A stretch of DNA of 41,360 bases. It comes from an uncultured Bacilli bacterium. GTDB taxonomy: Bacteria > Bacillota_I > Bacilli_A > RF39 > UBA660. The stretch is taken from the NCBI GenBank assembly GCA_947632685.1, contig CANRQD010000002.1:1-41360 (forward strand), read 5' to 3'. The notes below the pieces were generated by a model. That model did no database searches and was not told where the DNA came from. It saw only the letters and a list, made by a program, of their open reading frames with translations. A program made the position numbers and the translations under genes. Positions 1 to 41,360 of this stretch are shown here, piece by piece; positions within the stretch are counted from its first letter, which is position 1; the number at the start of each line of letters is the position of its first letter.

Positions 1-18
1 TCTATGCTAGATTGAGTG

Positions 19-108
19 CTATTTCTTTATACATAGAATCATTATAGAGACTATTAATAAAATGATAATTAGTATTAGAAATGAGATTAATAAATCTTTT
101 TTCTTCAT
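19..108 (-). CDS. Unannotated small ORF encoding a 29-aa hydrophobic peptide (MKKKDLLISFLILIIILLIVSIMILCIKK)
   Basis: The ATG at 108 is preceded by GGAGG (118-122, 9-nt spacing) and by a TTGTAT-17 nt-TGaTATAAT promoter. The TAG stop is at 19-21. The peptide has one hydrophobic helix with Lys-rich ends. It falls below the ORF-track length cutoff. Confidence 0.45.
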   Translation of the reverse strand: MKKKDLLISFLILIIILLIVSIMILCIKK

Positions 109-172
109 AATATCAAGCCTCCTTTCTAAAAGAAAGTTGGCAAGCACTCAACAATTAAGTTTCCCTATAAAA

Positions 173-201
173 ATTATATCAAACGTTTGTTCTTGATACA
201 A
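173..201 (-). promoter_or_regulatory. Sigma-A-type promoter with extended -10, driving the small ORF
   Basis: On the minus strand: TTGTAT (196-201), a 17-nt spacer, then TGaTATAAT (-10 hexamer 173-178). Confidence 0.5.
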
Positions 202-436
202 TATATTTTATAAGAAATTAAGACAATTTAGAAAACACAATTGCATATTGACAGCCAAATGTATCCGCCATAGGATAAATATGTATAAAAATATAATAAA
301 ATAAATAAATTAAAGAGAAATATAATATGATATAATAAATTAAAATGTAGGAAAATTTTATATGGCAAACTTGATAAAATAAAAAAAGAAATACCTAAGT
401 TTAGCTAGTTAGGCATTATTCATAAATATTTAGTTT

Positions 437-470
437 AGTACCGACTTAAACAGTTGGTACTATTTTTATT
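437..470 (+). terminator. Orphan rho-independent terminator-like hairpin on the plus strand
   Basis: Stem agtaccgac (437-445) pairs with gttggtact (453-461): 9 bp including one G-U pair. It is followed by atttttatt. There is no plus-strand ORF upstream of it. Confidence 0.45.
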
Positions 471-515
471 AGTATGATTAAAATCACAATAATATAGTAT
501 TTCTAAAATAAACTA

Positions 516-890
516 CTAATCTCTTTCTTTAAAAGATTTTATAATTTCACCAGTTTTTGCATTAATATAAAAATCATATTCATAACCATCATATTTAAAA
601 CCTATTTCATAAACATCTGTACCATATTTATAATCTAATTCATTATCTAAATCATAAATATTATCTTTATTAATATTTAAACTTTCTAATGCTATTTGTA
701 ATGCTTCATCACTTGATATATTACTATTACTATCTTTATTATCTAAATTATTATTTTCTGAAACAGAAGAATTATGATTTTCATTACGTTCTTCTAAATA
801 TTCACTCTTTGTATAAAAAACAGCACATAATACCAATAATATAACAATAACTATTGATAAAATAATAATAACTATATGATTTTTTTTCAT
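516..890 (-). CDS. Membrane-anchored PepSY-domain protein
   Basis: An N-terminal TM helix is followed by a C-terminal PepSY-like segment (SSDEALQIALESLNI...YEIGFKYDGYEYDFYINAKTGEII). I moved the start to ATG 890 (MKKNH...) because GAGG lies 8 nt upstream. The track start at 920 has no RBS. Confidence 0.7.
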   Translation of the reverse strand: MKKNHIVIIILSIVIVILLVLCAVFYTKSEYLEERNENHNSSVSENNNLDNKDSNSNISSDEALQIALESLNINKDNIYDLDNELDYKYGTDVYEIGFKYDGYEYDFYINAKTGEIIKSFKERD

Positions 891-953
891 TAATAAAACC
901 TCTTTCCTATTTCTATTCATATTATATAATATAAAGTTTAAAAAATAAATATA

Positions 954-1532
954 TTATTTACACATTTCAATAAATGTAGAAAACAATATGTTACTATAAA
1001 AATCATAATCAAGCATTCTTTCTGGATGCCATTGTACTCCTATTTGAAACTTATGATTTGAGTTCTCTACTACCTCTATTAAATTATCTTCACTTACACC
1101 TACAATTGAAAATATTTTAGATATTTTTGGTGTTTCATTATGATGACTATTTACGTGTATTACTGAATTTTTTATTATATGTTTTAACCTAGACTCTTTT
1201 AAATATACTTTATGAGCATACCCTTCCCTTTGATAATGATTATTAATTTTTTTTAAATGCTCATTTGAATCATATAAAGCCATCGATTGCATACCTTGAC
1301 AAATACCTAATAAAGGTAAATTATTATCAAGGGCATACTTTATTAAATAATCATCAAGTTCTCCTTTTTTATCACCACCTGTTATTAATATTCCACTACA
1401 TTTATAAATATCATCTATATTTTTATAATCAATTAATATTGGGTTACCTCCATATTTTTTTATAGCCTTTATATAGAAATTATTTTCAATGTCAGTATTT
1501 TCTTCTCTTTTTAAAACACAAATATTTTTCAT
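954..1532 (-). CDS. Class I glutamine amidotransferase-like / peptidase C26 (gamma-glutamyl hydrolase family)
   Basis: Nucleophile elbow LLGICQGMQ and GVQWHPE His/Glu motif. The size (192 aa) fits this family. Confidence 0.75.
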   Translation of the reverse strand: MKNICVLKREENTDIENNFYIKAIKKYGGNPILIDYKNIDDIYKCSGILITGGDKKGELDDYLIKYALDNNLPLLGICQGMQSMALYDSNEHLKKINNHYQREGYAHKVYLKESRLKHIIKNSVIHVNSHHNETPKISKIFSIVGVSEDNLIEVVENSNHKFQIGVQWHPERMLDYDFYSNILFSTFIEMCK

Positions 1533-1557
1533 AATAAATAAAAAAGAATAGATTTCT

Positions 1558-2781
1558 CTATCCTAATTTTCCTTTAACCCCTTTCAAACCTTTTAATCCA
1601 CCATTTGTAAATCCTTTTAAGATATTAGTATCGAATGTATAAGTTTTACTAAGTCTTCTTTTATAATCTTTTATTCCTATATTTATCATATCATCTAATA
1701 AATCACTATAATTAACACCTAATGGTTCCCATAAATAGTAAGCTAAACTTCCAGGAATAGAGTTTATTTCATTAATATATACTTTTTTTGCCTTTTCATC
1801 TATTAAGAAATCTATTCTACATGTTCCAGCTGAACCTATTGCTTTAAATGCTTTAGTAGCAATCTCTTCTATTTCTTTTTTCTGTTTATCTGGTATTTCT
1901 GCAGGTACTTTACGATTAGCTGATGCCATACCTTTAGATCCACCTTTTACAGGATATTTAACCCCACCTTTTAATTTTCCTTTATTACCTTGAATATATT
2001 TTTCATCATAAGTTAGAAATTTATTTCCAGATATTACTTCTTCAATTACACTTAATTTTTGATGTTCATAATTTCCAACTACACTAATATTAACTTCTTT
2101 TAAATCAGTAACTACTTCTTCTACTAAAATCTTATTATCATATGAAATAGCATTATCTATAGCATCTGTTAATTCTTTATCATTTTCAGCTACTTTTATT
2201 CCTATACTACTACCAGTAGTTGCAGGTTTAACAATAACTGGATATTTTAATTTTTTAATTTCTTTAATTACAGCTTCACTATCATTTTTATAATCACAAT
2301 CGTAAAACCATGTATATTTTGTCATTGGTAATTTTTCTTTTTCAAATATATCTTTCATAAATACTTTATCTTGCCCTGCAACTGATGCATATATATTACC
2401 ACCTACAAATGGCATACCAATTGCTTGCAAATAACCTTGTATAACTCCATCTTCTCCATTAGTACCATGCATAATTGGGAAGGCAATATCGATATCAGTT
2501 ATTATATTTTTTGGGAATTTTTTATTTTGAAGCACAAAAGACCCATCTTTTGCATATAAAATAACATTTTTACCATATTTTTTTATTAAGTTCATATCAG
2601 AATATATTTCAATATCTTTAAGCATATTTCCAGTATACCATTCTCTATCTTTAGTTATATAGATAGGGATAATTTCATATTTTTCTTGATCTAATTTATT
2701 TATAGCTTGTATAGCAGAAATAATACTAACTTCATGTTCTACTGTTTCTCCACCATAAATAACACCTACTTTAATTTTCAT
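1558..2781 (-). CDS. ddl: D-alanine--D-alanine ligase
   Basis: N-terminus KIKVGVIYGGETVEHEVSIISA and an ATP-grasp C-terminal half (CRIDFLID, NEINSIPG). AGGAG RBS. Shows ddl-murF synteny. Carries a Lys/Gly-rich insertion (GNKGKLKGGVKYPVKGGSKG, about nt 1905-1992) and a KG-rich C-terminal tail. Confidence 0.9.
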   Translation of the reverse strand: MKIKVGVIYGGETVEHEVSIISAIQAINKLDQEKYEIIPIYITKDREWYTGNMLKDIEIYSDMNLIKKYGKNVILYAKDGSFVLQNKKFPKNIITDIDIAFPIMHGTNGEDGVIQGYLQAIGMPFVGGNIYASVAGQDKVFMKDIFEKEKLPMTKYTWFYDCDYKNDSEAVIKEIKKLKYPVIVKPATTGSSIGIKVAENDKELTDAIDNAISYDNKILVEEVVTDLKEVNISVVGNYEHQKLSVIEEVISGNKFLTYDEKYIQGNKGKLKGGVKYPVKGGSKGMASANRKVPAEIPDKQKKEIEEIATKAFKAIGSAGTCRIDFLIDEKAKKVYINEINSIPGSLAYYLWEPLGVNYSDLLDDMINIGIKDYKRRLSKTYTFDTNILKGFTNGGLKGLKGVKGKLG

Positions 2782-2792
2782 TTAAACATCTC

Positions 2793-4403
2793 CTATTCAT
2801 TATATGTATCAGGTAAATCATTTTCAAATAATGCATATACATCTTTTTTACCTGTTAATGTATTTATAAATGTGTAAGCATCTCTTACATCATTATATAC
2901 TATTATATGTTTTTTATCGAAACCACTTTCAATTAAACCGTCATAAATTGGTTTTGTATGCTTTTCTCCAATTAAGACAGCATAATCTGCAACTTTAGCA
3001 ATTTGACGACCGAACTCCTTATTATATTCATCTTCTTTTTCAGCAAGTTCAATCATACCAGGTGTTACAACTACTTTAACACCAGGCATCATTCCAAGTA
3101 CAATAGTTGCATTCTCTGCTCCAACTGGATTAGAATTATAAGCATCATCTATCATATAAAAGTTACCTAATTTTTTAAGCTCTAATCTATGCTCAACAGC
3201 TTTTACAGATTTAACTGCCTGTTGTAAATCTTTAATAGAAATACCAAATTCATAGCCTAAAGCTAATGCTGATAAAATATTATATACATTATGATTTCCT
3301 AATAATTTAGTTTGAAATTCATAAGCTTTATTTTCATTTTTAAATTTAACCTTAAAAGTAGTTCCCTTACTACTACATTTTATATCAGTAGCACGTACAT
3401 CAACGTCTTTGTTATTTATACCTATCCAAATAGTTTTTACAGTATTCTTAAGTTTATAACTAACTTGTTTAGGATCATCACCATTAAGTATACCAATACC
3501 ATCTGAAGGAAGAGATTCTATAAGTTCAAATTTACCAGTTTGTATATTTTCTTCACTACCAAATGACTCTAAATGTGCAGTACCAATAGTTGTTAAAATA
3601 CCATATTTAGGATGAACTAAATTACAAAGTCCTTTTATTTCACCTTTTACGTAAGCACCCATTTCTGCTATAAAGATATCAGTAAACTTATCCATATTAT
3701 TATTTACTGTCATAATAAGTCCATTATATGTATTTAAATTTCTAGGTGTAGGTAGAGCATTATATTTAATATTTAAAATATCTGCTAAAATATTTTTACT
3801 ACTAGTTTTACCATAACTACCTGTAATACCAATTATTTTTAAATTAGGCATACTCTTTAACTTAGATTGAGCTTTATGTTTATAGTAATGATATACTCCT
3901 CTTTCATATGGATGATTAATTATATTAGCAAGAAAAACTATAAATTCATTTAAATATACCATAAAAGATAAAATAGTTATCATTAACCATAACATTTTAA
4001 TATTTTTATAATATAAAACACCGATAATTACAGGAATTAAATATAAAATAGTTGTTGTAATTATAAGTCTTTTAACTCTTTTAGTTACCACAAGTGGTTT
4101 TTTAGTTTGCTCAGTTTTAGCTTTAGCAGATAGTTTATAACTTTCATAGGCATAACAAGCTACTAAAGCAATTAAAAATCCTATTAACCCATCTTTTGAT
4201 TTACAAAATACTAGTAAAGATACTAATGAAAGAAATATTGCTAGTATTATTATATTAAGAAAGCTTTTGGAATTTTTAAATACCCATTTTAAATATCTGT
4301 TATTTTCATTATATAAATTTTGTTGTAACATATGTAGAGATTTTTTTGATTTTATAAATGTTGTAACTGTTATTACTAATAATAAAATTAAATACATAAT
4401 CAT
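2793..4403 (-). CDS. murF: UDP-MurNAc-tripeptide--D-Ala-D-Ala ligase (MurF) with an N-terminal polytopic membrane region
   Basis: Mur-ligase P-loop GITGSYGKTSSK, DDAYNSNP, and a C-terminal domain. GGAGG lies 8 nt upstream of ATG 4403. The first ~165 aa are hydrophobic helices rather than a normal MurF N-domain. Confidence 0.85.
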   Translation of the reverse strand: MIMYLILLLVITVTTFIKSKKSLHMLQQNLYNENNRYLKWVFKNSKSFLNIIILAIFLSLVSLLVFCKSKDGLIGFLIALVACYAYESYKLSAKAKTEQTKKPLVVTKRVKRLIITTTILYLIPVIIGVLYYKNIKMLWLMITILSFMVYLNEFIVFLANIINHPYERGVYHYYKHKAQSKLKSMPNLKIIGITGSYGKTSSKNILADILNIKYNALPTPRNLNTYNGLIMTVNNNMDKFTDIFIAEMGAYVKGEIKGLCNLVHPKYGILTTIGTAHLESFGSEENIQTGKFELIESLPSDGIGILNGDDPKQVSYKLKNTVKTIWIGINNKDVDVRATDIKCSSKGTTFKVKFKNENKAYEFQTKLLGNHNVYNILSALALGYEFGISIKDLQQAVKSVKAVEHRLELKKLGNFYMIDDAYNSNPVGAENATIVLGMMPGVKVVVTPGMIELAEKEDEYNKEFGRQIAKVADYAVLIGEKHTKPIYDGLIESGFDKKHIIVYNDVRDAYTFINTLTGKKDVYALFENDLPDTYNE

Positions 4404-4404
4404 A

Positions 4405-5136
4405 TTAATTACCTCCTTCTAAAAATGTATTAATTATATTTATTACTTGATATAGATTTTCCAAATAGGCATAATGACTACCTGGTAAAACTACTAACCC
4501 TGCATCAGGCATAATTTTTTCTAAATCTTTTGCTTCTTCTACTGGCTCTTCTGTATCATTATCACCCCAAATTAATAAAGTAGGTTTGGCTATTTTTTTA
4601 GCATATTCTGATAAATCTTCATTAACTGTATTAACAAGTATTTGTCTCATTATAGGACTAGCAGCTTTATAATCTCTTGATCCTATATATTTTTTCATTT
4701 TTTCTCCAATATTATCCATTCCTGGAAGTTGTTTCATTTTTTTCAAAATTCTAGTTTTTAATGGTAATTCTTGCTGTTTTCTAATACATGGACTACCAAA
4801 CAAAATCAGTTTTTCTATTTTATTATCAGCACTATATCTAATAGCAACTCTTCCTCCAAAAGAATGTCCCATAATTATTGGGCACTTTATCTTTAATTTT
4901 TTTATTATCTCTTCTAGCATTTCTTTATACTCATCTATGGTCCAAGCTGTTTTTGGTTCTTCACTTTTACCAAAACCAGGAAAATCTATAATCGTAATTT
5001 TATATTTATTACTTAAATTATCTCCAAGTGGTTTCATCATTTCAATATTTTGACCCCACCCATGAAGTAATATAATATCTTTTCCTTCACCATATTGTAT
5101 GTAATTGATATCAATATCTTTAATTTTAATTTTCAT
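4405..5136 (-). CDS. Alpha/beta-fold hydrolase (esterase-like)
   Basis: HGWGQN, the GHSFGG nucleophile elbow, and a C-terminal GSHY. 243 aa. Confidence 0.8.
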   Translation of the reverse strand: MKIKIKDIDINYIQYGEGKDIILLHGWGQNIEMMKPLGDNLSNKYKITIIDFPGFGKSEEPKTAWTIDEYKEMLEEIIKKLKIKCPIIMGHSFGGRVAIRYSADNKIEKLILFGSPCIRKQQELPLKTRILKKMKQLPGMDNIGEKMKKYIGSRDYKAASPIMRQILVNTVNEDLSEYAKKIAKPTLLIWGDNDTEEPVEEAKDLEKIMPDAGLVVLPGSHYAYLENLYQVINIINTFLEGGN

Positions 5137-5221
5137 GAAATCACCAACTAAAGTATATCATAATAAAATTTTAAATAATATAATTATAATTATAATATAC
5201 ATTAATTTACACTAAAATAAC

Positions 5222-5575
5222 TTATACTTTATTATCTTTATTATTTATTTTTTCTATAATATTATCAATATGCTCTCCATAAGAAATAGACTCATCATAT
5301 ATAAATTTTAATTCTGGTGTATGTCTTATTTCAATTCTTTCACTTAATTTTCCTCTTATGAAATGACTAGCTCCCTTTAAGGCTTCAATTGTCTTTTCTT
5401 TTCTTGCTTCATCTAAAACTGTAAAATATACTTTAGCATAACTCAAATCACTAGTAATATCCACTCCTGTTATTGTTACAAAAGATATATCTTCATCTTT
5501 TATCTCCCTCATCAATATATTACTAATTTCTTCCATAAATGTATGATTTAATCTCTCTATTTTAATATTTGCCAT
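5222..5575 (-). CDS. rbfA: Ribosome-binding factor A
   Basis: YAKVYFTVL and RHTPELKFIYDESI motifs, 117 aa. AGGAAGGA RBS. Confidence 0.9.
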   Translation of the reverse strand: MANIKIERLNHTFMEEISNILMREIKDEDISFVTITGVDITSDLSYAKVYFTVLDEARKEKTIEALKGASHFIRGKLSERIEIRHTPELKFIYDESISYGEHIDNIIEKINNKDNKV

Positions 5576-5597
5576 ATAACATCCTTCCTTTATAACA

Positions 5598-5606
5598 AGT
5601 ATATCA
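5598..5606 (-). promoter_or_regulatory. Candidate extended -10 promoter for rbfA
   Basis: The minus strand reads TGaTATACT about 20 nt upstream of the rbfA RBS. It is the only promoter-like element in the 89-bp divergent region on that strand. Confidence 0.4.
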
Positions 5607-5614
5607 AAAATATA

Positions 5615-5643
5615 TTTAAAAATAAATAAAATTGATGTATAAT
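5615..5643 (+). promoter_or_regulatory. Candidate promoter for the giant repeat gene
   Basis: TTTAAA (5615-5620), a 17-nt spacer, then TATAAT (5638-5643). The resulting leader before the SD would be very short. Confidence 0.3.
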
Positions 5644-5664
5644 AGCAACAAATGGAGGTTCATT

Positions 5665-8600
5665 ATGGAAACAAATAAAGAATTTAAAGAAAATGTAAAA
5701 AATAATGAAAAAAGAAAAAAATTTTTCATAGATAAATATAGAACTGATTTAAAACATTTAGATATTGTTTGTGATGATGCTACTATTGAAAAATTACTAT
5801 TAGAGGCTATAGAATCATTTAATGACATACCAATTACATTTTCGTCATATGGACTAAATTACTTAAAAGATAAATTAAAAACTTCAGAATCTAAATATAC
5901 TCCTAATAGTATATTTTCTGAAAATGAAATGGTAATATTAGAAAATTATCTAGAAAAAGATATAAATGGTAATTATTTAACCACAGAAGAAATTGCTAAA
6001 AAACTAAGTATAAATGTATTTGATGTAACACAAGCAGTATATAAATTACAAAATAAATTAAACTATCATAAAATTAAGAATATTTTTGGTGATTTTGAAA
6101 CTAAAATTATAGAAAGAAAGAGAAATATCAGAAAACAAGAAAAGCAAAATAATACTAAAAAAATAAAAGATATATCTGATAATGATATAGAAATTATAGG
6201 ATTATTTACAGGACAAATAAATGATATTTGTTTGGATATTGAAGAAATTGCCAATTTAAAAAACACTACTCCTAAAAAAATGCAAGAACAAATTATTAAT
6301 ATTTATGAACTATTAGAGGATAAAAAAAATTATGATAAATTACTTTTAAAATATCCGACTATTACTCAAATGTTAAGAATAAAAGGAACTGGATTAGGAT
6401 TAAGTTTTACAAATAAATTTAAGACAAATAGTTCTTCCAATAAAAAAACATTACATACTAACAATATTAGTAATAACGTTAAAATACTAAAATATTTTTA
6501 TCAACAACAACCTAATGGTACTTATTTATCTCCACAAGAAATTGCAAATTTATTAAATTATAATAATGTTAATGGTATATATTCAATAAAAAATAAAATT
6601 TTAAAAATGATAGATACTGATAACAAATATAAAGCTCAAATCTTAAAAGAATATCCTGAATTAGATAGTGATATGGAAATAAGAAATAATACTCATATTG
6701 TAAGACAAAGGAAAATTTCTAATGAAAAAATCAAAAAAGGTGCACAAATACTAAAATATTTTTATCAACCAAAACCAGATGGTACTTATTTATCTCCACA
6801 AGAAATTGCAGATTTATTAAATTGTAATAATATTAAAAGTATATATTCAATAAAAAGTGAAATTTTAAAAAAGATAGATACTAATAACGAATATAAGGTT
6901 CAAATCTTAAAAGAATATCCTGAATTAGATAGTGATATGGAAATAAGAAATAATACTCATATTGTAAGACAAAGGAAAATTTCTAATGAAAAAATCAAAA
7001 AAGATGCACAGATACTAAAATATTTTTATCAACCAAAGTTTGATGGCACTTATTTATCTTCAAATGAAATTGCCAAATTATTAAACTATACGAAAACTAA
7101 TGGTATATATTCAGTTAAAAATAGCATCTTAAAAAAAATAGATACTGATGACGAATATAAAGCTCAAATTTTAAAAGAATATCCTGAGTTAGATAATGAT
7201 ATGGAAATAAGAAATAATACTCACATTGTAAAACAAAAGAAAATTTCTAATGAAAAAATCAAAAAAGATACACAAATATTAAAATATTTTTATCAGCCAA
7301 AACCAGATGGTACTTATTTATCTCTACAAGAAATTGCCAAATTATTAAACTATACGAAAACTAACGGTATATATTCAGTTAAAAATAGAATCTTAAAAAA
7401 ATTAAATACTAATGACGAATATAAAGCTCAAATTTTACAAGAGTATCCTGAATTAAATAATGATATGGAAATAAGAAATAATACTCATATTGTAAAATCA
7501 AAAAAAAGTTCTAATGAAAAAATCAAAAAAGATGCACAATTACTTAAATATTTTTATCAACCAAAGCCAGATGGTACTTATTTTTCTACACATGAAATTG
7601 CAGATTTATTAAATTATAATAATATTAATAGTATATATTCAATGAAAAATAGAATCTTAAAAAGAATAAATGCTAATAATAAATATAAAAATCAAATTCT
7701 ACAAGAGTATCCTGAATTAGATAATGATATAGAAATAAGAAATAATACTCATATTGTAAAACAAAAGAAAATTTCTAATGAAAAAATCAAAAAAGATGCA
7801 CAATTACTTAAATATTTTTATCAACAACAACCTGATGGTACTTATTTTTCTACACAAAAAATTGCAGATTTAATAAATATAAGCACTCATAATATATATA
7901 CAATAAAAAAGAAAATCTTACAAAAAATAAATAATGATAATGAATATAAAGTTCAAATTTTACAAGAATACCCTGAATTAGATAATGATATGGAAATAAG
8001 AAATAATACTCATATTGTAAAATCAAAGAAAATTTCTAATAAAAAAATCAAAAAAGATGCACAATTACTAAAATACCTTTATCAACCTAATCCAGATGGT
8101 TCATATTTATCTACACATGAAATTGCAGATTTATTAAATTATAGTAATAATATTAATAATATATATACAGTGAAAAATAGAATCTTAAAAAAATTAAATA
8201 CTAATAACGAATATAAAACTCAAATCTTAAAAGAATATCCTGAATTAAATAATGATATGGAAATAAAAAATAATACTCCACAAAATAAAATTTCTAATGA
8301 AAAAATCAAAAAAGATGTACAATTACTAAAATATCTTTATCAACCAAAGCCAGATGGTTCATATTTATCCATACAAGAAATTGCAAATTTATTAAATTTA
8401 ACCGTAAATCATATATCTAAAACTAAAACCAAACTTTCAAAAGATTTAATTAATAATCAGGAATATAAAGTTCAAATTTTAAAAGAGTATCCTGAGTTAG
8501 ATAATGATATGGAAATAAGAAATAATACTCATATTGTAAGACCAAAGAAAATTTCTAATAAAAGAATTAAAAAAAATGTACAAATTCTTAAATACCTTTA

Positions 8601-11412
8601 TAAACCAAGGCCAGATGGTTCATATTTATCTCTACAAGAAATTGCAGATTTATTAAATTATAAAAATATTAGTACTATATATATAATGAAAAATAAAATT
8701 TTAAAAAAATTAAATACTAATGACGAATATAAAAATCAAGTTTTAAAAGAATATCCTGAATTAGATAGTGATATGGAAATAAAAAATAATATCCATATTG
8801 TACAACAACGAAAAATAATAAAAGATGTACAATTACTTAAATATTTTTATCAACAAAAATCAGATGGTACTTATTTTTCTACACAAGAAATTGCAAATTT
8901 ATTAAATTATAATAATATTAATAGTATATATTCAATGAAAAATAAAATTTTAAAAAAATTAAATACTAATGACGAATATAAAAATCAAATTTTAAGAGAG
9001 TATCCTGAATTAGATAATGATATGAAAATAAGAAATAATACTCATATTGTAAAATCAAAGAAAATTTCTAATGAAAAAATCAAAAAAGATGCACAATTAC
9101 TTAAATATTTTTATCAACAACAACCTGATGGTACTTATTTTTCTACACATGAAATTGCAGATTTAATAAATATAAGCACTCATAATATATATACAATAAA
9201 AAATAAAATCTTACAAAAAATAAATACTGATAATGAATATAAAGCTCAAATTTTACAAGAATACCCTGAATTAGATAATGATATTGAAATAAGAAATAAT
9301 ACTCATATTGTAAAACCAAAGAAAATTTCTAATGAAAAAATCAAAAAAGATGTACAATTACTAAAATATCTTTATCAACCAAAGCCAGATGGTTCATATT
9401 TATCTCTACAAGAAATTGCAAATTTATTAAATTTAACCTTAAATCATATATCTAAAACTAAAACCAAACTTTCAAAAGATTTAATTAATAATCAGGAATA
9501 TAAAGCTCAAATTTTAAAAGAGTATCCTGAGTTAGATAATGATATGGAAATAAGAAATAATACTCACATTGTAAAACAAAAGAAAATTTCTAATAAAGGA
9601 ATTAAAAAAGATGTGCAAATTCTTAAATACCTTTATCAATCAAAGCCAGATGGTTCATATTTATCTCTACAAGAAATTACAGATTTATTAAATTATAAAA
9701 ATATTAATACTATATATATAATAAAAAATAAACTTTTAAAAAAATTAAATACTGATGACGAATATAAAAATCAAATTTTAAAAGAGTATCCTGAATTAGA
9801 TAATGATATGGAAATAAGAAATAATATCCATATTGTACAACAAAGAAAAATAATAAAAGATGTACAATTACTAAAATATCTTTATCAACCAAAGCCAGAT
9901 GGTTCATATTTATCTCTACAAGAAATTGCAGACTTATTAAATTATAATAATATTCGTAGTATGTATACAATAAAAAGTGAAATTTTAAAAATGCTAGATG
10001 CTGATATCCAATATAAAGCTCAAATTTTAAAAGAATATCCTGAGTTAGATAATGATATGGAAATAAGAAATAATACTCAGATTGCAAGACAAAACAAAAT
10101 TTCTAATGAAAAAATCAAAAAGGATGCAAAAACTCTTAAATATTTTTATCAACCAAAATCTGATGGTACTTACTATTCAATAAAAGAAATAGCAGAAATA
10201 TTAAACATTAAATCTACTAGTTTATATTCAGTTAAAAGCCATATTTTTATTAAATTAAATCAAGATCAAAACTATAAAAATAAAATATTAGAAGAATACC
10301 CTAATTTATATGATGATATTGAAATACAAAAAAATATTCCTACTATTATTCCACAAGAAAAAATTAATAGAGATGTAGAAATTCTTAAATATATTTATAA
10401 ACCAAAATCTGATGGTACCTATTTCTCTATGGAAGATATTTCTAAATTAATAGATATAAATATATCTTATTTATACACCTCTAGAAACCGTATTTTAGAA
10501 AAATTAAATAATAGTTCTAATTATAAAGAGCAAATACTAGATGCATATCCTGAACTAGTGGATGATATTGAAAAGAAAAATAATAATCCAATTACAAAAC
10601 AAAAGAAAATTTCTAATGAAAAAATTAACAAAGATGTACAATTACTTAAATATTTTTATCAACCAAACCCAGATGGTACTTATTTATCTACACAAGAAAT
10701 TGGAAAATTATTAAATATAACTTCAAAAACAGCATCTCAAAATAAGTATTACATATTACAAAAATTAAATGATAGACAAAAATATAAAAAATTGATATTA
10801 GCTGAATATCCTGAATTATATAATGACATTGAAAAGAAAAATAATAAAGTTGTATTTACAGAAAAAGAAAAAGAATTTGCTGATTTACTATATACTGATA
10901 ATACAAAAATTATAGAACCAAAAGAAAATTATTGTAAAAAATTAAATATAAATTCTGCAACTTTTGAGATATTAAGAAATGGTGTAATGACTAAATTAGT
11001 TAAAAATAAAAATTTAAGAAAAACATATCCGAACTATGAAGTAGAAAATGAAATTATAGAAGACTATAATAATAATAAAAGTATTATATTATCTGAGCAA
11101 GAACTTTTAAATATAAAGCATAATTCAAGAAAATATGATATTCCAAATAACAATAAATATATTGATAATGATAGTAATAATAATTTAATGAAAGGAATTA
11201 GATTATTAGAAGAATCAAATTATGGTGACTATATTTCTCTATGTACTTATGAACAAAAGGCTATGATTGCATTAAAATTTGCATTCTTTAATAATACTTC
11301 ATATTCAACAAAATATATTTGCAATAAATTTAATGTAAATAGTGATGAACTTTCTATACTTATGAAAGAATGTTTAGAAATAAAAAATAAACAAAAAATA
11401 AAGGTTAAATAA
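5665..11412 (+). CDS. Giant (1,915 aa) soluble Lys-rich protein made of ~21 tandem sigma-70-region-4-like / LuxR-like HTH modules
   Basis: The ORF is uninterrupted in very AT-rich DNA. GGAGG at 5654-5658 lies 6 nt before ATG 5665, so the track start at 5632 is probably too early. It contains 17 in-frame tandem units plus diverged copies at both ends. I saw no signal peptide, TM segment or enzymatic motif. Confidence 0.8.
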   Translation: METNKEFKENVKNNEKRKKFFIDKYRTDLKHLDIVCDDATIEKLLLEAIESFNDIPITFSSYGLNYLKDKLKTSESKYTPNSIFSENEMVILENYLEKDINGNYLTTEEIAKKLSINVFDVTQAVYKLQNKLNYHKIKNIFGDFETKIIERKRNIRKQEKQNNTKKIKDISDNDIEIIGLFTGQINDICLDIEEIANLKNTTPKKMQEQIINIYELLEDKKNYDKLLLKYPTITQMLRIKGTGLGLSFTNKFKTNSSSNKKTLHTNNISNNVKILKYFYQQQPNGTYLSPQEIANLLNYNNVNGIYSIKNKILKMIDTDNKYKAQILKEYPELDSDMEIRNNTHIVRQRKISNEKIKKGAQILKYFYQPKPDGTYLSPQEIADLLNCNNIKSIYSIKSEILKKIDTNNEYKVQILKEYPELDSDMEIRNNTHIVRQRKISNEKIKKDAQILKYFYQPKFDGTYLSSNEIAKLLNYTKTNGIYSVKNSILKKIDTDDEYKAQILKEYPELDNDMEIRNNTHIVKQKKISNEKIKKDTQILKYFYQPKPDGTYLSLQEIAKLLNYTKTNGIYSVKNRILKKLNTNDEYKAQILQEYPELNNDMEIRNNTHIVKSKKSSNEKIKKDAQLLKYFYQPKPDGTYFSTHEIADLLNYNNINSIYSMKNRILKRINANNKYKNQILQEYPELDNDIEIRNNTHIVKQKKISNEKIKKDAQLLKYFYQQQPDGTYFSTQKIADLINISTHNIYTIKKKILQKINNDNEYKVQILQEYPELDNDMEIRNNTHIVKSKKISNKKIKKDAQLLKYLYQPNPDGSYLSTHEIADLLNYSNNINNIYTVKNRILKKLNTNNEYKTQILKEYPELNNDMEIKNNTPQNKISNEKIKKDVQLLKYLYQPKPDGSYLSIQEIANLLNLTVNHISKTKTKLSKDLINNQEYKVQILKEYPELDNDMEIRNNTHIVRPKKISNKRIKKNVQILKYLYKPRPDGSYLSLQEIADLLNYKNISTIYIMKNKILKKLNTNDEYKNQVLKEYPELDSDMEIKNNIHIVQQRKIIKDVQLLKYFYQQKSDGTYFSTQEIANLLNYNNINSIYSMKNKILKKLNTNDEYKNQILREYPELDNDMKIRNNTHIVKSKKISNEKIKKDAQLLKYFYQQQPDGTYFSTHEIADLINISTHNIYTIKNKILQKINTDNEYKAQILQEYPELDNDIEIRNNTHIVKPKKISNEKIKKDVQLLKYLYQPKPDGSYLSLQEIANLLNLTLNHISKTKTKLSKDLINNQEYKAQILKEYPELDNDMEIRNNTHIVKQKKISNKGIKKDVQILKYLYQSKPDGSYLSLQEITDLLNYKNINTIYIIKNKLLKKLNTDDEYKNQILKEYPELDNDMEIRNNIHIVQQRKIIKDVQLLKYLYQPKPDGSYLSLQEIADLLNYNNIRSMYTIKSEILKMLDADIQYKAQILKEYPELDNDMEIRNNTQIARQNKISNEKIKKDAKTLKYFYQPKSDGTYYSIKEIAEILNIKSTSLYSVKSHIFIKLNQDQNYKNKILEEYPNLYDDIEIQKNIPTIIPQEKINRDVEILKYIYKPKSDGTYFSMEDISKLIDINISYLYTSRNRILEKLNNSSNYKEQILDAYPELVDDIEKKNNNPITKQKKISNEKINKDVQLLKYFYQPNPDGTYLSTQEIGKLLNITSKTASQNKYYILQKLNDRQKYKKLILAEYPELYNDIEKKNNKVVFTEKEKEFADLLYTDNTKIIEPKENYCKKLNINSATFEILRNGVMTKLVKNKNLRKTYPNYEVENEIIEDYNNNKSIILSEQELLNIKHNSRKYDIPNNNKYIDNDSNNNLMKGIRLLEESNYGDYISLCTYEQKAMIALKFAFFNNTSYSTKYICNKFNVNSDELSILMKECLEIKNKQKIKVK
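6475..10870 (+). repeat. Coding tandem array of 17 units of 246-264 nt
   Basis: Unit starts read from the sequence: 6475, 6739, 7003, 7267, 7531, 7795, 8056, 8314, 8578, 8824, 9088, 9349, 9613, 9859, 10123, 10372, 10633. Units 1-16 measure 264, 261, 258, 249 or 246 nt, always a multiple of 3 (the end of unit 17, near 10870, is approximate). Long stretches are nucleotide-identical between units. Confidence 0.95.
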
Positions 11413-11433
11413 TTTTAGCCTTTATTTTTATTT
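11398..11433 (+). terminator. Weak AT-rich hairpin plus T-tract between the convergent giant gene and infB
   Basis: Stem ataaagg (11398-11404) pairs with cctttat (11419-11425), followed by ttttattt. The loop is large (14 nt) and overlaps the stop codon. Confidence 0.35.
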
Positions 11434-11447
11434 ATAAGAATAAATTG

Positions 11448-13577
11448 TTATCTTTTAATCTCTACTAATTCATAAACTTCAATGATATCTTTTTCTTTAT
11501 AATCTTGACAATTTTCTAAAGTAATTCCACAATCCATATCTTTTTTTACTTCTTTTACTTGATCTTTTTCATGTTGTAAGGTTTTTATTTTACCATTATA
11601 TATAACAGTTCCATCACGAATGATTCTAGCATTAGCATTATTTTTAATATTTCCTGTTAAAACATGACATCCAGCAATTAGACCTACTTTAGAAAATTTA
11701 AATATTTGTCTTATTTCCAAAGTACCAATTACTTTTTCTTCATATTCTGGATCAAGCATACCTTTCATTGCTGCTTCCATATCTTCTACTACTTTATAAA
11801 TAATATCATAATTTCTAATTTCTATTCCATATTCTTTGGCAATATCGGCTGTTTTAGAATTAGCACGTACATTAAATCCTATAATTATTGCATTAGAAGC
11901 TGAAGCTAGAACTACATCACTTTCAGTAATAGCGCCTACACTACTTCTAATTACATTTATTTTGACTCCTTCAACATCAATCTTTTCTAGAGAACTTTTT
12001 ACAGCTTCACTACTACCATTTACATCAGCCTTAATAATAACATTTATCTCTTTTATTCCTTCTTTGATTTGACCAAATAAATCTTCTAATGTCATACCAC
12101 TTTTATTAGTAACTTCATCTCTTGCCCTAATAGCTCTTTCTTCTGCAATTGACTTAGCCTGTTTTTCTGTTTCAAATGCCATAAATCTATCTCCTGCAGA
12201 TGGAACATCTGAAATACCTGTAATTTCTACTGGTGTAGATGGAAGAGCCTCTACTAAATTTTTTCCCAAATCATTTTTTAAAGTTCTTACCTTTCCATAG
12301 CTTGTACCAACTACAATAGGATCTCCTAATCTTAAAGTACCATTTTGAATTAATAATGATACAACAGAACCTATTTGTTTATCTTTACGTGATTCTATAA
12401 CTGTACCACTTGCATAACGATTTGGATTAGCCTTCAACTCTTGCATATCAGCAACTAACAAAATATTTGATAATAGTTCATCAATACCTAAACCTGATTT
12501 GGCTGATATTTTACAAACAATTGTATCTCCACCCCACTCTTCAGGCGTTAGACCATTTTCTACTAATTCAGTCATTATCTTATCAGGATTAGCACCTTCT
12601 TTATCAATTTTATTAATTGCAACTATAATAGGTACATTTGCTGCTTTAGCATGATCAATAGCTTCTTTAGTTTGAGGCATTACACCATCATCAGCAGCTA
12701 CTATAATAATAACTACATCTGTAACACTAGCACCACGTGCTCTCATTTCTGTAAAAGCTTCATGACCAGGCGTATCAATAAAAGTAATTTTTCTACCCTC
12801 ACATTCTACAGAATATGCTCCGATTGCTTGTGTAATTCCACCAGCTTCTGAGCTTACAACATTAGTCTTTCTAATTGTATCGAGTAAAGTTGTTTTTCCA
12901 TGATCTACATGTCCCATAATTGTAACAACCGGTGGTCTTGGTACTAAATCTTCTTCCTTATCTTCTAGCTCAAGATTTTCAAAATTTGAAATATCACTAG
13001 TTTCTTCTCTTTTTAAAATTTTATTGTAATCACTAACTAAAACTTCACATGTTTCAAAATCTATACTTTGATTTAAATTAGCCATAATACCTAAGGACAT
13101 AACTTTTTTTACTACTTCTGCACCACTTACATCTAATAAATTAGCAATATCAGCAATAGTCATTCCTTCTTTATATAAAATAACATTATCAGCTTTAATT
13201 GCCTCATTACTTTGAAGTTTTTCACGATGTTTATAAATCTTTTTTCTTTCCTTAATAAAATTATTTTTAGCTTCTTGTTTTTTTACTACCTTAGTTTTTA
13301 CTTTTTCAAATCGTTCTTGATTATCTAAATCAATATTAGCTTCTTCGGCAAGTGCTTCTGCTTTTTCACTTACCTCTTCATCATATAATTCATCTTCATT
13401 ATCATTACCAGTTATATAATCTTCTTGATCTTGTATTTCATTATCAAGTAGTATTATATCATCCTCTGATAACATAGATTCTTCATTTTCATAACTAATA
13501 CCTATTTTATCACATAAAGCCTTAACATCACTTATATCCATATTAACATCTTGTGCATAATCAATTAAACTCATCAT
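11448..13577 (-). CDS. infB: Translation initiation factor IF-2
   Basis: GTPase motifs GHVDHGKTTLLD, DTPGH and NKID, followed by C-terminal IF-2 domains. GAGGTG lies 6 nt upstream of ATG 13577. The track's GTG at 13586 lies inside that RBS. Confidence 0.95.
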   Translation of the reverse strand: MMSLIDYAQDVNMDISDVKALCDKIGISYENEESMLSEDDIILLDNEIQDQEDYITGNDNEDELYDEEVSEKAEALAEEANIDLDNQERFEKVKTKVVKKQEAKNNFIKERKKIYKHREKLQSNEAIKADNVILYKEGMTIADIANLLDVSGAEVVKKVMSLGIMANLNQSIDFETCEVLVSDYNKILKREETSDISNFENLELEDKEEDLVPRPPVVTIMGHVDHGKTTLLDTIRKTNVVSSEAGGITQAIGAYSVECEGRKITFIDTPGHEAFTEMRARGASVTDVVIIIVAADDGVMPQTKEAIDHAKAANVPIIVAINKIDKEGANPDKIMTELVENGLTPEEWGGDTIVCKISAKSGLGIDELLSNILLVADMQELKANPNRYASGTVIESRKDKQIGSVVSLLIQNGTLRLGDPIVVGTSYGKVRTLKNDLGKNLVEALPSTPVEITGISDVPSAGDRFMAFETEKQAKSIAEERAIRARDEVTNKSGMTLEDLFGQIKEGIKEINVIIKADVNGSSEAVKSSLEKIDVEGVKINVIRSSVGAITESDVVLASASNAIIIGFNVRANSKTADIAKEYGIEIRNYDIIYKVVEDMEAAMKGMLDPEYEEKVIGTLEIRQIFKFSKVGLIAGCHVLTGNIKNNANARIIRDGTVIYNGKIKTLQHEKDQVKEVKKDMDCGITLENCQDYKEKDIIEVYELVEIKR

Positions 13578-13587
13578 GCTAATCACC

Positions 13588-13851
13588 TCACTTTTCTATT
13601 ATTTCCTTAATTTCCTCATAAATAGAATCATCTATTTTACATTCTAATCTTTTTTCTAATATTTTACTTTTTTTAGCTTTTTCTAATACAGAAATATCTT
13701 TTTTTATATACGCACCTCTACCATTAGCTTTTCCAGTCAAATCTACAATAACCTTTGCATCAGGCGTTCTAACAATTCTAAGAAGTTCTACTTTAGGTAA
13801 AGTTTCTTTAGTAACAACACATGTTCTTAAAGGAATTTTCTTAACCTTCAT
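13588..13851 (-). CDS. ylxR: YlxR/RnpM family (DUF448) RNA-binding protein
   Basis: PLRTCVVTKE...GRGAYI signature, 87 aa. Lies between nusA and infB. GGAGGG RBS. Its TGA stop overlaps the infB RBS. Confidence 0.9.
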   Translation of the reverse strand: MKVKKIPLRTCVVTKETLPKVELLRIVRTPDAKVIVDLTGKANGRGAYIKKDISVLEKAKKSKILEKRLECKIDDSIYEEIKEIIEK

Positions 13852-13884
13852 TATATACCCTCCTTATATTTACTAACATCAATA

Positions 13885-15021
13885 TTATGCTTCTTCTCTA
13901 AAATTTATTCCTTCATTTCTTGCTTGTTCATAATTTTTAATATCAATACGATAATGAGTTAATTTACTAGCAAGTCTTGCATTTTGACCTTTCTTACCAA
14001 TTGCAAGTGAAAAATTATCATCATCCGCAATAACCATAGCTTCTTGTTTTTTAGGATCAGTTATAGCAACTTTTAAATTTTTAGCAGGTGATAATGCATT
14101 TTCTATAAATACAGCTGGATCTTTATCATATCTAACTACATCTATTTTTTCTCCATGTAACTCTTCAATAATACGAGCTATACGAGTACCTTTTTCTCCA
14201 ATACATGCACCAATTGGATCAATATTTGGATTTTCTGAATATACAGCAATTTTACTTCTATTACCAGCATCTCTTGCAACACTATAAAGTAATATAGAAC
14301 CATCAGATAATTCTGGAATTTCAAGTTCAAATAAACGTTTTACAAAACCATAGTGAACTCTTGAAAGTAAAATAAGTAAATTTTTACCATTATTATCAAC
14401 TTTTGTAACATAGACTTTTATCTGACTACCCATTTCTATTTTTTCACCTGGAATAATATCTTTTTTAGGTAAAATACCATTAGTACGTCCTAAATCAATA
14501 AAATAATTATCTGTATCTTCAAGAGCTACGGTACCAATAAGTAATTCATCTTGTTTATCTCCATATTCTTCCATAATACTATTTCTTTCAGCTTCACGCA
14601 TTTTTTGAATAATAACTTGTTTAGCAGTCGAAGCAGCAACACGCCCAAAATCTTTTGGAGTAACTTCAGTATCAATTGTATCTCCAATATTTAATGATTT
14701 ATCTTCACGTCTAGCATCTTTTAATTTAATTTCAATATCAGGATTAAATAATTCTGGTAAAATTTCATTTCCTTCTTCATCTAATTCAACTTTATCTGGA
14801 TAATCTTCTGGCTTATCATCATCAACTATTGTTAAATATGAATATACCTTAATATCACCTGTATCACGATTAATTAATACTTTTACATTTGTTTTCGAAT
14901 TAAAATTCTTTTTATAAGCAGAAGTTAATGCAAGTTCCATAGCTTCAAATACTATTTCTTTATCTATTCCTTTTTCTTTAACAATATTATCAACTGCTTT
15001 TAAGAATTCTTTACTATTCAT
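13885..15021 (-). CDS. nusA: Transcription termination/antitermination factor NusA
   Basis: N-terminal domain, S1 domain and two KH domains (GACIGEKGTRI, AIGKKGQNARLA). 378 aa. Confidence 0.95.
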   Translation of the reverse strand: MNSKEFLKAVDNIVKEKGIDKEIVFEAMELALTSAYKKNFNSKTNVKVLINRDTGDIKVYSYLTIVDDDKPEDYPDKVELDEEGNEILPELFNPDIEIKLKDARREDKSLNIGDTIDTEVTPKDFGRVAASTAKQVIIQKMREAERNSIMEEYGDKQDELLIGTVALEDTDNYFIDLGRTNGILPKKDIIPGEKIEMGSQIKVYVTKVDNNGKNLLILLSRVHYGFVKRLFELEIPELSDGSILLYSVARDAGNRSKIAVYSENPNIDPIGACIGEKGTRIARIIEELHGEKIDVVRYDKDPAVFIENALSPAKNLKVAITDPKKQEAMVIADDDNFSLAIGKKGQNARLASKLTHYRIDIKNYEQARNEGINFREEA

Positions 15022-15274
15022 TAATACTCTCTCCTTTTTCCTCTGAATAAATATCTAATTCATCATAATTATGCTCAATTAAATCTGTTTTATCCATAAT
15101 CTCATTTATAATTCTGGATGCATCTGTTATTCTATTTAAATCAATAATAGTATCACTATCTAATACAATATTAAATACATTTTTACCTTCTACTTTAGAA
15201 ATAAAAGCATCACTAACAAACATATTTAAATCACTTATTTTAGAGTCAACTAAAGACTTAACTACATCCTTCAT
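15014..15274 (-). CDS. rimP: Short RimP-like ribosome maturation factor (N-terminal domain only)
   Basis: Sits immediately upstream of nusA with an 8-nt overlap. Has an N-domain-like pattern (VFNIVLDSDTIIDLNRITDASRIINEIMD...DELDIYS). Only 86 aa, so the usual C-terminal domain has no room. Confidence 0.6.
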   Translation of the reverse strand: MKDVVKSLVDSKISDLNMFVSDAFISKVEGKNVFNIVLDSDTIIDLNRITDASRIINEIMDKTDLIEHNYDELDIYSEEKGESINE

Positions 15275-15297
15275 ATAACACCTCCTACATATTTAAA

Positions 15298-15319
15298 GGA
15301 GTGGAAACAATTCCACTCC
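15298..15319 (-). promoter_or_regulatory. GC-rich 9-bp stem-loop at the 5' end of the rimP-nusA leader
   Basis: ggagtggaa (15298-15306) pairs perfectly with ttccactcc (15311-15319) around a 4-nt loop. It lies between the promoter (15335-15362) and the RBS. On the mRNA it is followed by UUUAAAUAU. Confidence 0.6.
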
Positions 15320-15334
15320 TCCTTTCTTTAATAG

Positions 15335-15362
15335 ATTATACCACAATTTAAATAAATTTCAA
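15335..15362 (-). promoter_or_regulatory. Strong promoter of the rimP-nusA-ylxR-infB operon
   Basis: On the minus strand: TTGAAA (15357-15362), a 16-nt spacer, then TGgTATAAT (-10 hexamer 15335-15340). Confidence 0.65.
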
Positions 15363-15434
15363 ATAATTATTTAATATTTTACATAAAGTATATATTTTAA
15401 GAGTAAATTATGTTATTATTTAATAGGTGATTAT

Positions 15435-16118
15435 ATGAAAAATAAAAATTTATTAAAAAATATTATAAAACTATGTATATGTTTTTTCTTATTCTTTTAT
15501 AGAACAATCTTTATTATTCCTATTATAAAGATTTTTAATATCAATACCAAAAAAATGAATACTGAAACAGAAATTATTCTATCTCTTATAGGTAATATTA
15601 TATTTGGAATTGTTATATTTTTAATATATAGAAAAGAACTTATCAAGGAATGGAAAATATTTAAAAACAATTTCTCTGATAATATAGATACTAGTATAAA
15701 ATATTGGTTATTAGGATTAGCTGGTATGGTAATATCCAATCTTATTATAAACTTTGTCCTAAATGGAGGACAAGCAATTAATGAACAAGGAGTTCAAAAA
15801 ATGATAGATAATTCCCCCTTAATTATGTTAATTACTGCTGGAATTATTGGTCCTATAAATGAAGAATTAGTATTTAGAAAAAGTTTTAAAAATGTATTTA
15901 AAAATAAATGGTTATTTATATTAATATCAGGTATCGTATTTGGATATTTACATGTATCTAGTGCTGATAGCCTAACTCAATTTTTATATATAATTCCTTA
16001 TTCTTCATTAGGTATAGCTTTTGCTACTACATATTATAAAACTGATACAGTATTTTCATCAATTTTTTCACATATGCTACATAATACTATTTTAACTATA
16101 TTATCAATGTCAATATAA
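15435..16118 (+). CDS. CPBP-family intramembrane glutamic endopeptidase (CAAX protease-like)
   Basis: Motifs INEELVFRKSF, FGYLH and HMLHN in a polytopic membrane protein. AGGTGA RBS. Confidence 0.85.
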   Translation: MKNKNLLKNIIKLCICFFLFFYRTIFIIPIIKIFNINTKKMNTETEIILSLIGNIIFGIVIFLIYRKELIKEWKIFKNNFSDNIDTSIKYWLLGLAGMVISNLIINFVLNGGQAINEQGVQKMIDNSPLIMLITAGIIGPINEELVFRKSFKNVFKNKWLFILISGIVFGYLHVSSADSLTQFLYIIPYSSLGIAFATTYYKTDTVFSSIFSHMLHNTILTILSMSI

Positions 16119-16126
16119 AAGAAGTA

Positions 16127-16744
16127 TTATTCAATACCTCTTTTTATTTTTGTATCATATATAACTAAGAATATAGATATAACTGCTTCTATGATAACTG
16201 ATATAAAATATATCTTCCAAAATAAATCAGTAACTATCATATTAAGTATAAATAACATATATATTATGTGATTAATTATCATAGAAAAAATATAACTAAA
16301 ATAAATTAAAATACCTTCTTTTTTAATTTCCATATTAGAAATTATATAATAATATATCGCAGAATTTACAAATAAACTAACAAAGTAACTAATAGATGAA
16401 GAACCTATTTCTATAAAATTCAACTGTTTACCTGTTAAATCCTCTATTAATATTATAAAGGCTATAATAATTAATGTCGAAATAATAATTGATTTAAAAC
16501 TATATTTAAATCCTAATTTTTTAGTTATATAATTACTAATAAATATAATAAATGGTAGTACAAATACAGAAAACGTTATACTGCAACCAAAAATATTAAA
16601 ATTATAATCATTTAAAGTAGTAGCTAGAATTGATATAGTTGCAAGTAAAAATGTAAATAGAAAAAATTCATTATCTATTTCTTTATTAATATTTTTACTT
16701 TTTTTAGATTTCTTTCTCTTAACAGATTTATCTTCCTTTTTCAT
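16127..16744 (-). CDS. Polytopic membrane protein, possibly VUT/YhhQ (DUF165) family transporter
   Basis: About 6 hydrophobic helices. FGCSITFSVFVLPFIIFISNYITKKLG resembles the YhhQ core by eye only. Has a Lys-rich N-terminus. An extended -10 (TGgTATTAT) lies upstream. Confidence 0.4.
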   Translation of the reverse strand: MKKEDKSVKRKKSKKSKNINKEIDNEFFLFTFLLATISILATTLNDYNFNIFGCSITFSVFVLPFIIFISNYITKKLGFKYSFKSIIISTLIIIAFIILIEDLTGKQLNFIEIGSSSISYFVSLFVNSAIYYYIISNMEIKKEGILIYFSYIFSMIINHIIYMLFILNMIVTDLFWKIYFISVIIEAVISIFLVIYDTKIKRGIE

Positions 16745-16843
16745 ATACTATACCTCCCTATCCTATTTATATTTATAATACCATATTTTATAAAAAAGTA
16801 AAATAATTTTAAAATATATGTTACAATATAATTGGTGAAGAAT

Positions 16844-17770
16844 ATGTCTAGTCGTGAAGAAAAAAATAAGAAAAAACAAGATGAGTTAGAAAAAGCTGAT
16901 AGAAGAGAAAAAAGAATTAAAATAATAAAATTAACTTTAAAAATTTTCATAATTATATTTTTAATTCTATTAATAGCGCTATTTTATACTAATTATTCAA
17001 CAACAGATATTATAGTTAAAGAAAAAAGAATAAGAAATGAAAAAATTCCTACTAGTATGAATGGTATTAAAATTATTTCTTTTTCAGATTTAGATTATGG
17101 TTCTACAATCTTTAGTGAAGAAGTAGAAAAATTAGTAAAAATTATTAATAAAAGAAAACCTGATATAGTTATATTTACTGGTAATTTAATTAATAAAAAT
17201 TATAAAATAAAGACAAAGGAACAAGAAAATTTAATAAAACAATTACAAAAAATAAATACAAATATAGGCAAATATGCTGTAACTGGTAAAAATGATATAG
17301 ATAATTTCAACACCATTATGAATCAAAGTAATTTTACTATTTTAAATAATGAATATGATCTCATTTATAATTCTGATAATAATCCTATTCTTATTATTGG
17401 CCTTTCTAGTTTATTAAAAGAAACTAGAGATATAGATAAAGCATATTCATACTTTAATGAAGAAACTCATAATTCTAATATATATACAATTAGTATTATG
17501 AGTGAAACTGATGATTTAGATAGTATTTTATCAAAATATCATAGTGATTTAGTACTAGGTGGAAATTCTTTAAATGGTGAAATAAGATTACCATTAATAG
17601 GAGGTCTTATAACAGAAGAAGGTTCAACAAAATATAAAGATGAGTACTATAAACTAAATGATACTGAAATTTATATTTCAGGAGGAATAGGTACACCAAA
17701 TACAGGTTTTAGATTATTCAATAGACCAAGTGTTAATTTTTTTAGAATAACAAATAAAAAGGAGATATAG
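16844..17770 (+). CDS. Membrane-anchored metallophosphoesterase-fold protein with degenerate metal-binding motifs
   Basis: YkuE-like layout. The motifs read SDLDYG, FTGNL, TGKND and GGNSLNGEIRLP where DxH, GD, GNHD and GHTH are expected. I moved the start to ATG 16844 because the track start is a TTG. Confidence 0.65.
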   Translation: MSSREEKNKKKQDELEKADRREKRIKIIKLTLKIFIIIFLILLIALFYTNYSTTDIIVKEKRIRNEKIPTSMNGIKIISFSDLDYGSTIFSEEVEKLVKIINKRKPDIVIFTGNLINKNYKIKTKEQENLIKQLQKINTNIGKYAVTGKNDIDNFNTIMNQSNFTILNNEYDLIYNSDNNPILIIGLSSLLKETRDIDKAYSYFNEETHNSNIYTISIMSETDDLDSILSKYHSDLVLGGNSLNGEIRLPLIGGLITEEGSTKYKDEYYKLNDTEIYISGGIGTPNTGFRLFNRPSVNFFRITNKKEI

Positions 17771-17772
17771 TT

Positions 17773-18120
17773 ATGAAAAAAAATAATAAAAATATTGAGC
17801 ATATAATAAGAAATATACTAATAGCTTTAACAATTATAAGTTTAGCAATAACAACATTAAACTTTACTTATTTAGTATATCAAGATAGAAATATTGAAAT
17901 AATAAATAACTTTTTAATTACATATGTTAATGGTCCAGTCTATATAATAGATAATATTTTAGTATTTATATTTTCTATAATATATATTATCTTAGCTATA
18001 AAATCTAAGAATGAACGCATATTAAAAATCTTTTTTAGTCTATTTGCAATTTTTACAACTATAACATCATTAACTCTTATAATAAATGTAATTGCTGATA
18101 TATTTCATATATTTACATAA
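17773..18120 (+). CDS. Small hypothetical membrane protein (3-4 TM)
   Basis: GGAG RBS. Begins 2 nt after the preceding gene. Hydrophobic throughout. Confidence 0.6.
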   Translation: MKKNNKNIEHIIRNILIALTIISLAITTLNFTYLVYQDRNIEIINNFLITYVNGPVYIIDNILVFIFSIIYIILAIKSKNERILKIFFSLFAIFTTITSLTLIINVIADIFHIFT

Positions 18121-18155
18121 AAAAACATGTTCACATCATTTATGAACATGTTTTT
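18121..18155. terminator. Bidirectional rho-independent terminator
   Basis: aaaaacatgttca (18121-18133) pairs with tgaacatgttttt (18143-18155). It lies between convergent genes and has A/T tracts on both sides. Confidence 0.75.
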
Positions 18156-18171
18156 ATTTAATTTTCATAAC

Positions 18172-19509
18172 TTAATTAAATCTTCTTTTAACAATATATG
18201 CTATTCCACATCCACTTACTGCTATTAAACCTAATAATAAATATAAGTTTATATCTGATGTATTTGGATTTGCCATAGCATTATTAATTTCTTCTACAGG
18301 AATATTTAAATCATCTTTAGATACACCTTTAATAATTCTATAATTTTTACCATTAATTTCTACTAGTAATACCTCAATAGTTTGTTCACCACTATTGCTT
18401 TCTAATGTTATCCCAGTATTATCTTTCATATCACTTGTTTTTACTTTAATAGGACTATTAGAAGTATTTACAACAGTTGTTGTTTCATCTACTTCTATAT
18501 CATGATCAGCATAACGTATAGTTTTACCAGCAGTTGTAACAGTACTATTTATAACCTTAACTAATCCCTCTTCAGAACTTGAATAATTTAATTTAGAGCC
18601 ATCTCCATTTACTTTAAGTGTTGTTTTATTGTTATCATTACCTTTTGAAATACTATCAATTGTAACACTAGCATTATCTGCAATAATAACTTCTCCTTCA
18701 TTTTTATCAGTTAAAGCTAAATCTCCTTTTGAATTACCTGTTGAAGTTAAATTAGTATTTCCTCCAATTGTTGATCCTGCTTTTAATTTTAACCCATAAT
18801 TTTTATTATTATTTGCTGTAATTTCACCATTATTACTATTTAAATTACCAGAAATTCCATAGGTATTATTATTATTAGTTATTACTTTACCTCCATTAAT
18901 AGTTAAACTATTATTTTCAGTAACCTCAATACCAGCACTCATTTTTGATACTTCAATAGTTCCTTGATTATTTACTTCAATATTAAGTCCAAAAATACCT
19001 AGTTCAGCTGTATTATCATGAATATTAATTTTTGAATTAGCTCCATCAACAATAATTTTACCTGTGTTATTCTCACCAGTACCAAAGATACTATCTTTAC
19101 CATCAACTATACCACCTGATATAACTTTAAGAATTCCATAATCACCTAGTTGAATTGTACCTTCTTCATCAAAAGTTATTTTACCTCCAGTTGTTACCTC
19201 TAATGTTGTAGATTGCTCATCACCAATAGTAAGTAATTTGTCACCAAGATTAATTTCTTCAGAAACAGTTATTGTTGAACCTTCTTTAATAACAATTTCA
19301 TCACATTTTTTCTTACCACTATTTCCCCAAGTTATAGTACTTGCCTCTTTAAATTGATTATTATCAGCAACAGTACATGTTATATAGCCACCTTTATTAA
19401 CAGCATAGTTTGGCTTTGTATTTGCTTCTGCGTAAACTGATGTAGACATTGAAATAGTTACAATTGTTAATATTGAAAATACTATAAATGCTAAAACACT
19501 CTTTTTCAT
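18172..19509 (-). CDS. Secreted G/N/T-rich repeat protein (beta-solenoid-like) with an NPNTSD C-terminal sorting signal
   Basis: Signal peptide ends ...STSVYA/EA. Contains imperfect Gly/Asn/Thr-rich strand repeats. C-terminus is NPNTSD + INLYLLLGLIAVSGCGIAYIV + KRRFN. Confidence 0.75.
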   Translation of the reverse strand: MKKSVLAFIVFSILTIVTISMSTSVYAEANTKPNYAVNKGGYITCTVADNNQFKEASTITWGNSGKKKCDEIVIKEGSTITVSEEINLGDKLLTIGDEQSTTLEVTTGGKITFDEEGTIQLGDYGILKVISGGIVDGKDSIFGTGENNTGKIIVDGANSKINIHDNTAELGIFGLNIEVNNQGTIEVSKMSAGIEVTENNSLTINGGKVITNNNNTYGISGNLNSNNGEITANNNKNYGLKLKAGSTIGGNTNLTSTGNSKGDLALTDKNEGEVIIADNASVTIDSISKGNDNNKTTLKVNGDGSKLNYSSSEEGLVKVINSTVTTAGKTIRYADHDIEVDETTTVVNTSNSPIKVKTSDMKDNTGITLESNSGEQTIEVLLVEINGKNYRIIKGVSKDDLNIPVEEINNAMANPNTSDINLYLLLGLIAVSGCGIAYIVKRRFN

Positions 19510-19560
19510 TTTATCACCTTTTTATCTGTTTTTTTACAGATTTTCTCCTTTCTTAAAGTC

Positions 19561-19591
19561 ATTATACAATAATTACCCCCCCCCATGTCAA
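19561..19591 (-). promoter_or_regulatory. Promoter of the surface-protein gene, with a C9/G9 homopolymer in the spacer
   Basis: On the minus strand: TTGACA (19586-19591), a 19-nt spacer containing G9 (plus-strand C run 19576-19584), then TATAAT (19561-19566). Confidence 0.55.
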
Positions 19592-19632
19592 TACTTACCA
19601 ATAATTTTTATCACCTAATTACAAAAAAAATC

Positions 19633-19666
19633 GTAAAAAAAAGAAACTATTTTTATTTAGTTTCTT
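19633..19666 (-). terminator. Rho-independent terminator of the second surface-protein gene
   Basis: Perfect 9-bp stem: aagaaacta (19641-19649) with tagtttctt (19658-19666). A U8 tract follows on the minus strand. Confidence 0.75.
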
Positions 19667-19671
19667 CTATT

Positions 19672-20763
19672 TTAATTAAATCTTTTTTTTACTGTATAAG
19701 TTAGTCCACAGCCACTTACTGCTATTAAACTTAATAATAAATATAAGTTGATATCTGATGTATCTGGATTTTCAATGTCTTCTGTTTTTTCTATAGTTTT
19801 ATAATTAGCAGTTAAAAATATATCAGCAATTACTGGACTATTTTCATCATATATATTTCCATCAGCAGTTGTGAAATTAACAAAATACATTTTCTCTAGT
19901 GCATTCTTAATATGAGATAAATCTATGTCAGATAAATTTCCATTCTCCTTTATAGCAATTTTTTCAATATTTTCACCATATTTAATAGTTACTACATAAA
20001 CATTAATATCATCTGATTCATCTGATTCTATTTGTTTACCACTAGTAATAGGTATAGATTCATAAATAATTTTATTATTATTATCAGTAATAACTACCTT
20101 ATTATCTTTCGCATAGATATGATTTATAGTACCTTCTTCATTTTTAATTTTTAAATTAGAAGATGTACTATTATCCATATATATAATTGCAGTAGAGGTT
20201 GAATTAATTTTACCATCCATTATAATTAGTGGTTCTTGCTCATTAGTGTTTGAGCTAGATTTTCCAACTTCAATACCATAAGTAGTATTTAAATTCAAAT
20301 CTTTAATATGAATAATTCCACCATTAGATATTAAACCGGAATATTTACAATCAGATATTGTAACCTTATCTAATATAAGAGTTCCTCCACCATAAGCTTG
20401 AGCACCTTGTTTTGGACTATGTTCTAAATTTATATTAGTTAAAGTTAAATTTCCATTTGTAGTTGCAGTAATGATAGATTGATCACCTGATAACTCCTCT
20501 TTAGATTTATTATACCAGTCATCCTTTCCTTTAATCGTATATCCATTTCCGTTAATTGTTAACTCTCTACTAACTTCTAAATGTCCAGATATTTCTATAT
20601 CTCCACCTAAAGTAATAGTTGGACATTCACCACTTAATGCACTTTTTAAATTTTCTTCATCTTTAATATCATTACAATTTACTGAATCTGCTTTGCAATT
20701 ATATGGAATTAATAATACTGCCATAGCAATAGTAAACAATAACATACCTTTTAAATTTTTCAT
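19672..20763 (-). CDS. Secreted repeat protein, paralogue of 18172-19509, with an NPDTSD sorting signal
   Basis: Has a signal peptide. GNLTLTNINL, GGTLILDKVTISD and GGIIHIKDLNL strand repeats resemble a parallel beta-helix. The C-terminus NPDTSD + INLYLLLSLIAVSGCGLTYTV + KKRFN is closely similar to its neighbour at the DNA level. Confidence 0.75.
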   Translation of the reverse strand: MKNLKGMLLFTIAMAVLLIPYNCKADSVNCNDIKDEENLKSALSGECPTITLGGDIEISGHLEVSRELTINGNGYTIKGKDDWYNKSKEELSGDQSIITATTNGNLTLTNINLEHSPKQGAQAYGGGTLILDKVTISDCKYSGLISNGGIIHIKDLNLNTTYGIEVGKSSSNTNEQEPLIIMDGKINSTSTAIIYMDNSTSSNLKIKNEEGTINHIYAKDNKVVITDNNNKIIYESIPITSGKQIESDESDDINVYVVTIKYGENIEKIAIKENGNLSDIDLSHIKNALEKMYFVNFTTADGNIYDENSPVIADIFLTANYKTIEKTEDIENPDTSDINLYLLLSLIAVSGCGLTYTVKKRFN

Positions 20764-20786
20764 TTTTTCTCTCCTTTCGTATTGGT

Positions 20787-20820
20787 ATTATATAATAACT
20801 ACCTCACCCCCATGTCAATA
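20787..20820 (-). promoter_or_regulatory. Promoter region of the second surface-protein gene, sharing the TATTGACATGGGGG motif
   Basis: The minus strand reads TATTGACATGGGGGTGAGG. It has the same 14-nt motif as at 19580-19593, but the G run is interrupted (G5). Several overlapping -10-like hexamers leave the spacing ambiguous. Confidence 0.4.
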
Positions 20821-20825
20821 TTTTT

Positions 20826-21851
20826 TTATTTTTTAGAAACGTAAATATCTACTTTACCTATTTTTTTATCTTTAAGATAAATATCAATTCTACCTACTAT
20901 ATCATTATCTTTATAATTTTTTAATTTAGTTATTTTAACAACAGTTTTTACTAAATCTTTTTCATCTTCTTTTAATAGATATGAAAAATCTTCTTTTAAA
21001 TATAATTTATCCTTAAAAAACTCTTTATTTATACTAAAATTATTTTTATCAATTATTTTATATTTTTCATATTTATTATAAATATATTCATATAAATTTT
21101 TATGAGTTTCATATTCATTAGGATCATCTAAGGTAACTATTGTTAATTTTAAATTATTTTTTTTAGCAGTAGTAACTAAAGTTTTCCCAGCACTTGGAGT
21201 ATAACCATTTTTACCTCCTGTACAATATTTATAACTATTTAGTAATTTATTTCTATTAATCCATAAATAACTTTTATTTTTTGTTTGAACTTCATATCTT
21301 TTTGTTTTAGTTATTTTTCTATAAGTATCAAAATTATTATAAGCATACCTAGATAATAAAGCCATATCATAAGCAGTTGAATAATTTTTTGTTTTCTCAT
21401 CTAAACCATGACTATTAGCAAAAGTTGTATTTTTCATACCTATTTCTTTTGCTTTTTTATTCATTAATTTTACAAATGAATTTTCATCTTTTGATATATT
21501 ATTTGCAATTACTACTGCAGCATCATTACCACTTCTAAGTAGTAAACCATATAATAAATCATTCAATGACATTGCCTCATTATATTCTAAATATATACTA
21601 GTACCATACATTTCTAATATTTCATCTTTTGCTTTATAAACATCTGTAAGTTTTCCATTTGATAATGCTACTACTGCTGTCATTATTTTAGTAGTAGATG
21701 CAATTAATCTCTTATCATTAATATTATTTTTATAAAGTATTCTTCCACTATCAATATCCATAACTATACTTGATTTAGAAGTATCCATTTTAGCAAATAC
21801 AGATATTGGCATAAAAAAAATCATTAATAAAAAAATCATATATTTCTTCAA
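20826..21851 (-). CDS. Serine-type D-Ala-D-Ala carboxypeptidase (PBP5/DacB-like, peptidase S11)
   Basis: ASTTKIMTA (SxxK), RSGND (SxN) and GGKNGYT (KTG-like). Has a signal peptide. The likely start is TTG 21851 (MKKYMIFLL...), 5 nt after AGGTGA. The track's GTG at 21860 lies inside the RBS. Confidence 0.85.
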   Translation of the reverse strand: MKKYMIFLLMIFFMPISVFAKMDTSKSSIVMDIDSGRILYKNNINDKRLIASTTKIMTAVVALSNGKLTDVYKAKDEILEMYGTSIYLEYNEAMSLNDLLYGLLLRSGNDAAVVIANNISKDENSFVKLMNKKAKEIGMKNTTFANSHGLDEKTKNYSTAYDMALLSRYAYNNFDTYRKITKTKRYEVQTKNKSYLWINRNKLLNSYKYCTGGKNGYTPSAGKTLVTTAKKNNLKLTIVTLDDPNEYETHKNLYEYIYNKYEKYKIIDKNNFSINKEFFKDKLYLKEDFSYLLKEDEKDLVKTVVKITKLKNYKDNDIVGRIDIYLKDKKIGKVDIYVSKK

Positions 21852-21890
21852 GTTTATCACCTAAGAAATTATATGACTATATTTTTTATT

Positions 21891-22307
21891 TTATTTAATT
21901 TTATTAATTAATCTTTCTACATTATAGTATATTTCTTTAAAACATAAATCAAAATCTCTAGTATACCAAGGATCATCTATTTCTTTATCTGATAATAAAT
22001 ATGTTTTATCACTATTAGGTAAAATACGCTCTAAATCATACAAATTTTCATTATCCATACAAAATATATAATCAAAATCATAATAATCTTTATAACTAAT
22101 TTGTCTAGCCTTATGTTTTTTATAAGGTATATTATTTTTATCTAAAACCTCTTTTACAGGTTTATATATATCATTACCAATTTCTTCTGTAGTAGTAGCT
22201 TTAGATTCTATATAAAATTTATTATCTTTATCTAGACTTTTCATTATATATTCTGCCATAACTGATCTACATATATTACCATGACACACAAATAAGATTT
22301 TTTTCAT
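21891..22307 (-). CDS. Low-molecular-weight protein-tyrosine phosphatase
   Basis: ILFVCHGNICRSVMAE (CX5R-S P-loop) and a DDPWY Asp loop. 138 aa. Confidence 0.9.
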   Translation of the reverse strand: MKKILFVCHGNICRSVMAEYIMKSLDKDNKFYIESKATTTEEIGNDIYKPVKEVLDKNNIPYKKHKARQISYKDYYDFDYIFCMDNENLYDLERILPNSDKTYLLSDKEIDDPWYTRDFDLCFKEIYYNVERLINKIK

Positions 22308-22314
22308 ATAACCC

Positions 22315-23004
22315 TCACATATACTTTTTTATTAGAATAGATTTTTTTCCATTTGATTTAATATAATCTATTCCAATATATTTAAATTTACCTATACCTC
22401 TAATAGAAAATATATCATTATCTTTTAAAATATAATTACTATTAGTACATAAATTATAATTAACAATAACTTTTTTATTCTTTATCATTAAATTACTATT
22501 ACTTCTACTAGTAGGTATAAGTTTAGAAATAATATTATCAAGTCTTAAAGATGATACATTTAAATTTATATCTAAATAGTTTAGTTTATAATCATTAACT
22601 AAATCTAAATTTACTTCTAATAATTTAACTTTTTTATTACCAATTGTTATAAAATTATTCATCATATAATCTTTTATTGTATTTAAAACAACTATATAAT
22701 ATTTATCATTATTAATTATAATATCTCCAAATGAATCTTCACATAGATTATGACTAAATAATGCTCCTAATATTTCTCTATGAGTTAGATTACTATTAGT
22801 TTTTATTTCAAATAATGTAATATTTAGTGTATTAGTATAAACAATTAATTTTTCTGTATCATCAAATAATTTAAATATATTATAGTTATTAATATGTTTC
22901 TTAATATGGTTTACTACATATTTAGTATCTATAGGATTTAAAAAATTAGAGTTGTCACCTCTAATAACTTTTTCAACTTGGTTATTTAAACTAAATTTAT
23001 CCAT
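22315..23004 (-). CDS. S4-domain RNA-binding protein (YlmH-like)
   Basis: C-terminal S4-like segment LRLDNIISKLIPTSRSNSNLMIKNKKVIVNY...IFSIRGIGKF. The size and layout resemble YlmH. Confidence 0.55.
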   Translation of the reverse strand: MDKFSLNNQVEKVIRGDNSNFLNPIDTKYVVNHIKKHINNYNIFKLFDDTEKLIVYTNTLNITLFEIKTNSNLTHREILGALFSHNLCEDSFGDIIINNDKYYIVVLNTIKDYMMNNFITIGNKKVKLLEVNLDLVNDYKLNYLDINLNVSSLRLDNIISKLIPTSRSNSNLMIKNKKVIVNYNLCTNSNYILKDNDIFSIRGIGKFKYIGIDYIKSNGKKSILIKKYM

Positions 23005-23044
23005 AGTATCACCAATACATATATAACATAGATATGTTAATTAA

Positions 23045-23263
23045 TCAATTTACTTTATAGACTTTTTTATTTAAATCAAGACCATTTAATTGCAATTTAA
23101 TAATTACATCAGATATTTCTTTATCAGATAAAATATTTTTTAAATTATTTCTATTTAATATCCATAAATCATTTACTATATTTATATTATTTTCTATTAA
23201 TTTGTTTTCTATGTTTTTTGATAAATGTAATACATTAATTGAATTATTTAATAAATCTTTCAT
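23045..23263 (-). CDS. Stand-alone RNA polymerase alpha C-terminal-domain-like (helix-hairpin-helix) protein
   Basis: 72 aa. INVLHLSKNIENKLIENNINIVNDLWILNRNNLKNILSDKEISDVIIKLQLNGLDL follows the alpha-CTD pattern (L.LS.R..N.L...I.t..DL......L.......K...EI...L...GL.L). AGGTGA RBS. Confidence 0.5.
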   Translation of the reverse strand: MKDLLNNSINVLHLSKNIENKLIENNINIVNDLWILNRNNLKNILSDKEISDVIIKLQLNGLDLNKKVYKVN

Positions 23264-23280
23264 TTAATCACCTACTATAT

Positions 23281-23324
23281 AATAATAAAAAATAACTACC
23301 AACTGGACTTACGCCAATTCATAG
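23281..23324 (-). promoter_or_regulatory. Terminator-like hairpin plus U-tract inside the 5' leader of the alpha-CTD-like gene
   Basis: In the RNA, CUAUGAAUUGG pairs with CCAGUUGGUAG (11 positions: 8 Watson-Crick, 2 G-U, 1 mismatch) around a 7-nt loop, followed by UUAUUUUUUAUUAUU. It lies between the promoter (23342-23370) and the RBS. Confidence 0.4.
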
Positions 23325-23341
23325 CTACTCGTTGTAATTAT

Positions 23342-23370
23342 ATTATATCAATTATTTACTTTTAATGTAA
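23342..23370 (-). promoter_or_regulatory. Promoter of the alpha-CTD-like gene
   Basis: On the minus strand: TTACAT (23365-23370), a 17-nt spacer, then TGaTATAAT (-10 hexamer 23342-23347). Confidence 0.55.
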
Positions 23371-23383
23371 TAATTTTTTATAG

Positions 23384-23407
23384 AAAAAGGACTAATTAAT
23401 ATAGTCC
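23384..23407 (-). terminator. Terminator of the lipoprotein gene
   Basis: ggacta (23389-23394) pairs with tagtcc (23402-23407), followed by U5 on the minus strand. It overlaps the stop codon. Confidence 0.5.
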
Positions 23408-24010
23408 ATGTAATTTTTGTCTGTCTGTATCTGATATATCTTGTAATTTCCATTCATCGTCTTCTTTAGTAAGATTAAATGTAATAGTATAGGTAGTTTT
23501 ATCAGTAACATTTTTTAACTCACTTATTTTATATTCAACATAATCTTTTAATTCTTCTGTTTTATCTTTAACCTCATCAGCAGCATCTTCTACAGCATTA
23601 TCATCTTTATTATCTTCATTATCTGCTTCTTCTTTAGCATTATCTTCTTCTTGTTTAAATTCATCTTTATGTTGATCATAATATTCTTTTGATTTATTTA
23701 CAGAAGTAGCATAATCAAAAACCTCAATTTCAACATCAACAGTAGCAGTATCACCATCTATTTTTTCATCTTTAATTTTATAAGATAAATTTTGATATTG
23801 TTTTTCCATTAAAGAACGATATTCCTTTTTTTGATCATCATTCATTTCTGTATCATTATCCATAACAACATCTAGTTGAGTTAAAACATCATCATCTAAT
23901 TTTTGATATTTACTTAAAAAATCCTCTACTTTTTTACTTGGTGTATTTGCAGTATTACTACATCCTACCATTAAGAATAAACCTAGACAAATTACTAATA
24001 ATTTTTTCAT
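23396..24010 (-). CDS. Lipoprotein of unknown function with an acidic linker
   Basis: MKKLLVICLGLFLMVGC lipobox. GGAGG lies 7 nt upstream of ATG 24010, so the track start at 24025 is unlikely. Confidence 0.75.
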   Translation of the reverse strand: MKKLLVICLGLFLMVGCSNTANTPSKKVEDFLSKYQKLDDDVLTQLDVVMDNDTEMNDDQKKEYRSLMEKQYQNLSYKIKDEKIDGDTATVDVEIEVFDYATSVNKSKEYYDQHKDEFKQEEDNAKEEADNEDNKDDNAVEDAADEVKDKTEELKDYVEYKISELKNVTDKTTYTITFNLTKEDDEWKLQDISDTDRQKLHGLY

Positions 24011-24062
24011 AATTATTCCTCCCATTTATATAATGGAAGAATTTTAAAAATTTATACCAAAA

Positions 24063-25841
24063 TTATTCAACTGTAACAGATTTTGCTAAATTTTTTGGTT
24101 TATCTACATCACAACCTCTATCAACAGCAGTATGATATGCAATTAATTGAAGTACTGGAACAACTAATAATGGTATAACAAATTGGCTAACATCATCTAC
24201 ACAAATTTCTAGTTTTCTATTTTGTTTTAAAGATTTTTTTGAAATAATAATTGTTTTAGCGCCACGTGATTCTACTTCTACTATATTTGAAATAGATTTT
24301 TCATATAATTCATCATCTGTTAAAATACAAAATACAGGTATTCCCTTATCAATAAGTGAAATTGTACCATGTTTTAATTCACCAGATGGATATGCTTCAC
24401 TATGTATATAAGATACTTCTTTTAATTTTAAACTTCCCTCTAAACACATTGCATAATCATATCGTCTACCAATAAAAAATACATTTTCATTATCTTTTAT
24501 TTCTTTAGCTATTTTTTTATAATCATTTTCTCTATCAATAACATTTTTAACTAATTTAGGAATAGTTTTAAATTCCTCTAAATAAGTATCAATATTATCA
24601 ATTAATTTTTTATTATAAGCTAATTTTAATGCAAGTAATGAAATAACTGCAACTTGAAGTATATATGCTTTAGTAGTAGCAACAGCAATTTCTTCACCTG
24701 CTTCAATAAATACTACTTTATCTGCTAATCTTGCAATAGTTGATGTTTTTACATTTACTATTGCTAATGTATCTTGACCTAATTCTTTAGCCTTTTTTAA
24801 TGCTGCTATTGTATCTGCAGTTTCTCCAGATTGAGATATTAATATTACTAAAGTTTTATTAGTATAAATATTATTTTTATATCTATACTCACTTGCTACT
24901 TCACATGTTGATTTTATATTTGCCTTTTCTTCAAATAAATTTTTACCAATCATTCCAGCATACATAGCAGAACCACAAGCAACTATATGAATTTCATCAT
25001 AATTAGTTAAATCTGGAATAGATGAAAAATCTTCTAAATAAGGTTTTAAAGTTTTTTCTAAAACTGTAGGCTCTTCATTAATTTCTTTTAACATATAATG
25101 AGGATATCCATTTTTACTTTTACTATTTAAATCTATATCTATAGTATCTACTTTTTTATCTACTTTATTACCATTTGAGTAATAATTAACACTATTTTTA
25201 GATATTTCTGCTATATCATAATCATCTAAAAAAACAAATTTATTAGTATACATATTTATTGCACATATATCACTAGCAAAGAAATTTTCATCTTCACCAA
25301 TACCAATAACTAATGGTGAATCTTTTTTAGCAACATATAATTTATCATTAATACCTTTTACCATAATACCTAATGCATATGAGCCTTTAATAGTATTCAT
25401 TACTTTAGAAATAGTTTTTATAATATCATTTTCTAAATATTTATTAATTAATGCCGCTACTACTTCTGTATCAGTTTCACTATTAAATTCAATACCTTCG
25501 TTAATTAATTCATTTTTTAATTCTTTGGCATTTTCTATAATTCCATTATGAACTATCACTATATTACCAATAGTATGAGGATGCGCATTAACTAAACTAG
25601 CTTCTCCATGAGTTGCCCATCTAGTATGAGCTAATCCAATATTAAACTTATCTAAGTTTTTATCTTTTAATTTATCTTCTAAATTTTTTATTTTACCGAC
25701 ACTTTTAATAATCTCTATACTATTGGTATCAATCAAAGCAACACCTGATGAATCATAACCTCTATACTCAAGATTTTTAAGTCCAGAGATTAATACATCT
25801 ATTGCTTTTTTATTACCTACATATCCAACAATTCCACACAT
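24063..25841 (-). CDS. glmS: Glutamine--fructose-6-phosphate aminotransferase
   Basis: MCGIVGY N-terminal nucleophile, two SIS domains, C-terminal KSVTVE. 592 aa. Confidence 0.95.
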   Translation of the reverse strand: MCGIVGYVGNKKAIDVLISGLKNLEYRGYDSSGVALIDTNSIEIIKSVGKIKNLEDKLKDKNLDKFNIGLAHTRWATHGEASLVNAHPHTIGNIVIVHNGIIENAKELKNELINEGIEFNSETDTEVVAALINKYLENDIIKTISKVMNTIKGSYALGIMVKGINDKLYVAKKDSPLVIGIGEDENFFASDICAINMYTNKFVFLDDYDIAEISKNSVNYYSNGNKVDKKVDTIDIDLNSKSKNGYPHYMLKEINEEPTVLEKTLKPYLEDFSSIPDLTNYDEIHIVACGSAMYAGMIGKNLFEEKANIKSTCEVASEYRYKNNIYTNKTLVILISQSGETADTIAALKKAKELGQDTLAIVNVKTSTIARLADKVVFIEAGEEIAVATTKAYILQVAVISLLALKLAYNKKLIDNIDTYLEEFKTIPKLVKNVIDRENDYKKIAKEIKDNENVFFIGRRYDYAMCLEGSLKLKEVSYIHSEAYPSGELKHGTISLIDKGIPVFCILTDDELYEKSISNIVEVESRGAKTIIISKKSLKQNRKLEICVDDVSQFVIPLLVVPVLQLIAYHTAVDRGCDVDKPKNLAKSVTVE

Positions 25842-25881
25842 AAATTTACCTCCTACTTAAGTATATACCAAAAAGAAAAAA

Positions 25882-26271
25882 TTACGATTTATTTCCTTTA
25901 TCAATAATATAATTTAAAAACATAGATAATATAATAAACATAAACACTAAAGATAAGATAAAATAATTATCTTTTAAATATTTCATACTAATTGTATATA
26001 AAATAGTATTAGAGGTATATATATTATAATATATAAAACTAACATACATAGTTGCTACTATAATAGAAATATTATTTAAAATAGATTCTTTTATATTTTC
26101 TTTATTAGTAATAAAAAAAGTTAATTCAAATACAAATGTACATAATACTAATAGCAAAAACAATATTCCTTGCCAATTAGATTCATATATAAATGGTAAC
26201 ATTTCAATAGTTAAAAAACTTAATAGTATAAGTGATATTATACTAACATAAAATATAATTTTTTTTATCAT
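25882..26271 (-). CDS. Small hypothetical membrane protein (4 TM), translationally coupled to the upstream AAA+ gene
   Basis: TAATG stop/start overlap at 26269-26273. Hydrophobic throughout. Confidence 0.6.
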   Translation of the reverse strand: MIKKIIFYVSIISLILLSFLTIEMLPFIYESNWQGILFLLLVLCTFVFELTFFITNKENIKESILNNISIIVATMYVSFIYYNIYTSNTILYTISMKYLKDNYFILSLVFMFIILSMFLNYIIDKGNKS

Positions 26272-27317
26272 TAATCATCAAGTCTTTCATATGGTAATTG
26301 ATTTGGTTTTTGTTCTTCGATTTCATCATTAAATATTTCATCAAATTTAGGTAATTCTTTTTTTATAACATCTGGATATACATTTTTAGTACTTTCTATA
26401 GCTTTTCTAAAATCTAGAATATTAACTTCTTTTCTATTATCAAATAAAGCATTTGAAAAAGCTTCTTGAACAATAGTTAAAGAAACATCTGGATATCTTG
26501 AGCCTATTTCATATATTCTTTTATATTCACTAGTTATATCAGTAATAAATTCCATTATTCTTTGTTGGATAAAAGGAGAATACATCATTTTTATTCCTGT
26601 TCTTTTTTCTATTTTAGGTAAAGTTCCTACTAATATAGATATATTTTCATTTCTTGTTGGTTCTTCAACTAAAACTCTTTGAAAACGTCTAACAAAGGCT
26701 TTATCTCTTAATATATATCTTTCATATTCTTCAGTAGTAGTAGCACCAATTACTTTTATATCACCTCTATCTAGAGCAGGTTTAAACATATTGGCAAAAT
26801 CAAGTGCCTCTCCTTTACTACCCATTAAGGTATGAATTTCATCAATAAATAAAATTAGATTATTATATTTTTTTAATTCATCTATAAGTGTATTTACTTT
26901 AGCTTCTCCTGTTACAGGATCAACTCCTAGTAATGCTGATGTATTTATTTTTATAACATTATATTTTGCTAAAGCATCAGGTACTAATCCTTTTTGAATA
27001 CGATATGCAAGTCCTTCAACTATAGCAGTTTTACCAACACCAGGTTTACCAGTTAATACAACAGATTTATCTGGAGTAAGTAATACTAAGATAATTTCTT
27101 TTATTTGTTCATCTCTACCTATAGCAGGATTTGTTATATAATTTCTATCATTAAAATTTTCACCATAATTAGATAAAATACTAATTCTTTTTTCTTGTAA
27201 ATTAAATTCTCCACTATCACTTCTAGTAGCATTACCTATATCATTATTCATTCTACTAATTCTAGTTATTTCTCTATTATTAACATTATTAACACCTGGC
27301 ATTTCACTCTTATTCAT
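26271..27317 (-). CDS. Stand-alone Clp/Hsp100 D1-like AAA+ ATPase (no N-domain, no D2)
   Basis: LTGKPGVGKTAIVEGLAYRI (Walker A), ILFIDEIHTLMG (Walker B) and GDIKVIGATTTEEYERYILRDKAFVRRFQRVLVEEP closely follow the ClpA/B/C D1 consensus. The protein is only 348 aa. Confidence 0.8.
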   Translation of the reverse strand: MNKSEMPGVNNVNNREITRISRMNNDIGNATRSDSGEFNLQEKRISILSNYGENFNDRNYITNPAIGRDEQIKEIILVLLTPDKSVVLTGKPGVGKTAIVEGLAYRIQKGLVPDALAKYNVIKINTSALLGVDPVTGEAKVNTLIDELKKYNNLILFIDEIHTLMGSKGEALDFANMFKPALDRGDIKVIGATTTEEYERYILRDKAFVRRFQRVLVEEPTRNENISILVGTLPKIEKRTGIKMMYSPFIQQRIMEFITDITSEYKRIYEIGSRYPDVSLTIVQEAFSNALFDNRKEVNILDFRKAIESTKNVYPDVIKKELPKFDEIFNDEIEEQKPNQLPYERLDD

Positions 27318-27393
27318 ATTATCACTTTCCCTTATAACACATTATAACATATTTAATATTATAATTAATAAAGTAATTAATTTATTTACATAA

Positions 27394-28215
27394 TTATTTA
27401 TCATAAAATTCTAAAAATGAATGTTTTTCTCTATTTTTATGATATCCTAATACACAATCTAGGTTAACATTATCTAGGCTTTTAAAAATATTATAATCTA
27501 CTTTATCGTTTATCTTTCTTAAATTATTTATTAGTTCTTTAACTTCTTCTCTTTTACTACTTTCTTTATTAGTCGCAAGATTCTCTGTAAAACGACAAGC
27601 ACAATTTATAAAATTTAATTTATTATAATTTTTCCATGATATAATATCATTTTCCTTAACTAAATAAAGTGGTCTAATAAGTTCTAAACCTAAAAAATTT
27701 TCACTATGGAGTTTAGGCATCATTGTTTTTATCTCAGCTCCATATAACATTGAAAGTAAAGTTGTTTCTATAACATCATCAAAATGATGACCTAATGCAA
27801 TTTTATTACAACCTAATTCTTTTGCTCTACTATATAAGAATCCTCTTCTCATCCTAGCACATAAATAACAAGGACTTTTATCTATATCACTAACTATATT
27901 AAAAATATCACTTTCAAATATTTCTAAATTTATATTAAGTAATTTTGCATTAGATTCTATTAATTTTCTATTTTCCTTGCTATATCCAGGATCCATCATA
28001 ACATAATGCACTTCAAAATGAAACTTACCATGCTTTTCTAATTCTTCTATACATTTTGCTAATAAAAATGAATCTTTCCCACCACTAATACAAACCATAA
28101 TTTTATCATTTTCTTTTATAAGCTCATATTCTATTACAGCTTTAACAAATTTAGCCCATATATCTTTACGATATTTTTTTATAATACTTCTTTCAATTTC
28201 TTGATACTTCTCCAT
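27394..28215 (-). CDS. ttcA: tRNA 2-thiocytidine biosynthesis protein TtcA (PP-loop ATPase)
   Basis: MVCISGGKDS PP-loop, plus CYLCARMRRG and CACRF cysteine motifs. Confidence 0.85.
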   Translation of the reverse strand: MEKYQEIERSIIKKYRKDIWAKFVKAVIEYELIKENDKIMVCISGGKDSFLLAKCIEELEKHGKFHFEVHYVMMDPGYSKENRKLIESNAKLLNINLEIFESDIFNIVSDIDKSPCYLCARMRRGFLYSRAKELGCNKIALGHHFDDVIETTLLSMLYGAEIKTMMPKLHSENFLGLELIRPLYLVKENDIISWKNYNKLNFINCACRFTENLATNKESSKREEVKELINNLRKINDKVDYNIFKSLDNVNLDCVLGYHKNREKHSFLEFYDK

Positions 28216-28250
28216 ATTAAACTCCTATAAATATTATCTTATTATAATAC

Positions 28251-29138
28251 TTAGTTATTTGATGCCTCATATATTTCATCAATTGCTGCTAGTAATTTAT
28301 GAGAAAATTCATCATTGCTATCATTAACATTTAATCCTTCTAACAATGCTCTTGAAAAACTAGCAATCATTCCTTTATTTTTAGATAATTTTTTACAAGC
28401 TTCATTTCTACTATATCCACCTGATAAAGCAACAACTCTAATTACTTTAGGATTATTAAGATATGAACTATAAAAATTATCTATACTAGGTATTGTAAAT
28501 TTAAACATAACTTTCATATCATCATCTAAATTTTCTAATTCTATATCAATCTTTTCTTTTAATATTTTTTCACATTTTTCCTTGTCTTTAGCATCTATGC
28601 TAACCTCCGGTTCAATTATTGGAATTAATCCTTTTTTACAAATTATTTTTGCATAATAAAATTGTTGTTTAACAATTTTTTCAATACCTATTTCATTGGC
28701 TTCTTTTATAACAGATCTCATTTTAGTACCAAATATATTTCTTTTTAGAGCATTATCTAAAATTTCAATTAAATTAGGAATATCTTTCATTAATTGAACA
28801 CCATTTTCTAATTCTAATAAACCTCTATCAATTTTAAGAAAAGATGGTATAGATTTATTTTTCCATAAATAATCACTTGTATATAAATCATCTATTTTTC
28901 TATTAATAGTTTCTAAAAATAAGATTACACCTATAATATGCTCATTAGTGAAATTATCATTTTTTATAATTCTTTTTCTCATATTATGAATTAAATCAAA
29001 CATCTCTTCTTCATTTTTATATTTATCTTCACTAATTCCATATAAACTTAAAGTTTTTTTACTACTACCACCACTTTGATCTAAAGCAGCAATAAAACCA
29101 CTATTATTTTTTACTATATTTAACATTTTTTCATTCAT
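28251..29138 (-). CDS. fda: Class I fructose-bisphosphate aldolase
   Basis: GFIAALDQSGGS, FLKIDRGL, IFGTKMRS, IIEPEV and LSGGYSR follow the staphylococcal-type class I aldolase over its whole length. Confidence 0.9.
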   Translation of the reverse strand: MNEKMLNIVKNNSGFIAALDQSGGSSKKTLSLYGISEDKYKNEEEMFDLIHNMRKRIIKNDNFTNEHIIGVILFLETINRKIDDLYTSDYLWKNKSIPSFLKIDRGLLELENGVQLMKDIPNLIEILDNALKRNIFGTKMRSVIKEANEIGIEKIVKQQFYYAKIICKKGLIPIIEPEVSIDAKDKEKCEKILKEKIDIELENLDDDMKVMFKFTIPSIDNFYSSYLNNPKVIRVVALSGGYSRNEACKKLSKNKGMIASFSRALLEGLNVNDSNDEFSHKLLAAIDEIYEASNN

Positions 29139-29231
29139 ATAACAACACCTTTAATATTAGTATAACTTATTTTTAATATTCTATATAAAATAATAAAAAT
29201 ATTATACAAAATTTTACAAAAAAATAATAAA

Positions 29232-30116
29232 CTATTTTTGTTTACTATTTTTTATTTTTATAGGATTAACATGAATTACAGTTAAATATATTTCATCTAG
29301 TTTTTTAGCAATTTCTTTTTCAAGATTATCAGCAATTTTATGACTTTCAAATGTAGACATATTACCATCTACAAATATCGTAAATGATATTTGATATTTA
29401 TATCCTACAGGAGTAGCATTAAAATGATTTACTTTTTTTATTTCTTTATGTTGTTTTATAATATCATATACAATATTTTTAGTATCATCTGAAATAGATT
29501 TGTCCATTAAAACATCATAACTTTCTATATATATTTTAATACCTGTTATAATTATCCATATAGATATAAATATACCAACAATATAATCAACAAAATATAT
29601 ATTATAAATTGCTAAAAGACATGATACTAAATTAAAAAAGGTTATTATACAATCATTTCTATGATCTTTAGAATTTGCAGCTATTAATAAATTATTATAT
29701 TTTTTAGAAATACTATTAGTAAAAAGATATAATAAGAATTTAATTATTATAGTTACTATACATACAATAATTAACCATATAGAAAATTCAAATCTTGTTT
29801 TATGAATGAATGATTCAATAGAATCAAACAATACTTTACCACCCATTACAATCATAGCAATACTAATTAACATAGAATAAATATATTCTGCTTTTCCATG
29901 CCCTAAATTATGATCATCATCACTTGGTTTACTAGCTATTTTATTACCAATAAAAGTCATAATAGAAGAAAATATATCACTAGCACTATTAAAACTATCA
30001 GCAATCATTGCTTGACTATTAGTAATAAAACCTATAATAGCCTTAATAATAAGTAAAAATATATTACCAATAATACCTAATATACTAGCAAGCCTCACTT
30101 TTTTAAATCTTTCCAT
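29232..30116 (-). CDS. Cation diffusion facilitator family transporter
   Basis: ADSFNSASDIFSS and HGKAEY motifs, 6 TM helices and a C-terminal cytoplasmic domain. Confidence 0.85.
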   Translation of the reverse strand: MERFKKVRLASILGIIGNIFLLIIKAIIGFITNSQAMIADSFNSASDIFSSIMTFIGNKIASKPSDDDHNLGHGKAEYIYSMLISIAMIVMGGKVLFDSIESFIHKTRFEFSIWLIIVCIVTIIIKFLLYLFTNSISKKYNNLLIAANSKDHRNDCIITFFNLVSCLLAIYNIYFVDYIVGIFISIWIIITGIKIYIESYDVLMDKSISDDTKNIVYDIIKQHKEIKKVNHFNATPVGYKYQISFTIFVDGNMSTFESHKIADNLEKEIAKKLDEIYLTVIHVNPIKIKNSKQK

Positions 30117-30206
30117 AAGTACACCTCAATTATATATTAGATTATATCCTATATTAGGATAAAAATATACTATTACTTTAATTATTTTAAAGAAAAAATA
30201 TATGAT

Positions 30207-30234
30207 TTGAATATTTTTATTATAGGTGTATAAT
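30207..30234 (+). promoter_or_regulatory. Promoter of the Tim44-like gene
   Basis: TTGAAT (30207-30212), a 16-nt spacer, then TATAAT (30229-30234). Confidence 0.55.
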
Positions 30235-30265
30235 AAAAATACAATATAGAAGTATGGTGTTATAT

Positions 30266-31063
30266 ATGAATAAAATTAAAATTTTGATTATTTTATTAAT
30301 TATTTTGATTCCAATTATAAATATCGATAATAGCTATGCACAAAATGTTAACAAAGATGGTAATATAATACAAATTCGTGCTGGAGGAGGAAGTTCTGGT
30401 GGTTCCGGTGGTTCTAGTGGCTCTTCAGGATCTAGCGGCTTAAGTTCTCATAGTAATAAAACTTATTATTGTCAGTCTTCTAATAAATTGATATGTTTAT
30501 TGGGTAATATTTTGTATTGGATATGCCTTTTCTTCGTCTTTTGTTTTAGCTTTATTGTTTTTTATTTCAAAATTTTTAGGTCTTCATTTAATAGTAGACG
30601 ATATTTAAAAATGATAAGTAAAAAAGATATTTCATGGAAATATAAAGATATAGAAAAACAAGTGATTGAAACTTTTTATATCGTACAACAGTCTTGGACC
30701 AATATGGATATGAAACCTGCTAAAAAATTTATGAATAAGGATTTATATGAAAACTTTAAAGGAAAACTAGAATGGATGGAACTTAATCATAAAAGAAACG
30801 TATTAAAAAAAATCAAATTAAGAAATTTAAGACCTATATCAATACATGATGATGAAGATGATTCTAAAGATTTAGTTTGGTTTTACATAAAAGGTTCTAT
30901 GGTTGATTATACTATAAATACTGAAACAAATGAAAAGATAGAAGGTAATAATTATATTTCAATGCCCTTTATTGAATTTTGGAAATTTACAAAAAATAAA
31001 GATAAATGGGTTTTATCAAAAATATTACAAGCAGATGAAAGTGATAAAATTGTATTTCAATAA
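30266..31063 (+). CDS. Tim44-like domain protein with a Gly/Ser-rich linker
   Basis: Signal/TM segment, a GGGSSGGSGGSSGSSGSSG tract, a second TM segment, then an NTF2/Tim44-like C-terminal domain. ATG 30266 (MNKIK) has GGTG 6 nt upstream. Confidence 0.65.
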   Translation: MNKIKILIILLIILIPIINIDNSYAQNVNKDGNIIQIRAGGGSSGGSGGSSGSSGSSGLSSHSNKTYYCQSSNKLICLLGNILYWICLFFVFCFSFIVFYFKIFRSSFNSRRYLKMISKKDISWKYKDIEKQVIETFYIVQQSWTNMDMKPAKKFMNKDLYENFKGKLEWMELNHKRNVLKKIKLRNLRPISIHDDEDDSKDLVWFYIKGSMVDYTINTETNEKIEGNNYISMPFIEFWKFTKNKDKWVLSKILQADESDKIVFQ

Positions 31064-31065
31064 GA

Positions 31066-31102
31066 AAATTATAATTTAGAAATAAATTGTAATTTTTTTA
31101 TT
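31066..31102 (+). terminator. All-A/U 12-bp hairpin plus T-tract after the Tim44-like gene
   Basis: aaattataattt (31066-31077) pairs with aaattgtaattt (31084-31095, one G-U pair), followed by ttttatt. The stem is weak. Confidence 0.4.
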
Positions 31103-31141
31103 ATTATAATTTTTCTAAAAAGGATAATCTAAAAATATGGT

Positions 31142-32260
31142 TTAATTATTTTCTAAATTCCATGTTATTCCATTATCATTACTAATAAATATTAACTCTT
31201 TATCTTCATATCCATCTTTATTAGAATTAATTTGATAAACTGAACATTTAATTTTTAAATTGTTTTTTTCATAATATGGAGCTTTTTCTATACTAATATA
31301 ATCAACATTATCGTTTTTATAGTTAAAAACAGCTGCTGTAAAAGTTTTACCACTATCATTAGTAACATATAAACCAGTTTTACTACTATCTAAATAGATT
31401 TTACCAGTATTAATTGCAAATCCCAAGCTCTTATTTAGAAAAATAAATTTTGCCTCATTACTAACTTGTATTACATCATCAGATACAACATAGAAATTTT
31501 TTCCCTTATCTTTACTTCTTAAAACATGAACTAACATATTTTGCCCTAATACATTATCAACTTTACTAAATCTTAATATAGTTTTACCAAATTTCTTTTC
31601 ATATAGTACTTCTTCATTTTCTGGTAATAAATAATTATCATTTTCATTAAAATTACTAGAATCATCAATATTTACATCATAATTATTTTTATCAATTATA
31701 TTTCCATCTTTATCTTTAATAAAAGTTTCTGTTCTTTTAGATTTTATTTTTCCATTATTATCATAATATGTATATTCAACACTATCTGGAATATTTGGAC
31801 TAGAAAAAGGATCATAGCCACCTTTACCAAAGTCACCATGTATTTTTACTTTTGTCCCCATTAAAAGAAATCCATAATAATCATAATAATCAACATCTAC
31901 ATTAAGAAATGAACGAACAACAGCTACATATTTTTTGTTATCTACAATAACTGTATGTTCTGGACAATATGAAAAGGCAAATATAAATAATATAATTCTC
32001 CAAAAAAATAAACATAAAACTAAAATTATAAAAGAAACAATTAAAATAATAATTTTTCTAGTTTTAGATGATTTTATAAAAAATTGAATCATTCCTATTA
32101 TAAAACCAATTAATAACAATATTAATACTAAAACTATAAACCAAATTCTAAATCTAATATTTATTAAATATAATATAAAATTTAATAATATAAATATTCC
32201 TATTAATATTAAATCAGATAAGATTATATTACTTTTTATTTTATTAAAAACTTTTTTCAT
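31142..32260 (-). CDS. Membrane-anchored protein with Asp-box (BNR-like) repeats
   Basis: Three N-terminal TM helices. The extracellular part carries SKDKGKNF, NDSGKTF and SNDNGITW (SxDxGxTW/F-type). Confidence 0.6.
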   Translation of the reverse strand: MKKVFNKIKSNIILSDLILIGIFILLNFILYLINIRFRIWFIVLVLILLLIGFIIGMIQFFIKSSKTRKIIILIVSFIILVLCLFFWRIILFIFAFSYCPEHTVIVDNKKYVAVVRSFLNVDVDYYDYYGFLLMGTKVKIHGDFGKGGYDPFSSPNIPDSVEYTYYDNNGKIKSKRTETFIKDKDGNIIDKNNYDVNIDDSSNFNENDNYLLPENEEVLYEKKFGKTILRFSKVDNVLGQNMLVHVLRSKDKGKNFYVVSDDVIQVSNEAKFIFLNKSLGFAINTGKIYLDSSKTGLYVTNDSGKTFTAAVFNYKNDNVDYISIEKAPYYEKNNLKIKCSVYQINSNKDGYEDKELIFISNDNGITWNLENN

Positions 32261-32275
32261 TACTAATTCCCCTAC

Positions 32276-33292
32276 TTATTTCAATATAATACTTTTTTCA
32301 TAATCCTTTAAATAATTTTCTTTAAGTATAAGCTTTTTATCTTTTATAACAAAATTTGATATATTTGGAATATCTAAATTTTCTTCGCGATTTGTAATTT
32401 TAACTCTATAATAAGTCAATATATCATCTGTTATTTTAAATGTACCAGATGACTGTTCAACAATTTTAGTTTCATTTCCATCATTATAATAAATACTCAT
32501 AGTAGCTACAAATTCATTATTTAATTCATTTATTTTTATTTGTGGTAAAAAATGAATTATTAACTTTGAATTTTCACTATATAATGTTCTAAAAGTATTT
32601 AATGTTCCTAATTTTTCTTTATATTCTTTAATTTGTAAAGTACTACAATAATTTCCATCTCTAATATTATATGATATTGTATTATAAAGTAAATTTCCAT
32701 CTACAGAATAGTCAATAATAGTAGTATTTGAATCAGAATCATAATAATAAACCGTATTATTGCAAGAAATATGTTCTAAAGTATTTACGTAATTTTTTAT
32801 TTCACTTTTTAAAATACTTTTACCTCTAAGATTTTTATAAGAATAACTATTTTCATTGTTTCTCATTAAAAATGAAAATTTAGGAACACCTAAGTTTATA
32901 AGCTTATTTTTTCCATTAATATATCTAAAATGTTCAACATTATAGCCAAATGGTAAAAGCTTAAATAATATAATACAGATAATCAATATGATTGGTATTG
33001 AACACACTATTATTTGTTTATTTATCTGTTTTTTTATTTTAACTTTTTCTTCTTCTAATATTTTTTCAACATTAATATTTTTTCTATTTTCTATTTGAAG
33101 TATCTCATAAATATCTGAATCCAATACTTGTGCTAATTTTTCAAGAATAGTAATATCTGGTAAACTTAATCCTCTTTCCCATTTACTAACTGCTTTGTCT
33201 GTAACAAAAAGTTTATCACCTAATTCTTGCTGAGTTAAATTTTTTTTCTTCCTAAGAGATACAATCATTTTACCAATTTTATTATTATCCAT
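32276..33292 (-). CDS. Membrane-bound XRE-family HTH regulator with an extracytoplasmic domain
   Basis: N-terminal IVSLRKKKNLTQQELGDKLFVTDKAVSKWERG HTH, one TM helix (about aa 95-115), then a ~220-aa unknown outer domain. Confidence 0.8.
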   Translation of the reverse strand: MDNNKIGKMIVSLRKKKNLTQQELGDKLFVTDKAVSKWERGLSLPDITILEKLAQVLDSDIYEILQIENRKNINVEKILEEEKVKIKKQINKQIIVCSIPIILIICIILFKLLPFGYNVEHFRYINGKNKLINLGVPKFSFLMRNNENSYSYKNLRGKSILKSEIKNYVNTLEHISCNNTVYYYDSDSNTTIIDYSVDGNLLYNTISYNIRDGNYCSTLQIKEYKEKLGTLNTFRTLYSENSKLIIHFLPQIKINELNNEFVATMSIYYNDGNETKIVEQSSGTFKITDDILTYYRVKITNREENLDIPNISNFVIKDKKLILKENYLKDYEKSIILK

Positions 33293-33423
33293 AATTTCTC
33301 ACCTCAAAACAATTATACACTATATAGATTAAAATTTATCTCGACTATTAGTTTACCAATATTTTTATTACCTAAATTTTGTTTTATTAAAATTAGATTT
33401 AACAGTATAAAATTATTATTTTT

Positions 33424-33867
33424 TTAATTATTTTTAGAATCAATAATTATCGTAGTTGGACCATTATTAATTAAAGATACTTTCATATCAGCACCAAATA
33501 TTCCCTTTTTAGTTATAATTTTTTCATTTAATTTTTCACAAAACATATCATAAAGTTTTATTGCTTCTTTTCCATTCATTGCCCCAATATAAGATGGTCT
33601 ATTACCTTTTTGTACATTACCATATAAAGTAAATTGACTTATACACAATATTTCACCTTTTTCTTCTAATATATTTCTATTCATTATTCCATCTTCATCT
33701 TCAAATATACGTAAATTTATAACTTTATTAGTTAAAAATTCAACATCTTTTTCAGTATCATTATGTGTGAATCCAACTAAAACCATTAATCCTTTACCAA
33801 TAGATGAAATAACTTTGTTATCTACTGATACACTTGATTCTAAACATTTTTGAACAACAACTTTCAT
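33424..33867 (-). CDS. dtd: D-aminoacyl-tRNA deacylase
   Basis: MKVVVQK..., SQFTLYG and GNRPSY motifs. 147 aa. Confidence 0.92.
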   Translation of the reverse strand: MKVVVQKCLESSVSVDNKVISSIGKGLMVLVGFTHNDTEKDVEFLTNKVINLRIFEDEDGIMNRNILEEKGEILCISQFTLYGNVQKGNRPSYIGAMNGKEAIKLYDMFCEKLNEKIITKKGIFGADMKVSLINNGPTTIIIDSKNN

Positions 33868-33899
33868 ATTAAATAATATTCCTTTCTAAGTACATATTG

Positions 33900-33908
33900 A
33901 TTATATCA
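33900..33908 (-). promoter_or_regulatory. Extended -10 promoter of dtd
   Basis: The minus strand reads TGaTATAAT about 30 nt upstream of the dtd start. There is no clear -35. Confidence 0.45.
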
Positions 33909-34107
33909 TACTTTTTTTAGTTACATTGTTTCTTTTAGTAGTTAAAACATTATAAATCAAAAATGAGAAAGCTTTTGTTCTTTTTATGAGGTGAACAGCA
34001 ATAGGTAAATCATATTGGTTAAATTTCTTTAAAATCAACGTTTTCATACAATTTATACAACAAAATTTGACTTAATTGTTATTAAGAAAATTACAGGCAA
34101 TATAAAA

Positions 34108-34147
34108 AGCATATATAGGTTACATAACTATATATGCTCTTTTTTAT
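34108..34147. terminator. Bidirectional terminator insulating the R-M operon from dtd
   Basis: Perfect 11-bp stem: agcatatatag (34108-34118) with ctatatatgct (34128-34138), 9-nt loop. T-tracts follow on both strands. Confidence 0.7.
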
Positions 34148-34332
34148 AAAGAATTATATTTTTGAATTTTTTCTGATGTTTTTAACATTATTTCATATTT
34201 CTTCATAGTATTCTGAATCTAACAATCCATATTTTTTCATTTCTTGATAATAGTCGAAATTCCAGAATTCCTATTTTTTATAGCACTTATTTTTAGGTAG
34301 ATACTCATCACACATTCAAGTAACACATACTA

Positions 34333-35577
34333 CTATTTATTTAATCCGTCAATAATGGAATCAACTAATTTATCAGTATTAGCTTTTTCCTTATGTAGAT
34401 AACAATCAATTAAAAATTTTGTATCCATCAGCATTAATGCTATTTTTTTGTGAGAAGCGTCACTAGAATCATTGTTTCTAGCTTTACTCTCTGCATATCC
34501 CATATATACAAAATTATCATTTAAATCAAATCTATTATCTTTTTTGTTATATGGAACAATAAATGCATTATATATTTTATCAGTATCATATTCCAACGGT
34601 TTATCAAAATTATGAGGATTGCTACAATAATCACCATATGTAATTTGTTTATCTATATCTTCAGCTCCAGGTAATTTTCCATTATCTATAACTGCATATT
34701 TATAATATTTAGAATCAATAATAAATAATTCTCTTTCATTTTTTCTTTTTATAATTGTATCAGGTCTCATATGAAGATTAGGTACTTTTTCAGGTAAATT
34801 CACCCATTTTAATTCAGGTCTATAATTGTTTATTAAATCATTACCAAATACAGAATCAACCATCTTTTCCCAAGCATAATTATAATTTGTAGTTAATATA
34901 TCATTAACACTTTCGGTAGAATCATCTTCAAATTCACTTTTTATAATTTGTATCATGTTATTAAGTAATGTTTTTTTTCTATCATTAAAGGATTTTCTTA
35001 ATTCATCGTTCAATATTTGAATATAATAATTCTTATTTTTATCGTCATAGTCATAATCTATTTTTTCAATATTACCAAATAACCATCCTATTTGTTCAAT
35101 ACTATGATTAATACACAAAGCATGAATTTCAGTAATAATATTATCAATAGTTCTTTTTTTATCTACATATGGATTTAAATAAATAGCACCCTGGTCTGAA
35201 AATAAGGGAGTTGTCGAAAAAGTTCTTTTCCAATTTATTTTTCCTCTTTGAGACTGCATATATATTTTTTCTTTTTCATTATATAATCCATTACTTATAT
35301 AATCATTCAAAATCCATAAATAAGCATGAATAGGAAAACCAGTAATACTACCTATTTGATTTTCATAGTCATAATCAATATCTTTAATTTTTGTTAAAGA
35401 CATCGTATATAGAATATCAATTACTGCTTTTCTTTGAAGATTTGGAAATTTATCTGATGGAATATCATAACCAAGTGGAAAAAATATAGATATATTTTCC
35501 TTGTCAAATTTAATTCCTACTCGTCCAAATTCATCATTAATACAGCTTTTACAAATCCATATTTTCTTGTTATTCAT
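34333..35577 (-). CDS. LlaJI-R2 / McrC-like PD-(D/E)xK endonuclease subunit
   Basis: RPDTIIKRKNERELFIIDSKYYKY (D...IDSK catalytic-type motif, about nt 34696-34719). An 8-nt overlap (ATGAATAA) with the upstream McrB-like gene. Confidence 0.7.
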   Translation of the reverse strand: MNNKKIWICKSCINDEFGRVGIKFDKENISIFFPLGYDIPSDKFPNLQRKAVIDILYTMSLTKIKDIDYDYENQIGSITGFPIHAYLWILNDYISNGLYNEKEKIYMQSQRGKINWKRTFSTTPLFSDQGAIYLNPYVDKKRTIDNIITEIHALCINHSIEQIGWLFGNIEKIDYDYDDKNKNYYIQILNDELRKSFNDRKKTLLNNMIQIIKSEFEDDSTESVNDILTTNYNYAWEKMVDSVFGNDLINNYRPELKWVNLPEKVPNLHMRPDTIIKRKNERELFIIDSKYYKYAVIDNGKLPGAEDIDKQITYGDYCSNPHNFDKPLEYDTDKIYNAFIVPYNKKDNRFDLNDNFVYMGYAESKARNNDSSDASHKKIALMLMDTKFLIDCYLHKEKANTDKLVDSIIDGLNK

Positions 35578-37156
35578 TATTATCTGTGTCTTTCTCAGTA
35601 ATTATAAACAAATCATTGAATACCTTTAAATTTTCATTTTCAAAACCAACAAGGAGATCATCCAATGTTTTATATTTAGGATTAAACCATGCCTCTCTAT
35701 TTAATTTAGCAACATCATCCCATAAATACATTAATACTTTTTCGGCAAACTCTTTTTTTACATCATTTATATTATCATATAATTCTGTTGTACCATCACT
35801 ATTAATTAAATCTTCTTTACCAACAAAATACTTACCTATTTGTTTATCCTCAGCATTAACACCATATGCATTTTTCTCAAATATCTCTTCATTTATTGTT
35901 TCAATAAATTTTTTCCATGTAACATTATCTGAACCAGGAATTAACATAGCTCCTAATTTTTTATCATATTCATCAGTTTCATCAAATTTATTAGATATTT
36001 TTTTTAATTTCCATCTTCTTTTAAATGCTGTATCAAGTGTATAAACATTTTGGTCACTAGTATTCATAGTAGCCATAATCCATAAATTAGAGGGAATACT
36101 AACTTTATCATTTTTTAATTTGTATCCTTCATTATTAAAATATTGTTTAATAATATCATTACTAATTTCAAATTCGCCTGAACCATCATCTTTACGATCT
36201 AATAATTGGAAAACATCTCCAAATATAGCAGAAGCATTTCCTCTATTAATTTCTTCTATAACTAAGCAATATTTTTTAGTTGGATTTGTTAGGGCATCAA
36301 ATAATATTTTAGTAAAATATCCAGGTTCAATTTTATAACTAATTTTACCATTTTGATCTACTTTAGGTACTACTAAACCAACAAATTCACCATTTGTATA
36401 GTCAGAATAGAATGTTGTTGTTATGCAATCAAATCCTTCTGTTTGACAAATATTTCTTACTTTGTAACTTTTACCACAACCAGGAGCTCCATAATATATA
36501 ACATTTGTTCCTCCGGTTACCCTATTTGTATTATCTATTTCTTTCAATTCATTTAGAACAGTATTATTTTCTTCAATTATTTTAGGCATATCATTAACAG
36601 TTACATATTTGCTAATTTTCATAGCTTTACTTAATTCTACATCTAGTGATGATGGAATATTTGCATACTCAACAATATTTTTATAATTATAGTTATTTTT
36701 TTCAATTAAATCAGCATATTGAATACCAAATAAATACAAAGATAAAATTTTAGTTTTTTCTTCGGCATTATTATATCTATTTCCTAGTAATTCTCCTAGT
36801 TCTTGTTCTGTGTAATTTGGAATATATTCAATTTTAGCTAAACCAGCTGCAATTTTTTGATATTTTTCATCATGTTGATTTAAAAAGGTAACAACATCTT
36901 CTAAAGACACATCATTATAAATGCCCTTATTATTAAAAGTATTTGTACTAGATATTAATCCATAAGAATTAAGTACTATTGATGCTAAAACACCAGTATT
37001 GTTATATCCATTTGGAAAATACTCTTGATCAATATTTATTGCAGCTTTACCTTCAATTAAATATTCTTTTAAAACATAAGATATATACCTTTTATTAAAT
37101 GGTAAAGCATCAGTATTATCAATTCGATTTTCTAGCATTGGTAAATTTAAATTCAT
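35570..37156 (-). CDS. McrB-like AAA+ GTPase subunit (LlaJI-R1 / YdiS-like)
   Basis: YYGAPGCGKSY (Walker A, about nt 36467-36490), LVIEEINRGNASAIFGDVFQLLDR, and ATMNTSDQNVYTLDTAFKRRW, the McrB-family signature. The ~200-aa N-terminal domain is unknown. Confidence 0.8.
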   Translation of the reverse strand: MNLNLPMLENRIDNTDALPFNKRYISYVLKEYLIEGKAAINIDQEYFPNGYNNTGVLASIVLNSYGLISSTNTFNNKGIYNDVSLEDVVTFLNQHDEKYQKIAAGLAKIEYIPNYTEQELGELLGNRYNNAEEKTKILSLYLFGIQYADLIEKNNYNYKNIVEYANIPSSLDVELSKAMKISKYVTVNDMPKIIEENNTVLNELKEIDNTNRVTGGTNVIYYGAPGCGKSYKVRNICQTEGFDCITTTFYSDYTNGEFVGLVVPKVDQNGKISYKIEPGYFTKILFDALTNPTKKYCLVIEEINRGNASAIFGDVFQLLDRKDDGSGEFEISNDIIKQYFNNEGYKLKNDKVSIPSNLWIMATMNTSDQNVYTLDTAFKRRWKLKKISNKFDETDEYDKKLGAMLIPGSDNVTWKKFIETINEEIFEKNAYGVNAEDKQIGKYFVGKEDLINSDGTTELYDNINDVKKEFAEKVLMYLWDDVAKLNREAWFNPKYKTLDDLLVGFENENLKVFNDLFIITEKDTDNNE

Positions 37157-37157
37157 A

Positions 37158-37922
37158 TTATTCCACTCCTTTTTCTACAATATAATCATTTAAATTATTT
37201 ATAACATAATCATAATCAAATTCATCTAAATAAGCATTCTTTTTATCATATTTAGTTTTTTTCCCTCGAACATTAACAGATATCATACTAAGTTTATATA
37301 CTCTATTATAATCAAATGTAAATTCTCGAGATATCCAAGGTTGTTTATTGATGAAATTCAAAACATTCATTATATACTGGGTATTTTGTTTAGCCCATTG
37401 ATCATGAATTTTTGGATTTTTAATACTACTATTTAATTCACATAGACATTTATATATTTCTTGAACATATTGTTTTTTTTGAGTATTAGTATCACTTTTA
37501 CAAAAATTCACATATGATTCTAAACAACCAGAATTTTTAATTGTAAAATAACATAATAAGTATGTAAAAATATAAGCATTTTCCATTTTATCATCTTTTG
37601 TAATAAAATTAATTAAATCGGGATCAATAATTTTTATTGATTTTCTTCCTTTTTCTATAGCATGCGAATACTCTAAAAGACTAATAGTTTCATTATAATA
37701 ATTAATTATTCCATTATTTTTATCAAGTAATTGCCATTTTTCTGCAATATAATCTTCTAAAGTCGATTTCCAATTAGAATAATTAAATTCATTATCTACA
37801 GAATATTCTTTAATAAATTTAGATATAAAATATACTGTATCATAAGCATATGATTTATCTGATATAAATTTTCCATTAGAATAACTTGAATCCTTTAATC
37901 TATCATATATATTAAATTTCAT
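37158..37922 (-). CDS. Hypothetical 254-aa protein embedded in the R-M operon
   Basis: GGAG/GGTGA RBS lies inside the end of the methyltransferase gene. It overlaps that gene by 11 nt upstream and leaves a 1-nt gap downstream. I recognise no motif. Confidence 0.7.
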   Translation of the reverse strand: MKFNIYDRLKDSSYSNGKFISDKSYAYDTVYFISKFIKEYSVDNEFNYSNWKSTLEDYIAEKWQLLDKNNGIINYYNETISLLEYSHAIEKGRKSIKIIDPDLINFITKDDKMENAYIFTYLLCYFTIKNSGCLESYVNFCKSDTNTQKKQYVQEIYKCLCELNSSIKNPKIHDQWAKQNTQYIMNVLNFINKQPWISREFTFDYNRVYKLSMISVNVRGKKTKYDKKNAYLDEFDYDYVINNLNDYIVEKGVE

Positions 37923-40326
37923 AATTCACCACTCCTATATAATATAAAGAATTTTTATCTATATTAATTGTAAATTTTGATTTACTCTTAACAATTGCAT
38001 AATATTCTCTAAACTCATCAGTTGAATAAATTGATAAATCAATTTTATTAATATCTATATTACCAATCTTCGGATATAAAATAGCTATTGAACCATTTAC
38101 AATAACATCTTTTGGCATTAAAGCTGCTCTTAGATTATATGTAAAATTTGGCATAATAATTGTATTTGAATTAAAATACTTACTACAAATAAATAATGAA
38201 GGATCATCAATATATTTATCATAACCATTAATATGAACAATAGAACCATCATCAAGTATATTTTTGGATTTTAATACCCAATATTTACCCTCATTTTTTA
38301 AAAATTTATTTGTAATTTGTCTATCCCTGAAGAAATCAAAAACATCTAGTTTTAGTTTTTTTATATATTCATCAAAAAATGAGTTTCTATATATTAACCA
38401 TAATCTATCATGATAAATATATTTTTGTGGTACAATTCTTAATTCGTTGTCTCTCTTATTAAATATAATTGTATTATCATATTCTTTTTTTGTGAAATGG
38501 ATTACTAAAATTTCAATAAACACCTTTTTAAATGCACTAACACCATAATCTGTAATAGAAACAATATTATAGCTTTCATATTTTTTTCTTAACGAATCAA
38601 ACTCAGGTGTCATAATAAACGTTTTTGGTAAAACCATTATTATATTATCACTTTTATTATAAATTTTTTCAAGAAATACTCCATAAATATTATCACAATC
38701 AAATTCAATTTTCTTTTTATATTCTTTTTTCGTTTTTGAATCTAATTTAAAGAAAGGAGGATTTCCAATTATGTAATCATATTTTTCTTTAAATTCATAA
38801 TCAATAAAATCAATATTAATTGGAGTAACAATAACTCTTTCTGTATCAATATGATATTTATTTAATTCATTAATTGTATCATTTAGAACCTCGTTATTTA
38901 TATCTACAATATCTAAATAAATTTTTTCTGTATTATAGAATTTAGATATTATTGGAATTAAAAAATTTCCACCACCTACAGAAGGTTCAAGAATTCTAAC
39001 ATTTTTTTTATCATATTCATCAATACTTTTTAAACAATCATAGATTACAGATTGTGGTGTGTAGAAGCTTCCATTTTTTCTAGCTTCTTTAGTACTATTT
39101 TTTTCTTCATTAATATATGATTTAATATAAAGATTATCACTTGAAACAGTTTTATCTTTTGAATTAATATACTCATTAAAATCAAACATATCATTAATAT
39201 TTTTAGCTATCTTAGTCATTATCTGAGTTGGAACTGCTTCACCAATACATCTTCTTATATTTAATTCATTCTTTTTCAAAAAATCTATTCTATTTTCTAT
39301 AATTTTTCTATCATTAATATTCTCAGCAACCCATTTAAACGAATCTGGAATGCTCATTACTCTCATCAATTCTCTAATGGATAAAACTCTATCATCTCTA
39401 GGATGAATGGTATCCATTGCAGCCAATTGATCATTCCTTGTTGCAACACATGCACATGGTTTATCCCAAAATAAACGCCTATATTTATTTCCTAAATAGC
39501 CAGATTTTAACAATTCTTTTTTACCGTCAATCAACTTATAAGGTTTTTTATCGTCTGCATTATTGAATGCAGATTCTCCCTCTTTTAAATCATGTATCCA
39601 TTCTCTCATATATGAATCATATGGTCTAAAAAAATGTAAAATATCTTTTTCATCAAAATCGTTAGGTTCATCAAGTTTTTTTAATTTTCCAATTGCATCT
39701 CTTAAAGTTATTTGTTTTTCAGGTAGTGGAAATAAATTTAAAGGAGACATAAAATCTTGATCCTTTCTTGTTCCAATTACTAATGTTCTTGGTCTACTTG
39801 AAGGCACTCCATAATCTTTAAAATTTATAACTCTATATTCTATATTATAATCATCACCTAAATTAGAAATAATAGCTTCGCCAATTTTCTTGTCAGTTCC
39901 ATCAATGTCAGTACAAATAGTTTTGATAAAAGCTCTAACATTTTCAAAAACAAATACTTTAGGTTTAATTTTTTTTACAATCTTAATTGCCTCTACAACT
40001 AAACTATTTCTTTTTTGTTCATTATTCTTTTTGTAATTAGCTGTAGACATACCTTGACATGGTGGTGTTGCCACAACAACATCAACGTCATTTAAGTTTT
40101 CATTTTCTTTCCAATATTCTATTTCCTCATAAATTTTATCTTGTATCGTATTATCTGTTATATCTCCGCATATATAACCAGATTGATATTTACACTTATT
40201 ATTATATTTTTGTATATCTATTCTACTTTTTATTAGCTCACTTGTTGCAATGCATTCAAATCCATTTTCTTTAAATCCATAGCATCCAACACCGGCACTA
40301 CTAAATAGACTTATGTATGTTCTCAT
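37912..40326 (-). CDS. Fused DNA methyltransferase: N-terminal C5-cytosine MTase plus C-terminal gamma-class N6-adenine MTase with a TaqI-like target-recognition domain
   Basis: N-terminal half: LFSSAGVG (motif I), TPPCQGMS (IV, about nt 40045-40068), FVFENV (VI), VPSSRPR (VIII), IGEAVP (X). C-terminal half: FYTP, LEPSVGGGNF (I), IIGNPPF (IV, NPPF encoded at nt 38752-38763). AGGAGG RBS. Confidence 0.85.
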   Translation of the reverse strand: MRTYISLFSSAGVGCYGFKENGFECIATSELIKSRIDIQKYNNKCKYQSGYICGDITDNTIQDKIYEEIEYWKENENLNDVDVVVATPPCQGMSTANYKKNNEQKRNSLVVEAIKIVKKIKPKVFVFENVRAFIKTICTDIDGTDKKIGEAIISNLGDDYNIEYRVINFKDYGVPSSRPRTLVIGTRKDQDFMSPLNLFPLPEKQITLRDAIGKLKKLDEPNDFDEKDILHFFRPYDSYMREWIHDLKEGESAFNNADDKKPYKLIDGKKELLKSGYLGNKYRRLFWDKPCACVATRNDQLAAMDTIHPRDDRVLSIRELMRVMSIPDSFKWVAENINDRKIIENRIDFLKKNELNIRRCIGEAVPTQIMTKIAKNINDMFDFNEYINSKDKTVSSDNLYIKSYINEEKNSTKEARKNGSFYTPQSVIYDCLKSIDEYDKKNVRILEPSVGGGNFLIPIISKFYNTEKIYLDIVDINNEVLNDTINELNKYHIDTERVIVTPINIDFIDYEFKEKYDYIIGNPPFFKLDSKTKKEYKKKIEFDCDNIYGVFLEKIYNKSDNIIMVLPKTFIMTPEFDSLRKKYESYNIVSITDYGVSAFKKVFIEILVIHFTKKEYDNTIIFNKRDNELRIVPQKYIYHDRLWLIYRNSFFDEYIKKLKLDVFDFFRDRQITNKFLKNEGKYWVLKSKNILDDGSIVHINGYDKYIDDPSLFICSKYFNSNTIIMPNFTYNLRAALMPKDVIVNGSIAILYPKIGNIDINKIDLSIYSTDEFREYYAIVKSKSKFTINIDKNSLYYIGVVNYEI

Positions 40327-40340
40327 ATCTACCTCCTGAA

Positions 40341-40798
40341 TTATATATACTTTGGTAATTTACTATAATCATATTTTGTAGTAATAACCTTTAATTCTTT
40401 CATTTCTTTATCTATGTCCTCTAACGCCTTATCAAGTGTATAATCTATTTCAGCATCTTCTTTTATAAATTTTAATCCTAATTTTATTTCATTTAATTTT
40501 TGAATTATTTTTTAATGTTTTTTTCTTTTATTAGCATCTCAATCTAAAATATCATATAAATAATCTTCATTGTATCCAGCTGTCTTTAAAAGTTGGTGCA
40601 AAGGTAAGTTTTATTATTCTGAAATTTTTTTAAAATTTCTGAATCTGGTTTAGCCACTCTTCCATTTTCTATATCATTTAAAGAAGAATTACTTATTCCA
40701 ACTCTTCTTGTAAGTTTTTTTTGAGAATATTATTTTGCAGTTTTTTCTCCAACAATTAATGTAGTTAATGCTTCACTATTTTTCATAATTTCACTCAT
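40341..40798 (-). pseudogene. Decayed XRE-family HTH regulator gene immediately upstream of the methyltransferase
   Basis: My hand translation gives MSEIMKNSEALTTLIVGEKTAK*YSQKKLTRRVGISNSSLNDIENGRVAKPDSEILKK. A frameshift then occurs in an A7 run. It continues ISE**NLPLHQLLKTAGYNEDYLYDILD*DANKRKKH*KIIQKLNEIKLGLKF...KYI*. That is five in-frame stops plus one frameshift. The length of 458 nt is not a multiple of 3. Confidence 0.75.
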
Positions 40799-40827
40799 TA
40801 AAAGTATCCTTATTCTTTTCCATCCAC

Positions 40828-40836
40828 ATTATATCA
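40828..40836 (-). promoter_or_regulatory. Extended -10 promoter upstream of the decayed regulator and R-M operon
   Basis: The minus strand reads TGaTATAAT about 30 nt upstream of the pseudogene ATG. An AAGGA RBS follows. Confidence 0.5.
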
Positions 40837-41248
40837 CATTTTGTCAGTTTTTTAAAATATTTTTGTTCTGAAATCTTGACAATTGAATTTATTTGTACTA
40901 TATAATAGCGAACAATATACCAAATATTTAGAAATAATAAAATTGAAATTTCTAATAGAAACAAGTGACATTATTACTAAGCCACTTTCTCAATTTATTA
41001 CTGTTATGATCCAAATTATTAAATCTATAATAAATTTTTTTAAACAAAAATGGAGCCTTTCAACTCTTTCAGGGAAAATATAAATATCAGTTTGTAACAA
41101 TTTAATAATGTATCAAATTCTTATAAATTAAGGCTTTTTAATTTTATTAATTTGTTAGAGTTTATTAAAATAACTTTATTTTTGACATTTAGTATCTAGA
41201 AAATAAAAATGATACTATTACACATTATTTGAGCTTATCAATTCACAT

Positions 41249-41360
41249 TTATAGTGTCATAGTGTTATTAATGCTATTTTCATATGAAAAAGCTAATTTT
41301 GCTAAAACTCTTAATACTTGGAAACTTATGATTACTTTATCTTTTTCAATCAATCCTTTA
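41249..41360 (-). CDS. 3' end of an unidentified gene running off the right edge of the window
   Basis: Open frame from the window edge: ...KGLIEKDKVIISFQVLRVLAKLAFSYENSINNTMTL*, with TAA at 41249-41251. It is too short to identify. Confidence 0.35.
   Translation of the reverse strand, partial: KGLIEKDKVIISFQVLRVLAKLAFSYENSINNTMTL

Follow-up and report, generated by a model that had tools for sequence, protein, structure and literature searches.

What would a bacterium do with a single protein chain that repeats a small helix-turn-helix (HTH) module about 20 times behind a head that looks like a sigma factor? This question is raised by one gene in the stretch of DNA that we analyzed (41,360 nucleotides, hereafter the window). 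Few bacterial DNA-binding proteins have been studied as thoroughly as sigma factors and GerE-type regulators, and, to our knowledge, descriptions of both always give one region-4-type domain per chain. A sequence-only reading of the locus had not recognized its architecture from any characterized protein, and our database and literature searches agree, with no member of the family named by any database source searched and no description of such a protein found in the literature; the 5- to 21-fold reiteration of modules behind a sigma-like head was found neither named nor described.

The single 5,748-nt open frame that had been singled out in AT-rich DNA is borne out, running on the forward strand from 5665 to 11412 (stop codon included) and encoding 1,915 aa (226.6 kDa, pI 9.24). 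A TTG opens the frame at 5632 (5632-11412), and the ATG at 5665 is the start that gives 1,915 aa. Because a random codon at the gene's composition (49% A, 31% T; 20% G+C) is a stop with p = 0.104, the probability of 1,915 codons without a stop is ~1e-91, and the five other frames of the gene hold 105-323 stops each. Comparison with the closest orthologue gives a dN/dS of 0.47 over the N-terminus and of 0.25 over the C-terminus. A consensus scan returned as many promoter-like sites in the region as shuffled sequence would, while a terminator scan after the gene gave no match, leaving a weak AAAGG...CCTTT hairpin alone between the convergent stops, and Rfam and tRNA scans of the window found nothing. 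With its Shine-Dalgarno and ATG, intact frame and conserved family, this is a real chromosomal gene of an uncultured gut bacterium of the Bacilli with very AT-rich DNA (~23% G+C), and the features of the locus are as follows.

5222..5575 (-): rbfA, divergent neighbor (Pfam RBFA 1.3e-34; conserved context)
5615..5643 (+): promoter-like TTTAAA-17-TATAAT, a consensus match only, within the 89 bp that separate the gene from the divergent rbfA
5654..5658 (+): Shine-Dalgarno GGAGG, 6 nt 5' of the ATG at 5665, by direct sequence reading
5665..5889 (+): N-domain, aa 1-75, four predicted helices, sigma-domain-2-like (AlphaFold2, Foldseek, hhalign)
5911..6096 (+): HTH-A, aa 83-144, first diverged copy, at the position of sigma region 3 (alignments, AlphaFold2, hhalign)
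6172..6387 (+): HTH-B, aa 170-241, second diverged copy, at the position of sigma region 4 (alignments, AlphaFold2, Foldseek)
6481..10902 (+): array of 17 tandem units of 83-88 aa, aa 273-1746 (LKY[FL]Y-motif parsing, AlphaFold2, repeat analysis)
7537..9864 (+): recent block duplication inside the array (codon-aligned identity matrix; exact repeats at offsets 1035 and 1293)
10129..10902 (+): units 15-17, old and diverged (nucleotide identity of 63-74% to the other units)
10873..11058 (+): HTH-C, aa 1737-1798, third diverged copy (family alignments; weak GerE/FixJ/NarL-type PDB matches)
11182..11382 (+): terminal sigma-region-4.1/4.2-like module, aa 1840-1906 (Pfam in relatives, NCBIfam SigK, hhalign)
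11448..13586 (-): infB (IF-2), convergent neighbor (Pfam IF-2 and GTP_EFTU; conserved context)

The sequence-only reading had described 17 head-to-tail units of 82-88 aa flanked by two diverged copies on either side, in a strongly Lys-rich protein with no signal peptide or transmembrane segment. The count of 17 stood, whereas the lower bound did not, as parsing gives 83 aa for the shortest unit. All four diverged copies are present and homologous to the units by a unit profile that, with these copies included in its building, matched 21 stretches in the whole protein. Lysine makes up 14.3% of residues and the net charge is +66. Because Kyte-Doolittle means over 19-residue windows reach 0.92 at most and the N-terminal end is hydrophilic (mean -1.85), we see neither a transmembrane segment nor a signal peptide, as had been claimed, and a surface or antigenic-variation repeat protein of low-G+C Bacilli and Mollicutes was ruled out with these export signals missing.

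Each unit is laid out as helix 1 (..LKYFY), a loop (QPKPDGTYLS), the HTH (QEIAxLLN, turn, SIYxxKxxILKKL), a helix 4 bearing an acidic cap (EYKxQILKEYPELDxD) and a Lys-rich linker, in a charge pattern of basic HTH, acidic cap and basic linker. The columns that vary between units concentrate in two places, the turn and the exposed side of helix 3, and core positions are conserved. At the nucleotide level, Tandem Repeats Finder reported a period of 264 nt at 6485-10720 (16.3 copies, 81% matches). Units 5, 6, 8 and 9 (7537-8829) pair with units 10, 11, 12 and 13 (8830-9864) at 92, 97, 96 and 95% nucleotide identity, and the orthologue P0002 carries a hybrid 132-aa unit. The differences in unit length are all multiples of 3 nt, and dN/dS between units is fairly high (median 0.58). 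With no exact repeat longer than 104 nt, the array is within reach of a short-read assembly, and the copy number of 17 is as read from one metagenome assembly. Together, the block duplication and lineage-specific unit types show, at the level of sequence comparison, that array length changes by unequal recombination.

Profile and model evidence supports the modules as sigma-region-4 / LuxR-GerE-type HTH domains, as had been proposed from their layout. The profile check suggested with that proposal came out in two ways: the whole protein passes Pfam Sigma70_r4, its best family (62.7 bits against a cut-off of 24.1, a score summed from many weak stretches), whereas units taken singly all stay below the Pfam gathering thresholds, their matches being scattered over many HTH families. 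Among single-unit matches at E <= 1, all of them sub-threshold, GerE was the most frequent (12 of 43 units) and Sigma70_r4 was matched by 5 of the 43; the best single-unit GerE match had E 8.1e-5, with the scores seen falling below the 23.5-bit cut-off. Against PDB chains, the unit profile aligned with a primary sigma factor (SigA1, E ~0.2) along its recognition helix and C-terminal tail, and also with VraR, GerE-type and RcsB chains (E 0.2-0.8). Structure prediction, likewise suggested earlier, gave a two-unit AlphaFold2 model (pLDDT 84) in which each unit is predicted as helix, loop, helix, turn, long helix and fourth helix, that is, an HTH plus a fourth helix. This model has a pTM of 0.48 and a linker pLDDT < 50, with inter-unit geometry undefined, and global Foldseek alignments are confused for that reason; nothing significant was found in the PDB with the two-unit model, the best local matches being a DnaA DNA-binding domain and a SigA-r4 chimera (E > 0.6).

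A new finding, missed in the sequence-only reading, is the sigma-like N-terminal head. In AlphaFold2 and Foldseek comparisons, the protein opens with ~75 aa that resemble sigma domain 2, and its N-terminal ~245 aa as a whole resemble a complete small sigma factor in domain order and fold. The N-domain is predicted to form helices at aa 4-13, 15-31, 38-51 and 56-71 and carries the family motif M..EIV..iKNGD..R..FF..KLK ... F(S/Y)xY..N.(I/L)K. It is followed by HTH-A, the N-terminal module closest by sequence to the array units, with an IFG/IFPN motif at its end, then by a spacer predicted as one helix of ~20 residues (aa 144-162), and then by HTH-B, whose DIE(I/L)IGxYTGQINDICLDIEE(I/L)A, followed by KYP, is the most conserved N-terminal motif of the family. 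With the model of aa 1-248 (pLDDT 86.8), the best 50 Foldseek matches in the PDB were all sigma factors (E 1e-3 to 3e-2, probability up to 0.99), the alignments to whole sigma factors spanned 210-280 columns, and most named matches in a viral structure library were also sigma factors. The E-values of these sigma matches are modest (~1e-3), and TM-scores reach only ~0.2 because the inter-domain orientation differs from that of sigma factors. By hhalign, regions 2.2-3.1 of FliA are covered, aa 46-71 fall on regions 2.2-2.4, and F(S/Y)xY..N.(I/L)K is tentatively placed opposite FTTYAVQRIRG of FliA.

Sequence profiles are more reserved about this head. Pfam Sigma70_r2 gave no match at E <= 10 on the whole protein nor at E <= 1 on the N-terminus, where no Sigma70_r2 or r3 profile passes, and TIGR02937 scored 12.5 bits against a cut-off of 42.9, with its match falling in a unit, outside the sigma-2-like head. 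The N-domain profile found only weak MarR, winged-HTH and sigma matches among PDB sequences. The region 2.3 tryptophan pair of primary sigma factors is presumably not kept (FSSYGLNYLKDKL versus FSTYATWWIRQAI), and we take this pair to be absent from FliA as well.

At the other end of the protein, HTH-C is kept across the family (LTxxE...T....A..L.I.......L.....KI..N..L.K.YP), and the terminal module carries the family motif GI..LE.SIY.DYVSLCT.EQKAMLALRLGFFN...FS..DIA..F.V...EV..LT.ECL. For the terminal region, Sigma70_r4 is the top Pfam family among relatives, with matches in 11/23 (best E 1.4e-5), positions 140-221 of the 227 in the NCBIfam SigK model match the C-terminus of P0009 (E 2e-5), and hhalign sets the module in register with region 4 of B. 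subtilis SigA (E 4.6e-4). By these alignments, the terminal module is the most canonical region-4.1/4.2 look-alike of the whole protein.

The homologue search that the sequence-only reading had recommended uncovered a family. An exhaustive HMM search of 1.84 billion proteins, clustered at 50% identity, returned 37 clusters of 178-1,915 aa with 1-21 matched stretches each, the protein described here being the longest member. Complete members share the N-domain and C-domain on either side of an array of variable length, and all retain at least ~3 canonical units (at least 5 profile matches); the same architecture occurs in independent assemblies from rabbit gut, human gut and other samples. A word-indexed homologue search with the whole protein found two relatives only, and the N- and C-domain alignments gave one short fragment each. 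A scan of genome contigs with poorly specific N-terminal peptide patterns matched only the Lapin-017 MAG, and the exact protein is not on record in public assemblies.

The position of the gene is also conserved. It adjoins rbfA in 6/6 relatives checked (P0002, P0003, P0009, P0010, P0020, P0011), and in 5/6 of them it is flanked by rbfA and infB and runs on the strand opposite to theirs. This opposite-strand synteny with nusA, infB and rbfA may reflect only vertical inheritance. Separately, the gene's synonymous divergence is low relative to that of its neighbors.

From this evidence we lean towards a sigma-70-derived, basic, cytoplasmic and multivalent DNA binder that possibly still docks on RNA polymerase, a function that we infer. 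As a proposed mechanism, many HTH modules strung on one chain like beads would bind DNA multivalently, a picture that depends on the two-unit pTM and linker pLDDT given above. The third helix of each HTH would make the DNA contact, and the basic linkers would contribute further, non-specific affinity. The positions at which the units differ would be those that read bases in sigma region 4.2, and with base-reading positions thus varying from unit to unit, the array could cover ~200 bp or bridge many sites. The charge pattern and the variable positions are, as sequence features, consistent with multivalent DNA binding.

Docking on the RNA polymerase core is possible since the sigma-like head is kept, and would leave the array on DNA upstream of the -35 element; no other step of the argument is as weak as this one. 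A bolder version, which we put forward tentatively, has a working sigma factor or RNA-polymerase-bound factor with its own ~20-HTH array. Once on core polymerase, this array would read or coat upstream DNA over ~200 bp, or it would tie together several polymerases or many -35-like sites.

A strict alternative sigma factor is a doubtful reading, in which promoter-specific initiation would fall to the N-terminal core, with the array as an accessory extension, perhaps regulatory or auto-inhibitory, comparable to ECF sigma factors with C-terminal extensions. It draws on the sigma-factor domain order and predicted fold of the N-terminal 248 aa and on HTH-B and the terminal module holding the family's most conserved motifs, but neither Sigma70_r2 nor TIGR02937 passes on the N-terminus, the melting and -10-reading residues of regions 2.3/2.4 do not seem recognizably kept, and the HTH-A/HTH-B spacer is a single predicted helix of ~20 residues. 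Moreover, the array looks obligatory rather than accessory because all complete members retain several canonical units.

We consider it unlikely that the modules bind proteins rather than DNA, serving as a scaffold or decoy for region-4 partners (the beta-flap tip, anti-sigma factors, activators or phage region-4 appropriators) and so as a sink, mimic or polymerase-gathering hub. The overall basic charge of the protein and of its linkers argues against such a role, as does the placement of variation on the recognition-helix face and not on the conserved face that would bind partners. What speaks for it is the resemblance of the modules to sigma region 4, C-terminal tail included, the conserved hydrophobic positions in helix 1 and helix 4, and the invariant EYPELDxD acidic cap, an unlikely DNA contact. 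In sigma region 4, the helices that match helix 1 and helix 4 form the flap-binding side. Such a role would also sit poorly with PADLOC, which gave no consistent defense-system match, and with a fixed housekeeping position in all relatives checked, where no defense island or mobile element was seen. Along the same lines, PADLOC and PHROGs gave only summed weak HTH matches in the protein encoded in the window and none in P0010 or P0020, and an anti-phage or phage origin was rejected with no consistent family matches in either resource.

An RNA or ribosome binder tied to the neighboring genes, whose basic HTH array would have rRNA or mRNA as its target, is very unlikely. The neighbors nusA, infB and rbfA act on nascent RNA and on maturation of the 30S subunit, and the adjacency to rbfA and infB persists among the relatives checked despite ~30% identity between members, with very basic linkers also in keeping with RNA binding. 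However, the gene lies on the opposite strand to its neighbors and is therefore not co-transcribed with them, the Pfam and NCBIfam profiles gave no RNA-binding domain match, and we know of no characterized sigma-4 / GerE HTH that reads anything other than double-stranded DNA. Finally, an artifact or decaying sequence (a mis-assembled repeat, a pseudogene or a functionless selfish coding repeat) is exceedingly improbable, since the metagenomic source, the 92-97% identity of units within the block, the hybrid unit of P0002 and the fairly high inter-unit dN/dS are outweighed by a 5.7-kb frame intact in 20% G+C DNA, unit-length differences that keep the frame, conserved fold-core positions, exact repeats of at most 104 nt and the recurrence of the architecture in independent rabbit gut, human gut and other assemblies, and mis-assembly and pseudogene were rejected on the intact frame and this recurrence.

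If the preferred reading of a multivalent DNA binder is true, bacteria would have in this protein an equivalent of the poly-zinc-finger or TALE-like array readers of eukaryotes, as well as a candidate nucleoid or transcription organizer in a genome-reduced gut lineage with few known regulators. If RNA polymerase docking is true as well, ideas on how upstream DNA is read during initiation would need revision, and a polymerase-docked array would represent a mode of promoter selection or transcription-focus organization unseen in characterized bacteria, with array length tuned by recombination in a small-genome lineage of uncultured gut Bacilli. The family also offers a natural experiment on the growth of HTH arrays via unequal recombination and, because its position between rbfA and infB is fixed, a clean lineage marker.

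Compared with known systems, the N-terminal ~245 aa are like small group-3 (FliA/SigD/WhiG; PDB 1sc5, 1rp3, 6pfv, 9a7s) and ECF (group 4) sigma factors in domain order and predicted fold, and the likeness to sigma-70 factors extends to the regions 4.1/4.2 of the terminal module, to the FliA 2.2-3.1 register and to the Sigma70_r4 score of the whole protein. Sigma-70 factors differ in having one region-4-type module against ~20 here, in a protein that is ~8 times longer, and in having the region 2 and 3 profile matches and region 2.3 aromatics that the head described here lacks or apparently lacks, respectively. The units are like the HTH domains of LuxR, GerE and FixJ (PF00196; GerE 1fse and the C-terminal domains of VraR and NarL) in HTH layout and in a helix 3 that would act as the recognition helix, yet a known GerE-family protein has a single domain of this kind, in most cases preceded by a receiver or ligand-binding domain, and acts as a dimer, whereas here a 17- to 21-fold tandem stands behind a sigma-like head; the units also have in addition a family-specific fourth helix with its EYPELDxD cap.

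Tandem-repeat DNA readers include TAL effectors, BurrH/Bat proteins, poly-zinc-finger proteins and the HTH repeats of Myb and Pipsqueak (Psq). The protein is like these in design, with many small modules per chain, variation at presumed base-contacting positions and recombination that alters length, and has no sequence or fold relationship to them. In TAL effectors, two-helix repeats of 33-35 aa with repeat-variable di-residues stack into one continuous superhelix, in contrast to the 83-88-aa independent HTH units here, with 4-5 predicted helices, a flexible disordered linker and no defined inter-unit geometry, so that the units fall outside the TAL-effector repeat type, and the evidence here does not extend to the one-module-to-one-site code of such readers. 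Myb and Psq arrays have 2-4 copies, against 17 array units here. A broader frame is offered by the proposal that sigma factors, TFB and TFIIB are homologous and that sigma factors contain HTH repeats (Burton and Burton, PMC4581349). In the available text of that paper, this four-HTH-repeat view is an evolutionary hypothesis on ordinary sigma factors and includes no expanded-array protein. By analogy, the protein described here looks like that principle (PMC4581349) taken much further, to ~21 HTH modules on one chain.

The giant gene at 5665-11412 (+) encodes a protein of HTH modules and a sigma-like head that is best described as sigma-70-family-derived, with a sigma-2-like head and ~21 HTH modules, and the sigma character of both of its ends is new relative to the earlier sequence-only reading. 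ORF listing of the window gave one open frame here, 5632-11412 (+), whose first ATG at 5665 yields 1,915 aa and so matches the single 5,748-nt frame reported previously. GGAGG can be read 6 nt 5' of this ATG, and a consensus scan placed TTTAAA-17-TATAAT at 5615-5643. With 49% A and 31% T in the coding strand, a random codon is a stop with p = 0.104 and 1,915 codons without a stop have a probability of ~1e-91, while the remaining five frames hold 105-323 stops. The product (226.6 kDa, pI 9.24, net charge +66) is 14.3% Lys, bearing out its description as Lys-rich, and its hydropathy profile contains no segment hydrophobic enough for a signal peptide or TM segment, as had also been claimed; it is a real, conserved, cytoplasmic and basic protein.

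We evaluated the 17 tandem units by profile and by structure. Against Pfam, the whole protein had Sigma70_r4 as its top family (62.7 bits, cut-off 24.1, summed over many weak stretches), whereas no single unit passed threshold, the commonest sub-threshold matches being GerE (12/43), Fe_dep_repress (6/43) and Sigma70_r4 (5/43). Against PDB chains, the unit profile aligned at E ~0.2 both with GerE-type response-regulator domains and, in the primary sigma factor 9dvs_G, with recognition helix and C-terminal tail (...ALRKLRHPNR--NSILKEY opposite ...ILKKLNedkeYKekILKEY), and hhalign with B. subtilis SigA region 4 gave the same register. An AlphaFold2 model of two consecutive units (32-row alignment, pLDDT 84.2) revealed five elements per unit, namely a 15-residue helix, a 10-residue loop (QPKPDGTYL), an HTH (7-residue helix, turn, 17-residue helix), a 10-residue fourth helix and a low-confidence linker helix. 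With a pTM of 0.48 and linker pLDDT < 50, the model indicates that units would behave as independent beads on a string and not as a solenoid. Because Foldseek with this model found no significant match, the region-4 assignment of the units rests on profiles, register and context; at this level the proposal of sigma-region-4/GerE-type HTH modules is supported.

An AlphaFold2 model of aa 1-248 (16-row family alignment, pLDDT 86.8) comprises a four-helix head (4-71) and two HTH domains (86-141 and 172-243) separated by a long helix (144-162), and its best 50 Foldseek matches in PDB were all sigma factors (SigD, sigma-S, sigma-32, SigA, WhiG, FliA), with 210-280 aligned columns, probability up to 0.99, E 1e-3 to 3e-2, and TM-scores of ~0.2 because domain orientation differs. 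Sigma factors were also most of the named matches in a viral structure library. By hhalign, the N-terminal alignment placed aa 46-140 opposite 52-143 of E. coli FliA, that is, regions 2.2-2.4 and 3.1, at a pairwise E of 1.8e-3; the Pfam Sigma70_r2 profile matched neither the protein nor its N-terminus. The HTH module at aa 83-144 holds the region 3 position, yet is the N-terminal module nearest the array units by sequence, so that the first 145 aa may alternatively be ECF-like ('sigma-2 plus sigma-4'). For the C-terminal region, Pfam (Sigma70_r4 the top family in relatives, with 11/23 matching), NCBIfam (positions 140-221 of the 227 in the SigK model against the C-terminus of the relative P0009, E 2e-5) and hhalign (YVslCTxeQKamLALRlGfFN... 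with a SigA stretch, E 4.6e-4) agree in pointing to a sigma-region-4-like character.

A word-indexed search with the window protein returned only two relatives:

P0002, 1,804 aa, from NCBI MAG GCA_947624535.1, 'uncultured Bacilli bacterium', rabbit
P0003, 1,115 aa

Searching 1.84 billion representatives exhaustively with an HMM of the units (E <= 1e-3) revealed 37 clusters of 178-1,915 aa with 1-21 matched stretches each, the window protein being the longest with 21; it thus belongs to a conserved family. Complete members share an N-domain (M..EIV..iKNGD..R..FF..KLK) with two HTH modules after it, an array of variable length and a ~115-aa C-domain ending in CTxEQKAMLALRLGFFN...DIA..F.V..EEV..LT.ECL. 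Nine further metagenomic loci, human gut included, lie in host DNA of 23-35% G+C, and their complete genes encode 629-1,186 aa. No member carries a name in the sources searched and our literature search found no description of such a protein, in keeping with the earlier statement that the architecture was not recognised from any characterised protein.

Within the array, Tandem Repeats Finder gave a period of 264 nt, 16.3 copies and 81% matches, and protein parsing confirmed 17 units (aa 273-1746), of 83-88 aa rather than the 82-88 aa first given. Since no exact repeat exceeds 104 nt, the assembly is plausible, 17 being the count as assembled. Units 5/10, 6/11, 8/12 and 9/13 share 92, 97, 96 and 95% DNA identity, revealing a recent block duplication:

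7537-9864 (+), higher-order duplication, units 5, 6, 8, 9 against units 10, 11, 12, 13, with unit 7 partnerless

Units 1/2 (93%) and 3/4 (90%) are also close, and units 15-17 have diverged (63-74%) and appear old. The consensus differs by lineage (FLKCLYKPQDNGKYLS in P0003, LLTEKQETLLKELAKNPNI in the relative P0011), a pattern we read from the sequences as concerted evolution or independent expansion. In P0002, aa 460-591 form one hybrid 132-aa unit, in which a complete unit is joined to a second unit's C-terminal half and which could be an unequal crossing-over scar or a mis-assembly. Array length is driven by recombination. A 125-aa antisense ORF within the array (9710-10087, -) is most likely a by-product of repeat composition and no gene.

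The surrounding gene content is that of an ordinary chromosome (ddl, Mur ligase, rbfA, infB, nusA, PBP5-type carboxypeptidase, glmS, dtd), at 20-30% G+C throughout and with negative GC skew over nearly all 41,360 nt; no tRNA gene or Rfam family at gathering score was found in the window (1-41360). Divergent from rbfA (89-bp spacer) and convergent with infB, the giant gene splits the usual nusA-infB-rbfA order. This opposite-strand interruption of nusA-ylxR-infB-rbfA, seen in the window (5222-13586) and at relatives' loci L001, L002, L004, L006 and L008, means that the 89-bp divergent spacer must supply rbfA with a promoter of its own. Position and orientation are identical in P0002, P0003, P0009, P0010 and P0020 at only ~30% N-domain identity, which argues for long-standing vertical inheritance; the P0011 gene lies just across rbfA, on its other side, the layout seen at L009, where the gene sits beyond rbfA instead of between rbfA and infB. 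Elsewhere the window holds a restriction-modification-like cluster of four genes and seven ORFs (115-445 aa) without a Pfam match at the thresholds used, the first of which has a counterpart (204-216 aa, likewise without a Pfam match) after an Rce1-like gene in L002 and L009:

within 34333-40326 (-), LlaJI-type endonuclease
within 34333-40326 (-), McrB-like AAA_5 protein with HTH_73 domain
within 34333-40326 (-), 254-aa ORF, no Pfam match
within 34333-40326 (-), 804-aa C5-cytosine methylase / Eco57I/N6-adenine methylase fusion
16127-16744, 17773-18120, 18172-19509, 19672-20763, 23396-24025, 25882-26271 and 31142-32260, ORFs without a Pfam match

Comparison with P0002 gave dN/dS values of 0.47 (N-terminus) and 0.25 (C-terminus), against 0.14 for rbfA; between units the median was 0.58. 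Near-invariant unit positions fall in the fold core (L3, K4, Y5, Y7, G13, Y15, E20, I21, Y50, K51, L55, Y58, P59, D64), while variability clusters in the turn and at exposed helix 3 positions, which by the hhalign register would correspond to the residues with which region 4.2 reads -35. Synonymous divergence from the Lapin MAG (L001, the rabbit-gut genome with the closest orthologue) was about half that of the flanking genes, with pS (proportion of synonymous differences) of 0.24-0.26 in the conserved ends (5665-6414, 10900-11409) against 0.63 in rbfA (5222-5575) and 0.43 in infB (11448-11822). Constraint on codons or composition could account for this, as could an exchange of the giant gene more recent than that of its neighbours' divergence.

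We propose that each module would contact DNA via helix 3 and Lys-rich linkers would add affinity, such that the array would cover a long DNA stretch or bridge many sites; more speculatively, the head might still dock on RNA polymerase core, which would bring the array to the DNA upstream of -35. The leading rival, though an improbable one, is a strict alternative sigma factor to which the array is an accessory tail, and a protein-protein scaffold or decoy for region 4 partners seems somewhat less probable again. An RNA- or ribosome-linked role is suggested by the neighbouring genes, but a functional link does not follow from position alone because the strands differ, and we consider it quite unlikely. 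That so long an open frame is an artefact or pseudogene is hardly credible.

Of the known systems, factors of the sigma-70 family and HTH regulators of the GerE type come closest to this proposed DNA-binding array, whereas TALE, poly-zinc-finger and Myb arrays share a similar design principle and no homology. Fold, domain order and region 4 place the protein in the sigma family, and the region-2 sequence profile does not; the building blocks are familiar, while a sigma-like head with 5-21 region-4-type modules is without a description that we found, and the giant protein is therefore a variation on sigma and HTH types.

Follow-up and report, generated by a model that had tools for sequence, protein, structure and literature searches.

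A McrBC-like restriction-modification operon with a proposed separate sequence-recognition subunit in a gut Bacilli chromosome

The window, the whole 41,360-nt stretch of DNA analysed here, contains a restriction-modification (R-M) operon, a mobile cassette within the chromosome of a low-GC, gut-dwelling member of the Bacilli. The operon encodes a fused DNA methyltransferase (MTase), a 254-aa protein here called Rec, a McrB-type AAA+ motor protein and a LlaJI-R2/McrC-like nuclease, and is probably a modification-blocked McrBC-like system of the LlaI/LlaJI/BsuMI kind in which Rec reads the site for the motor and nuclease. Four intact minus-strand open reading frames occupy 34333-40326, and an ORF check of the window returned exactly the coordinates and all three junctions described in an earlier sequence-only reading, the genes, from MTase to nuclease, overlapping by 11 nt, being separated by 1 nt and overlapping by 8 nt. 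Shine-Dalgarno-like sequences lie ahead of the first three start codons, the four genes are translationally coupled, and all four are under purifying selection (dN/dS 0.05-0.24 against three relatives). The features are:

34108..34147, both strands: intrinsic-terminator-like hairpin (15-bp stem, 9-nt loop, flanking A-run and U-run)
34333..35577, minus: LlaJI-R2/McrC-like PD-(D/E)xK nuclease, 414 aa (PF09563, R2.LlaJI identity)
34702-34767, minus: nuclease catalytic motif RPDTI...IDSKYY (motif location)
35570-37156, minus: motor protein, 528 aa (McrB-type AAA+ gene)
35570..36541, minus: McrB-type AAA+ NTPase domain of the motor (profile, PDB and motif matches)
36596..36811, minus: HTH_73 (PF24718) helical domain, motor residues 116-187 (Pfam E 2.4e-20)
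36827..37156, minus: N100, the ~100-residue N-terminal motor domain, candidate Rec-docking domain (conservation across motors)
37158..37922, minus: Rec, 254 aa, proposed sequence-recognition subunit (predicted winged-helix-like N-terminal domain plus helical domain)
37912..40326, minus: fused DNA MTase, 804 aa (Pfam, PADLOC, motifs)
37915-39102, minus: MTase C-terminal gamma-class N6-adenine domain with target-recognition region (motifs EPSVGGGNF, NPPF)
39196-40317, minus: MTase N-terminal m5C domain (motifs FSSAGVG, PPCQGMS, ENV, GEAVP)
40341..40798, minus: XRE-family HTH regulator (controller-like) pseudogene (three in-frame stops, one frameshift)
40828..40856, minus: putative sigma-70-type promoter (TTTAAA, 17-nt spacer, TG-extended TATAAT; consensus match only)

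Operon boundaries and a decayed controller gene

A single transcript would run from a promoter at about 40830 to a hairpin at about 34110, in keeping with the upstream promoter and strong bidirectional terminator proposed earlier. The putative promoter (TTTAAA-17-TATAAT at 40856-40828) has the joint top score in a consensus scan (10/12) and is the only locus in that scan with an upstream TG, in a region where promoter-like sites occur at chance level (83 found versus 80 expected). Its core, GTCAA ... TGATATAAT, is kept upstream of the controller gene in the related loci L001, L005 and L008. The hairpin folds with a dG of -15.7 kcal/mol on the minus strand and -15.5 kcal/mol on the plus strand (z = -5.4 on both strands; 0/200 shuffles fold equally well); a rule-based consensus scan reported no terminator because the loop is 9 nt.

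The operon formerly included a controller as a fifth gene, since decayed. Its remains are the 458 nt separating the promoter from the MTase start, overlooked in the earlier reading: in tblastn an intact 173-aa homologue from L011 (5059-5580) matches them in two different frames (2e-13 and 6e-11), and the conceptually repaired product still matches HTH_3 (8e-07). The corresponding position holds an intact regulator in L001, L005, L008, L011, L021, L024 and L027, and no regulator is found there in L023. Because the controller is decayed in the window copy, expression is probably constitutive or differently regulated, and it may be poor.

Fused methyltransferase

The MTase is the fusion of m5C and m6A enzymes proposed earlier, and its motifs are intact: residues 4-377 match PF00145 (Pfam, E 7e-46), residues 409-595 match PF07669 (5e-10) and PF02384 (1e-06), and the PADLOC/REBASE-derived MTase_II model PDLC03277 spans the whole protein (E 1.5e-168), which has a dN/dS of 0.07-0.08. 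Such dual chemistry in one chain is not unusual. M.Esp3I/BsmBI is a known single-chain m6A and m5C fusion (PMC3874165), at least 120 clusters have >52% full-length identity to the window MTase, and by these comparisons the fusion type is common and previously known. Type IIS HNH systems (Esp3I/BsmBI, Eco31I/BsaI, HphI) likewise use a gamma-class m6A plus m5C double MTase, although the domain order of M.Esp3I, gamma-m6A then m5C, is reversed in the window. The fused MTase would shield host DNA at an asymmetric site, probably with one strand receiving m5C and the opposite strand m6A, as from the type IIS double methyltransferases.

In all related loci examined that reach far enough upstream, including gut Bacilli metagenome-assembled genomes and Firmicutes bacterium CAG:884, the MTase gene lies directly 5' of a Rec-family gene. 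Loci that have exchanged their motor and nuclease modules keep this linkage too, without exception, and a sister variant (L005, L027) has a PF10117 McrC with a homologous MTase and Rec. The conserved synteny fits the modification-blocked, LlaJI/BsuMI-type system already suspected, in which methylation would block cleavage.

Rec and its fusion partners

Rec has no nuclease domain and no match in Pfam, NCBIfam, PADLOC or PDB sequences. The family is rare (63 clusters among 1.84 billion representatives), and Rec has a dN/dS of 0.16-0.24. Beside a homologous MTase, the Rec domain either stands alone or is fused to HNH, to NOV_C or, N-terminally, to a McrB-like AAA+ protein. In L016-L019 it forms the N-terminal 250 residues (33-39% identical to Rec, E 1e-27 to 1e-47) of ~430-aa proteins ending in an HNH_2 nuclease, and the adjoining MTases have 50-70% identity to the window MTase. 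These loci thus pair a homologous MTase with a single-chain [Rec + HNH_2] enzyme, as type IIS HNH systems do, and the nucleases of AlwI and HphI are of this HNH_2 type (HNH_2 group AlwI/BbrI/HphI; PMC5714182). P0049 is a fusion to NOV_C. In 8 clusters McrB-like AAA_5 proteins begin with the Rec domain, at the position where McrB and R1.LlaJI carry their DNA-binding domain (PMC1459862; PMC12707154), and P0041 (L021) lies in the order HTH, MTase, [Rec-AAA+], RE_LlaJI. Rec stands alone in at least 12 clusters (50% identity level).

Given these fusions beside a homologous MTase, Rec is most likely a sequence-recognition subunit, a proposed role for a protein that had been listed simply as unknown. 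It resembles a type IIS-like restriction enzyme reduced to its DNA-recognition half, the enzyme's own nuclease having been lost; compared with the type IIS HNH enzymes, Rec in the window is without HNH, and cleavage would have passed to an NTP-dependent motor-nuclease pair. The AF2 model of Rec (pLDDT 88.7, pTM 0.90) has the N-terminal topology H-S-H-H-S-S, with local matches to the winged-helix DNA binders E2F-DP (probability 0.87), DpnI and CRP/FNR, a likeness that is local and statistically weak (Foldseek E >0.5). The whole fold and the sequence of Rec, a putative DNA binder, gave no significant match among characterised DNA-binding proteins. Two Rec-HNH relatives match PADLOC PDLC03488 'Type II restriction enzyme' (5.7e-08 and 5e-05), matches too weak to establish likeness of Rec to a named REBASE enzyme.

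Rec could alternatively serve the MTase or regulation, outside the nuclease complex, as a winged-helix factor replacing the controller or as an MTase-targeting helper. Its constant position immediately 3' of the MTase, the 11-nt overlap with the MTase stop codon, its predicted winged-helix-like domain and the decayed or missing controller of some copies are consistent with such a role, but about 20 clusters have the Rec domain fused to a nuclease (HNH_2, HNH, NOV_C) or a McrB-like motor, with no case of fusion to an MTase, and intact controllers accompany stand-alone Rec in L001, L005, L008, L024 and L027. We consider this role improbable; the fusion pattern argues that Rec belongs to the restriction enzyme.

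Motor, nuclease and relation to known systems

The motor carries the motifs quoted when it was first called McrB-like, all intact (Walker A GAPGCGKS followed by Y, Walker B VIEEINRGN, McrB loop MNTSD, FKRRW). It matches AAA_5 (Pfam 1e-08), NCBIfam McrB under the family cutoff (6e-16) and the McrB structures 6ut3 (2e-19) and 6hz4 (3e-15), and profile search keeps it McrB-type. The accompanying label of GTPase is not established, LlaI.R2 and BsuMI.R2 accepting several nucleotides and R1.LlaJI having no detectable GTPase activity. The nuclease was correctly recognised as LlaJI-like, matching PF09563 RE_LlaJI (Pfam, E 2.7e-38) and R2.LlaJI of pNP40 (33% identity over 402 residues, full length, E 1e-56), and its intact catalytic motif corresponds to the PD...(D/E)xK described for R2.LlaJI (PMC1459862). 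Canonical McrBC (E. coli, Thermococcus gammatolerans) shares with the window the Walker A plus aromatic residue, the MNT[A/S]D loop, the paired arginines and a PD-(D/E)xK nuclease partner, but its nuclease is PF10117, whereas that of the window is RE_LlaJI and MTase-linked.

The McrB-type motifs and the resemblance to solved McrB structures would also suit a type IV, modification-dependent McrBC lying merely beside an unrelated MTase, and a census calls MTase-associated McrBC branches surprising for type IV and not yet described (PMC11090510). Such an arrangement is very improbable here, since the genes are translationally coupled, the MTase linkage withstands module swaps, a Pfam search detected no modified-base reader domain (SRA/DUF3578, YTH or EVE) in the motor-nuclease system, LlaJI and LlaI, the closest of its characterised relatives, are both modification-blocked, and a methyl-dependent nuclease co-expressed with its own MTase would kill the host.

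Ahead of its AAA+ domain the motor has a 205-residue N-terminal extension. N100, at its start, is 33-41% identical between motors whose AAA+ domains share only about 27%, opens the gene downstream of every stand-alone Rec examined, and is seen in both LlaJI-type and McrB+McrC(PF10117)-type motors paired with stand-alone Rec; none of the 60 Rec-family representatives, 8 of them Rec-AAA+ fusions, carries it. N100 is therefore a candidate docking domain for stand-alone Rec, on the basis of co-occurrence. The L013/L015 and L005 motors lack HTH_73, which is therefore an optional domain. AF2 models N100 poorly (pLDDT <50 for residues 1-53), with confidence of 70-93 in this region reached in the HTH_73 segment only. 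We note that the extension, with its HTH-like domain, could bind DNA like the N-terminus of R1.LlaJI.

It is thus conceivable, if unlikely, that N100 and HTH_73 recognise the site and that Rec is accessory, whether as an additional DNA contact, as an assembly factor or as the decaying remnant of a truncated HNH restriction enzyme. The N-terminus of R1.LlaJI binds its site (PMC1459862), LlaJI.R1 of H. pylori employs an N-terminal B3 domain (PMC12707154), and the extension with its HTH-like Pfam domain has no counterpart in LlaI and BsuMI R2, which are AAA+ only. However, Rec is under purifying selection and conserved as a stand-alone protein, motors without HTH_73 still pair with it, and N100 is too conserved and too closely tied to Rec for a variable specificity element; in fusions, Rec substitutes for N100 rather than being added to it. 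In the preferred reading, Rec would bind the site of the MTase when unmethylated and, having no nuclease of its own, would dock on the motor, probably via N100; the motor hexamer would hydrolyse NTP to translocate DNA, which the nuclease subunit would then cut.

The closest match in gene order is LlaI (Lactococcus lactis pTR2030; LlaI.C, LlaI.M, R1, R2, R3), which likewise comprises a controller, a fused two-domain MTase, a DNA-binding protein, a McrB-like AAA+ motor and a McrC-like PD-(D/E)xK nuclease. The parallel first drawn with ydiR-ydiS-ydjA of BsuMI is apt in architecture, and the C-M-R1-R2-R3 order of LlaI is closer still; both LlaI and BsuMI (Bacillus subtilis; R1/R2/R3 = YdiR/YdiS/YdjA) have three-gene restriction machinery targeting unmethylated sites. 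The window MTase, with m5C and m6A domains, differs from M.LlaI, reportedly a double m6A enzyme, and from the two separate MTases of BsuMI, which are m5C enzymes. The motor AAA+ domain is 34% identical to LlaI-type R2, and the controller that LlaI retains is a pseudogene in the window. LlaI has its R1 as a separate protein that binds DNA and docks on the exterior of the R2 hexamer (bioRxiv 10.64898/2026.08.31.748284), but LlaI-type R1 has no detectable similarity to Rec (BLASTP E >1; hhalign probability 0.2%), and its reported fold is ERCC4-like alpha/beta, whereas Rec is predicted to be winged-helix plus helical.

By sequence, the motor and nuclease are most closely related to those of LlaJI (Lactococcus lactis pNP40; M1, M2, R1, R2), and the motor shares 43% identity with R1.LlaJI across the AAA+ part. 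LlaJI too is a four-gene operon with the MTases first, and it recognises an asymmetric site of which both strands need modification. LlaJI has two separate m5C MTases, no third restriction gene and its recognition domain at the N-terminus of R1, whereas the window has a fused MTase and Rec. A LlaJI-like two-subunit version using the Rec domain exists in P0041, where [Rec-AAA+] is followed by RE_LlaJI, and the window system is therefore a split variant of that arrangement. New here are the proposed role for Rec, N100 as a candidate docking domain and the controller pseudogene; the operon itself is of the known LlaI/LlaJI kind, with what would be a separate DNA reader on a McrBC-type motor and nuclease.

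Operon organization and enzyme content

The window is an entire metagenomic contig of 41,360 bp with a GC content of about 22-25%, and the housekeeping genes nusA, infB, a glmS-like gene and dtd place it on a chromosome. The operon comprises four intact minus-strand ORFs, and rechecking of their coordinates confirmed the junctions given in the sequence-only reading: an 11-nt overlap, a 1-nt gap and an 8-nt overlap. In order of transcription, preceded by a decayed regulator, the features are:

40341-40798, minus strand, XRE-HTH controller pseudogene between the promoter and the methyltransferase gene, with three in-frame stops and one frameshift
37912-40326, minus strand, methyltransferase, 804 aa, intact
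37158-37922, minus strand, Rec, the proposed DNA-recognition subunit, 254 aa, intact
35570-37156, minus strand, McrB-like motor, 528 aa, intact
34333-35577, minus strand, LlaJI-like nuclease, 414 aa, intact

All four operon genes are under purifying selection (dN/dS 0.05-0.24 against three relatives). The promoter proposed earlier, a TG-extended TATAAT ending at 40828, shares the top score (10 of 12) in a consensus scan and is the sole scanned locus with an upstream TG. Promoter-like sites occur in this AT-rich DNA at chance frequency (83 found versus 80 expected), and the putative core is kept upstream of homologous operons in three related loci (L001, L005 and L008). Folding recovered the strong terminator downstream, a 15-bp hairpin at about 34108-34147 flanked by A and U runs (dG -15.7 and -15.5 kcal/mol; z -5.4 on both strands; 0/200 shuffles fold as well). 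A rule-based terminator scan was negative because the loop is 9 nt, and was overridden by the folding result.

The methyltransferase joins two chemistries in one 804-aa chain, as Pfam matches and motifs agree: an N-terminal C5-cytosine domain (PF00145, residues 4-377, E 7e-46; FSSAGVG, PPCQGMS, ENV and GEAVP) and a C-terminal gamma-class N6-adenine domain (PF07669/PF02384; EPSVGGGNF and NPPF). Its match to a PADLOC model built on REBASE type II methyltransferases is full-length (positions 8-820 of 823, E 1.5e-168). In the sequence-only reading, the combination of a dual methyltransferase with a McrBC-like motor was not recognized as a characterized one. The fused methyltransferase itself is common, with at least 120 clusters (90% identity level) sharing >52% full-length identity with it, and in Esp3I/BsmBI a fusion of gamma-class m6A and m5C domains modifies both strands of an asymmetric site (PMC3874165). 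The specific interest of the system is instead its recognition subunit. A literature search found no paper describing the Rec family or N100, the first ~100 residues of the motor.

The family assignments of the motor and nuclease were correct, since Pfam, structure and pNP40 (LlaJI) comparisons agree, and both proteins remain McrB-type and RE_LlaJI on profile search. The motor matches AAA_5 and solved McrB structures (6ut3, 2e-19; 6hz4, 3e-15), carries the motifs GAPGCGKS-Y, VIEEINRGN, MNTSD and FKRRW, and is 43% identical to R1.LlaJI over 327 residues of the AAA+ part (E 3e-72); ahead of this domain lie 205 residues that include PF24718 HTH_73. The nuclease matches PF09563 RE_LlaJI (2.7e-38), aligns along its whole length with R2.LlaJI at 33% identity (E 1e-56) and contains a PD...DSK motif (RPDTI...IDSK). 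SRA/DUF3578, YTH and EVE reader domains were not detected in a domain profile search of the operon proteins. The LlaJI/BsuMI-type reading advanced previously, in which unmethylated DNA would be cut, is supported. The operon is best described as a putative modification-blocked McrBC-like restriction-modification system of the LlaI/LlaJI kind, a supported assignment in which methylation would confer protection.

The Rec family and its candidate docking domain

Searches of Pfam, NCBIfam, PADLOC and PDB sequences gave no match for Rec, previously an unassigned protein. Only 24 relatives were found in an index of 5.8 billion proteins, and a profile search defined a family of 63 clusters among 1.84 billion representatives, in which Rec occurs alone or fused to several partners.

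Domain architectures in the Rec family (architecture; length; clusters)
Rec alone; about 250 aa; 12
Rec + HNH_2 or HNH; 427-476 aa; at least 10
Rec + NOV_C; 452 aa; 1
Rec + unassigned C-terminal domain; 498 aa; 1
Rec + McrB-like AAA_5; 377-829 aa (the 377-aa member ends within AAA_5); 8

Four genomic contexts were distinguished. The first, found in loci L016-L019, pairs a methyltransferase 50-70% identical to that of the window with a following ~430-aa Rec + HNH_2 protein, encoded in L016 at 7992-9281; no McrB-type or LlaJI-type homologue was detected within these loci by tblastn, and the arrangement is an ordinary two-gene, type IIS-like restriction-modification pair. Such single chains combine recognition and HNH as in type IIS HNH enzymes, whereas Rec of the window ends at residue 254, about 180 residues short of its HNH-bearing relatives, and contains no HNH domain detectable by Pfam or PADLOC. 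In the second context (L021/L022), the same methyltransferase is followed by a 582-aa Rec-AAA+ fusion and an RE_LlaJI nuclease, giving a two-subunit enzyme in the manner of LlaJI. The third context is that of the window and its near relatives, with a separate Rec gene, then the motor, then the nuclease. In the fourth (L005, L027), stand-alone Rec is followed by another McrB, of 637 aa and bearing McrB_lid, together with a PF10117 McrC. Across these contexts Rec stays with the methyltransferase and the cleavage machinery is exchangeable. In Rec-AAA+ fusions, Rec occupies the position of the DNA-binding domains of McrB and R1.LlaJI (PMC1459862, PMC12707154). Because Rec is both tied to the methyltransferase and placed like a DNA-binding domain, the simplest reading is that it is a sequence-recognition module. 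Separately, in Christensenella sp. UBA5489 (L020, 8001-9319), a Rec-HNH gene adjoining a fused methyltransferase has a frameshift close to codon 70; the restriction gene has probably been inactivated while the methyltransferase was kept.

An AlphaFold2 model of Rec (pLDDT 88.7, pTM 0.90) begins with a helix-strand-helix-helix-strand-strand unit that gave local, statistically weak matches to winged helices, namely E2F-DP (probability 0.87), the DpnI winged helix and CRP/FNR. No whole-fold match was returned by Foldseek against PDB and BFVD, and we claim no named fold.

In every locus examined, stand-alone Rec is accompanied by N100 on the adjacent motor. N100 is 33-41% identical between motors with AAA+ domains only about 27% identical, and its profile matches the start of the gene after each further stand-alone Rec checked (L025/L026, L027/L028 and L029; E 4e-23 to 1e-41). 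The same profile matched 0 of 60 Rec-family representatives, including eight Rec-AAA+ fusions. This co-occurrence suggests that N100 may be what free Rec binds to. Searches for N100 elsewhere returned one match (word-index protein search) and two near-identical relatives (metagenome scan). The AlphaFold2 model of the motor N-terminus, built from a two-sequence alignment, is poor (pLDDT 57). Homology, synteny and motif conservation are observed; DNA binding by Rec, its docking on N100, protection by methylation and nucleotide use are inferred.

Relation to characterized restriction systems

LlaI shares with the window the gene order controller, M, R1, R2 and R3, the controller of the window being a pseudogene, and both LlaI and BsuMI likewise combine a three-gene restriction cassette with one or more methyltransferases; Rec would be the DNA-binding member in the window. 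The window methyltransferase differs from that of LlaI in being m5C + m6A. In LlaI, DNA is bound by R1, a protein of its own that docks on the outer surface of the R2 hexamer (10.64898/2026.08.31.748284, a September 2026 preprint). Homology of Rec to such an R1 was considered and rejected (BLASTP E 1.4; hhalign probability 0.2%, against the R1 of plasmid pUCCL629C, which is itself split), and the proteins differ in architecture: LlaI.R1 has two domains and an ERCC4-like fold, whereas Rec is predicted to be helical with a winged helix. The R2 proteins of LlaI (337 aa) and BsuMI (343 aa) are AAA+ only, with no N-terminal domain or N-linker, in contrast to the 528-aa window motor with N100 and HTH_73. 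Nucleotide specificity depends on the N-linker, and both R2 proteins are promiscuous, accepting several nucleotides (10.64898/2026.08.31.748284); no GTPase activity was detected for R1.LlaJI (PMC1459862). The Lactococcus plasmid pUCCL629C (L010, 3100-9700) carries a degraded LlaI-like system adjoining abiA, with the adenine methyltransferase in fragments, R1 split into two ORFs, and intact genes for a 337-aa AAA+ protein and a LlaJI-family nuclease.

By motor and nuclease sequence, LlaJI is the nearest system to the window. Its recognition domain is the N-terminus of R1, whereas the window has a separate Rec gene before the motor, and the window motor N-terminus showed no similarity to that of R1.LlaJI in pairwise comparison. 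Fused recognition in the LlaJI manner occurs only in relatives of the window, as in the Rec-AAA+ protein P0041 of L021. LlaJI also encodes two separate m5C methyltransferases on pNP40, as opposed to the single m5C + N6A fusion here. Canonical McrBC shares the AAA+ signature of a P-loop with an aromatic residue, an MNT[A/S]D loop and paired arginines (GAPGCGKS-Y, MNTSD and FKRRW in the window). However, type IV McrBC has a modified-base reader and no cognate methyltransferase, whereas the methyltransferase of the window is translationally coupled to its cassette. A McrBC census recorded branches associated with methyltransferases and left their description for later (PMC11090510). Enzymes of the Esp3I/BsmBI and HphI type also combine gamma-class N6A and m5C methyltransferase domains, although the domain order of M.Esp3I is the reverse of the m5C-first order in the window.

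Controller decay, probable module exchange and implications

The controller pseudogene aligns in two reading frames with an intact 173-aa XRE-HTH protein in the equivalent position in Firmicutes bacterium CAG:884 (L011; tblastn 2e-13 and 6e-11). An alternative genetic code was rejected as the source of the stops upstream of the methyltransferase because they include both TAA and TGA, a frameshift lies alongside, and table 11 leaves all four long genes open. In other relatives an intact regulator of 62-174 aa occupies the position; the same controller gene is intact in L011 and L024, and other XRE-family regulators replace it in L001, L005, L008, L021 and L027. Given its decay in the window and the absence of any regulator in L023, the controller seems dispensable in this clade.

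Cassette neighbourhoods differ. The window cassette lies beside dtd, that of CAG:884 lies between a RecG-like helicase gene fragment (assigned from translation only) and a 906-aa SF1 helicase gene, and others lie near a serine recombinase (L001) or integrases (L025). Several relatives have the gene for this 906-aa SF1 helicase (AAA_19/AAA_30/UvrD_C_2) immediately after the cassette:

L005, 11819-14539
L007, 6123-8843
L011, 11787-14498
L023 and L024, from about 8020

It was rejected as a component of the window's system: the gene is missing there, and the cassette is followed by the terminator and then dtd. The helicase is 89% identical between L005 and L007/L011 though their motor-nuclease modules differ (McrB + PF10117 McrC versus LlaJI-type), which suggests that modules were exchanged or replaced within the operon at one locus. 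A cassette 87% identical in DNA to that of the window occurs on a contig assigned to an uncultured Methanobrevibacter MAG (L012); since every other relative comes from bacteria, the contig has probably been misbinned, and transfer to an archaeon is the less likely account.

Two further features of the window were observed. A 1926-aa ORF (5632-11412, plus strand) contains about 16 tandem 264-nt (88-aa) units at 6485-10720, 81% matching, each with weak HTH-like Pfam matches (Sigma70_r4, HTH_17 and Crp); its predicted product is unusual, a giant protein made up of repeated HTH-like modules. Two direct repeat copies of 122 nt, 86% identical, lie at 18151-18271 and 19650-19771, either side of a 445-aa ORF (18172-19509).

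McrBC-like systems that cut unmethylated specific sites (LlaJI, LlaI and BsuMI) are poorly understood: LlaJI lacks demonstrated in vitro cleavage, the target of LlaI is still unknown, and the coupling of a separate DNA-binding subunit to a motor has been modelled only recently. The proposed recognition subunit of the window is shared with HNH type IIS-like enzymes, and its motor appears to carry an adaptor domain for Rec. We regard as evenly balanced the broader proposal that Rec is a portable module for reading sequence, which evolution has combined with at least four cleavage devices beside one methyltransferase family: HNH, PD-(D/E)xK (NOV_C) and a McrB-like motor in cis, and, in trans via N100, two distantly related McrB-type motors. 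If true, the family would directly link simple type IIS enzymes to NTP-driven McrBC-like restriction systems in evolution. The R1-R2 docking described for LlaI would then have a second and structurally unrelated counterpart, with attachment by an adaptor domain on the motor versus contact with the AAA+ surface. N100 offers a concrete, testable docking hypothesis. The family provides a natural series of one recognition module with an HNH nuclease, with a fused motor and with a motor in trans; the recognition site could thus be worked out with the simple HNH enzyme first, then transferred to the motor-driven versions. The series illustrates how restriction systems swap specificity and cleavage modules inside an operon and, in practical terms, points to a further obstacle to DNA transfer among uncultured gut Bacilli of low GC and a possible source of new asymmetric specificity.
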